A stretch of DNA of 63,981 nucleotides, counting the filler. It is 10 parts of 10 records of this genome, joined end to end, with 100 filler letters (N's around TTAATTAATTAA, not from the genome) between each part and the next. Parts side by side here need not be neighbours in the genome. Positions count along the whole stretch, not along the records: positions 59,664 to 63,981 come from SRR7504441_596; 9 more parts are not named here. One strand, written 5' to 3'. A program made the translations under genes and the position numbers. Below the pieces are notes generated by a model. That model was not told the DNA's origin, ran no database searches, and was given only the letters and a program-made list of their open reading frames with translations. Shown piece by piece: positions 1-63,981 of this stretch. The number at the start of each line of letters is the position of its first letter. Position 1 is the stretch's first letter.

Positions 1-2989
1 GGCCTGGACCACGACGTGAGTCGCAGAACTGTGCAGCAAGAACTAGGCCAGACAAGCTTCAAGTTCAAAATCACCCGGCGTCTTGGAGTAGTTCCACAGC
101 TTTACTTTGCTCAGACTAATCGGCTCCTGCAAGCACACAAACAGCTGCGTGGTTTGACCTAACCCACCCGGATCAAACGCATCGACCTGGCCAGATCCAC
201 CTGGCGAGTAAGGCACAATCCACATGTGGCAGTCCTCGTGGGTGTTGGCGTGCCCATCCCACAGCTTATCGAGAGTCCGGATGTCTCTCTCCATTCCCGG
301 AAGGTGCCGCACGGAATCAGGAATCGCAAACACCTAAGACAACGCCGTACATATCTCAGTCGGACCAACGTTTGGTTCATAGTGTCAAGCTCACCGTGTC
401 ACTGTTCAGCTCCACCAGCTGATTGAAGCAATCGTACAGCTCGATGGCATTAAGGCCCATATAAAAGCAATCCCCCCAGCTGCAGCCATCAACCATTAGG
501 CCTGCTAAACCGAGGGAGAGCACGTGCTAGTGAACTGGAACCGAATAATAAACCCATAAGGCAGCAGCGGAGTGACATAATCTTGTCGTATCTGCATCAA
601 GCCTTAGCCCTGACCACGCTATTGATACTCACCATATCATTGTGGGATGTGCGCTTCACTGCCCGCTCGAACTGCTGGTGAAGTTCGGCGTTGGCTTTTC
701 TCGTAGGCTGGGCCGTGCTCGGTCGCACACTGCATCCCAGAGCTGAGGGTGAATGCCACAGCCACTATTGAGGGCTCTAGGAAGCCATGGGCTGCAAGGG
801 CGAGCACCTAGTCGGTTCACTGCTCTTCTCGCTTAGGTCAAGCAGGTGGCCGTAATCAAAAGCATCCGACGCCGGTGCTTTACGACAGGTAAAACCTGCA
901 ATAACAGATATCAGTACCAATGCCTTTCTTAACAAGCGCCAAGGGACCAGCACAGCCTTGCGAGATTGGACTCGAGCCTAAGGCAGGGTATAGGCCGGGG
1001 CGTTCACCGGCTTGAGTCTTGTCCAGCACCAGGGTTAGATGCTTCAGCCCACAGAATGAATCATTCACCGACGCGTTGTAGTTATAAACCTGCCCCGACT
1101 TGCACTCACAGAGCGCCCCGGCGCACCTTGACCCCCGTGATGCTCCTCTTAAACCCAAGATCTAGCGCCAAAACGTACGTTACGCCCGGCTCCAGGCCTA
1201 TTGACCACATGTGTCCCGGATCCATTGTCACATTGCACCTGCCGCCTGTGAGCGCCCGACGTTGGGCTCGCCGCACCCGTCGACTAGTTGCGCCACGCCT
1301 GGATCCGGGACATGCACCACGCTGCCGTCCGCGTGCTCGGCGTGCAGCGAAACAGCGCCGCCCGAGAGCGGCACTGGGGCTTGATTCTGGTCCAGCACCA
1401 CTAGCCCCGTGAGACCAACCTGCGACAAATCACTGTCAGACAGTGCGCCACCGAGCCGGACCTCGCTGTCGCCCCAGCTGTTGACTAAGCAGATCCGAAT
1501 AAACTTGGTGGTCACCCCTCCCGCCGCCGCCGCCGCCGCCAGTGGCTTCCGCTTTGCCCCGCCCGCCATGGTTGAAGGTCTCTGCTGTCGAGCAGGCGCC
1601 ACAGACTGCGGTACCGGCGCCAGCTCGGCTACAGGGTTGGGCCTATCCCCGGATCAGCGCCCGCCGTAGAGCAGTCCAACCGGCCGCAGGAGGTGGTAGG
1701 CCGGCACATCTCCTCTACAGGGAGCATCGGCGGCCACTCGACAGGAGGCTGCTCCGGCTCTGTGCCATTCAAAGGCTCATCGTTCGGCGCAGAGAGCCAG
1801 AATTCGGAAATGTGCTCCTCCTCCGGTGGACTGGGGTTGGCGTTGGCCGTCTTAGGCCGCTCCGGTACGGGTTGGACCACCTCGGGCTCAGCAGCCGCCT
1901 GCTGCATCATTAATACCTACACCCAAGTCAGCCTGGTGGGTCTCGGAGCAGTTGCCTCGTCGTTCTGCTCTATCAGGGCGAGCGTGGCCGAGTCGCAGGT
2001 GAACAGCGCGAGCTCGCCTTGGTAAGGGTCCAGCTCCCCACTGCTTGGCTGGAGCTGCCCAGCCCGGGTCACACGCCGCACCAGCTGCGATTGCAACCTC
2101 CATTTCGAGGGCGAGAGCGCCGTCGATCGACAGCTGGAGCTCGCGGACTCCACGGGCGGCGTGCACCCGGGCCGCATTATAGTTCCAAACTCGGACCATA
2201 GCGATGACACTCTCCTGGGCTAGCTCTATCGATAGCCTCACAGGGAGCGCGAGCGCAGCCGACCACATCATGCTAGGATCGCAGGTGACAAACGGCGGCG
2301 TGACTAGGCTGTGCAGCCCGACCGAGGCACCCTCCGCCCCCTCGCAGCTCACCTGCACCCAGCTCGCCCCCACCCGGACCCCGGCCCGCTGCCTGGGCCA
2401 CCGACACCGGCAGGCCACTCGCGTCGAACATCTCGAGCCCGGCCAGTCCCACTCTGCTGGCGTCCCCCCAGTTGGAGCGGAGCTCCAGCTCCACCAGCCG
2501 ACCCCGCGGCGGCACCCCCTGCGGCTCTTTCGCGCTCTCCAGCTCGGGCGGCTCGGCCCGTGTTGGCGAGTAGACCTTTTCCCTCCAGTCCCCAGTGGCC
2601 GATCCGCCCGGCCCGTCGAGCATCCGCCGGCGGGTCCGATCGAGCGCCGGCCGCGGTCTGGTCGGGGCAGGGCCGCCCTGGAGCCACACCACCGACGAGG
2701 AAGCCTCCGGCGGCCCGGAGCGGTCGTCGATGCTGTCCAGGGCGGCCAGGGCGGCGGCCTCGAAGTCGGCGGTCGAGACGTTGGCGGCCCGCGGTAGGTG
2801 TAAGAATTGTAAAATAATGTAAAATAATGTTAATTGGTAATACAAGTTACAAGGCACCCCGGCGATGCTGGGGAACGGGGCCCAGGCCGCTGCGGCCTCG
2901 CGGATTTGATGTGGAGCTGCTGCCGCGGGACGGCCTCGCCCCGGGGCTTCTCACTAAGTGATTTAGTCTGTAGAGGAAGTCGCCTCATG
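1..2989 (-). CDS. KATNIP: Katanin-interacting protein (KIAA0556/DUF4457), multi-exon, partial
   Basis: Repeated motifs LELRSNWGDASRVGLAGLEMFD, VRVWNYNAARVHAARGVREL, ICLVNSWGD..VGLTGL, VKLWNYSKTP across ORFs 2273-2857, 1888-2418, 1228-1602, 43-333, separated by short introns; both ends uncertain. Confidence 0.85.
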
Positions 2990-3056
2990 ACAAGAAGACA
3001 CCTGCACAACAGTCACAGCCGCCGCTACTGTGAAATCTAAAAATCCTATGAATCCC

Positions 3057-3156
3057 NNNNNNNNNNNNNNNNNNNNNNNNNNNNNNNNNNNNNNNNNNNN
3101 TTAATTAATTAANNNNNNNNNNNNNNNNNNNNNNNNNNNNNNNNNNNNNNNNNNNN
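3057..3156. other. Artificial scaffold linker (N run + TTAATTAATTAA + N run); also at 11568-11667, 25526-25625, 29368-29467, 32917-33016, 39976-40075, 47638-47737, 54203-54302, 59564-59663
   Basis: Identical 100-nt block nine times, with stop codons in all six frames. Confidence 0.98.
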
Positions 3157-3646
3157 GGCCAGACCAGGCTCCAAAGGTCAGTGTTTGCTGGCTCTTCCTG
3201 TGTTTTTGAGTACGATCTGCAGGTACAGGCAGTCGGCTGGACTGTGCTTCAGGTTTTCACTACAGATGGCAAGTTGAATGCTGGCCTGTGGAAGGTTCCG
3301 TGCTTCAAGGAGGTGCAATGCGGTGCTGATCAGCAGCCTGACATGATGTGTGCATAATGCCTGGTTCAAAGGTAGCGGGCTTGATCACGACCGCTGCCCA
3401 AAACTGTTGGGTGCCTCATCAGTGCTGGTGAGAATTGTCGATGCTCAGCTTGGACCGGACTTGATCTTGAAGTCCACCCCGAAGGACCCAGTGTTTCTGC
3501 CTGAAGGCGGGACCCGGAACAAGTATTTGCGTGAGACTGAAGGGCCCAAGTTGCGGTCGATTATTCCCAAAGGGATGAGCGACGAGGTATTTCTGCAAGA
3601 GATGAACACAACAATATCCCAATGTACGAACATTGTGGTCGAGTAA
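3157..3646 (+). CDS. 3' fragment of a hypothetical protein, possibly the end of a C2-like domain
   Basis: Spliced reading AVGWTVLQVFTTDGKLNAGLWKVPCF joined to ORF 3350-3646; scaffold edge. Confidence 0.4.
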
Positions 3647-3745
3647 TACTAATTCGATGAGTTGAGTTATATTAACTCGATAAAATACCAAGAATCCTAA
3701 TATTGAGCATATATCATCACTCGAGCTCGTGCCACTCGTAACCAC

Positions 3746-5294
3746 TTAATTTGACTTTAGCACACCGATCTCGATCAAATCCTCCCTCGGGGTATTAATA
3801 AAATGCTCCAGCGGCCCTACCGGCGCCTCGTCTACCAGCCCCACCCGCGCCACCCCCGCGCGATGCCGCTTCCTCGCCGGACCCGCCACCCCCGCCTCAT
3901 CATCCAGCTCGTCCCGGGTCCTCTCGGAGGCCAGTCTCTCCCCTTGGATCTCAACCGCCACCCGCTCACACGCTCCGAGCACGCGGATCAGATTCAGTCC
4001 CAACAGCTTGCCCAGCTCTTGCTCCTTGTACCCTCGACAGATCAGCTCGGCGGTCAGATCTGGCAGCCGGTTAATTAATATCGAGTCGAGATCACAAAGC
4101 CCACCAGGCAGTTTGGAGACATCTTCGAGCCCAACCGCTGCGTGCTTGATCCCGTCAAAATCGGCCCCGATCCCAACGCAGTCGATCCCGGCCACTCGTC
4201 GAATATAATCGATGTGGTCGGCAACGTCGTGCAGAGAGGCGGCCGAGTAGCCATCAGCGTCATCCGGGTCACCTGAATTCGACCGTGACCCCCAAACCGG
4301 CCATACAACCGTCACCAGACGCCGGAGCTTTCACAAAGCTTTGATTAAAGTTGACCAGGCAAACCCCATTATTCGCCCTCAACAGCTCGAGCACGTCATC
4401 CGGCACGTTCCTGTCTGTCCGTTAGTGCCGTTGCAGGCAAGAAGTCGCCTACCGAAGGTGCGGACACACACCCCGAGCTCCCGAATGCGAGAATATCACC
4501 TACACAGTCCGTTAAATAAAAGCGGTTGGGGCTAGATACGGGGGCTCTGCTCTCCCTGACCGCCCTTCGCATCGTGTCGGCGTGCACGTGCGACAAGTCG
4601 ACCAGCATCCCGAGTCGGTTCATCTCCCTCACAACTTCGCATCCAAACTCCGTCAGCCCATCCAGCCGCGCCCGCTCAGACACCCTCCGGCCGTCCATCG
4701 AGTACGCGGGAGTGGCCCAGCCCGGCCCGCCGTTGTGCGTGAGAGTCATGTACCGCACCCCTATCCTGTACAGCATCCGGAGCACCCCGAGCGAGTTGTT
4801 AATCTGGTGCCCGCCCTCCGCCCCGCACAGGCTGGCGATCTTGCCCTGCTCAAAAATCCGGGTCACGTCAGCCGCGGTCCAGGCGAACTCGAGCCGCTGC
4901 CCAGCGCTCAACGGACTCCGAATGAGCGCACCGTCGGGTATTTCTCGCACAGCCGGTGGACTAGGTCCACCTGCTCCAGCGTCCTCTGCACCGCGGTGGG
5001 CCCAGCCAGCCCAGCCGGCACGTACACCTGCCGCCGCCGGGCTCAGGCCAGATCTGTTTATCGACGGACGCTCCAGAACTGGGCACCGGCCCCGCCCTTG
5101 GCCAATCTGGCCAGGTCGGTGTGCAGCTTGCCGGCCGACAGCTTGGGGAGCTCTAATTGGGTCAGGTCCTGGAGCAGGTCGACAGAGGCGAGCCGGGAGC
5201 CGAAGCCGGTCCGAAGTGCCCAGGGCAGGTCGTTGTGCCCGTCAAAGAGGGGGAACTTGCGGTGACACTCCTGGGCTCGTCTCTTCGCCTCCAT
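3746..5294 (-). CDS. Membrane dipeptidase (peptidase M19), cytosolic type, about 6 introns
   Basis: [75 protein letters not shown] introns of 42 and 35 nt restore the frame. Confidence 0.93.
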
Positions 5295-5365
5295 TGCCAG
5301 CAGATCCTAACGGACCTCCGCCTGGTTCGGGCCGGGGGGAGTTCGGGGGAGCTTTGACCACACAC
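5295..5365. promoter_or_regulatory. 71-bp bidirectional promoter with TAACGG (5308-5313)
   Basis: Divergent ATGs at 5294(-) and 5366(+). Confidence 0.6.
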
Positions 5366-6005
5366 ATGCCGAGCACCAAGCGCAAGGGGTCGGACCTGAC
5401 GGGAAAGCGGGTGAGCAAGCAGCTGGCGGGCCAGGGCGCCTTCCTGTTCGTGGGGACGGTGGTGGCCCAGGACGGCGAGGCGGACGCCCAGCGGTACCAG
5501 GTCGAGTACGACCTCGGCCAGGATGGGTGCAAGGCCGCAAAGCACGAGTGGCTCACCGCCGACGAGCTCGCGCCGCACCTCACGGAGGACGAGGCCCCGC
5601 CGACCGAGCCGAGCGGCTGCCGTTGGAGCAACCAGTACGTGAGCGCCGACTTTTTGAAGCACCACCCGGAGCAGGAGAGCAGCTGGCTGCCGGTGGACGA
5701 GCGGTTCGAGGGCAAGCTCTCGCCCCAGTCGGGCAAGGCGCTCCGGGCGCTCAACGAGCTCTACTCTGGTGGGCCGGGCAGGTGGCCGGGATGAGCCGCG
5801 TGTGCTGGCAGGGCTAGACAACGCCTGGAACTCCGGCTGGCGCTGGATGCTTCTCCCGAACAATCATATGTGGTACCCGCCCAAGCACGAGAGCCCTGAG
5901 TACGCAGCGACCGTCAAGAAGTACGCGCGGGGCGGCAAGAACAAAATGTCGATCAAGTCGCCAGACGTACACCATGTTCTGGCGGTGATCGCTGCTCTCA
6001 TCTAG
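5366..6005 (+). CDS. Hypothetical protein with N-terminal Tudor-like domain
   Basis: LTGKRVSKQL..FVGTVV..RYQVEYD..EWLT pattern; one GT-AG intron near 5769-5811; 3' end uncertain. Confidence 0.55.
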
Positions 6006-6724
6006 AGCAATCACAAGCAGACCCAGCCCGGTCGCTGCCCTGCGGGGCGGACCGGGCGTTACGTAATCGTGTCAGCGCCATTGATGTTGAGCTCGGAGAT
6101 CTCGGTTTCTCAAGCTTGACCTGTCCAATCGATCGCGTTCCAACCGCCACTGCCCCATGCCTGATCTCCAGTCCTGACCCTCCATGGCCAGAACCGGGCT
6201 ATAGCCCAAGCTTGTTGTGTACAGCTGCCTCAACGCATCCATTGTGTTGAGCTGAATAAGTATTTTTGCGTCCATGGGCTGATCAGCCTACGTTACACGA
6301 TGAATGATTCGTTACGTATATCAATCATTGAAGATTAACATTCTTTTTTCAGTCGGTCACTCGTCACAATGTCAATCTGAGACTTTGAGTCAGGTGCAAG
6401 CAAAGGCGACGTCGGCTAAGGGGAGCGGTTGCTCCTCCGGGCGGGCTGATCGTGCTCAGGCTAAGATGAGTAAGATCGCAATGTGCATGCCGTCGATTCC
6501 ATGGCGCAGACATCGGGACCGAACCTCTTACCAGTCTTCTCGCCGCCGTGAAAGCACGAGTAATGAGCCTGTAGCCCGAGTTGACTCTTATCGATGCCGA
6601 AAAAAAAAGAGACAGAAAATCTGGAACATAACGGTGATCGAATCATTGTCATTTCATCCATTTATCTTCATTCATATCAGACGGAGCAGCCGCACACGCG
6701 ACACACGGCACGTGGCAAAGCGTC

Positions 6725-6780
6725 AGGATTTATCCGCAGTGCAGTTTCCATGATTTAACCGCACCGCTTCATCGGTCCGT
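6725..6780 (-). promoter_or_regulatory. Eukaryotic SECIS element in the 3' UTR of the PDI-like gene
   Basis: Minus strand reads ATGAA-GCGGTGCGGTT-AAA TCATGGA-AACTGCACTGC-GGAT: UGAN/NGAN core, 11-bp helix II (9 Watson-Crick + 2 G-U pairs), apical AAA; about 70 nt after the TAA stop. Confidence 0.9.
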
Positions 6781-6841
6781 CAGCTGAGCCTATGCGATGC
6801 ACAGAGTGTGCAGCCTCGCCGTCCGAGTGTTGGTCAGCTGC

Positions 6842-7608
6842 TTACATCTGCTTGAGGATGTTGATGCGCTGGTGGAGCCACTGCTTGAGCTCGGCCTTCA
6901 TGGTGCCCTTGCCTGCCCCGCCTGTGAGCCGCTCGGCCAGCAGGGCGAGACTCACTGGCCATCCCGCCTAGCCGAGTCAGCTCCTTGTCGTTCGCAGCCT
7001 TGTCCATACCCTTGCGCTTCTCGATGTACTTGGTCTCCTTCTCGGTGCAGTCCTGCCCCGCCATCACCTCCGGTCCGGGCGGGCCGCACCTTGGGGTCCT
7101 CCACAACGCACTTGGCTTCAAGGTTCTCCTCAACGAACTTCTTCATGTCATCAAACGAGCGCCCGGCGCTGTCCGGACCGTCAGCCGACCGGAGGCCAGC
7201 CGGGTCACTTGTAGTCTTTGACTTCCCCGTTCTGCCAGTACTTGATGGTCGGGTAGCCCTTGACGTCGTGCTGCCCCCCCGCCTGATGAGCTCCGACCGG
7301 CCGGCGCGCACCTTGCCGCAGAGGTCCTGCTCCTTGGTGCAGTCCACGTCGACGATGTTGACCGATGACGACGCGGCGTACTCCTCGCCGAGTTTGTCAA
7401 AGGCCGGTTTCATCGACTTGCAGTGTCCTCACCTGCCGGCTCATCAGGGCTGGCCCGGGCCCGACGCGGACCAAGGCGCGAGGAACTTGACAAGCGAGTT
7501 CTTGCCGCTGTTGATCACGACGTCATCGAAGTTGGCGCTGGTGCACTCCTGCGCTGCGAGCGCGCAGCCGGCAGCCGCGAGAAGCAGCACGGCGGTGCGA
7601 AGCATCAT
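6842..7608 (-). CDS. PDI-family selenoprotein (signal peptide, one thioredoxin domain with WUGHC, ERp29-like helical C-terminus)
   Basis: MMLRTAVLLLAAAGCALA; VKFLAPW[intron 7433-7471]UGHCKSMKPAFDKL; VDVDCT; DVKGYPTIKYW; WLHQRINILKQM*; five introns; in-frame TGA at 7429-7431. Confidence 0.92.
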
Positions 7609-7976
7609 TGTTGTAGATCGCGAGGACCGGTGACGTCGCCAGTCGCAACGGAGTTTTTGCACCAACCTGCAGAGACAGATCCCACGATCCGAGACCCAAC
7701 CGGTCGCAAGTATTTGCGGCCCCTTGTAAAGCAAGTACAGAGTCCATGGTTCTAGGGGTGTCTGTCCTTCGCATGAGACGGACCTAGCTATACAATTAAC
7801 CTTTCTAATTCTACTTCTTATTTCTTTATGCTAAAAGGCGAGATGTGTGCCTTAATTAAAACGAACCCCGTGGCACAAGCCTATACGTCTACATGGGTGC
7901 GGTGGGCGACTCTCTGGCTTCTGGCGCCGGCACCACTTACTACGCTGCGATAGTCCACGACTCGACGGCTTGGTGC

Positions 7977-9098
7977 TCATGGGCTCGCAGCAGTCGCGTT
8001 CAGCTGCCTCACCTTGCTCGCCAGCTCCTTCTGCTCGTCCAGCAGCTTCTGCAGCTGCTCATTCAGCTTCTTCTGCTCGGCCTTGTCCTCCGTCACCAGT
8101 AAACTCTAACCCCCCGCGCTCAAACCGCTGCGGCGCCGACCGACGCACCTCCTGAATCTCCTCGATCTGCGCCGCCACCTCATTGCACGCCGCGGTGTTC
8201 TGGGTGATAGCCGAGTTGCGCGCCTTCTCCTCCCGCTGCTTCTTCCGGGCCCGAGCCTCCTCGGCCAGTTTCTTCTTCTCGAGTGCAGCGTCTGCCTTCG
8301 CCTTCTGCTCCGCAGCCATTTTATTGAATTCGCGCACCTGCGACGCACTCAGCCCGGGCCGGGCCGATCAGCTGCCTTGGTGGCGAACGTGGCCTGCTTG
8401 GCCTCCAGATCCGCCAGCTCCTTCTTTGTCTTGTCATCGCCGCCATTCTCCAGTATCGTCTGTAGCCCCACGGCTCCAGCGCGGCCACAGCCGGCACAGA
8501 CCTCCTGCAGCTGCTCAACTTTCTCGGCCAGCGCCTGGGTGGCCTTAGTCAGCTCGTCCACGTGTTCCTGCCCCAGCTCGCCCCCGGCCGCAGCCCGAGT
8601 CGCGCCTTGGCCGAAAAGTCGAAGGTCTTGAAGAACCAGCTCTTAAACTGCTCGATGGTCCATTTGAGCTTCTCCATGTCGCCCGCCCCCAGAACCTGGC
8701 TCGCCTCGCCCCCAGCCCCGGCCAGAGCCGCACCGCTTCCTCTATGCTCTCGACCGTTGCCTCCAGTTGGAGGTTTACCTGACAATCGCTCGGCCGACCG
8801 CTCAGCCGGGCTCGGGCACGATCAAGTTGACAGTGAGCTGCTTGAGCTCATTGGTGGTGTTCATCGTGCCGCTCAGGTCCAAATCGTCTGCCAGCGGCTC
8901 AGCCCAGCCACAGCTCCGCAGGCACAGCGGTTGAAGAAAGCTCGGATCATCTCGTGCGGAGGGATCAGCTGCCACCCGCCCGGATCGGCCGGCCCTAGGC
9001 AGCCGGGCCACCACTTTGCCCTGCCCGTCCACCGGCGGCGACTTCATCAGGCCCTCCAGACCCGCCAGGATCTGGTCCGGTGTCTGAGCACCTTCCAT
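7977..9098 (-). CDS. Hypothetical coiled-coil protein, multi-exon
   Basis: Exons join into a continuous K/E/A-rich helix through GT-AG introns and two GC-AG introns (8338-8375, 8568-8605). Confidence 0.65.
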
Positions 9099-9151
9099 TA
9101 GGCAAGCAACGGCTGATATCGTTATTAGCCCAAGTAACGGTTTCGATCGAA
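9099..9151. promoter_or_regulatory. 53-bp bidirectional promoter with CAACGG (9107-9112) and TAACGG (9135-9140)
   Basis: Divergent ATGs at 9098(-) and 9152(+). Confidence 0.5.
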
Positions 9152-9528
9152 ATGCGCATGCTTGCAAAGACGAGGACCGGCTCCGGGGGCCCGACCCGCT
9201 CATCGCAAGACTCGGACGACGGATTGCCGGGGTGGTCGTGCGCTATCGCGTACACCCCCGGCCGGGAGGGCCTCCGCGGTGCTGCAGCCTGCAGGCCTAG
9301 GCCAGTGGCGACTTCGGGGCCCCCCGGGCGAAGCTCTTGCTCTCCTTCCTCCGCAGTTGGATGAAAGCGGAGTCGGAGACCGCCGTCTGGGCCCTCGTCG
9401 AGAGGTACGGCGCCAAGCACAAGGCTGCCCTCCGGGAGCAGCTCGCGCCGTTGCTGGAGTCGATGCGCGCCGCAGAAAACGTGGCGGCCGCCTCCCGAGT
9501 CGCGGCCGGCGCCGGAGGAGGAAGGTGA
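9152..9528 (+). CDS. Small hypothetical protein (likely one intron)
   Basis: Coding-like 3' exon SWMKAESETAVWALVERYGAKHKAALREQL. Confidence 0.4.
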
Positions 9529-9829
9529 CAACCCCACCCGAACTAGACCTCCACTCTTCTAGGCTTAACCCATGCAAGAGTAAGCACTTACGCCGGATCT
9601 AGCCCTCAGTGGGGCGCCACGTTTATTCACGTGGCTATGCCATAGCTCAGCTACGGTTGTAACTAGACTACGTACTATCCTCTTCTGTACGTACCCAACT
9701 CCTCCTAATTCTACCAGTAATGACCCGTAGGACCCCATCATTGGTCATGAATTGATGGGCATTAGTCGACAAAATCTCGTTCTTGTCGCAACACCCGATG
9801 ATGAATGCTCGTCGTCGGATCCGGACCTT

Positions 9830-11567
9830 TTAAAGGTATTTGGCATAGTGTCTTTGTGCCTGCTCGACGCCTTCATCCCGTATCCAATGATTGTGCTTCA
9901 TGTCGGGGATATAGTATGTCTCAAACTTGCCCGCCTTCTTCATTTCTTGCAAGGGCAAGAGGTCCTTGATGTAGCTCTGATCCCAATGCTCTGTGTCCTT
10001 ACAATTACGGCTATTGTGACCACAGCCCTTTTTGTAATAGCCAAACACTGTCGACACAGTTGGCACAATGGCCTCGTCATCTGGTGAGCCCATGAAGATA
10101 GCGTGGTCGAGTTTCTTGAAATTTGCTGTGAATTGCGGGTTTTTGTTGAAACCAGTCTTATCTCCAGGGTAACTACACTTCTCCAACAAGCTCTTCTTTT
10201 TGCAGCCGTTCGTCTTGGGTGTACAACTAAAGAGTCCACTTGCACGACAGGATTCAGCAGGAGCTTCGTTGTTGATGCGGGCTAGAACAGTCCATCGCCG
10301 ATACTCCCTTTCTCCCGCTGGGGTGTCACGCACATGCCAGTAGTTTGCGACGGAAAGCATTTTCTGCGCAACCTCGTTGTACATGCCTACATGAAGTATA
10401 TGCTTCAAAGGTCCAGGGAATTGAGCCAGCCAACTCCCGTAGCCTTCTACTCCCATTTGCGGACTAGCTAGCGAGATAAAGGTTTTCACAGGGTGATCGT
10501 GCCAAGTCGTAATGAGGTAACGGCAGGTGAGGCCACCTTGAGAGTGGCAGATGAGGTTGACGCCATCTGGGCAGCGGTGGTTCGAGCAGTGTTTCTTGAT
10601 TTTGGCCTTGACTAAATCTGCTTGATCCGGGATCCTTTCCATAGATTGCTTGTCGTTAGCCACATCAAGGCTTTCCCAGTAGACATCGGCGCCCTTGAGA
10701 TTATTTTCCAGAAGGTTGCCTGTTGTCTCGCTCGCCATGATGCCATGCATGAAGAAGGTGGGCCTGGTGGTCTTGAAGAAGGGGCCTTCGTAGGTCGACT
10801 CGTACCGCTTCGTAGAACTATGGGTTTCCAGCAGCTCGCTGCCTCGGCTGCGACTCGCTTGGCACTCGGCCAGCCGGGCAATGAGCTCCTTATCGTTCTC
10901 CAGGGCCACGTCGCATCCAAGATCGCTGATTTGGTGTAGCGCAGCGCCCATCGCCCAGCCTAGCTTTACGCCGTTGAGTTTCCGGCTGGATGTGACCAGC
11001 CCGGCTGTCGCTGGATCAAACCCATAACCGTCCACCAGCAGCGTGTACATATACGCAGCGCCGAAGCAGTACCCCACAGCGTATTTAGTGTCGTGTGCTC
11101 CACTTTGAGCGCACCAGTCTAAAGCCTTGGGCAGCATCTGGGCCAGTGTGCCATTCCACACTCCATTCCGACTGACTAATCCTATCCCGTTGAGTGTGTA
11201 GAAGAATCCGGACATCGCGAAGAACTTGCCGCGGAGCGCTGGCTGGTACCTACAATAGAGAAGCTCAGTTACTATTTGACACAGTGCCTAGTACCGGCCA
11301 TTGATGGAGCACGGGCGCTGCAGGCAATCGTATTCAGGTACAACCCCCAGCAAATTGCGCACGATCACCGACCGGCAAGCGGTGTAATTGCCTTTGCCAG
11401 TCACGCTGAGGCTGACAGGCCCTCCATAACTCGAGATGTCTACCAAGCCGCTCCAGCCTGGCCGATGGCAAACCGACTCCACACTGTCAGACTGAGTCTC
11501 CCGGTGAATCGCTGCCAGAAACCGGAGCACCGCCTGATCTTGCCCGGAGCGCATGTGGGTCTGAGCA
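9830..11567 (-). CDS. GDA1/CD39 NTPDase (C-terminal part) fused to a PPT2-like palmitoyl-protein thioesterase; 5' partial
   Basis: CSINGR|YQP..GKFFAMSGFFY, YCF..Y...LL.DGYGF and ACR5 LGWAMGA, then in the same ORF FFMHGI, CHSQGG, FISLASPQMG, SVANYW, SPDDEAIVP, KHNHW. Confidence 0.85.
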
Positions 11568-11667
11568 NNNNNNNNNNNNNNNNNNNNNNNNNNNNNNNNN
11601 NNNNNNNNNNNTTAATTAATTAANNNNNNNNNNNNNNNNNNNNNNNNNNNNNNNNNNNNNNNNNNNN

Positions 11668-12056
11668 GGCAGGTGGAGGCTATGAAGGCCACCAACCAGG
11701 TGATGCAGAACTTCTTCAACGAGGACGGGTTCGACATGGACGACATAATGGACACGATGGAGGACATGGGTGACCTGCTCGACCAAAACAACGAGATCCA
11801 GGAGATAATGGCTGAGAGCTATGGCGTTCCGGATGACTTGGACGAGGACGAACTAATGGACGCGCTGGACTCGCTGGAGGCTGATATGGCTGAGGACGAG
11901 GCGCTCGGGCTCGGCGGCCAGCAGGAGCCCGACTATCTATCAGTTAAGCCGCTTGCGACGCCAGGGATTGGGCAGCCGGCGGCTACAAATGAGCAGTTGG
12001 ACGAGTTTGGGCTACCGGTTCCGCCGACCCACGTGGCCCAACCGATTCCACAGTGA
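11668..12056 (+). CDS. CHMP5: ESCRT-III Vps60/CHMP5 (Snf7 family), C-terminal part
   Basis: VEAMK..DDIMDTMEDMGDLLDQNNEIQEIMAESYGVPDDLDEDELMDALDSL..PDYL..LDEFGLP. Confidence 0.85.
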
Positions 12057-12193
12057 GTGCCATACCTGTCAGGACATTACTAGCTGATTCGTGTATAATA
12101 AATAGCGATACAATACACCTATACACAATGCTCACCGCAAGGATACCGCAACGATATCTATACACATAGCTATTTACTTGTAATACAATTCCA

Positions 12194-12689
12194 CTAGCAC
12201 CCTCGCGCGCCGCCCTGCTGCTCCACCATCACATCGATAACATCGTCGTCCTCCATGTCCCGCTGCAAAGCGCACCCACGTCAGCCCAGCGTCGACTCCG
12301 CGACCGGCACACTGCCGAGGCACTAGCTCCCGACTTCCAGCCCGACCGGCCAACCCTGGCAGATGCACCTCCTCCGGTGTGTGATCGTCCTCCAGTCTGT
12401 CTCCGTCGTGCAGGAACCGCACGCCCTTTTTATCCTGCCGCCAGCTGGAACCGCACGCCGGCTGGCCGCTTTGGGTGCAGCAGGCGCACCAGGTTCTCAC
12501 GCGAACAATATGCGTCGAACAGCTTTTTGAGCTTGGCCGACCTGTCCCCCCAGCCTCAGCCTGCTCCAGAGCTGCCGTGGACCGCTTAATTTTGAAGAGC
12601 ACCGACTCTCTGCCCTGCATCTGCACTTTGAGCTTGATCTGCCCCTCCTTGACGTCCGGCTTGGACTCGACTTCCCCTTCGACTCCCAT
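12194..12689 (-). CDS. SUMO: Small ubiquitin-like modifier, three introns
   Basis: Spliced: IKLKVQMQGRESVLFKIKRSAKLKKLFDAYCSRENLDKKGVRFLHDGDRLEDDHTPEERDMEDDDVIDVMVEQQGG-ARGC*. Confidence 0.92.
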
Positions 12690-12956
12690 CACCCAGATTT
12701 ACGTTGTTGCTTGAACCGGAGCCCGGCGCGCCATCTGGCAGACACGGAGTACTGTATACCGGAGTACCAGGTACATGTACCGGTAGTACATCTAGTCTAA
12801 TTCGGTGTCTTTGATTACGAGCACGCTGTTGGTAGACCTATTGATTACGCCGGATAATCGGACGTGTACTCGTGATGAGTTTACGCACAAATTTTTATTT
12901 ACTGTGCACGTGTCCGACTAATCGATTTTGCATTTAGCGTGCACACCCGCATTGAC

Positions 12957-14052
12957 CTAGTCCAAGTCAACAGGCTTCAGGAAGCTCGTTAGCCCCGCAA
13001 TCCATGACAACGACGGCTCGAGTCCCAAGAACAGTCCGTGCTCCCGGGCCTTGGGTAGGTGGCGTTGCAGCTTCGCTGGCCATTGGTCTGTAGACCGGCT
13101 GCCAAACTCTGCATTGACTGCTTGCAGCGCCGCGAGGAGCTGGTCGGCCGAACAGTTGTGGAGCGCCTCGTCGTCGAGGTCTGTGAACACCCGGTTGCGC
13201 AGCGATGGCAAATGCAAGTGCGGCGGCCTGCACTTTGCACTCGGCTTGAACATTGCCCGGAATGTCCCTGCCAGCCGATTGCACGCCTCGTCAATGCCTG
13301 GGCAACACAGCTCAACACTTTAGCACTGGGGGCAGGAGGTTACATTGTTTGCGGTCCGGGGCGAGCGAAGAGGGCAGGTCTATCTCCTGGACCGTCTCCG
13401 CTTTGTTGCACTCCAGGAATAAGTCCCGCACATCGGACCGGCTCTGAACCGGATAGACCTCCACCAGAAGCTCGAACTGCTCTCCCTGCTGCACCAGCCG
13501 CTGCACCGCCCCTAGCCTGTGCTGCCCGTCAAACACTCCACAGGGCTGCTTAATCCGGGCTGACCCACGCTCGATGTACCGGCCGGTCGCGTCTACGTAC
13601 TGGAACACAGAGATAACCCCCATAAACCAGACATTCCCCCCGCACCGCTGCCGCTGTGCCCTCTTCACCCCTGCAATCTCTCCCATCCGGGCTTCATCGC
13701 ACGGTCGCTGCTCTGACCAGACTGGAACTCCTTCGCTCAGCGCTTTGGCATCAGCCCGGTATACCTTCTTGCGCTCCATATCAGCGACCAATTGGCCATA
13801 AACTGGGTGCGGTGGCGGCTCGGCCACTGCCGTACGATTGCACTCCTGGCTGGCCCGGACTTTTCCTCTGCTCAGCCGCGCTTTCAGGGCCTCGTTTTCC
13901 TTCCTGAGCAGCGCATTCTCGGTCCTGAGCAGCTCGCTGCTGCGGCCCTTGCTGACAGCTGACCCTGGACAGCCAAGGTTGACCAGCTGACCCAAGATCT
14001 GCCGCCCAGACGGTGAGGCCAGAGGTGAGGCCTGACGCTTTGGTGCAGCCAT
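12957..14052 (-). CDS. DGQHR-domain (ParB/DndB-like superfamily) protein with N-terminal coiled coil
   Basis: W..QR.....R..EI, GVISVF, VFDGQHRL (13516-13530), LVEVY, LFLECNKA; GT-AG intron near 13284-13343 joins the C-terminal exon. Confidence 0.75.
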
Positions 14053-14470
14053 TTGGATTTGATTTATATTTCTCAGAGGCTCCCTGAAAAATGATGGCAC
14101 TGGGTGGGCCGGTGCCCAAGGGGGCGTTCCCTTGTGCTCTCGCAACGTTCTTGGACTCGTTGGAAGCCTCGTGGCGGTGACGGATCGGATCTGTCGGCCT
14201 CGAGAGGTGAGTGCTTCAATAGCACTGTCTTGAATCGGGGGTCGATTTGATCATCACTGATGACTCTGATCTGTCCGGTGTCTGCCCGTTACTGTTTCAC
14301 CCTAGAGTCTAGACTACGTAGCTTTGTCGTCTCTTCGCCCGCGGCGTTTTGTGACTCCCTTTTGGCAAACAGCGCAGGGGGGCACAGGGTGCGCAGCAAT
14401 GGGCGGAGTTAGTCTGTGGAGTTAGTCTGTGAGTGGGCACCTGCCAGTATCCAACCATTCGCTCCTTGGC

Positions 14471-14749
14471 ATGGCGGTAGCGGAGTGGGTGGACTTGGAC
14501 GCCGCCAGGACAAGTGCAACTCGCGCACGAGGGTACATCGGACGGATCCTGGCGATAGCCTGCGGCTTGAGCTTGCTGCTCACGGTAGTTCCCCAGCTTA
14601 CAGGGGGTGACAGCCCACTGCTGGCAGCAACTGCTAGCCCTCGGAAACGGAAACGATTTCATAATCTCCAGCTCGTTGTATTCGCCGCTCTTGTGGTATC
14701 AACACTCGTGGGAGCAACAATCATATTCTCGTGGGAGCATCACACATAG
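14471..14749 (+). CDS. Small hypothetical protein with two hydrophobic segments
   Basis: ILAIACGLSLLLTVV and LVVFAALVVSTLVGATIIF. Confidence 0.4.
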   Translation: MAVAEWVDLDAARTSATRARGYIGRILAIACGLSLLLTVVPQLTGGDSPLLAATASPRKRKRFHNLQLVVFAALVVSTLVGATIIFSWEHHT

Positions 14750-15194
14750 TTGTGTTGTACTCGCACAAGTTTGTAGAACTTTACGCATGAAAACTAGTTA
14801 CTCGTAGACATGTATTATGATAAAACCTATGACCACATTGATTTATTTGTATTATCATACTCGAGTATACCTATTGTTATTTATCGAGTTTGTTATATAT
14901 TCTTACAATCATCGATTACATTATTGTTATGCGTTCTTATAGTGTTCTTACAATCGTGATTTTGTGGGGATCCATATGCATGGCCATGGAGGCACATGCA
15001 GGTCGGTTTGCCTAAGATCTACATGTATGCTAACCCTCATCCTTGCCGTGCCTGGGCCGTACCTAGGCCGTGCCCTAGCCTAGCCCTAGTTGTGCCCTAT
15101 AGTGCCCTACAGGAGGGTAAAGTCTATACTAAGTCTATACTAGTACTTACGTGAGTATACGGATTTAATTTTGAAATGTATTAATTCTCTGTTC

Positions 15195-18100
15195 TTACAT
15201 GGCACTATGTTCAGCTCCACTATCTTGCTTCGATTCGTTCACTATTCCATCTGGACTCGATTGCAGGGACTCGTGTACAAAATCTGAGGCTAAGTTGTGC
15301 TCCACCACCTGGCATCAAGATCCATCAGATTTGCTATGTGCCTTGATGGCTTGGGGTAGCGTGGGGGCACCTCCTCAAGTTCAATTGCTTCACCGCTCAG
15401 AGAGGGGAGAGAGGGGGGATCGTCGTCATCATTGGGCTCCTCAGGCTGTTGATGTTTTGCAAAACGTAGGAAAACCTTCAAACGAGCTCAAGAGGGGGCT
15501 GCCAAGAAGAAATTGCCTGTTCTAAGGAGGTCTGAGATATAGAATAGTCTACAATCCCAAGTTGCACCTGCCAAACTAGGTGAACACCCACAGAGCAGCG
15601 CCGTGCCCTGTGAGACTCGAGGACTTGGAAAGTCGGGCCCAGCTCATCCTCTCGGATAGGGACATTGTCGTACCTCAACCTGCCAGGTACGCCAGGTTCG
15701 AGCTGGGCATCTGCATGTATCCTGCATAATCTGATTCAGCAACGGCCAATGCGCAACTCAGGGCCAGAAGGGAATATAAAAACTGCCTGCTCTTTACAAA
15801 TTCGTCCACAGCATCGCGCCTATCTCGATCCTCTGAGGAGAGCTGCAGCTCCAAAGTATACCCAGTGCCAAACCTTGGCATAGATCACTCCAGCCGAAAG
15901 CCGACGCTTTGGCACCTGGACTTGAGATGCTGCGCCGAGCCAATGCACGCAAGTTCGCCGTTGATCATGATAGCAATGCTCGTGCAAAGCTCATCAGCCT
16001 CCTCCATTGAGTGGGTGGTCAGTACAATGCACAGCTCGTCAAGATTGGCCCTGAGGAACCGCCAGATTGCATTCCTTGCGGCGGGATCTATCCCAGAGGA
16101 GGGTTCGTCGAGGAAAACCAGAGTGGGTGACCTGTAATAAGTTATTTCCAGGAGTGTTGGGCTCAAGTGCGCACCCAACCATAGCAATCGCTAGTGAAAG
16201 CTTTCTCCTGGTGCCACCAGAACAGTCCTCTGCCAGCCTGATGACAAAGCAAGTCAGTGAGGCAGCATGGGAAGTCGCCTATCAGCGTGATCTGTCAGGG
16301 CTAGGTGTGATATCAGCTCCGATACCCACTGGTCCCGGAATTTGACTCCCTTAATCCGCGCATAGAGTTCCAGGTGCTCTTTCACAGTCATCAACTCAAT
16401 CAAGGCATCAGTCTGAGGACAAAACCTTGCCAACCCACATCACAGGCCAACATGTTTGGCTGTGGTGCACCCAAAGGTCTTGTAAGCCTCTCGAAGCGCA
16501 AGATCGCGAACAGATCTACCGTTGAGCCAAGCGTCACCATCAGTCACCTAGTCCATAAGTCAGCCTGCAAAGAGTCGCGAGAAACCGAGATCTCTCCCGA
16601 CAGCATCGACAGCAGGGTAGTCTTCCCGGCACCATTGGGCCCTATCAGTCCGAAACAAGCTCCTTTCGAAGCTCCAAACGTCACTGAATTGACTGCAACC
16701 TTGGTTTGTTGTGCACACCGGCCATTGAGGCATTTATAGCTCTTGAAAACCTGCAGAGCAATCAAAGCTGTAGGTAGGCCCAAGCATTCACCTTGCGAAG
16801 TTCATTTAGCCGAAGTGAACAGCTATCGCCCTCATGCAACACCCTGTCCCTCTCGCGTAGCACGTCTTCATCCTCAGTGTGCCGGCCTCGAGTAGGGGTA
16901 TCATTACGCTTGCACTTTTTACAGAGGTATCGCCAGCACTGCTTGCACTTACAGCGGGTGTCGATAAGCAATACTAGGTAGAAGAACACACAAGCTTCGA
17001 TTAGCATGATCAAATAAGAGACCCGTATGACCCCTTTCTGGTGATCCCACGTCGCCACGTGCAAATCTTCTTCGGAGAGGATGCCCTGATTGATGATGTT
17101 GACCAGCCCGTAGGTCAAGCAGAAGTTTGGTGACAGCATGAACAAATTTCGGACCCAGATTGTTGCAAATTGGGACGAATCCATCTCCTCAATTGTCTCA
17201 AGAGCCACTACCATGACAAGCATGAGAAAGCTCACAACCTGGCTTGCTGTCTGCAGAACGCTCTGGCAAGTTGTGTGGTGCTCGAACAGAAATGACAGCA
17301 GATACATTAAAGGCACAATCGCAATCCCAAAGAACAGCAACAGGAGCACAACTGACAACAGCTGGAGCCCTCTGAATAACTGCACGTCAAGCACGAGCAC
17401 GAGCACACTGGTGGCAGCAATGGGCACTAGATATAGCAGATAGTCCACTATCAGATTGGTAGTCCAGTAAACCTGAATAGGTTCACTGTCTGCCCCTCTG
17501 AGAGGAATACATGCTAAATCTGAATTCAAACACGAAAGCACAAGCAAATACAGCACTAGCAACACTAACACACCTGTAAGGACGTCCCCGAAACAGTCAG
17601 CTGGTGCTTGGTCTTCGTTTCTTTCTCGCGGACCAGCGCCACAGCAAAGCTGATTGGGATGTGTGCAAATGCTGAGCTCACTAGAAAAATTGAATACAGC
17701 GCGACCTTGCACCCAGAGAAAATCAGAAACACAGGCTATTATGCATCCTAGGAATAAAGAGTACCGCAGAGATGAGGAGCGAGTTACTAGAACTGTCATC
17801 TGAGTCATAATATCGTTCGTGCGCAACCAGGATTTCAATTGGTCTGTCAAGCAGCACTTGGAGGTACGCAGAGTCGAGCATAGCGATGGCTGACGGGATG
17901 ATCCTATTCGCCGTCTGGTTGTACAAGAGCGTCACATCACAGCCAGTTCGCGAGTCAACCACTACCCCATTATGGCTTGGATAGTTCTGTGGATTCTGTA
18001 GTAAATAATCGAGAAGCGGCTCCTCATTGTGGAATTCCATTGAGGTATTGTATGCATTGTCTGCCTGACTCAACCAACTCCGAACCCAGTCCACACGATC

Positions 18101-20993
18101 AAATGTCGATTCATAGCTAAACACCATGTGCTGGTATTTGTACGGGTCCATTCGCATGCGCTGGTATTGGTTGCTAGGTTTGATGACGTGCTGCTTTGCT
18201 ACCACCACACCAAGGATCACACCTACACAAACGACAGGAACCAACAGCTGCAACGTCAAGCCATGTAGGTCGCGTGAAACGCACAGAAACCGCTTAATAA
18301 ACATTCCAGCCATTTGTTGTCTCCAAGTCGGTGGCTGAACTTCACAAGCAGATGGATCAAGTCGCGGGACCGGCTCCACTGTGGGTTGCTCGTTCTCAGG
18401 TAAAGTAGAGTTGAAAATTCTGAGGAAGACCTCCTCAAGAGTGGGTGTTGAAATTCCATACTCCATCACCCCGAGTTGCTTCTGGTTTTCCGACAGAGAG
18501 GTGAATAGTTGTGCAAATTTATGATGCTCACGGGCTGGCACCATCATCCTAAGCTCCTGGCCAGCCATAGATGTGAACTCAGCGCTACTGATGTGTTGCT
18601 GTATGAACCCAGTTGCTTCATGTGCTGTTTGCTCAGACAGCTCTTGAAAAACCATTCGGAGACGGTAGCCTCGCCCAAAGGTTGACTTGAGGAATGCTGG
18701 CGAGCCGACAGCCCGAAGCTCGCCCTTGGACAGCACGGCGATCCGATCGCCAAGAACATCGGCCTCGTCCATCAGGTGTGTGGTGAGCACAAGCACTCTG
18801 TCCTTCTTGCGCTCTGAGAGCAGATCCCACACCATTCTGCGTGCCACAGGGTCCATACCCGCCGTTGGCTCGTCAAGGTATACAATTCGTGGATCGCCAA
18901 CAAGCGCCATCGCCAGCAGAAGACGGCGCTTCTCGCCACCTGACAGTTTTGCAGCAAAGGTGGACTGCATTGGCTCAATCATTAACGCAGCCAGTTCCCG
19001 CTTAACCTTGTCCTCAGGGTTAGCTACTCCTGTAAGTGCAGCAAACAGCGTTAGGTGCTCCACTGCGGTCAAGTCCTCAAATAAACAAGGGTGCTGTGGG
19101 CAGATCCCCTGTCCCGTGATGTCACGTTGGTCGGGCTGTGTTGATGTACTACCATAAACGGTCAGCTTGCCGGAGGTCGGCCTGGAGAGCCCACACAGCA
19201 GCGAGATCAGTGTTGTCTTGCCTGCACCGTTGTGCCCCAGCAGTGCAGTGACCTGGTCTTCGAGCATGTGCACTGTCACGTTCCGCAATACAGTGTTCTG
19301 GCTCCAACCCCCCCAACAGCTGCCCCAGAACTTTTTTGTGAGGTTCTCTGTCACAATTGCAACCTTGTGCTGTAGTTGATCCGGAATTTTCTCAAACACA
19401 ACCTCTGAGGTCTGCAGGGTTTCGAGCTCTACAAACCCAGTTTGGGTTGGCTCGGGCTGGGCCCGCAGACAGAACAGGAGCCCCTGGTTGAAGCCATGCT
19501 CACGCCCAAAAACCCAGACCTGGTCTAGATACCAAGCGAGCAGCAGATAGAGCACCGCATCGACCAGCAGCATTACCAGCACCACGATGAGCGACACTGG
19601 GCCCTTGCTGATGCCGACAAGAGCGTGCATTCCTAAGACGTCATCAGCCTGCTGCGAGATTAATACCTCCATACCATACGCGAAGCAGATTGGAGCAGAG
19701 AGACAAGGGAACAGCACCTCAGGCACTGAATCGAAGCTGCACCAGAACTTGGGGATGAACAGGGCGATGGTCAGAAATGAAGCGATCGAAGAAGCAACAG
19801 TAGCTGTGTTGAAGAATACTGATATCAGGAACGAGATCGATACAAGAGAGAGTGCGAAGAACAGCAGCAGCAGCCATAGCACCAGGCAGTTGACTGCAAG
19901 CACCAGTTGAGTGGCTGTGGCTATCACAGCCATGATAACAGTGGTGATAAAGCAGAGAATCCCATACGTGATGAACCAAGATGTGCCGTAGCCAATGGAC
20001 GAGAGACCCATCACCAGCATGGTGTCCTTCATCTTCTCCTCTTTCTCTATCACTATACTCTGCACAATTGCAGCCACGATCGGCATAAACGAAATGCACA
20101 CGTACAGACTGCCCGCGCGCAGGAATGTGTTCTCGAACGGATCGTAAGAGTAACCCTGCGTTGGGTATGCCCGCACCAGCCACCGCAGCGCACTTTTCTT
20201 GTTCTCACGGCCATCACACCCTTTGGCTGTCCAGTCAATCGTGCTGTTGCCCGCAGTGAGCATCGTCGTGAGCTCCCGGTTGATCGAGGCCTCCAGATAG
20301 GCGAACCCCGACTGGTAGTACAAGGTGGCTGTGTGTGAGGGCGGCAGATTGCTTGGGGCAAAGTCGTACACAATGTTCGCCAGCCCGGTCGCGTTGAGTC
20401 GGATCGAATACTCAATCTGGTCCGTCAGGCTACCATCATCCTCCAGCTCCCACGTCACCTGCCGGCCGTCTGGCCCGGCCTCTGCCGGGCTGGGCACCAG
20501 TGCGAGCTGGATCAGGTCACTGTGCGCGGCGTAGTACGCTTCCACATCCCTCCGGGTCGCAAACCCGCGGACGCGCTGCACGCGGGCGCCTGGCCCCCGC
20601 CACTCGCCGATTGGGCCGGGCAGCTGGCACCGGCTGCCACCCCGACACGTTCCATCAGGAGCCCCACCTGCCCGCCACTGGGCCAGGGCCATCGGCGGTG
20701 GCACCTCAATGTTGGTGTTGGGTGTGAAGGCGATCTCGCCGTCGGAGGTCCAGCTGTGCGTGGCGAGCGACTCCGGGTCCTGGTACCGGGTCTCCGCTAT
20801 GTCCTTGGATTGGAGCAGGACCCGCAGCAAACAAAACACCTGCACCGGATCAGCCGCCGGCCGGCCCTCGGCACACCGAGAGGAAGAGCACCGGCACACC
20901 AATCTCGAACAGGGTGTGCCGGCCCGACCGGGTCTTGGATAGAAGGTTCTTCCAGCAGAGCGCCCTCACCTCGGCCCAGACCCCCTCTCTCAT
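15195..20993 (-). CDS. Full-length ABCA transporter (TMD-NBD-TMD-NBD)
   Basis: N-term [11 protein letters not shown]...TLFE; NBD1 [42 protein letters not shown]2 [47 protein letters not shown]; many introns. Confidence 0.95.
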
Positions 20994-21080
20994 CCCCCGC
21001 GTGTCCACGCCGCACTCAGCCTCGACTCAGAAATGCAAAATGCGATCGATCCGTTACGGGACCGAACGTTACTCAAAACA
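20994..21080. promoter_or_regulatory. 87-bp bidirectional promoter with CCGTTA (21051-21056)
   Basis: Divergent ATGs at 20993(-) and 21081(+). Confidence 0.6.
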
Positions 21081-21493
21081 ATGGCAAGCAACGCGTCGCT
21101 GACTGGGTTCCGGCAGAAGCTGGTGACATGCATCGACGACCTGCGCACCAGGCGGGAGGCACTGAACGAGAGCATCCGGGAGGACGAGATGCAGAAGATC
21201 GAGATCGAGAACAAGCTGCCGCGGCTCTCCATGGAGCTCTCTAGGTCCCCCCGCCTCGCCGGGGCGAGCCGACCGGACGCAGGTCCAACGACAAGATCGA
21301 GCGACTGGACAAGTCCAACCAAGAGATCGAGTCGGCCATCCAAAACATCGAGGAGTGCAACAAGCGGGTGCCGCTGCAGTCGGTTGCCTGGGCGAGCGGG
21401 GGCGGGCAGATCAAGGAAGCAAAGGAGCGGTACAAGGGCGTGTGTGAGAAGGAGCGCAAATACCATGAGGACCGCAAGGCCAAGGGCCTCTAG
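21081..21493 (+). CDS. SSNA1/DIP13-like coiled-coil microtubule protein, two introns
   Basis: MASNASLTGFRQKLVTCIDDLRTRREALNESIREDEMQKIEIEN matches the LV.CI.DLR.KREE..I.E.E.EK pattern. Confidence 0.75.
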
Positions 21494-21862
21494 AGCGGTC
21501 CCGCCTGGGGTTTGGGGGACGCCGCCGTCGGGCCGGTTTGGGCGGATGATGGAGGCGAGTAGTGTACAGCGAGCGGTGAGCAGGCGGCCGGAGGAGTCAG
21601 CAGTGCGCCGCAACTGTGGTTGTAGCCAGTTTTAGGTGACGGTACAAATAATGGATAACTCAATCATACTTGTCGGAGCGCCTGCCTTTGCTGAGAAATC
21701 GTGCAGCCGCAAACCGGTCGAGTGCTCGTGATCGTTGATTTCGATTGCGCTTAATTTACTAATGGCAGTCCGGGCGTGCACACATCTCGCTTAGCGCGCA
21801 TGTTCCCCTTGCCGTCGGTTGCCCGCAGGATTGCCGAGTATTTGTTTAATAGCTATAATGGA

Positions 21863-22708
21863 TCACTCGTAAAGGTGGCCGTAGCTAATCCACCACAAGT
21901 CAGCATCCTCCCGGGACTGTGGCGTAATGCAACAGAAATCTAATTTGTTCAAGCTCTTGAGCGCCGCCACGGTGAATGTCCGATACGGTGGCTGCCCACC
22001 AGTCAGTCTCAGCCGAGCCAGCAGGCTGGTGCCTTTTTGCTCTCCTCTAAGGGGTTGCCATGCAAAGCCAGAGACTTGAGGTTGGGCAGCGCTCTCAGCT
22101 TGAGCACCTGTCGGGCCGGTCAGTCCGCCTCCAAGGTGGTCCGGGCGCCTCTTTGATGTCTGTGAGCTGGTTGCCCTGCAGGTAGAGCACCTTGATGGTG
22201 GACGGGGCCAGGTTGAGCACCACCGGCTCGATTATCCTGAGCTGGTTGCACGAGAGGTCCAGCCAGCTCATCTTCTCCGGGTGGTCGAACATCTCCTCCA
22301 CCGCCTCGCCCAGCCCGTCCATCGTGCTTATGTTGTTGTTGCACAGCCGGAGGCACGTACTGATCGGGGTCACTTCATAGCACGACTTGATCTTAGGCTT
22401 CGGCTTCTGCTCACCCCCGCTCGCCGCTGGCCCGCCCCCACGCCGGCACCTTCTTCCCGGCGGCGGCCACCACCGCCGTCTCCCCGGCGCTCACTTGCCG
22501 CAGCCTGGATTTGGAGGAGAGCACCCCGGTCCGCGGCTCCTCGTCCAGGCATTCTGCCCCGCGGTCGGCCGGCCCGAGCCCAGAGCGCACCGGCCACAGC
22601 TTCGAGCTCCATAAACGAGAAGTCAAGCGCCGGGCCGGGCACGTAGTTGGGCTCCAGCTGGCCGCCGGCCGCCACAATCTTCTGCTTCTCCTTGAAGGAC
22701 AGCAGCAT
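21863..22708 (-). CDS. LRRC51: Leucine-rich repeat protein 51
   Basis: LDFSF..EEPRTG, LRLCNNNI, PEKMSWLDLSCNQL, VLYLQGNQL, LKSLALHGNPLEE, LDF..IT; includes two GC-AG introns. Confidence 0.88.
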
Positions 22709-22786
22709 CTCGGGGTCAGGAATAGCTGCGAGTTCCGTTGAATACCGCTGATACCGGCCTTCCGATCAGGGCTGCCGGCTTGCCAA
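22709..22786. promoter_or_regulatory. 78-bp bidirectional promoter with CCGTTG (22735-22740)
   Basis: Divergent ATGs at 22708(-) and 22787(+). Confidence 0.6.
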
Positions 22787-24825
22787 ATGCGGGGGGCGAG
22801 CGGCGAATCGGCGGCGCTGGCCCTGTCGGACTTCGAGATCGTCAAGATGATCGGCAAGGGATCGGCCGGGACCGCGCAGCTGGCCCGATGCCGCGCGGAC
22901 GGCAGCATGGTCTGCCTGAAGATGATCGAAGGCAGCTACTCGACCGAGTCGCACACAGTGGCGCTCAACCAGTCGTCATGGGCGGAGGTCCGGGTTCTCC
23001 AGCGGCTGGCCCACCCGCACGTGATTGGGTACCAAGGCTGCTTCCAGCACGGGAGCACACTGCACGTGGTAATGGAGTTCGCGGAGGGCGGAGATCTCGA
23101 GAAACTCTGGCTGCAGGCCCAGCGGGAGCAGCGGGGTTTCTCGGAGCAGCAGGTCGTCGGCTGGACTGGCCAGATCGCCCAGGCGCTCGAGTACGTCCAC
23201 AGCCAGAAGGTGCTGCACCGGGATCTCAAGCTGGCCAATGTACTGCTCGACGGCCAGAGCAGAGTCAAGCTGGCCGACTTTGGGCTGGCTCGCACGCTGG
23301 ACACACAGTCCTACCTGGCCCAGACCATGTGCGGCACCCCGTTCTACATCTCGCCCGAGCTTTGCAAGGGCGAGGCCTATGGGAGCAAGAGTGACATCTG
23401 GGCACTCGGATGCATTTTGTATGAGCTGCTCACACTCCGCCGGCCGTTCGACGGCAATGCGCTCCACGCGCTGGTGCTCAAGATCTGCACGGCCGAGGTC
23501 GCCCCGCTCTACCCGGTCCGGTCGCGTGCGATGGCCAAGCTAGTCTCCACGCTGCTTCAGAAGGATCCCAACCGGCGGCCGAGGGCAGCTGAGCTTGTCC
23601 GAGCCCCAATCTTCTCTTCGCTGTCGGCCCCGCTGCCGCCGGTTCCGGAGGCTGCGCGGAGGCTCACGCCGAGCGAGGCCAGGAGGCGCGCATCTGAGGG
23701 CGTGCGTCGCCTTAAAAACGACACACAGGGGTCGTGGGAGAGGGTCGAGCGGACTGAGAGGGCATTGAGTGCTGCCGAGCGGGTCCGGGGACAGTGTGCG
23801 GAGCAGTCGCTCGGACAGGAGCTGCTCAGCCCAGCCCAACGGATTAAGCAGAGCCAGGAGTGCGACCTAGTGACCACATGCAGCTCGGAACGGCTCGAGC
23901 ATGTGCGCGACCGGCCGAGCGAGCACTCGGAGCAGTTCGGCACGGCGCACTGGGGTGGCCAACGGAACTCTGTGCTCTGGAGCAAACAGAGCTCGGATGC
24001 GCTGGCGTTGGTGCAGGGCAGCGAGAGCGCGAGCCTGCTTGGTCAACTGATCAGCTGCCGGCTCCCACAGGCATCCACCGCCATTGCCGGGCTGAGCCTC
24101 CGCCAGGTGGAGATGGAGAAGTTTGTGGAGAGCTCGTTATCGCCGTTGCTGGCCCGACAGAGTTCACAGCCACAGCTTGTTGCGGCACTGCTAGTGCTCC
24201 AGCGTGTGTCGTCTGAGCCGCAGGTGCTGCAAGCGCTCCGGCAAACAACTGAATCCGGCAGGTTCGATCGACGGCCACACATGCACTGCTGTGCATACGT
24301 AAACACGGCGGGCTGACGATAGAAGTAACGCTGCCAGAAATGCATACACACAAGTCGGCCTCTGGGAGTGTCGAGTACACACTGTTCAACCTGCTGCTGG
24401 CAGTGAACATAGCACCGGTCGAGCTTCCCCAGGAATACACACACACTGCAATGGTCCGGCGATACTCGCAATTCAGAGAGCTTAGCAATCATTTGGAGAG
24501 CGATCCTGCGACTAAGGCGTTCTGGAAGGTGCTGTGGCGCTACTTTGGTCGGGCTGATGGAGGGCAGGCGGCCCCAGCAGCAGTCCACGATTTTCCAAAG
24601 AAGTTTTGGTTCAACAACTTTAATCAAGCCAAGTTAGAGCAGCGGCGGCATGAGCTCGAGGGCTGGCTACGAGGAGTGATGGTGGCAAGTGGGCTTGGGA
24701 ATTGTGAGGCAGTCGGCCAATTCCTGCGAATGCCGTGCCAGCCTGCTGAGATTGATGATGCTAGGCGGACCATCACTAGCCAAGAGGGCAAGCCCCTGGT
24801 GTTGTTGGAGAGTAACTACATGTAA
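22787..24825 (+). CDS. NIMA-related (NEK) kinase with C-terminal PX domain
   Basis: HRDLKLANV, DFGLAR, CGTPFYISPE, SDIWALGC; a 38-nt GT-AG intron near 24224-24261 joins an exon with VRRYSQFREL..FPKK..LEQRRHELEGWL. Confidence 0.85.
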
Positions 24826-25116
24826 TTAAGATTTCCATACATTAAACTAGATAACCGGATAACTAGATAACCGGATAACGTATAGATAACGTGAGAGAAT
24901 TCATTTACTAAAGTCGAGCGGGTCAAGTCCCGCCACATAACCATCGTTAACTAGATAACGTGATCTACAATGTCATAATTGTGTGTCATGTACATCATGT
25001 GATTGTACTTTCACTGCATGTAATAGCGTCGTTTTCTATTCAATCCTAATGCCTAGACCAAGCTTAGACCAGATGGGGCACTCGTATAATTATCAGCTAG
25101 CTATACTCGTAGATGT

Positions 25117-25525
25117 CTAGTCAAGCTCCTGGATGACTTCGTCTTTCGGTGCACTAGTTGCCGGATACCCATGTGTGGTCAAGAAGCTACTCAATACAGC
25201 GTGCAAATTCAGAGGCAGCGTTTTGCCCTTGAGAAAGGTTGAAATATATGATGGCCAGGTGTTGTTCAACTGGCTGGCCACGTAAATCTGGGTCCAGCCC
25301 TTGGCCTTCATCAGCGTTCGCAGCTGCTCTCTCATCCCGTCCATAAGCGCCAGTTGCTCAGGGTCCAGCACCTGGCCATATTCAAATCAACTGCTATCAC
25401 CAGGGTTGATGCACCTTCTTGCCACCACCCGGTCCCTTAGCTGTCAGCCCCTCTACCAGCTTGCCACCACCTGGTTGCTCCTTGAGCCATTCCATCATCT
25501 TGGAGTCAACGTCCGGGCGCATCGG
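25117..25525 (-). CDS. 3' fragment of a protein with a lambda-repressor-like (Cro/C1) HTH
   Basis: LRTLMKAKGWTQIYVASQL..WPSYISTFLKGK; scaffold edge. Confidence 0.55.
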
Positions 25526-25625
25526 NNNNNNNNNNNNNNNNNNNNNNNNNNNNNNNNNNNNNNNNNNNNTTAATTAATTAANNNNNNNNNNNNNNNNNNN
25601 NNNNNNNNNNNNNNNNNNNNNNNNN

Positions 25626-27014
25626 GCGAACGGCCTGGCCTGACCGGTTGTCCAGCGACTCAACCGTCTGATGCTCGCAGCCTGGGCCGAGGCCAACTCG
25701 ATAGCCACCCAGGCGATCGGGCACATACGAACGGTCAAGGCCTTCTGCACAGAGCCGATCGAGATAGGGCTTTACAGCGAGGCCGGCGAGCAGGCGCTCA
25801 CCGCTGGAGTGCGGGACGCGTGGGGCAACGGACTGATGACGGCGCTGACGGGCTACCTGGACCTCGGGACAGGGGTGCTGATTCTGTGGTACGGCGGTTG
25901 GCTGGTGGGACCGTGTTTCGGGCCGGGCTGATGGGTTACGTAGGTGCTGAACCCGGGGAGCAATCAGTCTGGGCTGACGGTCGGCCGGCTGGTCACGTTC
26001 CAGCTCTACCTGAACATGATGAACTCGGCCTACCAGAGCCTGCAGAACATGATCACAAGCTTCACCCGGGCTGCAGCCGGCGCCGAGAAGGTGTTCGCGC
26101 TGTGGGATTCTGTCCCGGCCATAAGCGACGACACCGACAAGCAGCCGATCGACTGGGCCGTCCAGGGCGAGCTCACGATAGAGCAGGCCGACTTCTACTA
26201 CCAGATGCGCCCGGACAACAAAGTGCTCCGAGGGCTCTCACTGCACATACCGGCCGGGTCGGTGTGCGCGCTGGTTGGCCGGTCGGGAGGGGGCAAGTCC
26301 ACCATCATCAACCTGCTGCTCCGGTTCTATGACCTCAAGGGCGGGTCGATCCAGCTGGATGGCCGGCCGTACCAGAGCCTGCGCGTGTCGGAGCTCCGTC
26401 AACTGATCGGGCTGGTGGCTCAGGACACCGAGTTGTTTGCACGCACTATCGAGGAGAATATTGCCTACGGCGTGCCCAAGGGCGAATACTCGCAGGAGCA
26501 AGTGCGCTGGGCGGCCGAGCAGGCGCAGGCGCACGAGTTCATCATGCAGATGAAGGACGGATACCAGACCAGGGTGGGCGAGCGTGGCAGCCGGGTCTCG
26601 GGCGGGCAGCGGCAGCGGATCGCGATCGCGAGGATCTTTCTGCGTCGCCCGAAGATTGTGCTGCTGGATGAAGCCACTAGTGCGCTCGACGAGGAGTCTC
26701 AGGCGGAGGTGCAGGCGGCGCTCGACGCTCTGATCACGGCGGGTGGTTGCACGGTGGTGGTTGTGGCGCACAGGCTGAGCACGGTGCGTCGGGCAGATAA
26801 GATTGCTGTGGTGGATAAGGGCATGGTGGCCGAGGAGGGCAGCCACGACCAGCTAGTGCAGATGGGCGGACTGTACGCCTCGCTGGTCGAGAAGAATGAG
26901 CAGAGCGCCACCCTGGAGCAGACGCGAAAGCCGGGCCGCAAGCCGGCTGCCGCGGCCACCATCGATGCGCTCCTCGACCAAATAGAGCTCGACAAGGGCG
27001 ACGAGGACGAATGA
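25626..27014 (+). CDS. ABCB (TAP/ABCB10-like) transporter, C-terminal part
   Basis: HIRTVKAF, GRSGGGKST, VSGGQRQRIAIAR, LLDEATSALD, AHRLSTV. Confidence 0.93.
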
Positions 27015-27436
27015 AGTCAATAAACAATGAACAATAGCATATCATATTAAATGAGAGCAATACGTACGGCTCAACAACATTACGTACGGCTCAACAGGTC
27101 GGGGGCGTCCTTATCGGCGGCTAGTCGGCGGCCATCGTGACGCCCAGTCCGAGCAGGGCGATCCCCAGGCCGTATACGGCCATCTTGATGCATGTGTTCA
27201 TCATCGTCATCCTCTCGTGTCTTGCTCTTCCGCGGCCATTGCTTCCCGCGCCAGGCCCGGCCAACAGACTTCTGATGCCGTTTGTTTGGATTTCTTCTGG
27301 AAATGCCTCGCCGGTGAGGCTCATCACAGACGATCTCCGCCTGCCCGTCGCCGGTGCTGCTGGTCGAGGACAGAGACGACCGTCTGACCGAGCGAGGACA
27401 GAGACGACCGGCTGGCCGGGCACCGCGAGGGCAGCG

Positions 27437-29367
27437 ATGACAACCCAGCTCAAAGACTATTTGTTAGCGTGCTTGGCGGTACTGGTGGCGGCAGTGCCGC
27501 CCGGGAGCTCAAGCGAGCACAGCGCATTGGTAGCGCTGTACGAGGCCACGGCTGGCGGATCTTGGGCCCACAACGATGGCTGGCTCGAGGGCAGCTATTG
27601 CGACTGGCTTGGCGTCAACTGCACAGGGACGGGCAGCGGGGTGGCCACGCTGGCGCTGGACGAGAACGGGTTGCGCGGGACGGTCCCGGGCGCGCTGGCC
27701 GACCTTACGCAGCTCACCGATCTCAAGCTGATGTTTAATAGTCTTAGTGGCACGGTGCCAGCCGAGCTGGCCCTCCTTACTCGGCTGGCTGAACTCGCCC
27801 TCAGTGTGAACGACTTCAGCGGGACCATTCCAGCCAAACTGGCCAGCCTCACCCAGCTCTCGAAGCTCCGCCTATACCAGAACAGCTTGAGCGGGACGAT
27901 TCCGGCCGAGCTGGCTAGCCTCACCCAGCTCTCAGTGCTCGGCCTCGGTCTCGGTAGTCTGAGCGGCACAGTGCCTGCCAAACTGGCCAGCCTCACCCAG
28001 ATCACCAAGCTCTGGTTGAATAAAAACAAACTGAGCGGGACCGTCCCTGCTGAGCTGGCCGACCTCACTCACCTCACATTGCTGTTCCTGAAGGACAATC
28101 GGCTGAGCGGCACAGTGCCTGTGGAGCTTGCCAGGCTCAGTGCGATGCAGGACATGGACCTCGGCATCAACAGGCTGAGCGGCACACTGCCCACAGGCCT
28201 GGCCAGTTTCAAGCACCTGGCAGGACTCGGACTCCAAGCCAACATGTTCTCTGGCCATCTGCCGCTCGAGCTGCCACGGTCGCTCACGCTGATAATCCTC
28301 CACGCAAACCGCCTGTCGGGCACTCTGCCGTCGTTTGCCAGTCATAGTAGCCTCAGGGCACTCACCCTCTTTGGCAATGACCTCGGCGGTCGACTGCGGC
28401 TACCTAAGAATCACGCACCGTATCTCCAGATACTGGCCGTACACCGCAATAGGCTGTCCTGTCCGGTAGAATACAACGCAAGCTCATACAACATGAGTGT
28501 TCAGTTGAGTGTTCAGAACAACTATGAGACTGGGGCGCTGATCGCCCCAGGCAACCGGCTCAGCGCTGCAGCTAAGCCCCCTTGGGCGCTGATGAGCGAA
28601 GTTGGTTTCCAATGGGCACCTGAGGCTTTCTGGCAACAGTGGCAAACCGAGATCTGCGTTGCCATCGCGGGCGTGCTAGGAGGCGTGGCAGTGATATTTG
28701 TGGTGCTCAAGGCTAATTGGGGGAGCTTTTTCCGATTCCGACCCCATGGACTGTTTGAGCGGTACAGCTACCAGTGCGTGCGTGGGCTGCTCGCTCTAGG
28801 CCTCGCGGGTCTGGCCTTGATGCCGGTATATGCCTCGGGCGCAGGAGAGTTCGAGTGTGGCCAGCAGTGGCTTGGAGCCACTCTAGCCTACTTAAGTGGC
28901 AGCCCCACATCTGAGCAGGCGGCTGCAGTGATAATCTGTGTGATGCTGGGCTTACAAGCATTTGTCGCAGTCGCCATGCGCTTCTGGTCGCCTCTAGATC
29001 TGGAACTGCAAGACACGTGTTCGCATAATTCGTTGTCATGGCAGCGTTGGCTCGCTGTGCTGCTAATCTGGCCGTTGGGCACGATGGTGCTGTCGCTACC
29101 GGCCTTCTTCGCGGTTCTGGCCGACTCTGTGCCTGGTGATCAGAACACGCTCATGCTGTCGCAGACCACACTTGACGGTTTCAGGTACGCTTCCGCCCCT
29201 CTCCTGACACTCATCGAGTCCGTGGTGGTGCCTGCTTCGGCCCGGGCACTGGTGGGCAAAGGTGCCCCGCGCAAAGTAGTCGGGCTGATCGCACTCGCCC
29301 AGTTTATGATCCTACTGGTGGTGCCCTTTGTCACTGCCCTGGCTTTCGGGTCGGACTGCTATGGGCT
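27437..29367 (+). CDS. Secreted LRR ectodomain plus multi-pass membrane region (receptor-like), intronless, 3' partial
   Basis: Signal peptide, LRRNT (LVALY..W..C.W.GV.C), about ten 24-aa LxxLxxLxLxxNxLSGT.P repeats, then six or more hydrophobic helices. Confidence 0.85.
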
Positions 29368-29472
29368 NNNNNNNNNNNNNNNNNNNNNNNNNNNNNNNNN
29401 NNNNNNNNNNNTTAATTAATTAANNNNNNNNNNNNNNNNNNNNNNNNNNNNNNNNNNNNNNNNNNNNGCGCC

Positions 29473-29553
29473 GACCCGGGTTACCTGCCAATCAGCCTCA
29501 GCGGACCCGGGTTACCTGCATATGCGAAGCCGCTGAAGACCCGGGTTATCTGC
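29473..29553 (+). repeat. Three copies of GACCCGGGTTAYCTGC
   Basis: Copies at 29473-29488, 29504-29519, 29538-29553. Confidence 0.8.
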
Positions 29554-29663
29554 GGCTCTACTAAGTACTCTAATACGTATATAATACTGGGATATCCAGC
29601 CCGCTTCCACCCGTACGGGTACTCATACCGGTACAAGCGGCCAGAGCCCGGGCAAGCATCGTC

Positions 29664-32600
29664 ATGAGCACGGGCGCGGTACCAAAGCAGGAAGGGCCTC
29701 GGCCCAGGTCGCACTCTGAGGCAGCCAACCTCGCGATCGCGATGAAGCTGGACGCCGACGGGCTTGTGGAGGAGTCAGAATGGGCCCAGGGCCAGAAGGA
29801 GGTGTTCTCGTGGGACGGCCTGCTGACGGCCGGCCGGAGCACCTGCAAGGCCGCCAGTCTGGTGTGGGGCGACGACCCGAGTGATAATCTCGTGCTGGAC
29901 GCCCGCCGCCTGGCACACGTGCTGATGAATAAGGAAGTCCCCACAGATGAGATATACTGCCACCTGGCCAAGGTGTACGTCTGTGACCACTGTCACAGTG
30001 CCGACCGATGGGGGGCAAGGTGAACAGCGGCGACATCATCGACAGGGTCATGTCTATACTCGGAGAAATCATTGAGGTGCCGATCGAGGTGTCCGCCTCC
30101 ATTGACCGGTCGGTTCCAGGAGACCGTGACGCCTGACGTGTTTGGAGCTCTGCCGCTCCATTACGCTGCCAAGGCTGGTATGGTCGAGCTGGTGGATTTG
30201 ATGCTCGACCGGTACCCGAATGCGGCGCGAGAGACCGACAACGAGGGGTGGACCCAACCCAGCGGCCCACTATCGGTAACGGGCACCAGGTGGCTTCCGC
30301 TCCACTACGCATGCAGCTCACCCGAGGTGGCCACTGTTGGCAAACTGCTTGATGCCTACCCTGCCGGTGTGGCGGCTGAGACGGCCAACGGTTAGGCCAC
30401 CTGTTGTGGAGCTCACCGTCCGGTGCAGGTGAGCTGCCGTTGCATCTTGCGTGTGACGCAGCACACCGTCGGACGATTGCCGGTGGGACCGGGGCTCACG
30501 CAGTGTGCAAGGTGCTGCTCGAAACACACCCAGCCGGTGCACACCACAGGTATCCCCAATCCAACCGCACCCAACGGCATCCCCAGGTCGGCTACTGGAC
30601 AGCGGCCGATGCTCTTTGTGTTTGGCCACGAGACCGTGCCTGATGAGGATCAGCCACAGGAGGACAACATGGTAACTCGTTTATCATCAGTTAAATTCAT
30701 CGAGCGTTAAGTTGGAGACTGAGGCTGTCGATAGGTGCAAGTGCGGGCGCTGTTCCAGCGGCAGGAGACTAAGCCCAAGGAGTGCGGGTATGCTTGCAAC
30801 GGTGGTGTGTGGGGATGAAGTGCGCGTGACAGCTACTGGGAGCGCTGGGCCTGTGTGGAGGGCATCAACCAGATGCTTGCCATGTTCGCTAACGACCGTG
30901 ACTGCGTGCACAAGGTGCCTGTGGCCGAGTCTTGGGTCCACCTGCGCTAGGTACCATTACATTACGCCTGTAAGGAGCATGAGGGCGTGCTCGCGCTTGC
31001 TGTTGTCAAAGCGCTGCTGCGGCACAACCCAGAGGCTGTTCGTGAGGTAACCACCAATTTGAATTTATCCAAGTACTTTTAGGTGGACGAGCTGGGCAAT
31101 TTGCCGTTACACTACGTCTGCCTCTGGCGCGAGCCCTGCCAGGCCAAGGCAGTCAGCAAGCTGCTCGACCTTTATCCTCAGGGTAGATGTGCATACTTAG
31201 CACTCGTTAACCACTGAAATGGTAGGCGCCTCTGTGGCTAACCGACTCGGGCTGCTGCCACTCCACCTGATGTGCCGCAATGGCGGAGCAACAGCGGCCA
31301 CAGCGGCTCTCACGCTGCTGGAGGCTCATCCGGCCGGGCTGACCGCTGCAGATCGTCAGGTTGACTGATCACTGCTGGATTGGGATGGTGACACTGAGAA
31401 TGCAGGGAATGCACCCGCTGCACCACGCGTGCAACAATCTGGGCAAAGGCGGCGCGGTGGCGTTAGTACACCTGTTAACTGAGAAACTCGAGACAGCACA
31501 AATTGAAACATCGGACCGCGAGGTGCCATTTGGAGCGTAATTTGGTTGATTAATTGCAGGGTCGTACTGCGCTGCATCATGCAGTGGCAAATGAGGGGGT
31601 GCGGTGTGGAAAGATCGTTTCGATTCTGCTGCACAAGTCCTCCCGAGTGCTCCTAGTCAAAGATCGCAACTACAGGCTGCCGCTGCATGTGGCTTGCAGG
31701 CAGACTCTGCTATTATTTGCTTAATGCTCGTTTAATCACAGGAACCAGTCGACGTCTGCACCAGACATTGCCAGCATCTTGCTTCAGATCCACCCTGGCG
31801 CTATCAGCCAAGCAGACAGGCAACTAGCCTGCGGCATGCTCGATCAGCTGGTTTGATTGCAGGGACGGTGCCTTGCCAATCCATCACGCAGCTCTCAACC
31901 AGGGCCCAGCAGCACTCCAGCTACTTGAGGTCAATCAATCCACTCAACTCAATAAATCAACTGAGCGCTCAACGGCAGGTGCTGCTCGAGCCTTGGGGCA
32001 ATCACACGCCCGAGCTTGCCGGGTGCAAGCATGCGGATCGCGGCGGGATGCTGCCACTGCACCACGCGTGCCGGAACGAGTCGGAGCTTGGTGACAACTT
32101 GGTTGAGCAACTTCTGCAGCTGCACCCGGAGGCTGTCGCGGCGCCTGACAGAGATGGGATGCTGCCACTGCATCATGTGTGCAGGAACCAGTGCGAGGGA
32201 AGGTTCCAAGCTGACGTCGCTCTTGATACCTTCAACCTGCTGGTCACCAAGTTCAGAGGCGCTGCATTCCATGAGGACAGGCAGGGTCGGCTCCCGTTGC
32301 ATCACGCGTGTATGAACCAAGGGCCTGTAGCATGCTACCTTGTACACACTCTGGCGGAGATTGATTCTGACAGTGCCAACAAGCAAGACCAGTTTGGTAA
32401 GCTTGCACTCGACTATGCAGGGGAGAACAAGGGCTTGGCTGCATCTAGGCCGCTTTGGACTGCGCTTGGGGTGACGCAACTGATCAAGTTCCGAGAGTAT
32501 ATCGAGGGTGATGAAGCTGGCGAGTTCCTTGGCAATGACCGGGATACATACAAAGATGAGACAGGAAAAGTCATTGCCAACGCTGGGCAGGACCGGTACG

Positions 32601-32695
32601 GGAATAGCATAAAGAGCAATCTGCGGTCAGTCGGTCACACAGACATGTACGGCAACGAATATTTTACTGCGTATAGCAACAAGATCTCGGTTTGA
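29664..32695 (+). CDS. Ankyrin-repeat protein, many introns
   Basis: More than ten D..G.LPLH.AC repeats; GC-AG introns at 31700-31741 and 31820-31862. Confidence 0.85.
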
Positions 32696-33016
32696 ATATG
32701 CAACGCATACAGTACTGCGCATACAGTACATTTGAGCTCCGAGCAAGATCTGGCGTCAAAAACATCGGATTCTGTTGAATTTTTATCCAAATCTTGGGAG
32801 CGAGTAAACGACACTCGACCTCCAGGGCTATATGTAAAAATAATGTAAAAATATGCCGGAGTCTGAACATGTAATTTCTTGCGCTGCAATGGAATAGTCT
32901 CTACTCGGCGCTCTCCNNNNNNNNNNNNNNNNNNNNNNNNNNNNNNNNNNNNNNNNNNNNTTAATTAATTAANNNNNNNNNNNNNNNNNNNNNNNNNNNN
33001 NNNNNNNNNNNNNNNN

Positions 33017-36000
33017 CGAATAGTTTTCTTCCACTGCTTGCTCTTTGAGCCAGCTCGGCGCTCGAATTCAGAAGCAGCTACTGTGGTGGAGACATCGTTC
33101 TCGATGAATTGAACTGTGCTGTTGGCGAGGTCCAGTGTCCCAGTCAGTTCTTGGCACTTCACTTCTAGCTTAGTTGCTTTGTCAGTGTCCTCTGTCGCTG
33201 CAGATGCTTCTGCAGATGGCTTATGTGTGGCACTGAGGAATGGAAGATCCACGTCCTGTTGCATTGAATCGAATCTTGAGAGCCCGTGACGGTGGGCTCC
33301 ACGGAGCAATGCTTCATCGAATTCTGCGCTTGACCATTCCAAGCAGGGAATCGAAGATTCATCAGAGAAGTCCTTCAAGAGCTCGCTCAAAGGGGTCTGT
33401 TCAGACTGACTCATCAACTGTGCCAATTTATCGGCCTTCTGGATCGTGAGCTCCCACCGTGCACCCTTCCTTGCGACCTTTCCAACGAACTCGGGCGACT
33501 TGAGGTAATCAACCACCTCTGATGGCAGATCACGAGATGCAGGACACCAGCCCGCATCAATCGCATCCTCCTCGTCTTCGAACTTCATTCCATTGGGTGC
33601 AAAGTACATCATGATGTTCAGCCCATCGTCGTGCTTGATTTCCCAATTACTCTGGGCTCCACGGTCGCGGATATTAGCTAGCAGCACCTGCCCCACCGCC
33701 TCCACTTCTTCCACAGAGTGCTTTGAGTTCTGTTTAATGGCCATCTTGTGCACGGCGCCCCAGCGTGTGGGGCCGAGCTCGAGCATCGCATCAACCATTC
33801 GTTTGAGTTCAGCGCCATTCCATTTGGTCGACTGAGGCGCGAAATCGTCGCTTAGGTCAGAGTCGTCAGAGTCATCGTCGCCACCAAGCTCGTCTTGCTC
33901 GTAGGTCTTGACGCCAGCCCCATTGGAGACTACGTTCATACGAGAAGCCTGCTTTCGTATCCTTGGACCATCGACCAGGCCTTCAACGCGGTTGAGAGCT
34001 TCATCTGGCATCACCTTCTGCCAGAACGATGGATCTTCCATGTCGACCTCAGTGCCATCCCGAGCCTTGGCACAGAACTTGGCTTTGCTGAACGAGCTAT
34101 TCCCGCCATTGCCCCCAAGGTCACGCCGTTCGGCTCGCTTCAGGAGAATGTCGTCAATGTCCTCATTCGCATCGAGATCCTCGCCACCGTTGTCGTTCAT
34201 GATGTCGTAGGCCCCGAACTTGAGCAGATCTTCCATCTCCTGCTTGTCTGGTTCTGATTGGCTGACATCGTTGCAGAGCAGAGCCTGGTCCAGGCCAAGC
34301 TTCTTGCAGGAGAGCTCAAACATCTTCTGCTCGTATGTTCCAGTCGTGACTAGCCGGTAGACCTGAACGCCCTTCTGCTGCCCTATCCGATGGCATCGTG
34401 CCTGTGCCTGTAGGTCGTTCTGTGGGTTCCAATCTGAATCAAAAATGACCACAGTATCTGCTGCAGTCAGATTGATCCCCACTCCACCGGCTTTAGTCCC
34501 TAGAAGGAACACAAAGCGATCTGACTCGGGATCTTGAAATCGATCGATCGACTGCTGCCTCTGCAATCCGGTCACATTGCCGTCAATCCGTTCGTAAGCA
34601 TACTCTCGGTAGATTAGCACATCCTCCAGCAAGTCGAGCACACGAGTCCATTGGGAGAAAACAAGCAACCTGTGCCCATCCGCCTTCAGCTTGGGCAGAA
34701 GCTTGTCGAAGAACACGAACTTGCCACTACTGCGGATCAAACGGTCCTCTGCAGCGGTGATCTGGCTGTCTTGGGCCTCCTGCTCTTCTACATTCTTGAG
34801 TAGGTAAGGGTGGATACAAAGCTTGCGGAGCTCCATTGTCACATTGCGAAGTGACGGCATGTCACTCTTCTTGCCAGATTTACACAACACTGCTGTGTTC
34901 CTATCCAGCACTGCCCTGTAGTATTTCTTTTGAACAGCACACAGTTCCACCCAAATGATTGTTTCCTCTTTGGCGGCAATCGTCTTGTCTACATCCTCTT
35001 TCAGGCGCCTAAGCAAGTACGGCGCAAGCAGTTCCTGCAGTTGTACACAGTCCTCAGCATTGGTGACTGTATACTCCTCGAGGAATCCTCTGGATTCCCT
35101 CTCGAACGTATGCTCATCGATAAAGTGCAGCACGCTGTGCAGCTCGTCGAGATTGTTCTGTATCGGGGTGCCAGTCAGCAAGTGGCAGTGTCGCCACTTC
35201 AGCCGCCGCTCAGTGAGCAGCGACTTGTACAGCAGCGCGTTCTTATTCTTCAGCCGGTGCGCCTCATCCACCACGAGATACTCCCACTGAATCTTGGAGA
35301 GCACAGCCAGGTCCATGTTGACCATCTCGTAGGTTGTGATCATCACATCAAACCGGAGCTGATCTTTGCTCCCAAACTCGTGCTCTCGGATTACCTCCCG
35401 AGACTGGCCACTCCCGTGGTACACGATAGCGTCCAAACCAGTCCAGTTCTTCACCTCGCGCTGCCAGTGCGACGTTGTCGACAGCGGCACTACCACAAGG
35501 AACGGGCCCTTCACGCCCTGGTGCTCCCGCAGCTGCTGGAAAACACATACAGTCTGCGCAGTCTTGCCCAGGCCCATTTCATCAGCCAGAATGCAGTTCC
35601 GGCCTATCCGCCAGTTTTGGACCATCCAGTTCAGCCCTTCCACTTGGTACGGCCTCAGCGTTCGGCCTCCTTTGAACTCAGGCGACTCGTCCAGCTTCTG
35701 CCACGGTGCCTTCTTCCTGTCCACAGCGGCTCCTGCCTTGCGCAACGGGCATTCCTTCCTAACTCTCCACTCTGCTACCAGCTCTGGGCTCACGTCGGCC
35801 TGCAGCTCCCAGGTGCACTCTTCGTACTGCAGGCTGGCCCACTTGATCAGGAATTCCGGCCCTTCCCTCTCAGCCACAATCCTCTCGACTGCACACAAAC
35901 CAGGCTCATCATCCGAGCATGTAGAGGGTGACTACCGGTGCTGTACTCTGGCGGATAGTAAGGTGGGCCTGTGCTCGGGGTGTACTTGCTTTTGAACCTG

Positions 36001-37474
36001 CCCAGCCGGCTCAGCTAAGCACGAGGCCGATGACTTACGTTTTGAGCCTGTTGGGCGCAACGTGTGCAGCGAGTGACGCCTCGGACTGCCAGCTCGCGTG
36101 CAGATGCGAGCGAAGCTTCCACTTGACCAGAAACTCCACCCCGGGCTGGTCGACGCGGTAGGCCAGCAGCTTGTCTACCTGCTCCTCCAGTGGCTCCTCG
36201 CCAAAGTCGGCCTCGGCCAACTCATCCGCGTCCTCGTCCAGCGCCTCCCACGACGCAATCAGCGTCTGCCGCGCCGCCTCCAGCTGGTCGATCTCCTCTT
36301 GCTCGGCAGCCTGCTCCATCGCGGTCGGGATCACAGCCTCCAGCGCCGCCTCCAGCTCCTCCACCGAGTAGCCTTCAATCAGTCCCGTCTCCGACTTACT
36401 CGCAATCGCCGGAAGCAGTTCGGCAGCGAGTGTGTCGATCCTGGTCTGGAGCTTGATCGCAGCCTTGACGTCCGCGGCCCGGAGCTGATGCTCGCTTCCG
36501 TCGTCTAGCCAGACGTGCCAAAGCTTGGCCCGTCTACTCCACTTGGTTACAGTGCCACTCGACGCGGCCCAGCCGGTGGCGGCCTCGGGGTCCTCAGACC
36601 GCCAGGCAACCCTCTGGCCGATCCACTGGTGTCCATCGGTCTCCCACTCCGGTGCAGGCTCCTCCTCGCTGCTGTATTCCTCCTCGCCGTCAGTGACAGC
36701 TGCCCTCGCTGTCAATTCCGCGTCGCAGCAGGCCGGCAGCGCACCTTCAGTGTAGTCGACAAACTGTTTGTTCCTCTGCGGCGCCTTGCGCAGCCGGCTT
36801 CCCTCCTGCCTGCGGGGGGCAGCAGCTCGCGAGGCCCGCGTGCTGCGTGCAGGCTTTGGCTCGACCGCTTGGCCGGGCCAGCTGACACACGTGTATTGCT
36901 TCCTACAGCCGATCGACAGCGCGGGCTGGCACTTGGAACACAGGTCGATGCTCGTGTCGCCGTCCTGGCGGGTGTAGCGCGGCCCAACAATCGGCTCGGC
37001 CCCGCACTCATCGCAGGCGTACCCCAGGTGCTCGACGCACTTGAGCGCGTCCCGCTCGTGGACGAAGAGCTGGGTGCCCTGGAGCAGCCGGGAGGTCTGG
37101 GTGAGCCCCTCGAGGAACGGGGCGTTGATCTTGACCAGCAGCTTCGGGTCGAGCGACAGCCGGGCTGCGATTGCGCGCGGAGTCTCGTCCTCGGCCGCCA
37201 CGATTTGCTCGAGCTCCTCCTCTTCCTCGTCGCTCGACCATTCGTCGTCGTCCTCCTCGGACTCCTCCTCGGACTCCTCCTCCTCCTCGGACTCCTCTCG
37301 CGGGGCGGGCCTCCTCGGCCGCCGCCGCGGTGGGCTCTCCTCGGAGCTGTCGCCCTCATCGCAGGCCGAGCTCTCCTCAGCGTCCGAATCGGCGGCGGCT
37401 GGCGGCTGCGGTGGCTGGCGCGGGCGCAGGCTGCGCGCTGCGGGCATCTCGTCCTCGGAGCTCAGATCGGACAT
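33017..37474 (-). CDS. CHD-family SNF2 chromatin remodeller with extra LysM-like, ZZ and Tudor-like N-terminal domains; 3' partial
   Basis: Two chromodomains (EFLVKWK..SHLHASW; EFLIKWASLQYEECTWE), ILADEMGLGKT, DEAH, LTGTPIQNN, DSDWNPQNDLQAQARCHRIGQ. Confidence 0.93.
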
Positions 37475-37606
37475 CAGCCTGACGATGTGTGCGCCTGGTC
37501 GAGCTGGTCTGCTGCTGCGAGCTCTGGTTTGAAATCCCCGCTCTTTTCAAGCGGCAACGGACACAGAGCAGCTGCCGTCCTGCGCCACTGCTTGGGTCGA
37601 GCAGGA
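37475..37606. promoter_or_regulatory. 132-bp bidirectional promoter with CAACGG (37555-37560)
   Basis: Divergent ATGs at 37474(-) and 37607(+). Confidence 0.6.
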
Positions 37607-37999
37607 ATGTGGCGAGCGCTGGTGCCGGCTTCGGCGCGGGTAGCTCGGGGGGCTCCTGCTGCCGCGCCACTGCTGCCGGCCCCGATGTGCTGCCCGGCGG
37701 GGCTGCAAGGTGCCGGCCGCCCGGCCGCGCGGCCAGCAACGGGGGGGGTTGGCAGCCCGGCACGGCAAGGGAGACATTCGGACCAAGAAGGGCAAGATCA
37801 AGCGGGGCACCAACGGCTTGGTGCGACCCGCCCTCTGTCCGGGCAGTCAGCAGGCTCGGGGCAGGCCCGGCCGACCCAGCGTAAGCTGCGGCGGATGAAG
37901 GCGATGGCGGCCGAGCTGAACATTTCGATGGAGGAACTCCAGGTGGTGCTGATCAAGAAGCGGCTGGTCGAGCTGAGCGACAAGGTGCACGAGACCTGA
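37607..37999 (+). CDS. Organellar (probably mitochondrial) ribosomal protein bTHX/Thx, two introns
   Basis: Spliced: MWRALVPASARVAR...LQARH-GKGDIRTKKGKIKRGTNGLARP; Thx signature GKGD.RT..GKI..GT.G..RP; Arg-rich, acid-free presequence. Confidence 0.8.
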   Translation: MWRALVPASARVARGAPAAAPLLPAPMCCPAGLQGAGRPAARPATGGVGSPARQGRHSDQEGQDQAGHQRLGATRPLSGQSAGSGQARPTQRKLRRMKAMAAELNISMEELQVVLIKKRLVELSDKVHET

Positions 38000-38269
38000 C
38001 CACTGATGGTGTGTGCGGGAGTGGCCGTGCGCTGCTGGATCTACGTACTACTAGTAGCGCTGTGTGTAGGCCTGGTCGGACGCAGAGAGGCTAGAGAGGC
38101 GGTCGAACAACCGCGCTTTAGTACGCTCATAGGGCTCTCCCGGAGTTTATGAACGGCCATACACGGCCATGGTTATATTTGGAGCGTGGTGTTCATCGCT
38201 GGCTCGTGGCTCGACTTGCTCCGCCCTTTGGCCTCCGAACCTTGGGCGGGCGACTTGTGCCGTTGCTTC

Positions 38270-39901
38270 CTACGGCTTGGAGCAGCAGTCTTGCTCTGAC
38301 CCCAGGAGGCCGCCATCGCCACCAGCACCGTCGTGCCCGACGACTCGTCCCCCATATAGTGCGGACTCTCCGGGCCCACCGCCAGCACCGCCAGCGCATG
38401 CCGCGCCACCGCCGGTTGCTCGCCTGACCCCCCCTCGCAAAGCGGCCGCAGCCATGCCACCTTGCGCCCACGGCACCTCGAACACCCCCGCGTGCCTGAC
38501 CAGACTGACCAATTCCCACGAGTTAGGCGACCCATCGAATCCTACCGCCATGTGCTGCACCCAGTCGCACTGGGCACATAGCGGGTAACTCCAGATCGAA
38601 TCGCTGCCACCATAGTGCTCTCGCAGCTGCTGAGCCAGGCCGGGGTCCCACTCGCTGCATGCCGCCAGCCATGGCCGACTGGCAACCAGCTGCTCCCTCA
38701 GCAGCTGGTCGACGGTGTCCAAATCAAACCGAGGCCAAAGCTCGAGCTCTGGCTTATCTCTCCACAGCCTGCCCCGCGCTCCGGCCAGCCTACCCAAGCC
38801 CGCACCGGGCCATCCGCACATCAATGTCCCCCGTCTCGGCGTCCACAGTCACCGCCACTGCTATGTGCGGGTCGAATTCGGGCCTCTCCGCCGGCTCCCC
38901 ATCCGCCTCCAAGCTGCACACATGCGGCAGAGCCCTCGCCACCACACCTGCAGACCAGCTCGCCAGCCCCACTAGAGGCAGCTCACAGGCCGGCGGCGAG
39001 CCCCGCTCGAATCGCAGCGAGAGCGACCGGACTCCGGCCCAGCCTGACCTGCCACTTGCTGTTGCCCAGCGCAATGGCGTACCAGGCGGGAGCGGCGGAG
39101 AGCTGGCGTCGTCTGTAGATCCGCGGAGCAGTTCCGTGTACTCCTCCTATCCAACGGCTGAGCACACAGCCAGTCGATCTGTCACCGCGCACGGGAGCCG
39201 CCCCCCACGGGAGCTGGCCGCCGCCTGGACTGCCAGCACCAGTTCCCTTTCGATAAGCCGACACACCTGCCACGGGGGGCTGAGGCGCCAATCAGCTCGC
39301 AGCCGACCTCTTCGGCCACCGCCGCCTGCAGCTGCTCCGGCTCGGCCGTCCGCGGGTCGAGGGTCCGGACCACCCGACTCACCGCTAGCTGCGGGAGCCA
39401 GCTGAATTGTGCGGAGATGCCGACGCTCAGCACCACCACCGAGGCCTCCACCGACCCAGGGGCGCTCCGATCGGTAGCCAGCCCCAGTTCCAGCCAGCTT
39501 ACTGGCCTGGTCAGGTCGTCCCTGGCCAGACACTGCCCGCTGGGTCAGCCCCAGGCGCTGCGGCCGCCGGCACCACCAGCGTATCGGCCTCCGCCTCCAA
39601 GTGGTCAGGTATAGCAGCCTCAGGCCAGTCTACGTAGCTGCAGCCGGGTCAGCCGGGCGGCCCGGGTGGGCGCACCTGATGGGTTGGACCCGGATGGCCA
39701 CGAGGTCGGCTGCTTGCTCCTGATCCAGCTCCTGATGGGCCTGCGGCGGCTTGTGAGTCCGGGCTGGGGCCGCCGGCAGACCAGATGGTGCCGGGCGGCC
39801 TTGGTGGCGGCCAGCGAGAGCCGGAGCGGAGGGCGCCGGTCCCGGGAGAGCAGCAGCACTCGGTCGCAGAGCAGCTGCTCCAGATCGTCCGGGTCGGCCA
39901 T
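38270..39901 (-). CDS. Hypothetical protein, multi-exon
   Basis: Chain of coding-like minus-strand ORF pieces separated by intron-sized gaps; no family recognised; 3' end uncertain. Confidence 0.5.
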
Positions 39902-40207
39902 GTGCGCCGCCCCGACCCGGTCCGGTGCGTCAGTCTACCACTGCAGAAACGGCAATGGCAGGACCTGAACTGGGCNNNNNNNNNNNNNNNNNNNNNNNNN
40001 NNNNNNNNNNNNNNNNNNNTTAATTAATTAANNNNNNNNNNNNNNNNNNNNNNNNNNNNNNNNNNNNNNNNNNNNCAACAAGGACCGCAGCAAGGTGGGT
40101 GGTTGACAGCACGAGGACTTCCGAGGCGATTGTTTGATGATGAGAGGTTTGTTTAACAACGCATCGTTAATTTTTCAAATAGATCCTACAGTTCTTTAAG
40201 CCTGGTG

Positions 40208-43200
40208 TTAAAACGAGTTGGCAAACTCGTCACAGTCCATGAACTCTTGCTCATAAGCATCATGAAAAGACACAGATCCAGCCGCGCTCGGACCCCTATC
40301 GTTGGTCTGCCCAGTGGCATCTCTACTGAAATCTTTGAGCTGTGAGATTCGGTCGGCAGCCCGGCTTGCCCTATCTCCTGCATTAAGTTGCCAAAATTCG
40401 GTTTCAAGCTTCTCCTCCGCCTTCCAATTTCGCAGCATGGCAAGGAGCTGGTTTGCCTTATCATATTCACGGTGACCCATGAGCATTTCTGCAACCTCAT
40501 TTATATCAGCAGCATTGAGCGCGTCTGACCTCAAAGCTCCTGCCACAGGTTTACGTGAGGAGGCCTGTGGTATTGAACCGACACCTTCGGACAGAGCAAT
40601 TGCGGAATCCAACCGATCCTCAGAGCCACCTTCCTCTATGCCCTGCTCAATTAATCTCTTGACGACCTCTTTGGGATTGAACTTTCCGTAGATGGCTTGT
40701 TTTGCAATGTCTACAGCGAGATCCTACAGCCCAGTCAAGGCTGAGTGCGGCACCACCGGACTGATACCTGCGCCTCTTCTTTGGACACAATTTTGCTGCT
40801 CAACAGCATGTCCTTAACCTGCCACTCCCTGAGCGCAAAGGACTGGCCACACTGGCCTTTATAACAGCCAAGTCAGTTTCTTTGATCCACTGAAGCCACG
40901 ATGATTTAGAAGCAACCCAGTCCGGAGGGCATGTGAGACGCCTGTCGCCTTTGCCGAGGCCTTTCACGTGCTGAAATTCCATTCTGCTCCGCTTGACAGC
41001 GTCAACACGTCTTTCATAGGCGTTGAGCTGCTCTCGTTGATACCAGCTGACGATATACTGTACACCGGAAAAGAGGACCGTATAAATGATCCATATCCAC
41101 ATCCCAAAATTAAACATCACACAAGCTCTTTGCTGCTTACAAAGTTCGCTCATCGAAGTCCTGCTTCCGTCGCTTTCTAATCGATAATTCCAGTTTCCGG
41201 TGTGCACGTCGCCCATGTTAAAAGGCGTGGGCATGTATTCCGCGATAAGAACCGTTGTCACAACTGCGTCAACCACCGCAAGAAGAAGCGCTCCAACCCC
41301 TATACAGACATGGGCTACTGGTGTCTGCCTTTCTACCCGGTGCACATCCCTCCTAAATTCATCATTCATTTTCTTACATAGGAGTGACTTGTAGGCGGTC
41401 TTGAGCTCTGCCTGCTCCCATTTGTGAAGAGGCGTGGCATGCGCAAATTTGTAGACAAACGTAAAAAATACGAACGGGATTGCCACCAAAATCTTCAGAA
41501 TCCCAGTGACAAGGGATACAGCCGGCTTACAATTGTTGGCAAGTGGTGGCTCGCTCCAGGCAACACAGGCCACGACGATGTCATAAACTCCCAAGGTACC
41601 GTACAGTATCCCAGTTAGAATTAGGACCGGACGACGATGAGCCCACGGTGGATTCAGCCTCGAAGCAAATATCTTCTGGGCTCCAAGTCCTCCGAGGGTG
41701 CCAACTATTCCAGCAATCAAAGTGTACAGCATGATTAAGTCTACAACGAGATCGCCCCATGTATACCCACTTGCAGGATAATCAAAAGGCAGCTGAAGCC
41801 CTACCGATCAGATAAACAGGTCAGTTAATGGCACGCGATCATCTTTAGTCCGCTCACCGGTGCCCCTTTGCCAGGTGAGGATTCTCCAACCAATCAGCAG
41901 GCAAGCAAACAATCGGGGCCGGGACCAAAGCTGCGTGAGGGCATGAATTGAAGAAGGCGCTATGATCAGAAGAAAAAGATAAGCAGGAACGCTGTAAAAG
42001 AAGAAGATGAACTCATTGCTCCAAGTCGTTATAAAGAGCAGCAGAGTTGCAAGCTCCCCAGCCTGGCACGAAGGCTCAGTCGGGCCCTATTTGCCTGACA
42101 GACCAGCAAATCCAGAGTCAATCCAGACCAAAGCAGCAGGGAAACAATCTGTCCCCTGGTGTACCATTTTCCCCAGTTATATGAAAGCTCGTTTATGCCA
42201 AGATGGGTCCCTGTGCGATTGAATAGTCCACAGAGGGGCCATAGGCATATGACATCAACAGCCAGACCTGCCATTCAACTGTCAAACGTGCCACACGTGC
42301 TCGCCAGACCATTCATAGTAGCTCCGACGTAATCAGGATTTGGCGATTTGGTGAGAAAGTCCTGCGCGGCACATGGGTGTTAGGGTGCTGAGAAAGAGCT
42401 ACCTTGTAGTGGAAGAGGAATAAGATACAATGTATTAGTTGATCCCAACCGCCCGTCATGATATTTGTCAGAAGAGTGCTGTTGTCAAAAGCCAGGAGAT
42501 GATGATCAATTGCGGCAAGAATTATGTCTTTGTAGGGTTCCCTCTGGCACAGCTGCGCCAAAGTTGCCTTGCCTTGTTGCAAATAAGACCTAGCCTTCAG
42601 GTCAACACTCCACAACCAGATTTCTTTCAGACCTCTTCGACTGGGTCTGTGTCTCACCAGGCTGTGGCTTCTCCCAAACTTCAAACAGCGGATCTGCGTA
42701 ACACAGTGAGGATAAGGTTCCTCACTTTCAGAGGCGGAGTGACTACCCATCCAGATGTCGATCCCTAAAGAAAAGAAGAGCTGCCAAATTGGCTGGTCTG
42801 CAGAAGTATAGAGCTGAGCAAAGACGACTCGGTCTTCGTACGGCTCATCAACCCAATAATCTTTAGTTGGTATTCTGGTACGCGCAATTACGTTTGTCGC
42901 GTACACAGCAACTCTTTGGATAGTTCCAGGCTGGAGATTATCTTGCTCACCAGCATATTTGGTTACCTCCGCCATTTTGAACCCAATTTTCTTGAGCGCT
43001 CTTGCTACTGTCTCAACCCTAGAACGATCTTGCGGGTCCCACGACCCCGACCTTTTGGCATCTTGCCATGAGCGGTATTCTGAATCTGCCAATACCTGCC
43101 AGAACACGCGATTAGCTATGGGTTGTTGGCTTGATCTCACCAATGACTTAAAGTAAGCCTCAAGCAGATCCATCGATGTCAAACCATCAATCTTGATCTG

Positions 43201-46200
43201 CACAGCTTTGGCATCGAGCTCGACCCAGTTCTCATGATCTGAGACAATAGCAAACAGTGCTGGCATTGAAATCACTAGACCGTCGAGAATCCCGTGAGAC
43301 TTGATGGCTTGCACTTGGAACCCAGGCAAGCCCTCTTCTTGAGCTGGGCAGACAATCTGCACCCTGCCCCTGTGCGAGTAGTCGGCAAGCGCTATGTTAG
43401 TAAAATCTTTCTTTGGATCACTGTCTCTGGTCACCGCTGTGCCAGCTTGCTCCTCCTCACTGCGTTTTCGAGACAGAAATCTTTGGTAGTACGACATTTC
43501 ACCGCACTCTTTATCCTCTTCTTGGACTGCATCTTTGTCCAAAAACAACGGCCTGAGACCAGCACTCAAATCTGCAAAGTGAGTGATGTTCCAATCCACC
43601 TCGAAAGAGTCAGCTTCTACAACCATGTTCCCATCATAGACCAAACTAAGATCGTCGCAGACTAGGCACAGGACAGTATCAATGCCATCAGAATTAGACA
43701 TCGCAGCAATCCCGTCAGTGCTTTGAGCCGTCCCGATCGCACAGAACGCTCGAAAATGGAATTTCAACGAGACCTTTGCTACCTGGGACTCCTTCGTGGG
43801 CAACAAACTCCGCATTGGCATGAGGCTCTTCGCACGCTCCTCAATCATCTTTCGCATGTGCTGCTCCGCTTCTGGTCTGGTCCCTGTCCATACTAAATTT
43901 GATGCCATGTATTCCACAATACGAAACCCGAATAGAGTCGCTTCCACTGGCAACTTAACGCCTAGTGTCCCTCCAGATGAATCAATCCCCTTAAATGACG
44001 CCTCACCTGTAAGAGTTGACGCTAGGTCTGCCCCCGTCTCCACCCTTTTGAAGTCGAGATCTTTACCATCCGATCTTTCATTGAATGAGAACACGTCAAT
44101 TGTGAGCTGCCCAACGTTGTCCGGTAATAGCTGGACGCACGGCTCTTTGGGACGATCCCAGAGTTTCCATTCAACCATGGTGTTCACCCAGGCAGGATAG
44201 TGGAGCAGCTCGAGATCAGGCAGGAGGACGTTGGAATCTGCACTTTCTTTCACCCGCGCGACGATATGAAAGCCAGAATGTCTTAATTTGACCTGATTAT
44301 TCTTCCTTGAAGTATAAGGTACCCGCAGTTCCCATTCGTCGACGTCTGGTGGGCTTCGAACATGCAAATGACCTAGGCTGATCCGCAAATTCTCATGAGA
44401 GCCGCACGGCTCACCGTCTTCGCAGGTGGCACGGCTCGCCACATTTCCACCAGTGGGTAGACCTAAGACAGCACTAGGACAGTGCACATCCAGCGAAAGA
44501 TCAATGCCGAGATTAGAAGGCGTGTTTTGCCTGACAGCGATACTCTTGGCACCAAAGTGTGCGACCAGATCGTCGATTTGGTCTGGAAGGTCAAGTTCTC
44601 GTGTAATGCAAGCAACGCTATTGCTGATTCGGTGGCAGCCCAAAACGAGCTCTCGACGTCTCTCTATTCTGACGTCTACTGTTTCTATAAGCGGAATCCA
44701 GGGTGACATTTTCATGATCTCTAAGTGCGCTAGATCATTTGCAACCAGCTTAAGGTCTTTCTCAATGTTCTGAGGATTTTCGTTCAGTGATGGGTGCTCG
44801 ATCCTGTCTCGAATGCCCCGCAATTGTGGAATGAGCGCTCTGAAAGTCGAGTCACTGCTCTGCTGGACTAACTCATCCAGCGAGTCGATCATTTCGTCTA
44901 CTTCTTTCAAATTGTCGTCGTACAGTTCATGCCGTTCCTCTTGATAGTACCATTCAAATAGCCGCTCAAGCTCACTTCCAAGCGCTGCAAGTTTTGTCTC
45001 ATCTGAAGCATTGCCCAGTATCCGAGGTGTCTGAGACGCCTGACGCAAATTTGGGTCCCGCAATGCGTCCACAAGTGCTCGGTATCTTTCGTCCTGCGGG
45101 ATAATATCGTCGGCACTCGCTGCGTATATGCCTACAACCCTTCGCCACTCGTCATTATTGATAGTGCCGTCATGATCGAGATCTGCAGCTACAGCGTTCA
45201 ACTCGTAGTTTGCCAGTGCGAATTCAAAGAGATCTTGCTTGGCCTGTCCTGCTTGTAGCCCCTGGACTACAGATAACTTTTCAAGATAAGCCGCGCCAGC
45301 ATTTCGAAAAAAGTCTACAACCTCAAATAGAGACTTTGGATTGATATTGACGCGGAACTCCCTGCATGTGATGTTGGCCTGTGCCCAGAAAACTTTCTCA
45401 AACAGATGTTCCTGTGCACATAGTCAGTCCATAGTCAGTATCTGAATAGGGCAAACTAAACCTCACCGTGTCGTGCTGCAGGTATGAGACCTCATCGCGG
45501 TAGAACTTCAGGAGCTCAAGGGTCTGAATTTCCAGAAGTCTAATTCGACTGGCGGCACAATGCTTTTCAAGAATGGTACCCTGAGTTTCAATCTGCTGAA
45601 ATAAGCGTGGTGTGATGTAGGTGGAGCCATCTCGCATAAAGAGTTCGCGAAAACAATTGACCAGCTTGCTGTGCGCTGCAATCTCCTGCTCCACATAAAG
45701 ATCACTACTGGATGGACTCTTCAAGTAGTCCTTGGTGAACATGAACGATTCGCACCCTGCAATGTTTTCCTGGAGGGCCATCAACCTATTGTCAATTTCT
45801 TTCAAATGCTCGATGTTGTGTTCGGACTTGAGCACTGTCATGTCGACTTCCATCCACGGGTGGTCTTGTTTGCCCTGGCATTGGTAGCACCTGCACAAAA
45901 CAGCTCAAAGAAAGCTAGACTAGTTGTGCACCGCCGGAGCCATCTGAAGTTACTACTGATCCGGTCCATGCGGGTGGAGAGTTTGAAGGTAATACATGGT
46001 AAGACCTTGCCCGAGTCGCTGCTTGGTACCCACACCTGCCAAATCCTGATGTCCACTATCCATTCTATCGGCTATGCAATTACCAGCCTTCGGCTTTCTT
46101 TGCCATGCCGCATTTCGATACCCCACAGGTGCCCTGCAATGTCAAAGTATTTCCAGTCGTTGTGTTCGAGGCGGAGTTGCAGAAGGGAAGCGTCACGTAC

Positions 46201-47397
46201 AGCTGGAGGCACAACGCATTTCATTGAGAGGATAGGATCCCGCGAGCCTCCATGTGGCAGTATGGCCAAACTGGCAGCACAGTCCTCCTTCCATTGTGTA
46301 GCATCTTCATCTCTCCTTCTCAACAACTGCACCCGAAGTGGAAGATGTTGCAAGTGATATAACAGTGCCTGGTGCCCTTGCCCTTTTTCCATCAAGCTTT
46401 CATACTCATCATTTGTGGTGCCACACAACCCGGCATGCTCAATCAGCAGTGCCCCAGCCTCAAACCGAAGCACGAACAACAGTGGAAAGTTGGACTCTAA
46501 AGGCAGAGTTTCGGTGTCGAGTTGCACAGACAGCCCGCTCGCTTTTATCTGAAAGTTATTGAGCAGTGTGGAGCTCAGAATCTGGGACAGCTTATCCTTA
46601 GCTGATTCAGTCCACGATCTCTGCCCAGACGAATCAGAGGCTGCCGGATCCCCGTCTTCGTTGGCCTCACCAGGTGCCCCGCTGGCCTGCTCTTGCTGTG
46701 AGTAGAGCACTTCACTCTCCGCAATGTGCTCTAGAAATTTGTCCAGCTTCTTGCTCCCGCCCAGCTGATCCTGTCTAGACAGTCGGGTTTCAAGATTCTT
46801 CCTAAATGCCCTGATCGTGCCGGCCCGGTGCTGACCGCCCACCTCCCAGTCCTTGTGCAGCTTAGCTGTGGCGCGGATCTCCATGTTGTTCAATAGGACA
46901 GTAGCGCCTGGAGCCTGCACCAGCAGCTCCTCCAACCGGACCATCACGAAGTCCTGCCCCGTGCTCGACGTATGGAACCGCTCCATGCTGTGCCGGGACT
47001 CCTGCTCCTTCTTCTCCCTAATTGCAGCAGCTGCCGCCGCGCCTTTGGCCTTGAGCTCCTCGAGCTCGTGGACGGCCATCCGCTTGCCTCGGATGAAGGC
47101 GTCAGCCGGGTCAATCACCACGCTCATGCTCTCGATGGTGGTGTTCTCCAGGTCAAGCGTGAGCCCGGTGAGCTCGAACAGCCGGTACTGGACGTACGGC
47201 GTGAGCCGGACCTGGATGAACGAGACCTCCACGATCCCGAACGTGCTGATCTGGATCTCAACATCCAGGAACGACTCCAGGCGGTTGGCGATCACCTGCT
47301 CCACGCTCTCGTTGGTGGTAACCTCGAACAGCTTCTTCGCCACCCCTATCGTCGTGGCCAGCGCGGACACCGCCTTGGCCGCCACGTAGCTCGACAT
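40208..47397 (-). CDS. Very large (>2000 aa) protein: Chorein-N/VPS13-like N-terminus, EF-hand-like motif, polytopic membrane C-terminus
   Basis: ORFs 46072-47400, 45838-46056, 45398-45898, 42313-45201, 42029-42274, 40800-41732 and 40208-40612 splice into one frame via nine short introns; DLDHDGTINNDE; many hydrophobic helices after about 42500. Confidence 0.7.
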
Positions 47398-47737
47398 CAC
47401 TGCGCTCAGCCAGTCCTCACTGCGCTCAGCCAGTCCTCAGACAGTGCCGAGCGCAGTGGCCGCGCGGCGCAGCCCCGCACTGCTGCCGTTAGAACAAGAT
47501 CTGGACTGTGGATGGTCTCCGCTTTAATTTGTAACATATGCATTAGATCCCGAGGGCGATACAGGACTGTATTATGGCGCGTGTGATCCACAAAGGTGCC
47601 CTCTTGTGTAGCTACGACGTCCGACGACGGTGTACGANNNNNNNNNNNNNNNNNNNNNNNNNNNNNNNNNNNNNNNNNNNNTTAATTAATTAANNNNNNN
47701 NNNNNNNNNNNNNNNNNNNNNNNNNNNNNNNNNNNNN

Positions 47738-49687
47738 GGGGAGCCTGGTCAGGATGCTCGAGAGGATTTTGAAGACTGTAAAGACTGTGATGAGTTTAAC
47801 CAGGAGCCTGAGCCTCTTGAGGATGTCGCCAAGGTTGAGGCTTTAGCAGACAAGGCTGCTAAGGACGCAGAGAAGGCCAAAGCGGACATTCGAAAGGCCG
47901 ATGCTGCGATGGCAAAGGCTGCGGACGAGGCAGCGGAGTCCAAGGCTCAGAACCAGACTCCAGCAGAAGGTGCTGCTCTGATTGCCGCAGCGGGAGGTCA
48001 GACGGTGACCGAAAAGGCCAAGCTTGACGCAGCGAGCAGTGGTCTGACCACCCGGGCGGAAAGTTCTGCCTTCCAAGCGCCACGTACTACAACCGACAGG
48101 CTTCGGCAAAAGGCTGACACAGCCATGTCAAAGCCCACAGTGTCCACACCTGCAGACCCGACGTCTGCATCTGAATCCGTAGTCCCCGAGCTTGACACGG
48201 AAGTCCGGTCGGAGAGTCCAACAGTCCAGCCATTGAGGCAAAAGGCTGATGCAGCCATGACAACGGCCGCTGATGAGGCCATGAAGGCAAAGGCTGACGA
48301 AGACACCGCGACGGCAAAGGCTGCAGAAGAGGCAGCTAGGGCCAAGACAGAGGCAGCTGCGATGGAAAGGGCAGCACGAGATGCAGTTGCTGGTAGCGGT
48401 GGAGTTATAACAGAAGAAACAGCAGAAGCCCAGGCAGCTATTAATACAGAGAAAGTTGCACAGGCAGCTGCAGTACGAGATGCAATTGCGGGTAGCGTTG
48501 GGGGTATGGCAGAAGCTAGGGCCAAAGACGCCTTGCCAGGGCGAATTGAGGAGCTCGACCTTATGCAACAGCTTGAAGAAGATGGCGCTCGATCCTTCTT
48601 GTTCTTCAAGTCGGATGACAACGACACGACCTTGATGCAAGTTGCTCAGATCCGCGAAGAGCTCAAGAAGAGGCAGGTTCAGTTTCTGGAAGTGGATTTA
48701 TTCGACCCGCTCACGCAGTCCATCCGTACAGAGATCCACCAGAAGATGGTGGCACTCAGCGGATTGGAGGAGACCCCTCAGCTGTTCCTTCAGGGGAAAC
48801 TGATGGGTGAGAACTAGATTAAACTGCCGTATGCGTGCTGTTTCTTGAGTTGTGCTGCAGGAGCTGGTCCCGAGACTCTCGGAACGCTGATGTATCTCAT
48901 GGACTTATTGGAAGAGTCCTCTAGATCCCCCTCCCCAGCATGCAATGAGAAAGTGATGGATGCGAGAATGATAGATGTAATGGCTGCTCGGGTGTGTCTA
49001 CAGCGAGCACTAGTCAAGGCTGGAAAGCCACATGCCGAGGTCGACCCGGAGCTGGTGCAGGGGCTTGCAGACATGCTAGCTGAGAGCCAGAATCGGGAGC
49101 AGCTCAACAATACGCTGGTTGCCTTCCTCAATGGTGTCGGGCTACCTATGCTCGATGTGCAGGCTGTTGTGCAAGACGTGATGGCCTATTATAGCCAGCA
49201 CAGGCCGAACCTAGCACTCGATCAGGTGCAAAGTAGACGTGGTCGTCAGTCCATAGATTCAGACGTCCGACCTGTCAGTGCTGATTCGTTCGCCACTGCC
49301 GCCTCATTGCTTGCTGGCGAGGATCTAGAAGCGGCTGGCCAGTGGAGTCCTGTGCTTCCTCCGGCTAGCAGGTCAAACAGTCCCGACTTGCAAACGCTCG
49401 AGGCGGCTAGTCAGTGGGTGCCTGCAGATCGTTCACGGTTCCAACAGGCAATTGTGGACGATGATCATGCTCAGGCTGAACTTGAGCAGGAAATTGTTCA
49501 ACTTCAAGCAGCACTGAAAGAGCAGAGCAAGCAACTTGCAGAGCTCAGGGACGTGGCAAGCCGCACTACTCTACCAAGCAAGCGCCTCTCATTGATGTGG
49601 GAAATACGGGAATCGGCACAGAAACGTCAATTTCTCGAAGCACAGCTCCAGAGAGTCAGGAGCAGGAGCAGGCTGCTGAGGGATTAA
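47738..49687 (+). CDS. Ala/Glu-rich protein with a Cys-less glutaredoxin/SH3BGR-like domain and C-terminal coil; 5' partial
   Basis: IREELKKRQVQFLEVDL..MVALSG.EETPQLFLQGKLMG; intron near 48807-48860. Confidence 0.6.
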
Positions 49688-49998
49688 GTTTGTGCTGCTG
49701 ACGTGTATCATGCAGCAGGCTCGTGAGTATTACGTAGTACAGTCTTGGAGGTATCGATAGGCTCGGTGCTTCGAGCTCGAGACCGTAAAAAAGTGTGCCA
49801 ACGTGCATTCCTTTGTACATACAAGCAAAAAAACATATAAATTACATATACAAAGAATCTGCGCTGGTTATGTGGCCTCGGCTCGACCTTCAATGTATCT
49901 CGACCTTCAGTACTGTATACGAGTATAGTCAGTATACAAAGAATCTGTCATGTACATGTATAGAACGTATAGAATCTGATTCATGTATTACAAGTAGG

Positions 49999-51862
49999 CT
50001 AGTATGACGTATGGTCATGTCGGGTGTGAGATTCGAGGCTAGTTTCCCACTCAAGCTCTTCGACAGCAGTGGCCCTAGTTTCCGTCTCGAGCTCCTCTGC
50101 TTGCCTAGCTACATCCTCAATCACATGATCGACACCGGCTTGCCACTCTGCCTCTTGCCAGTCGCCTTGTGCCCACTGCTCCTCGGTCCTCTCCACCCGA
50201 CCCGCGTGCTGCTCCATCGCCAGCTCCCTTTCCCTCCGTCCAGGAAACCCTAACTGTCCTTGCATCGGCCCTTGCAGAGCCCGTGCTTTGACTTTGAGCA
50301 TTTCTCTCGGCAGCCGGGTCCGAAGCCCTACAGCCAGTAGCTGCGAGAGTGGCGGCCGGTTCAGCAGAGACACCACTGCTGAGATGCTCAGCGGCTGCTC
50401 ACTCGGCAGCGCGCGCATCGCGTTCTGCCTGATCGATTGGCAAAAGTGGTCCGGGAGCGGACCGGCTGCCCGATCGAGCAGCTCGAGCACCACCTCGGGC
50501 GCCTGCTCGGGCAAGATTGCGTCAAACGTCTGCACTGCCTCGAAAGCCTCAATCAGAAACGCGATCAGCGCTGCAGGCGCGCAGTTCTCCAGGTTGAGCA
50601 GCTCTTGCCACTCTTCTGGCCCGGTCAGAGGCATGACGGGTGTCGGCTGGATTGTGAGCAGCCGAGTTTGGTTTGGATGCACACGCGCCGGTGTGGGAGT
50701 GCTCAGATGACTCTCTACCGTGCTCCGCCACTGCTGCACGCTCTCGGCATACTCCCTCGCCTCTGGGGTCAGCCGCGCGAGCTCCTCCTGCTCGGCCCGC
50801 AGCTGGCCGACTTGCTGGCGCGCTTTGCGGCCACGAACCTGCTGCTGTATGCTCATTGCAGCCTGCTCCTGCTCCTGCGCGGCTGAGAGCACCGAGTAAC
50901 GCGTCTCTCGCGCCACGCACCCGGCCTGCAGGATGGCCGCCGCCTCCGCATGACTCATGTCACTCACTCCACCGGACGGGTCCCACTCAGCTGGCGGTGG
51001 GGACTCCTCAACTTGGTGGGCGATCGGAAGCCCCGCGCCGACGTCGCTCTCCTCGTGCGTCTCTGTAGTGAGCTCATACGTCACTCCAGGCTCGCAGCCG
51101 GCCGCGACCTCCAGCTTGGCGGCCAGCTCGCCCAGGGCCCGGGCCTGCTCCAGCGCATTGGTGTACTGGTAGTTAAGTCCCATCTGCCTTGCTTCGCCCG
51201 CCATCTCGACCAGCAGCTGCTCGCTCAACTCACCCGTCTGGAGCAGCCCCTGCCAGCCCTGCAGCAACGACCCGTCGTGCACCCGCGCGGCCCGGAACAG
51301 CAGCTCGGCCGCCGCCCCGGCCGCCAGGGCCGCCGCCAGCACCTCAGCCGTCGCCCCGACCACCGGTCCGTCCCCCGCTGCAAGCTCCAACGACCCGCTG
51401 CCTGCTGTCAGGTCGCGCCTGGCAGTCTTCCCGCGCTGCACCGCCTGGATCCGAGTAGCCGCTGCGGCCTGCATCGCGGCCTCGTCATCCTCCTCCTCCT
51501 CTGGCCGGTCCTCGCCCTCCTCCTCCGGCAGACCATCGGCTTGCCTGCGCGCCCGTCGCTCGGCCGCCCGCCTGTCTCGCTCCTGGCTCCGGACTCAGCC
51601 ACTGCGGGGTGATCGGGGCACCTGCATCTCGGGCGAAAGGGACTCGTCCAGCCCGCGGATCTGCTGCTTGCCGCGGATGCCGTACTCCTCCTGGAGCCGA
51701 TGCAACTCATCGACGGTGCTCTCGATCCCAGAGTAGCCACCGCCCAACTTGCGGAACTGCAGGTAGCCTGCCCGCCCAGCTCGGCCCGGGCTCGACTGGC
51801 TCGCCACCGGAGGCCTGCGCCTGCTCCCAAGCCGCCTCCGCCTCCCAGTCGCACGAAGACAT
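49999..51862 (-). CDS. IQ-motif (calmodulin-binding) protein, two 5' introns
   Basis: AATRIQAVQRGKTARR, AAAILQAGCVARETR, AAMSIQQQVRGRKARQ. Confidence 0.7.
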
Positions 51863-51955
51863 TGCTGCAAGTTGCCTCCGAGTCGCGCACGCCACTCGCA
51901 CGGCGGTGGCAGCCTGGCTGTAACGGCAGCTGCAGGACTGATCAGGCGCTCCATC
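51863..51955. promoter_or_regulatory. 93-bp bidirectional promoter with TAACGG (51921-51926)
   Basis: Divergent ATGs at 51862(-) and 51956(+). Confidence 0.6.
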
Positions 51956-53990
51956 ATGGCTCGGCTCTTCAACTGGCTTCTCCTCGCGCTTTCTCTCGCT
52001 CTCGGCGGGGCGGCGGTCACGGTCTCGGTGGACTGGAACCAGGTGGTCCGGCACACGTCCACTGCAGCCACGGTCGAGGTCGACGTGATGCCTTTCCTCG
52101 GAAGAACCCCCTTCGGCGGCCCGTTCAATGCCTACTACGAGGCCATGGCCAACCTGGGCGCCGAGTACGTCCGTTACGCGCCTTGGTTCCCCAATCCAAG
52201 AGTCGTAGTCCCCGAGCTCACCCCGCACAAGTGTTCGGCCAGCCAGCCGGCCGCCAACTGGAACTCGACCCTCTTCGACCAAATCATCTCCGACTTCATG
52301 GAGGCTGTTTGCGGGCCCAACGCGGCGGCCGGCGAGTGCAAACTCTCGGTGGTCCAGCAACTGAGCACCATGCCCAGCTGGATGTACGACGGCGGCTACT
52401 GCCAGGATGCCGATCCGAGCTGCCTCCCACTGGCCGGGCAGGGCGCATGGAACACCACCAACCCTTTCAGCGCCTATTCGGCCGGCAAGTCGCTGGTCGA
52501 CTCGAGCTGTGGGCAGATGGCCCGGTACATGGGTCGGCTGGTCGGCTGGTACACCGCCGGCGGATTCAATGATGAGTGTGGGCACTGGCATGAGAGTGGG
52601 CTGCACTACAACTGGTGGGGGCTGAGCGTGCTGAACGAAGACGAGCATGGGATCCAGCCGGACGACGGGACCGCGTACACCCAGTGCTACGACGCCATCC
52701 AGGCCGAGGTCTCCAAGGTGAATCCGACGATCCAGCTGGTCGGGCCCGAGATTGCCGGCACAAACGGGCACTCTCTAGAGTACTTGCTCTACTTTCTAAA
52801 CGCCTCGCACCACCAGCCGGCAGTGCCCCCGGCAGTGGCAAGCTACCACTGGGGCAGCAACGCGGGCAGTGGGCCGGACGGGCGCGGCTCTGGCGGCGAG
52901 ACGTTCCTGGAGGCGTGGGAGAAGACTGTGACCGATCCGAATTCGAGCCCGCTGGCAGCCGAGGCGTTCAAGCAAGCGACTGGGCAGCAGACCGAGATGG
53001 TGCTCAATGAGTTCATTCCCTTCGTGTCCGACTGGTGCGACCCGAGCGCAGTCGACGCCAACGGAGGATGCCCAAACTGGCAGGACCCAGCGACTGCCGG
53101 GGGTGATCCTAACCTTCAGCACGCCAAGGGAGTCGGAATCAATAGGGGTACATGGTCGTGGAATGCGGCCGCGGCGGTATTTGCGTACGGCTACGGGACG
53201 CTCGCCGAGCTTGGATACAAGTACGTTGGACAAGATCAGCTGATTGGTGGGACTTGGTGAGCCTGCCCCGCTGTCGTGTGCTGAGATGGGCGGCAGGCCT
53301 GACAATGAGCCTGCTGTATCGTGCATGGACTGGCAGACCGGGCAGGTGAATGCCAAGTACTGGGTGACTAATCTGCTCGCCACCACTGTGGGCACCAAGG
53401 AGCTCAAGGCAATCATGGCCTCTAATGTGTCTGGCTCCGTGAGGCCACCGGCCCCTCCAGCAGGCACCACAGGGCACGGCACTTGCGGAGACACCGACTA
53501 CGGCAGCGATTGCAAACACGCCCAATCCGGAGCGTACAATACCTCGAGCGAGGGCATCCACAGCCTGGCCGATTGTGTGGCCAAGATGCAAGGCTGCACC
53601 AATGGGAATTATGTAAGCTTCTCGGCTCAGAACCAGGACTGCTCTTGGTACTCCCACTGCGACATGAGCTCGCTTATGACTGTTGGTGCCGGCTACACTA
53701 CGCAGGCGGTCACTGGCAAGGACAGCGGCGGCCAAGACTCGGCCCCCGTATACGCCCTGGCCTACGTCAAAGCTGGCAAGCGTGGCTTGCTGCTGGTCAA
53801 CAAGAAAGCCCAGGGCATCACAGTCACGATCGCTGGGGCCACCGGCGGGCTTGCTTCAATCGTCGAGGTGGCCACTTCGGGTCCGAATGCAGAGGAGCCG
53901 GCGTTTGCCCCGCAGCTGGTCAGGCCGGTCTCAAGCTCGGGCCAACTGGATCTCGGGCCGTTTGCCGTGGCCGTGGTCACCAAGCTGTAG
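51956..53990 (+). CDS. Secreted glycoside hydrolase, clan GH-A (GH39-like), with a Cys-rich PAN/apple-like insert
   Basis: Signal peptide; VLNEDEH (acid/base candidate), LVGP, SYH, VLNEF (nucleophile candidate); one intron near 53257-53296; C-terminal beta domain LLLVNK..LGPFAVAV. Confidence 0.7.
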
Positions 53991-54302
53991 GCAGATCCGG
54001 AGCAGATCAATGTCACAGGTTGAGATCTAGAGCAACTGATAGGGCTATAGTGCTCATGAGTAAACTTACTTCATCTTAATTAATTGACAAGTTTCATCTT
54101 TGTTCACGCTGTATTTATGTCATAAGCTCCACTAAACCTCCACGTCTGCAACAAGTCTCAGTGGGCTTGCACGTGTGATTCGTAGTCCGTAGAGTTTCTT
54201 TANNNNNNNNNNNNNNNNNNNNNNNNNNNNNNNNNNNNNNNNNNNNTTAATTAATTAANNNNNNNNNNNNNNNNNNNNNNNNNNNNNNNNNNNNNNNNNN
54301 NN

Positions 54303-55560
54303 CCCCCCCCCGTTGCCTCATTGAAGATCCAGCTGATCCTCGCGCCGCCGCTGATCAGGTTGGCTCCTTGGCTGATCGGGCCGCGGCCCTCCACCGTGGC
54401 CTGGAATACATTGCAAAATTGGTTGAGCACCTGCAGCAGCTCAGCCCGCGGCCCGAGCGGCATCACCTGCAGCAGCACCCGGCCCTTCTGGGCACTCGCG
54501 AGCACTGCGCCGCCCATCGCCTCGAGCTCCTTGCTCACCCGCTCGCCCTGGCTCACCACCCGCTGCTTGAGGTCCGGGAGCACCTGCCTTCAGTCAGCAC
54601 CGCCTGCCCCGTTGCACTGACCGCTGCGATGTGCCGGAGCAGCTCTCTGTTCAGGAAGCGCCCGAGCTGGGGGGTGCCCACGTTCTTGAGCTGGGAGTAG
54701 ACCGGGTGGTCCGCGATGAACTTGGCTTCGTCCTTCAGGTGCTTCTCCACGCTCTTGCCGGCCTCAATGTCCTTCTGCGACCTGTTGATAACCCCCACGT
54801 ACCCCAGCCTGCCCCGGCTCGCCCCCGCCCGCCCAGCCTGCGCACCGGGTGGGTACAGTCCTGTTCTGGAGGATCTCGCCGGCGTGGGTCCCGGCGTCCA
54901 TCAAGTCGAGCTTGGTCACCACACCGATCGTGCGGTTGCCCTCCGGGTCGACCTCCCGAGCCAGCTTGATCGCGTCCGAGTTGGCCAAGTCGGTGTTGGC
55001 GGCGGTGAGCGCCAGGATCATGGCGGAGGGGCGCGAGATGTAGGTCATGATCATGGTCCGGATCTGCTGCTCGATGTCGGCCGGCTGGTCGCCCACGGGC
55101 ACTTTGGTGATCCCGGGCAGATCGACCATCGCCAGGTTGAGCACCTTGGGCGACCATATCTTGAGCAGGATCGGGTGCATCGATATGCCCTTGGACTTGC
55201 CGCACACCCGCTCGGTCTCCCGCTCGATCTCGCGCAGCACCTGTCCCGGGCTCGCCCCGCCCCCCGGGCCGGGCTCGCCTCTTTGAAGTCGTGGAACTGC
55301 CGGTTGGGCAGGTGCCCGAACTCGGCCCGGCTCTCGGTGGAGGTGAACAGGTGGAGCACCAGCGGCCGGCGGGTCACGATGTTGGACCCGCGCGGCAGGA
55401 AGTCGTGCCCGACCAGGTTCTCGAGCACGGAGGACTTGCCGGCCGACTGGGAGCCGACCACCACGATCTGTGGCAGGTCGACCGCTTGACCGAGGTGCAG
55501 CTTGCCCACGATCCCGAGCACCTCCTGCAGCTTGGCCACCAACGGCACCAGCCTCTCCAT
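54303..55560 (-). CDS. Dynamin-related GTPase (Drp1/Vps1 class), 3' partial
   Basis: [66 protein letters not shown] intron 55241-55278. Confidence 0.95.
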
Positions 55561-56034
55561 CCTAGACGATCAACTCCGACTACTGGCGCACCCCCGGAGG
55601 CGCCTTTGGGTGTTGTTGTTGTCGTTGATGCGATCAGAAGGGCTCCTTTTGAGCTCAGCAGCCGGTGTTGTCGAAACAAAGGTGGCATCCAATTACAGCA
55701 GTGAAGGCATTGGTCGTACAGTACAGCAGTGAAGGCATTGTCCGACCAAACCCAGCTCTTCATGTCCTCGGTTAGGGCGTCGAGCTCAGGATCTTCATCT
55801 GCATTATTCTTGGCTAAGGTTGCCTTCCAGTTCTTGTCCAGCTCCCGCAACTCTTGCTCCAGCTTTTGCAACTCAGTTAGTTCCTGTTGCAACTCTGGTT
55901 GCACAGCTGGCTCGGCCTGTTGCCGTGCCAGCTTGTTGCAGCTCGCGATCGGTGGCCCCCATCCGACGGCCGTTGTGACGTGCGTCCTGATGCGTCCTGA
56001 TGGAGGCGAGGTGCTGTTTGGGCTGAGGAGGACG

Positions 56035-59000
56035 ATGTCGGGCGCCCTGGTGCCCACCGGGGCCGGGGAGCGGTGGCTGGAGCCGTCTGCCGAGGAGGAT
56101 CGGTCACTGCTCTCCACGCTGGTCCTCCGGCTCACCGTGCAGGCCGCCGACGAGCGGGCCGGCCGGCAGCAGCACGCGCTCCAGACCCAGCGAGCCGAGC
56201 TGGCCGCACTCCGGGCCCAGCGGCTGCGGGCCGAGCACGAGCTCACCGCGGCCTCGGAGCGCGAGGACCAGCTCCAACAACAGCTGATCCAGCTCCGCGC
56301 CGCCCCCGCGCCGGCGCCCATCTCCGCGCCGGCGCCCGATCCGGCACCCGATCCGACCCCGGCGCCCGACGGGCCGGCGGCGGGGGCGGTGGAGCGGCTG
56401 GAGGCGCAGCTGGCAGCGTGTGAGGCGGCGGCGGCGGCGGAGCTGCTCGAGCAGAGCCGGGCGGCCACGCGGGCCGAGCAGCTGCTGCACCGGCAGTTGG
56501 CCCAGCTGGAGGCCGAGCTGCGGGAGGCCGGGGGGCGGCAGCCGGGGCGGGTGCGCGAGCTGGAGGCGCAGCTGGTGCAGGCCGAGACCCAGGCGAGTGC
56601 AGTGCAGGCGATGCACAAGGAGGCCATGCTCACGATAGCGGAGGAGCGCGCGCTAATTGAGCTCCACAGGGAGGAGGCCGGCGGGCTCGAGCGGCGGGTG
56701 CGCCAGCTGGAGGCCGAGCTAGAGGCCAGTCGGAGCGAGCCGTCCGAGCTGCGCGAGCAGCTGGCCGAGGCCGAGGATCGAGCCGAGCGGCGCAAGCTTA
56801 AGCGGCAGGCGAGCTCAGCCACTCATCAGGCAGCGGAGGCCAAAGCCGACCTGCGGGCAGCCAGCAGCGAGCTCGAGTGGCAGCGGCGGCTGGCGGACCT
56901 GGAGCACCAGCTGGCCGCCTCGCGGCAGGTTGCTCTGGGCGAGCAGCGGCACGCAGCCGAGCTGGAGGCAAGGCTGGCCGAGGCAGGCAGGCTGGAGCAG
57001 GGGGAGCTAGTCGATGCCGACACGGTCGCAGCGCTGGAGCGGCTGCTGGCCGAGAAGGAGGCCCGGCTGGTGATGGCGGGCGAGGTGGCCACAGATCGGG
57101 CGGCGGCGCTTGATGCGCAGCGCGAGGTCAACAAGGAGCTCGAGGGCCGACTGAGTGAGCTGGAGGCCCAGATGGTGTGCGGGCAGGCCGAGGCGGCCCG
57201 GGCCAAGCAGCTGCATGAGCAGCAGCTGGCTGAGCACGAGCTGGAGCGGGTGCAGTCTGAGCATCGTGCGGCCGACCAGGCCAGCCAGCAGCGGCAGGAG
57301 GGCGCCGAGCTGCTAGAGCAACTCCGCAGCCGGATACGCGAGCTGGAGGCCGAGGCGGAGGTCCACGAACGGCAGACCACGGCAGCCTCGCTGCAGGCGG
57401 AGGGCGCAGTGAGGGCAAGGGTGGAGTTCAGCGCCAAGGCGCAGGAGCTGGAGGAGGAACTGGAAGCCGCCCGGATGAGGACGAGCGAGGAGCAGGCCAA
57501 GGCCGAGCGGGAGGCCGAGGCGGCGATAGCGGAGATACAGCAGCGGAGCCAGAGCGAGCTTGAGAGTGAAGCCGAGGCCAACCAGCAGGCCCAGCTGACG
57601 CTGAAGAGGCAGATCACCAATCTGGAGAGCACACTGCAGGTAGCCAGCTGCTGCTCGGGCGAGGCGGAGCAACAGCTAGTGGCGCGGGTCACTCAGCTGG
57701 AGGAGCAGCTGGCAGCAGCGCACCTGGAGCAGGTGCAACTGCAGCAGACCCAGGCCGAGCTGACAGAGCAGGCTGAGAAGGCACAGGCCGAGCTAGCCGC
57801 CTGCCGGGCAGAGGCTGGTGAGAGCGAGCGGCGACTAGGCGAGGAGGTGGAAGGCAGGAAGAAAGAGGTGGATCGACTCAAGGCCGACGGGCTGGAGGCT
57901 AGGATCGAGGCGCTCAAGGACCCAGAGCTGCTCTACTCGCTGCGAGTGCTCGTGTTTAAGATCTGCTTTGACGTGGACCTCGGGGTGCAGCCCGGCAAGA
58001 GGAGTCTTGGGTTCGCAGCGATGGCCAAGCTGCTCGAGAGCAGCCAGGGGATGGAGCCCACCGGCCTGCTGCACGCCCAGACCGTCAACGCGCTGGTCCA
58101 GGAGCTCTGCTTTATGGTGAGCGCCGGCCGGGGCCGACTGACTGGTGGCAGTTCATGAAGGCGCAGGCCAAGAGCCGGTGGGTACAGGAGACCCAGCACC
58201 ACGACGTCGAGAGCCTGAACGAGCAGCTGCAGGCCGAGGCTGTCCGGCGCGAGCAGCTGCTGCGAGACCTGGACCAACTCAAGCAGAAGCTGGACTGGGT
58301 GAGCTCAAACGCCCAGGCAAAGCAGCGGGCTTACGAAGTGATCAAGCGTAACATGCGCCCGTGGGTTCTAAAGATCAGGATGCGCAAGATACAGCGGAGC
58401 GGCCGGCTGGGACAGTTCAAAGCGATGCTCAAGTCGCGAGCCGACCGACTCGAGCAGGTGCTCCGGCTGGTGACCAGCTACAGCACCAGCCTGCGGGTGC
58501 TGGACGAGATCTATCTCGAGCTGCTCCAGCCGATGGTGGCCGACAAGGCTTTCTCTCAGACCGACCCGCAGGCATTGTGCTCGCCCGCGCGGCTCAGCCC
58601 GGGGCAGGGTCTCAACTATAACATATTCCTGGGCTTCCGCTCGGCGGTCAGCCAGCTCTCCGGGCTGTACGCGAGCATCGCAGAGGAGGTGGGCTGGTGT
58701 TGGGGGTGGGGCTCAGCATCTGGCAGTGCATCAAAGGCCGGGCCCCGACCTCCGCCAACCCCGACCTGATCATAGTCGAGCAAGTCAGGCGGATATGGCT
58801 CTCGCGGTGAGCCGCTCTAGCTGCCCGGAGTCTGAGCGGCTGGCAGCGGAGTGGTGGCCAAGCTGCTCAACCGACAGCAGTTGGTGATGGCTACGATCAG
58901 GGAATACTCGGTCGAGGACTCGGACTTTGGGTTCGCGTTCGAGATTGCTGCGCAGCGGGCGGCCGAGGAGGGGGTCACGATGGGTTTCGATTACCTGGCC

Positions 59001-59563
59001 GGGTTCCTCTCGCTCTGGGTGGTCTGCACGCTCGAGAGCAATCTGATAGAGCTGGCCAAGTTTTCTAGCGAGGTGGACCCGATGCTGCCCGAGATCCGGC
59101 GGGCGCATGGGCTGGTGACCAAGCTAAAGTTCTGGGCGGACGCACAGTGCGGCCAGTTTGGTCGGCTGGCCAAGTTCCAGAACGGGCTGGTGCTCCAGGA
59201 GCACTCCTTTGTAAGCGAGGACCGCTCGATCATCAAGCAGGCCGAGGTGCTCCGGCGCAAGCACGACGGCAGCTGGGCGGCCCGGCAGCTCGTGCTGCTC
59301 ACCGACTGCCTTGTGCTCTGCACCATCCGGCCCAACCACACGGTGCGCCGCCCGCCCGGGCGAGCTGAGCTCGGGCAGCCGGCGATGCTCGCGCTGATGG
59401 AGGCCTTCACTAGGCAGGCCGGCAGCCCACCAAAGTCGTGGCGGAACACAGACCCGGACGAGCCGCCCCCGATGCCCGAGATGAGCATCAAGCTCGAGAG
59501 GCTGGACAAAGTACTCGCTGGCTGGTGGAAGAACTTTAAACGGACAAGCAGACACGCCACAGT
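56035..59563 (+). CDS. Long coiled-coil protein with a divergent DH-PH (RhoGEF-like) C-terminus; 3' partial
   Basis: About 700 aa of heptads; LVTSYSTSLRVLDEIYL (DH-like start); RSIIKQAEV..RQLVLLTDCLVLC (PH-like); start codon uncertain. Confidence 0.55.
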
Positions 59564-59996
59564 NNNNNNNNNNNNNNNNNNNNNNNNNNNNNNNNNNNNN
59601 NNNNNNNTTAATTAATTAANNNNNNNNNNNNNNNNNNNNNNNNNNNNNNNNNNNNNNNNNNNNACGAGAGGCAATTCAACATCTGGCACCACTCGGTACG
59701 TCTCGAGGAGCGCGGCGCTGCTCGAGACGATACTCAGGTGTGCCGGGCCGAGGTTGGTGCGGGACCCGTGCGGGTCAGGTGTACACCTTCGGGTTTGGCA
59801 TAGAGCCATCGGTATCCGCGCAAGGACGACGGGAGCCAACGAGTGGAACGACACGAACCAGCGAACCAGACGATTGTCTGTGTTGCCGATGGAGCCGCGA
59901 CAACAACAATCCCGTTGAGATTAGGCCGGGGCCAAGCTCACAATGGAGTTGGGGGCAAGATCAGTATTGGGACTGGTGCTCGGGCTGTGGTGCGCG

Positions 59997-60753
59997 ATGG
60001 CCGACGGGAGCGCCGAGCTAACAACAAGCTCGCGCGTGGCCCGGCTGGATCCGCTCCAGCCCATCCCGGGCTCGCGCCTGGGCCGGTCCGAGCTAGAGGA
60101 GCAGATCGGGCGGGTGCGGGGCCAGCAGAACAAGCTGAACCGGTTGAATCGGGAGCTACGGACCGAGCTCGACCTCTCCGGGCGGCACGTCGACAATCAG
60201 CGCAGCATGAAGCGCCTGGTACGCAGGGCACGCCGCAAGGCATGAGCATCGGGCTTGCTTACTAGCTGAGCCGGGGGGGCAGCTCGATCGGACCCGGGGG
60301 CAGCTGGCAGGGCTGCGCGAGGCGCTGGAGCAAGCGTACAAGGGCCAGGACCCCGTCGGAGTCCGGAGCAAACTGGACGGCGCAAGGGCCGAGAAGCGGG
60401 CGGCCTACCAAGTCTTCGCGACCAAGCTGAGGGACTCCGCGGCCAAGGACGTTGCGCGTGAGAACCGGGCGCGGCGCTTGCGGCACAAGGCACTGGAGTG
60501 CGTGGATCACCGCTGCGTGCTCCGGGTGCAGCTCAAGGCCGCACGGGCCAAGCTGGCTGGGTTGCGGAGGAAGAACAGGGAGCTGGTGGAGGCTCTGGGG
60601 ATTGCGACCGGGATCGGGCAGGACGATATGAGCAAGACGATGCTTCATCTGAAGGAGAATCAACGCAAGGTGAGCGCGGAGAAGCAGCTGCTTCAGACTG
60701 AGCTGAAGGACCAAGTGAAGCAGAATTTGAGGTTCAGAAGAGACGTGCCGTGA
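59997..60753 (+). CDS. Hypothetical coiled-coil protein
   Basis: ORFs 59943-60245 and 60478-60753 with an intron-like gap. Confidence 0.5.
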
Positions 60754-60948
60754 TTGTAAACTTAGACTACTGCGTACATGTACGCGTTTGATCAATAAAA
60801 TAATAAGTACAACTCGAACATTTCATGACCGTATGGCATACATGCGTTTTACGAGCGAGCTCGTTTAAAACTCATTTTAATGAAACCGCTACCGATTACC
60901 CATGTAGGATTAGGTACCCATGCGCGATCGGACTATACAACCATCGGC

Positions 60949-63900
60949 TTACTTTTTTTTGCCGGGCTTCTTGGCACTACGGACGTACATTCCGAGTTCG
61001 CCACATGCTTTGAGCTCCTCCGGAGTCATTGTCTTCTCATACGCTGCTCGCTTCTCCGAATGCTCCTGCACCAGACCAACTGAGTCCAAGGATCAACCAG
61101 CAACACACCCGGAGCGCGGCCTTCTGCTCGTCTGTCGGCTTGGGCGCGGGCTTACCAGGTTCCGATCGCTGCGGGGCTGCCGGAGCCTACAACCGTGCAC
61201 GTAAGCTCACTCATGATACAAGGGCTGGCACCTCCTTCTGAAGCGCAGCGAGCGCTGCCGTGATCTCGGCCATCCTGGCTTCATCTATTATTACGGCTTC
61301 TGACGTGTTTTGGGCCTCGCTCTCAGCTTCAGGCTCGTCAGTAACCTCCACTGTCACAGCGAGGCCGAGCTCAACCAGCTGGGGCTGAGCCAGCATGCTC
61401 GGCGTCTTAATCATGGCATCTCCGCCACCCCTCGTCTTCGGGAAAGCAATATAGTCGCGGATTGATGCGCCAGTTGCCACATCAAGCTGCTGTGGGATTC
61501 CGGCAATCATCTTGCCCTTGGAGTCGGTCTGCGGAGCGCCAAGGATGGTGCACAGCCGGTCGAGCCCGAATGCGAGCCCACCTGACTCGGCTCAACACGT
61601 GGCTGGCGCTGGCGGAGTCACCGTGAGGCGGCGCCCCATTCTCAAAGGCATCCATGATGAAGCCAAACTGCTTGGTGTACTCTTCCGGTGTCATACCGAG
61701 CAGTTCAAACATCCGGCGCTGGTGTGTCGAGTTGGTGATCCGAATAGACCCTCCGCCCACCTAGCCCGGTCTCAGATCACCAGGCAGACAGCCGAGCACC
61801 TCCTGGCCGTTGATCACCATGTCGTACGCATTTGCACGGATGGCTTCAAGCTGCGCTGGGTCGTCCGATGGCTGGCATGTCATAAAGCCCTCGAGAGATT
61901 CGGCCTTGCACGAAGTGAACGGGTGGTGCATGGCCACACAGCGCTCGGCGTCCTCGTCCCACTCGAGCAACGGAAAGTCCATCACCCACAGCGCTGAGAA
62001 CCCATTGGAGCGCAGACCAAGCTCGCTCCCAAAGTGGTGTCGGAGCTTGCCCATGCACATCTGAGTCTCCATGTGCTTGTTTGGTCCGGATAGCAGCACC
62101 ATCACCTGCCAGCACAAGGCTCGCCGCGCAACGGGCTGGCAGACCCACCGAGCCGTCATTGGCGCCCAGCTCGTCAGCCCAGCCGGCGAGTTGCTCTGGC
62201 GTGAAGTTCTTTTTCACCGGAGTCTCAAACTTGCCAGCAGCCTTGTCCACGACCTTGACCCAGACCAGCCCTGCGCCGATCTCCTTCTTCTTGGCTAGCA
62301 GGAAGAGCTCCTCGACGAACTCGACCTGTTGAAGCTTCTCTAGAGACTTCTTGGAGGCGAAACCCTTGTTCCATTCGGCCTCGTTCATCGTATCGGGGCA
62401 CGCAGCGCACAGACCGACCACGTGCTCTGCTGTATCCAGCATTGGGAACGGGTTAGCTGCTTTGCCCTGGACCAGCGCGGACATGTCCTTGAGCTTCATA
62501 TCGAACCTCAAGTCGGGCTTGTCGATCCCGTAGTCCCGGAGCGCCACGTCGAATGGAATCCGCTGGAACGGGCGGGGCAAATCGACTCCGGCCACCTTGA
62601 GGAACACGTTGTGCATCATAGTCTCAAACGTGTTGATCACGTCCTCCTGGGTCACAAACGACCTGCCACCACAGCTTAATCTGCAGCTGGATCCCGGCTT
62701 GACTCACATTTCACAGTCAACCTGAGTGAACTCGGGCTGCCGGTTCTGCGCAATCACAGTGCCCTCGTCGCGGAAGCACTTGACGATCTGGAAGTAGCGG
62801 TCCATCCCGCCCACCATGATCAGCTGCTTGAACGTCTGTGGCGACTGCGGCAGGGCGTAAAACTTGCCCTGTTGCTCACGGCACGGCACAACAAAGTCGC
62901 GCGCGCCCTCTGGCGTGCTCTTGATTAGATACGGAGTCTCCACCTGCGCCGGGTCGGCCCACCGCCACCGGCCGAGCCGTCACCTCGCAGAAATCAAGCC
63001 CGTTCAGGATCTCACGGACAGCGATCGTGGCGCGATTCCTAAGCAGAAGCGCCTCTCGCACTGGGTTGCGGCGGAGGTCGAGGTAACGATAAGCCAGCCG
63101 GGCATCATAGCCGGCGTCGGTCTTGTCCTCGATTTTGAATGGCGGTGTCTTGGACTCGTTCAGCACCTTGAGCTCTGTTGGGAGCACCTCAATCGCTCCG
63201 GTCGGGCGGTTCATGTTCTTGTTTGAGCGCATCTGCACCTTGCCCGTGACCTGGACCACCCACTCTCGCCCAAGCTGCTTGGCCTGCTCATACAGCTGCT
63301 TGCCCTGCTCGTCGTTGTTGCACACGCACTGGGTGATCCCAAACCGGTCCCGGATGTCAACGAAGCAAAAGTGCTTCTGGTCGCGAGCGGTCTGCACCCA
63401 GCCCGACAGCGTCACCGTCTGGCCGATGTGGCTCTCGCGCAGCTCGCCACATGTATGGCTCCGATACCCGGTGCTTAGGTCCACGGGACCCTTCGGTACG
63501 CCCGCCGGTCCGGTGGCCGCCGCGCCGCCCAGCCGCTGGGCGATCCACCCAGCTGGGTCTGCCGGCTGCTGCAGGGCCAGCTCCTTTGCCAGTCCGTCGA
63601 ACAGCTTCTCCACCTGGTGCTGCGCGAAGTAAGCCTGGCAGTCCACCACCGGCTGCTCGGGCGCCGCCGGCTGGGTCGCGTTCTTTTGCTGCTTCGGCGG
63701 CTTGGCGGCCGGCTTGGCGGCCGGTTTGCTGGCCTCCTTGGGCTTTTTCTCCTTGGCCGGGGGCTCCTTGGGCTTCTTCTCCTTCTTGCCCTTGGGCTTG
63801 GGCTTGAGCGGGTGGTCTGGCACAGCGCCGTGAGCCCTGGGGATCGGCGGGCGTGCACCGTCAGGCAGCTGGTCCTTGAGCGCGAGCAGCTTGCCCACCT

Positions 63901-63981
63901 GCAGACCCGGCTCGCCGGCCGCCAGGCCCCAGCGGCTGCCTCGGCGGTAATGGCGGCCTTGTCGGCCTTGGCGTCCTTCAG
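60949..63981 (-). CDS. aspS: Bacterial-type aspartyl-tRNA synthetase with N-terminal WHEP and Dpy-30/RIIa-like domains and a C-terminal extension; 5' partial
   Basis: [74 protein letters not shown]; at least eight introns; stop TAA 60949-60951. Confidence 0.95.

What the first reader, a model, noticed from the sequence alone, without database searches (positions are those of the whole stretch)
60949..63981. Bacteroidota-like AspRS with introns and eukaryotic appended domains (WHEP + Dpy-30/RIIa-like)
Seen: a bacterial-architecture AspRS with a GAD insertion, interrupted by host-style tiny introns, so not contamination. Upstream in frame: [25 protein letters not shown] (WHEP), a Lys/Pro linker, and [34 protein letters not shown] (D/D dimerisation motif); downstream, a roughly 100-aa tail ending KKPGKKK. 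From recall, [44 protein letters not shown] and [11 protein letters not shown] resemble Bacteroidota AspRS more than mitochondrial DARS2. WHEP domains are normally on cytosolic eukaryotic GlyRS/HisRS/MetRS/TrpRS/EPRS. Inference: a horizontally acquired enzyme adapted to cytosolic (or dual) function, possibly scaffold-anchored.
Basis: partly seen in the sequence, partly recalled or inferred. Interest (0 to 1): 0.78.

Follow-up and report, generated by a model that had tools for sequence, protein, structure and literature searches.

The report
Bacterial-type AspRS with eukaryotic add-ons
A marine protist's nuclear gene encodes an aspartyl-tRNA synthetase of bacterial (Bacteroidota-like) ancestry that carries eukaryote-style tRNA-binding and docking domains, which suggests it was recruited to work in the cytosol.

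Summary
On the minus strand, 63981..60949, lies a gene for a bacterial-type AspRS. It has 10 exons and 9 introns of 39-45 nt, and its 5' end is cut by the window edge. RNA contigs from marine poly(A) metatranscriptomes show 4 of the 9 introns spliced out. Colinear orthologous transcripts (P0001, P0130, P0132, P0004) support the rest of the model.

In three tree analyses, the core falls in a eukaryote-dominated clade that includes Bigelowiella and Gymnochlora. That clade is sister to Bacteroidota AspRS. An AU test rejects grouping with plant, glaucophyte or insect organellar AspRS (p=4.6e-05).

The WHEP domain is confirmed: orthologs score 40-45 bits against a gathering cut-off (GA) of 32.5, and the domain begins 2-12 residues after their Met. 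The Dpy-30/RIIa-like D/D module is supported by Pfam (6 of 6 segments), by a PDB profile search (all 10 hits appear to be D/D-type proteins) and by a confident model. The 101-aa tail is real, conserved and matches no known family. Pfam does not detect GAD in this subclade.

Cytosolic function is inferred from the add-ons and the absence of a presequence; it is not shown. Whether a DARS1-type gene persists could not be tested, because no genome is held. I rate this a new variant of a known kind, of moderate interest.

The parts
60949..63981 (-). Whole visible gene: 10 exons, 884 codons plus stop. The first ~20 codons, judged from orthologs, lie beyond the window end.
   Evidence: Spliced translation is open and 2655 nt long, a multiple of 3. 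It is colinear with P0001, P0002, P0003 and P0004.
63866..63981 (-). C-terminal 25 residues of a WHEP-TRS helix-turn-helix. Exon 1 is 63981-63940 and exon 2 begins at 63898. They are split by a 41-nt GC..AG intron, 63939-63899.
   Evidence: Gap-free alignment to the WHEP of P0001 and P0002. PF00458 scores 40.2-45.2 bits (GA 32.5) in 4 of 4 N-terminally complete orthologs. This intron is not covered by RNA contigs.
63817..63858 (-). Probable in-frame 42-nt GT..AG intron.
   Evidence: Its removal gives [15 protein letters not shown], which matches orthologs. No RNA cover.
63650..63865 (-). Lys/Pro/Ala-rich linker, about 58 aa after splicing.
   Evidence: The equivalent low-complexity linker is present in P0001, P0130, P0132 and P0156. 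It attracts unrelated contigs.
63521..63649 (-). Dpy-30/RIIa-like dimerisation/docking (D/D) module. The core motif is at 63631-63530.
   Evidence: Pfam Dpy-30 PF05186 scores 22.0 bits (GA 22), E=1.3e-4, on the isolated segment, and 6 of 6 orthologous segments hit it. The PDB profile search gives FAP385 at E=0.0017 and PKA RI-alpha D/D at 0.0038; all 10 hits appear to be D/D-type proteins. The AF2 model has pLDDT 85.1 and three helices. The top fold neighbours are D/D domains.
63161..63415 (-). OB-fold anticodon-binding domain.
   Evidence: PF01336, E=4.6e-17, 62.2 bits.
61346..63106 (-). Class II catalytic core (motifs 1-3) spread over exons 3-8. It includes the ~170-aa insertion domain (62523-61962), an altered motif-2 loop (62775-62662) and a 26-aa insert before the SIRD motif (61540-61463).
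   Evidence: PF00152 hits in five exon translations. 170 of 171 columns invariant in alignment A1 are kept.
62944..62983 (-). Intron, 40 nt, GT..AG.
   Evidence: Colinearity with orthologs. No RNA cover.
62663..62707 (-). Intron, 45 nt, GT..AG.
   Evidence: An RNA contig joins across it in run X1 (table 5).
62106..62148 (-). Intron, 43 nt, GT..AG.
   Evidence: RNA contig joint in run X1, flagged 'between: not known'.
61761..61799 (-). Intron, 39 nt, GT..TAG.
   Evidence: Colinearity. A relative's contig in X1 has a loose end at 61806. By my reading, it reverse-complements to ..E-VGGGSIRI without the 39 nt (table 7). This is weak evidence.
61582..61621 (-). Intron, 40 nt, GT..AG.
   Evidence: Colinearity. 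No RNA cover.
61187..61231 (-). Intron, 45 nt, GT..AG.
   Evidence: RNA joints in runs X5 and X6.
61066..61108 (-). Intron, 43 nt, GT..AG.
   Evidence: RNA joints in 4 of 4 runs from 4 studies.
60952..61345 (-). C-terminal extension, 101 aa after splicing: an acidic stretch, three predicted helices and a Lys-rich end.
   Evidence: Conserved in P0001, P0130, P0132 and P0004. No Pfam or PDB relative. AF2 model has pLDDT 74.7. No fold match.

Best explanation
This is a nuclear, intron-bearing gene of a marine protist. It encodes a catalytically intact bacterial-type (class IIb) aspartyl-tRNA synthetase.

The core belongs to a eukaryote-dominated clade that is sister to Bacteroidota AspRS, which points to an old bacterial acquisition. 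It is not the plant, glaucophyte or animal organellar lineage.

In this subclade the enzyme has gained several parts:
- an N-terminal WHEP helix-turn-helix;
- a Lys/Pro-rich linker;
- a Dpy-30/RIIa-type D/D module just before the anticodon-binding OB fold;
- a changed motif-2 loop;
- two inserts;
- a 101-aa helical, Lys-tailed C-terminal extension.

Most likely it works in the cytosol as the usual alpha2 dimer charging tRNA-Asp. WHEP, the linker and the Lys tail would add non-specific tRNA or protein affinity, as in other cytosolic eukaryotic synthetases. The D/D module would either tie the two N-termini together or offer a groove for an amphipathic helix of a partner or scaffold.

Shown: gene structure, splicing, domain identities, phylogenetic position. 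Inferred: cytosolic location, roles of the add-ons, tRNA adaptation of the motif-2 loop.
For: Gene and splicing:
- Four introns are removed in RNA contigs from poly(A) marine metatranscriptomes.
- The whole spliced protein is colinear with transcript-derived orthologs.
- There is no in-frame ATG between the WHEP remnant and the middle of the OB fold. The add-ons and the core are therefore one ORF.

Core:
- Pfam finds PF01336 and PF00152.
- 170 of 171 invariant columns are kept.
- PDB best hits, in bits: 6wom_A 592, Thermus 467, E. coli 412, human mitochondrial 4ah6 330, cytosolic eukaryote-type about 80.

Phylogeny:
- In one search, every listed hit with an NCBI or UniRef organism name is a Bacteroidota entry (Maribacter, Flavobacterium, Flavobacteriaceae, Aggregatimonas), except one labelled as a metagenome.
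- All of the best 80 of 597 confirmed genome loci are Bacteroidota.
- FastTree (236 rows), IQ-TREE quick LG+C20 (86 rows) and LG+F+G4 (50 rows) all place the gene in one clade: 18 rows in the first two trees (support 99) and 16 in the third (98.9), with Bigelowiella (P0158) and Gymnochlora (P0091).
- That clade is sister to Bacteroidota (support 95 and 93).
- The AU test rejects union with named organellar AspRS (dlnL 222.5, p=4.6e-05).

Add-ons:
- WHEP is above the Pfam cut-off in 4 of 4 complete orthologs.
- Dpy-30 is hit by 6 of 6 segments. D/D proteins top both the PDB profile search and the fold search.

Cytosolic reading:
- Four orthologs (P0001, P0130, P0132, P0156) start with Met followed within 2-12 residues by WHEP. 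Acidic residues appear from position 3-5 on, unlike the presequence-like N-termini of P0139 and of the plant organellar enzyme P0243.
- A sister-lineage protein, P0008, carries a GST_C domain (28.2 bits, GA 20.7), another add-on typical of cytosolic synthetases.
- Precedent: plant cytosolic AsnRS is described as an organellar-type enzyme captured by the cytosol together with gain of a WHEP domain (PMC7564348, passages read).
Against: - There is no localisation evidence of any kind.
- The window lacks the first ~20 codons, so an upstream exon with a targeting signal in this particular gene cannot be excluded.
- Whether a eukaryote-type DARS1 exists in the organism is unknown, because no genome is held.
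- Some members of the wider clade look organelle-targeted (P0139), so the ancestral role of the clade may have been organellar.
- Phylogeny limits: the clade is sister to, not nested in, sampled Bacteroidota. Support comes from SH-like tests only, because bootstrap runs never finished. Most non-Bacteroidota rows are unnamed. The locus scan used motifs that may favour Bacteroidota.
- At least three rows of the 'eukaryotic' clade (P0134 with its cluster-mate P0006, and P0010) come from unnamed contigs of 85-327 kb whose origin I could not check.
- The Dpy-30 score sits exactly at the Pfam cut-off for the isolated segment and below it in full-length context (15.8-17.1 bits). Foldseek E-values for the 43-residue model are all above 0.1.
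- The first WHEP intron has a GC donor and no RNA support.
Confidence: 0.65

Rival explanations
1. It is the organism's organellar (mitochondrial and/or plastid) or dual-targeted AspRS. The add-ons would then serve inside the organelle, or an unseen upstream exon or alternative start would supply a targeting signal.
For: - Bacterial-type AspRS is the normal organellar enzyme of eukaryotes (established knowledge).
- One clade member, P0139, has a basic, Ser-rich N-terminus free of acidic residues.
- The window's own N-terminus is missing.
- No second AspRS gene could be looked for.
Against: - Four orthologs start Met-WHEP with acidic residues from position 3-5.
- In the passages I read, WHEP and GST add-ons are catalogued on cytosolic eukaryotic synthetases only (PMC11580382; PMC7564348).
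- The AU test rejects grouping with named plant, glaucophyte and insect organellar AspRS.
Confidence: 0.2
2. It is an extra, specialised paralog, while a normal DARS1-type enzyme still serves bulk cytosolic translation. For example, it could be a synthetase tethered by its D/D module to an AKAP-like or axonemal scaffold, or a protein with a non-translational role.
For: - The best sequence and fold neighbours of the D/D module include axonemal proteins: radial-spoke FAP385 and NME5.
- WHEP domains are linked to non-canonical functions in the literature (PMC7564348 introduction).
- The motif-2 loop is altered relative to all bacterial and other clade members.
Against: - 170 of 171 invariant core columns are kept, which argues for a working synthetase.
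- Parts of the gene are held by RNA runs of several marine studies, as expected of a housekeeping gene. Contig data cannot rank expression.
- No evidence on DARS1 either way.
Confidence: 0.12
3. Artefact: bacterial contamination, a chimeric assembly, or WHEP and D/D exons that belong to a separate upstream gene.
For: - The window is a gapped draft with 792 N.
- The first intron has a GC donor and no RNA cover.
Against: - Spliceosomal-type introns are removed in RNA from four studies.
- The same WHEP-linker-D/D-core-tail order is found in independent transcript assemblies from JGI, ENA, Tara-type sets and EukProt.
- The frame is open, with no ATG, from the WHEP remnant into the OB fold.
Confidence: 0.03

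Closest known systems
Bacterial AspRS of Bacteroidota (AspRS-B; best solved relative PDB 6wom_A, which I recall, not from a call, as an Elizabethkingia enzyme)
   Same: - OB anticodon-binding domain, class II core and large insertion domain.
- 53.5-55% identity over about 580 residues to Flavobacteriaceae enzymes.
- 592 bits to 6wom_A.
   Different: - Nuclear gene with 9 introns.
- WHEP, linker, D/D and a 101-aa tail are added.
- The motif-2 loop reads GTVIAQN where bacteria have (D/E)LRAD.
- There are extra inserts in the insertion domain and before SIRD.
- The Pfam GAD model no longer detects the insertion domain.
Organellar AspRS of eukaryotes (human DARS2, PDB 4ah6; plant chloroplastic/mitochondrial AspRS, P0243; insect mitochondrial, P0244/P0288; Cyanophora, P0210)
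   Same: Bacterial-type architecture, encoded in the nucleus.
   Different: - Different branch of the tree; union rejected by the AU test.
- Only 330 bits to 4ah6.
- No presequence in orthologs.
- Carries add-ons of the cytosolic type.
Plant cytosolic AsnRS: 'cytosolic capture' of an organellar-type enzyme together with gain of a WHEP domain (PMC7564348, passages read)
   Same: A class IIb synthetase of bacterial or organellar type that gained a WHEP domain while apparently taking over a cytosolic role.
   Different: - There the WHEP is inserted inside the catalytic domain of AsnRS, and the source is organellar.
- Here the WHEP is N-terminal, on AspRS, and combined with a D/D module and a tail. 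The source lineage is Bacteroidota-like.
WHEP-bearing cytosolic synthetases. [quoted passage not shown]
   Same: A terminal WHEP helix-turn-helix followed by a flexible linker.
   Different: AspRS-B is not in that list. Here the WHEP sits on a bacterial-type core.
Dpy-30/RIIa D/D domain proteins (PKA R subunits, DPY-30/Sdc1, NME5, radial-spoke FAP385, SPA17)
   Same: - A module of about 40 residues with a short helix plus two helices and the conserved P-x-D-P turn.
- Profile and fold neighbours.
   Different: It is fused to a synthetase. Neither dimerisation nor a partner is shown. No paper in the library links Dpy-30 to a synthetase domain: one search found 2 papers, both unrelated judging by title and abstract.

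Membership tests
Bacterial-type AspRS (class IIb, AspRS-B; Pfam PF01336 + PF00152 + PF02938; NCBIfam TIGR00459) | N-terminal OB-fold anticodon-binding domain | tested here: met
   PF01336, E=4.6e-17, 62.2 bits against cut-off 27.
Bacterial-type AspRS (class IIb, AspRS-B; Pfam PF01336 + PF00152 + PF02938; NCBIfam TIGR00459) | Class II catalytic core with conserved motifs 1-3 and the Asp-family residues | tested here: met
   PF00152 in five exon translations. 170 of 171 columns invariant across 15 clade and Flavobacteriaceae sequences are kept; the one change is I to V.
Bacterial-type AspRS (class IIb, AspRS-B; Pfam PF01336 + PF00152 + PF02938; NCBIfam TIGR00459) | Large GAD insertion domain between motifs 2 and 3 | tested here: inconclusive
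   A ~170-aa insertion colinear with the bacterial GAD region is present. PF02938 is not detected in the window's exons, where the domain is split by an intron. It is also absent in 5 of 5 subclade proteins scanned, while 5 of 5 other clade members scanned have it.
Bacterial-type AspRS (class IIb, AspRS-B; Pfam PF01336 + PF00152 + PF02938; NCBIfam TIGR00459) | Groups with bacterial-type AspRS, not with archaeal/eukaryotic-type AspRS | tested here: met
   PDB bits are 330-592 for bacterial or mitochondrial-type enzymes against about 80 for yeast or human cytosolic AspRS. Trees agree.
Bacterial-type AspRS (class IIb, AspRS-B; Pfam PF01336 + PF00152 + PF02938; NCBIfam TIGR00459) | Charges tRNA-Asp with aspartate | not testable with these tools
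   Needs an aminoacylation assay.
WHEP-TRS domain (PF00458) | Match to the Pfam model above its gathering score | tested here: inconclusive
   The window holds only the last 25 residues, split by an intron, so they could not be scanned as one piece. Orthologs P0001, P0132, P0130 and P0123 score 40.2-45.2 bits against 32.5 (4 of 4). The window's residues align to them without gaps.
Dpy-30 / RIIa dimerisation-docking (D/D) domain (PF05186 / PF02197) | Sequence match to the family profile | tested here: met
   The isolated window segment scores 22.0 bits (cut-off 22), E=1.3e-4. 6 of 6 orthologous segments hit PF05186, best E 5.4e-05; RIIa is hit by 1 of 6. In full-length context the score is 15.8-17.1 bits, below the cut-off. 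The PDB profile search returned 10 hits, which all appear to be D/D-type proteins, best E 0.0017.
Dpy-30 / RIIa dimerisation-docking (D/D) domain (PF05186 / PF02197) | Helix-turn-helix fold of the D/D type | tested here: inconclusive
   The AF2 model has pLDDT 85.1 and helices at 4-10, 13-27 and 32-39. Foldseek finds nothing at E<=0.001. The top ranks are D/D domains: PKA RI-alpha with TM 0.77-0.80 and rmsd 1.1-1.2 A, FAP385, NME5, RII-alpha, Dpy30 and SPA17.
Dpy-30 / RIIa dimerisation-docking (D/D) domain (PF05186 / PF02197) | Forms a homodimeric four-helix bundle that binds an amphipathic helix | not testable with these tools
   Needs biophysics, such as SEC-MALS, a crystal structure or a pull-down.
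Organellar (mitochondrial/plastid) AspRS | N-terminal targeting presequence | tested here: not met
   The window's own start is missing. Orthologs P0001, P0130, P0132 and P0156 start Met-WHEP with 5-6 acidic residues in the first 30. P0139 and plant P0243 have none. No predictor such as TargetP was available.
Organellar (mitochondrial/plastid) AspRS | Common descent with known organellar AspRS | tested here: not met
   The AU test rejects one clade with plant, Cyanophora and insect organellar sequences and their unnamed partners (dlnL 222.5, p=4.6e-05).

The most novel reading that the evidence does not exclude
In a lineage of marine protists, the ancestral eukaryote-type cytosolic AspRS has been fully replaced by an enzyme of Bacteroidota-like origin. 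That enzyme then acquired eukaryotic synthetase add-ons independently: WHEP plus a Dpy-30/RIIa D/D module here, and a GST domain in a sister lineage. On this reading the D/D module is a previously undescribed way to assemble or anchor a synthetase, for example onto an AKAP-like or axonemal scaffold or into a multi-synthetase complex. The rebuilt motif-2 loop would be the adaptation to eukaryotic tRNA-Asp acceptor stems.
Probability: 0.3. Interest if true: 0.75.

Novelty: new variant of a known kind. Interest (0 to 1): 0.55.

Why it matters
Synthetase add-on domains such as WHEP and GST are used as markers of eukaryotic cytosolic complexity and of multi-synthetase complex assembly. Here a bacterial-type core has gained them, together with a D/D module. 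The papers I could search do not connect a D/D module with any synthetase.

If the enzyme is cytosolic, it would be a second natural case, after plant AsnRS, of a bacterial-type class IIb synthetase taking over a cytosolic job together with gain of a WHEP. That would make it a natural experiment in three questions:
- how a foreign synthetase is fitted to host tRNAs;
- how it is fitted to host protein networks;
- whether D/D docking can organise translation factors.

It also shows that a Bacteroidota-like AspRS lineage is spread over several protist groups. This matters for reading synthetase trees and for calling horizontal transfer.

Tried and rejected
- Whole genome. None is held, so there was no search for DARS1 or a second AspRS, and the 5' end could not be recovered from the assembly.
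- Metagenome contig scan with exon 2 (one search was a frame slip). 279 of 596 stretches were relatives and the best 80 were kept. All 80 match only residues 110-277 at 52-60% identity, so they are bacterial-type loci. None carries the N-terminal extension, and the 5' end was not recovered.
- RNA contigs. Five of nine introns and the WHEP junction are uncovered. The one contig touching 63951-63981 (run X5) continues into a different WHEP-like sequence.
- Complex prediction on two copies of the D/D segment (after queue-full answers). No verdict (score 0.31, mark 0.32); this counts neither for nor against.
- ESM Atlas for the D/D part and the tail: no usable hit.
- Word-based search with P0001 residues 98-150: found only itself among 49 candidates, so it says nothing about D/D modules on other proteins.
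- Tail. Profile against PDB and Pfam gave only chance-level rows. The fold search of the model found nothing at E<=0.001.
- Careful IQ-TREE with bootstraps and treekit's own AU run did not finish on one CPU. I report the quick and fast trees instead. The unfinished intermediate tree put the unnamed P0146 next to P0141 but otherwise kept the same arrangement.
- Taxon of the host. A search with the window's CHD-type helicase gave unnamed marine hits at 63-71% identity and animal CHD6-9 at about 53%, which is uninformative.
- Earlier findings of this scan: none.
- Literature: no paper describing a WHEP- or Dpy-30-bearing AspRS. Subscription journals and supplements were not searched.
- Control genomes gave tallies only, not sequences.
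Full report
**1. What is in the sequence.**

Reading the minus strand from 63981 down to 60949 gives an AspRS gene split by nine very short introns. My exon model has these exons: 63981-63940, 63898-63859, 63816-62984, 62943-62708, 62662-62149, 62105-61800, 61760-61622, 61581-61232, 61186-61109 and 61065-60952, followed by the stop codon TAA at 60951-60949.

It yields an open frame of 2655 nt, 884 codons plus the stop. The introns are 41, 42, 40, 45, 43, 39, 40, 45 and 43 nt. Eight begin with GT (all eight begin GTG) and one begins with GC. Eight end in CAG and one in TAG.

No in-frame ATG occurs before the middle of the OB fold. Translation must therefore start upstream of the window, and the N-terminal add-ons belong to the same reading frame.

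**2. Expression and splicing.**

- The stretch, or parts of it, is held by 20 listed runs, 18 of them RNA, from 13 studies of sea water. Many are poly(A)-selected. The best run holds 23% of the sampled words and none reaches half.
- I laid four RNA runs from four studies.
- Contigs join across 61108-61066 in 4 of 4 runs, across 61231-61187 in 2 of 4, and across 62707-62663 in 1 of 4.
- Contigs join across 62148-62106 in 1 of 4, with the tool's caveat 'between: not known'.
- These joints corrected my first guess for the tail, which was a 33-nt intron. They also show that the stop codon at the end of the long ORF (VPALVS*) is intronic.
- Five introns, including both near the WHEP, have no RNA cover.
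- For the 39-nt intron, a relative's contig has a loose end which, by my reading, reverse-complements to ..E-VGGGSIRI without the 39 nt. This is a weak hint.
- These are contigs, not reads, so they say nothing about expression level or strand.

**3. Orthologs validate the model.**

A search with the large exon against longer proteins scored 8000 candidates, found 4978 hits and listed 120. The top of the list was:
- P0001 (900 aa) and P0002 (881 aa), with WHEP, OB and class II core already annotated;
- P0003 from EukProt, whose full isoform P0132 has 903 aa;
- P0004 (1036 aa).

The spliced window protein aligns to them end to end, apart from small length differences in the low-complexity linker and in lineage-specific inserts. 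The alignment covers the WHEP remnant, linker, D/D motif, core and tail. Identity is 73% to P0132, 71% to P0001 and 61% to P0004.

P0001, P0130, P0132 and P0156 start with Met followed within 2-12 residues by the WHEP. P0123 starts already inside the domain. P0003 and P0156 carry sequencing-adapter-like junk at their 5' ends; recognising it as such is from recall. About 20 codons of the window's gene are therefore missing.

**4. The core.**

- Pfam finds the OB fold (E=4.6e-17) and the class II D/K/N core in five exons.
- Of 171 columns invariant among 15 clade and Flavobacteriaceae sequences, the window keeps 170. The one change is I to V.
- The enzyme therefore looks active.
- Pfam GAD is not found in the window's exons, nor in P0001, P0132, P0130, P0123 or P0004. 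It is found in P0008, P0139, P0135, P0006 and P0091.
- The region is nevertheless colinear with the bacterial GAD region and has extra inserts. I call it a diverged insertion domain.
- The subclade also has GTVIAQN in the motif-2 loop, where bacteria and the other clade members have (D/E)LRAD.
- It has a 26-residue insert before the SIRD motif.
- From established structural knowledge of class II synthetase-tRNA complexes (recalled), the motif-2 loop touches the acceptor end. A tRNA-adaptation reading is therefore plausible, but it is inference.

**5. Where the core comes from.**

- Named hits. Every listed row with an NCBI or UniRef organism name is a Bacteroidota entry, except one labelled as a metagenome. 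Identity is 58-61% over the OB fold and the first part of the core.
- PDB, in bits: 6wom_A 592, Thermus 467, E. coli 412, human mitochondrial 330, yeast and human cytosolic about 80.
- Species genomes. 597 of 600 pattern matches were confirmed and the best 80 are all Bacteroidota: 55 Flavobacteriia, 9 Bacteroidia, 6 Sphingobacteriia, 3 Cytophagia, 2 Saprospiria and 5 unclassified. The two search motifs may favour that phylum.
- Representative library. An exhaustive search gave 21403 hits. I took the best 150 and named 20 of them through their clusters. Those with organism names were Bigelowiella natans (P0158), Blattabacterium (P0147), a plant 'chloroplastic/mitochondrial' AspRS (P0243), Cyanophora (P0210), two insect mitochondrial enzymes (P0244, P0288) and a Bacillota cluster (P0196). 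Gymnochlora (P0091) was named by its taxid.

Three trees agree: FastTree with 236 rows, IQ-TREE quick LG+C20 PMSF with 86 rows and 585 columns, and IQ-TREE fast LG+F+G4 with 50 rows.
- The window groups with P0132 and P0001/P0130/P0123 (support 99), then with P0004 (100).
- This group sits inside a clade with the two chlorarachniophytes, the GST-bearing P0008, the presequence-like P0139 and others: 18 rows in the first two trees (support 99) and 16 in the third (98.9).
- That clade is sister to the Bacteroidota clade (FastTree 95, IQ-TREE 93).
- Plant, Cyanophora and insect organellar enzymes lie elsewhere in the tree.
- Forcing the subclade together with those organellar sequences costs 222.5 log-likelihood units and is rejected (AU p=4.6e-05).

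Limits of the phylogeny:
- Support values come from SH-like tests only.
- The root is assumed to lie among the distant rows.
- Most outgroup rows are unnamed.
- Three rows of the clade (P0134, its cluster-mate P0006, and P0010) come from long unnamed contigs that I could not inspect.

**6. The add-ons.**

WHEP:
- PF00458 scores 40.2-45.2 bits (cut-off 32.5) in 4 of 4 complete orthologs.

D/D module:
- In full-length context, Dpy-30 is sub-threshold at 15.8-17.1 bits.
- On the isolated 41-46-residue segments, 6 of 6 hit PF05186, best E 5.4e-05. The window's segment scores 22.0 bits, exactly the cut-off.
- A profile of the six segments, searched against all PDB sequences, returns ten hits at E<=10: radial-spoke FAP385 (0.0017), PKA RI-alpha D/D (0.0038, plus longer constructs), NME5 and yeast Sdc1. 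All appear to be D/D-type proteins; for FAP385 that classification is from recall.
- The AlphaFold model has pLDDT 85.1 with a short helix plus two helices.
- Foldseek E-values are weak for so short a query. Even so, the top ranks are PKA RI-alpha D/D (TM 0.77-0.80, rmsd 1.1-1.2 A), FAP385, NME5, RII-alpha, Dpy30 and SPA17.

Tail (101 aa):
- It is conserved across the subclade.
- It models as three helices plus a disordered Lys-rich end, with pLDDT 74.7.
- It has no relative in Pfam, in PDB sequences or by fold.

**7. How it most likely works.**

Shown: a spliced nuclear gene for an intact bacterial-type AspRS with WHEP, linker, D/D and tail.

Inferred: it acts in the cytosol. The grounds are:
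- orthologs have no presequence and are acidic from residue 3-5 on;
- in the passages I read, WHEP and GST add-ons are listed only for cytosolic-type families, and AspRS-B is not among them (PMC11580382);
- a sister lineage independently carries a GST_C domain;
- plant cytosolic AsnRS is a described precedent of cytosolic capture together with WHEP gain (PMC7564348).

By analogy with other eukaryotic synthetases (recalled knowledge), the WHEP, the Lys-rich linker and the Lys tail would raise tRNA affinity or mediate protein contacts. AspRS is already a dimer, so the D/D module could clamp the two N-termini or present the usual groove for an amphipathic helix. None of this is tested.

**8. Comparison and novelty.**

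- It works like, and passes the testable criteria for, a bacterial-type AspRS.
- It fails both tested criteria for an organellar AspRS.
- It is not a DARS1-type enzyme.
- Searches of the paper library found no description of an AspRS with a WHEP or of any synthetase with a Dpy-30 module. Subscription journals and supplements were not covered.
- I therefore rate it a new variant of a known kind.
- The boldest reading still open is full replacement of the cytosolic enzyme, with D/D docking as a new assembly principle. That needs the genome and bench work.

**9. Verdict.**

Interest is 0.55: the domain combination and the phylogenetic position are unusual and well supported, but transfer of synthetase genes and accretion of domains are familiar themes. 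The key functional claims remain inference.

Noticed in passing
P0008 (794 aa): A sister-lineage bacterial-type AspRS carries an N-terminal GST_C domain (28.2 bits, cut-off 20.7) and a sub-threshold Arc1p_N-like match. The AARS Online table I read does not list GST for AspRS-B.
   Followed up: partly
P0004 (1036 aa), P0141 (708 aa), P0135 (659 aa): - P0004 lacks the WHEP. It keeps the D/D module at its very start and has about 230 extra C-terminal residues with no Pfam hit.
- P0141 has a different ~150-aa Lys-rich N-terminal extension.
- P0135 ends in a Cys-rich CxxC-type stretch.
   Followed up: no
window 63951-63981 (table 7, run X5): One RNA contig matches only these 31 bases. It then continues into a different sequence whose reverse complement reads like another WHEP helix, probably a different WHEP-bearing gene of some organism in the sample.
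   Followed up: no
window 63681-63886: The Lys-rich linker DNA attracts many unrelated contigs (summed depth 21 in run X2). This is a low-complexity trap for read mapping.
   Followed up: no
window 51277-51369 (-): ARAGORN calls a 93-nt tRNA-Ala (GGC). That is long for a tRNA, so it may hold an intron or be a false call.
   Followed up: no
window 1888-2829, 9830-11287, 16762-20965, 22742-24316, 27125-29419, 32965-37546: The neighbouring long ORFs are typical eukaryotic genes: DUF4457, palmitoyl-protein thioesterase, an ABCA-type transporter, a protein kinase, an LRR protein, and a CHD-type chromo-helicase whose best named relatives are animal CHD6-9.
   Followed up: partly
whole window: There are 792 N, mostly in blocks of 88. 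GC swings from 49% to 68% between 4-kb bins. The window is a gapped draft scaffold.
   Followed up: no
window 59925-60753 (+): The convergent neighbour is a coiled-coil-like ORF pair. By eye, the two ORFs are joined by a GT..AG intron of about 62 nt near 60220-60281. A TGTAA follows right after its stop.
   Followed up: no
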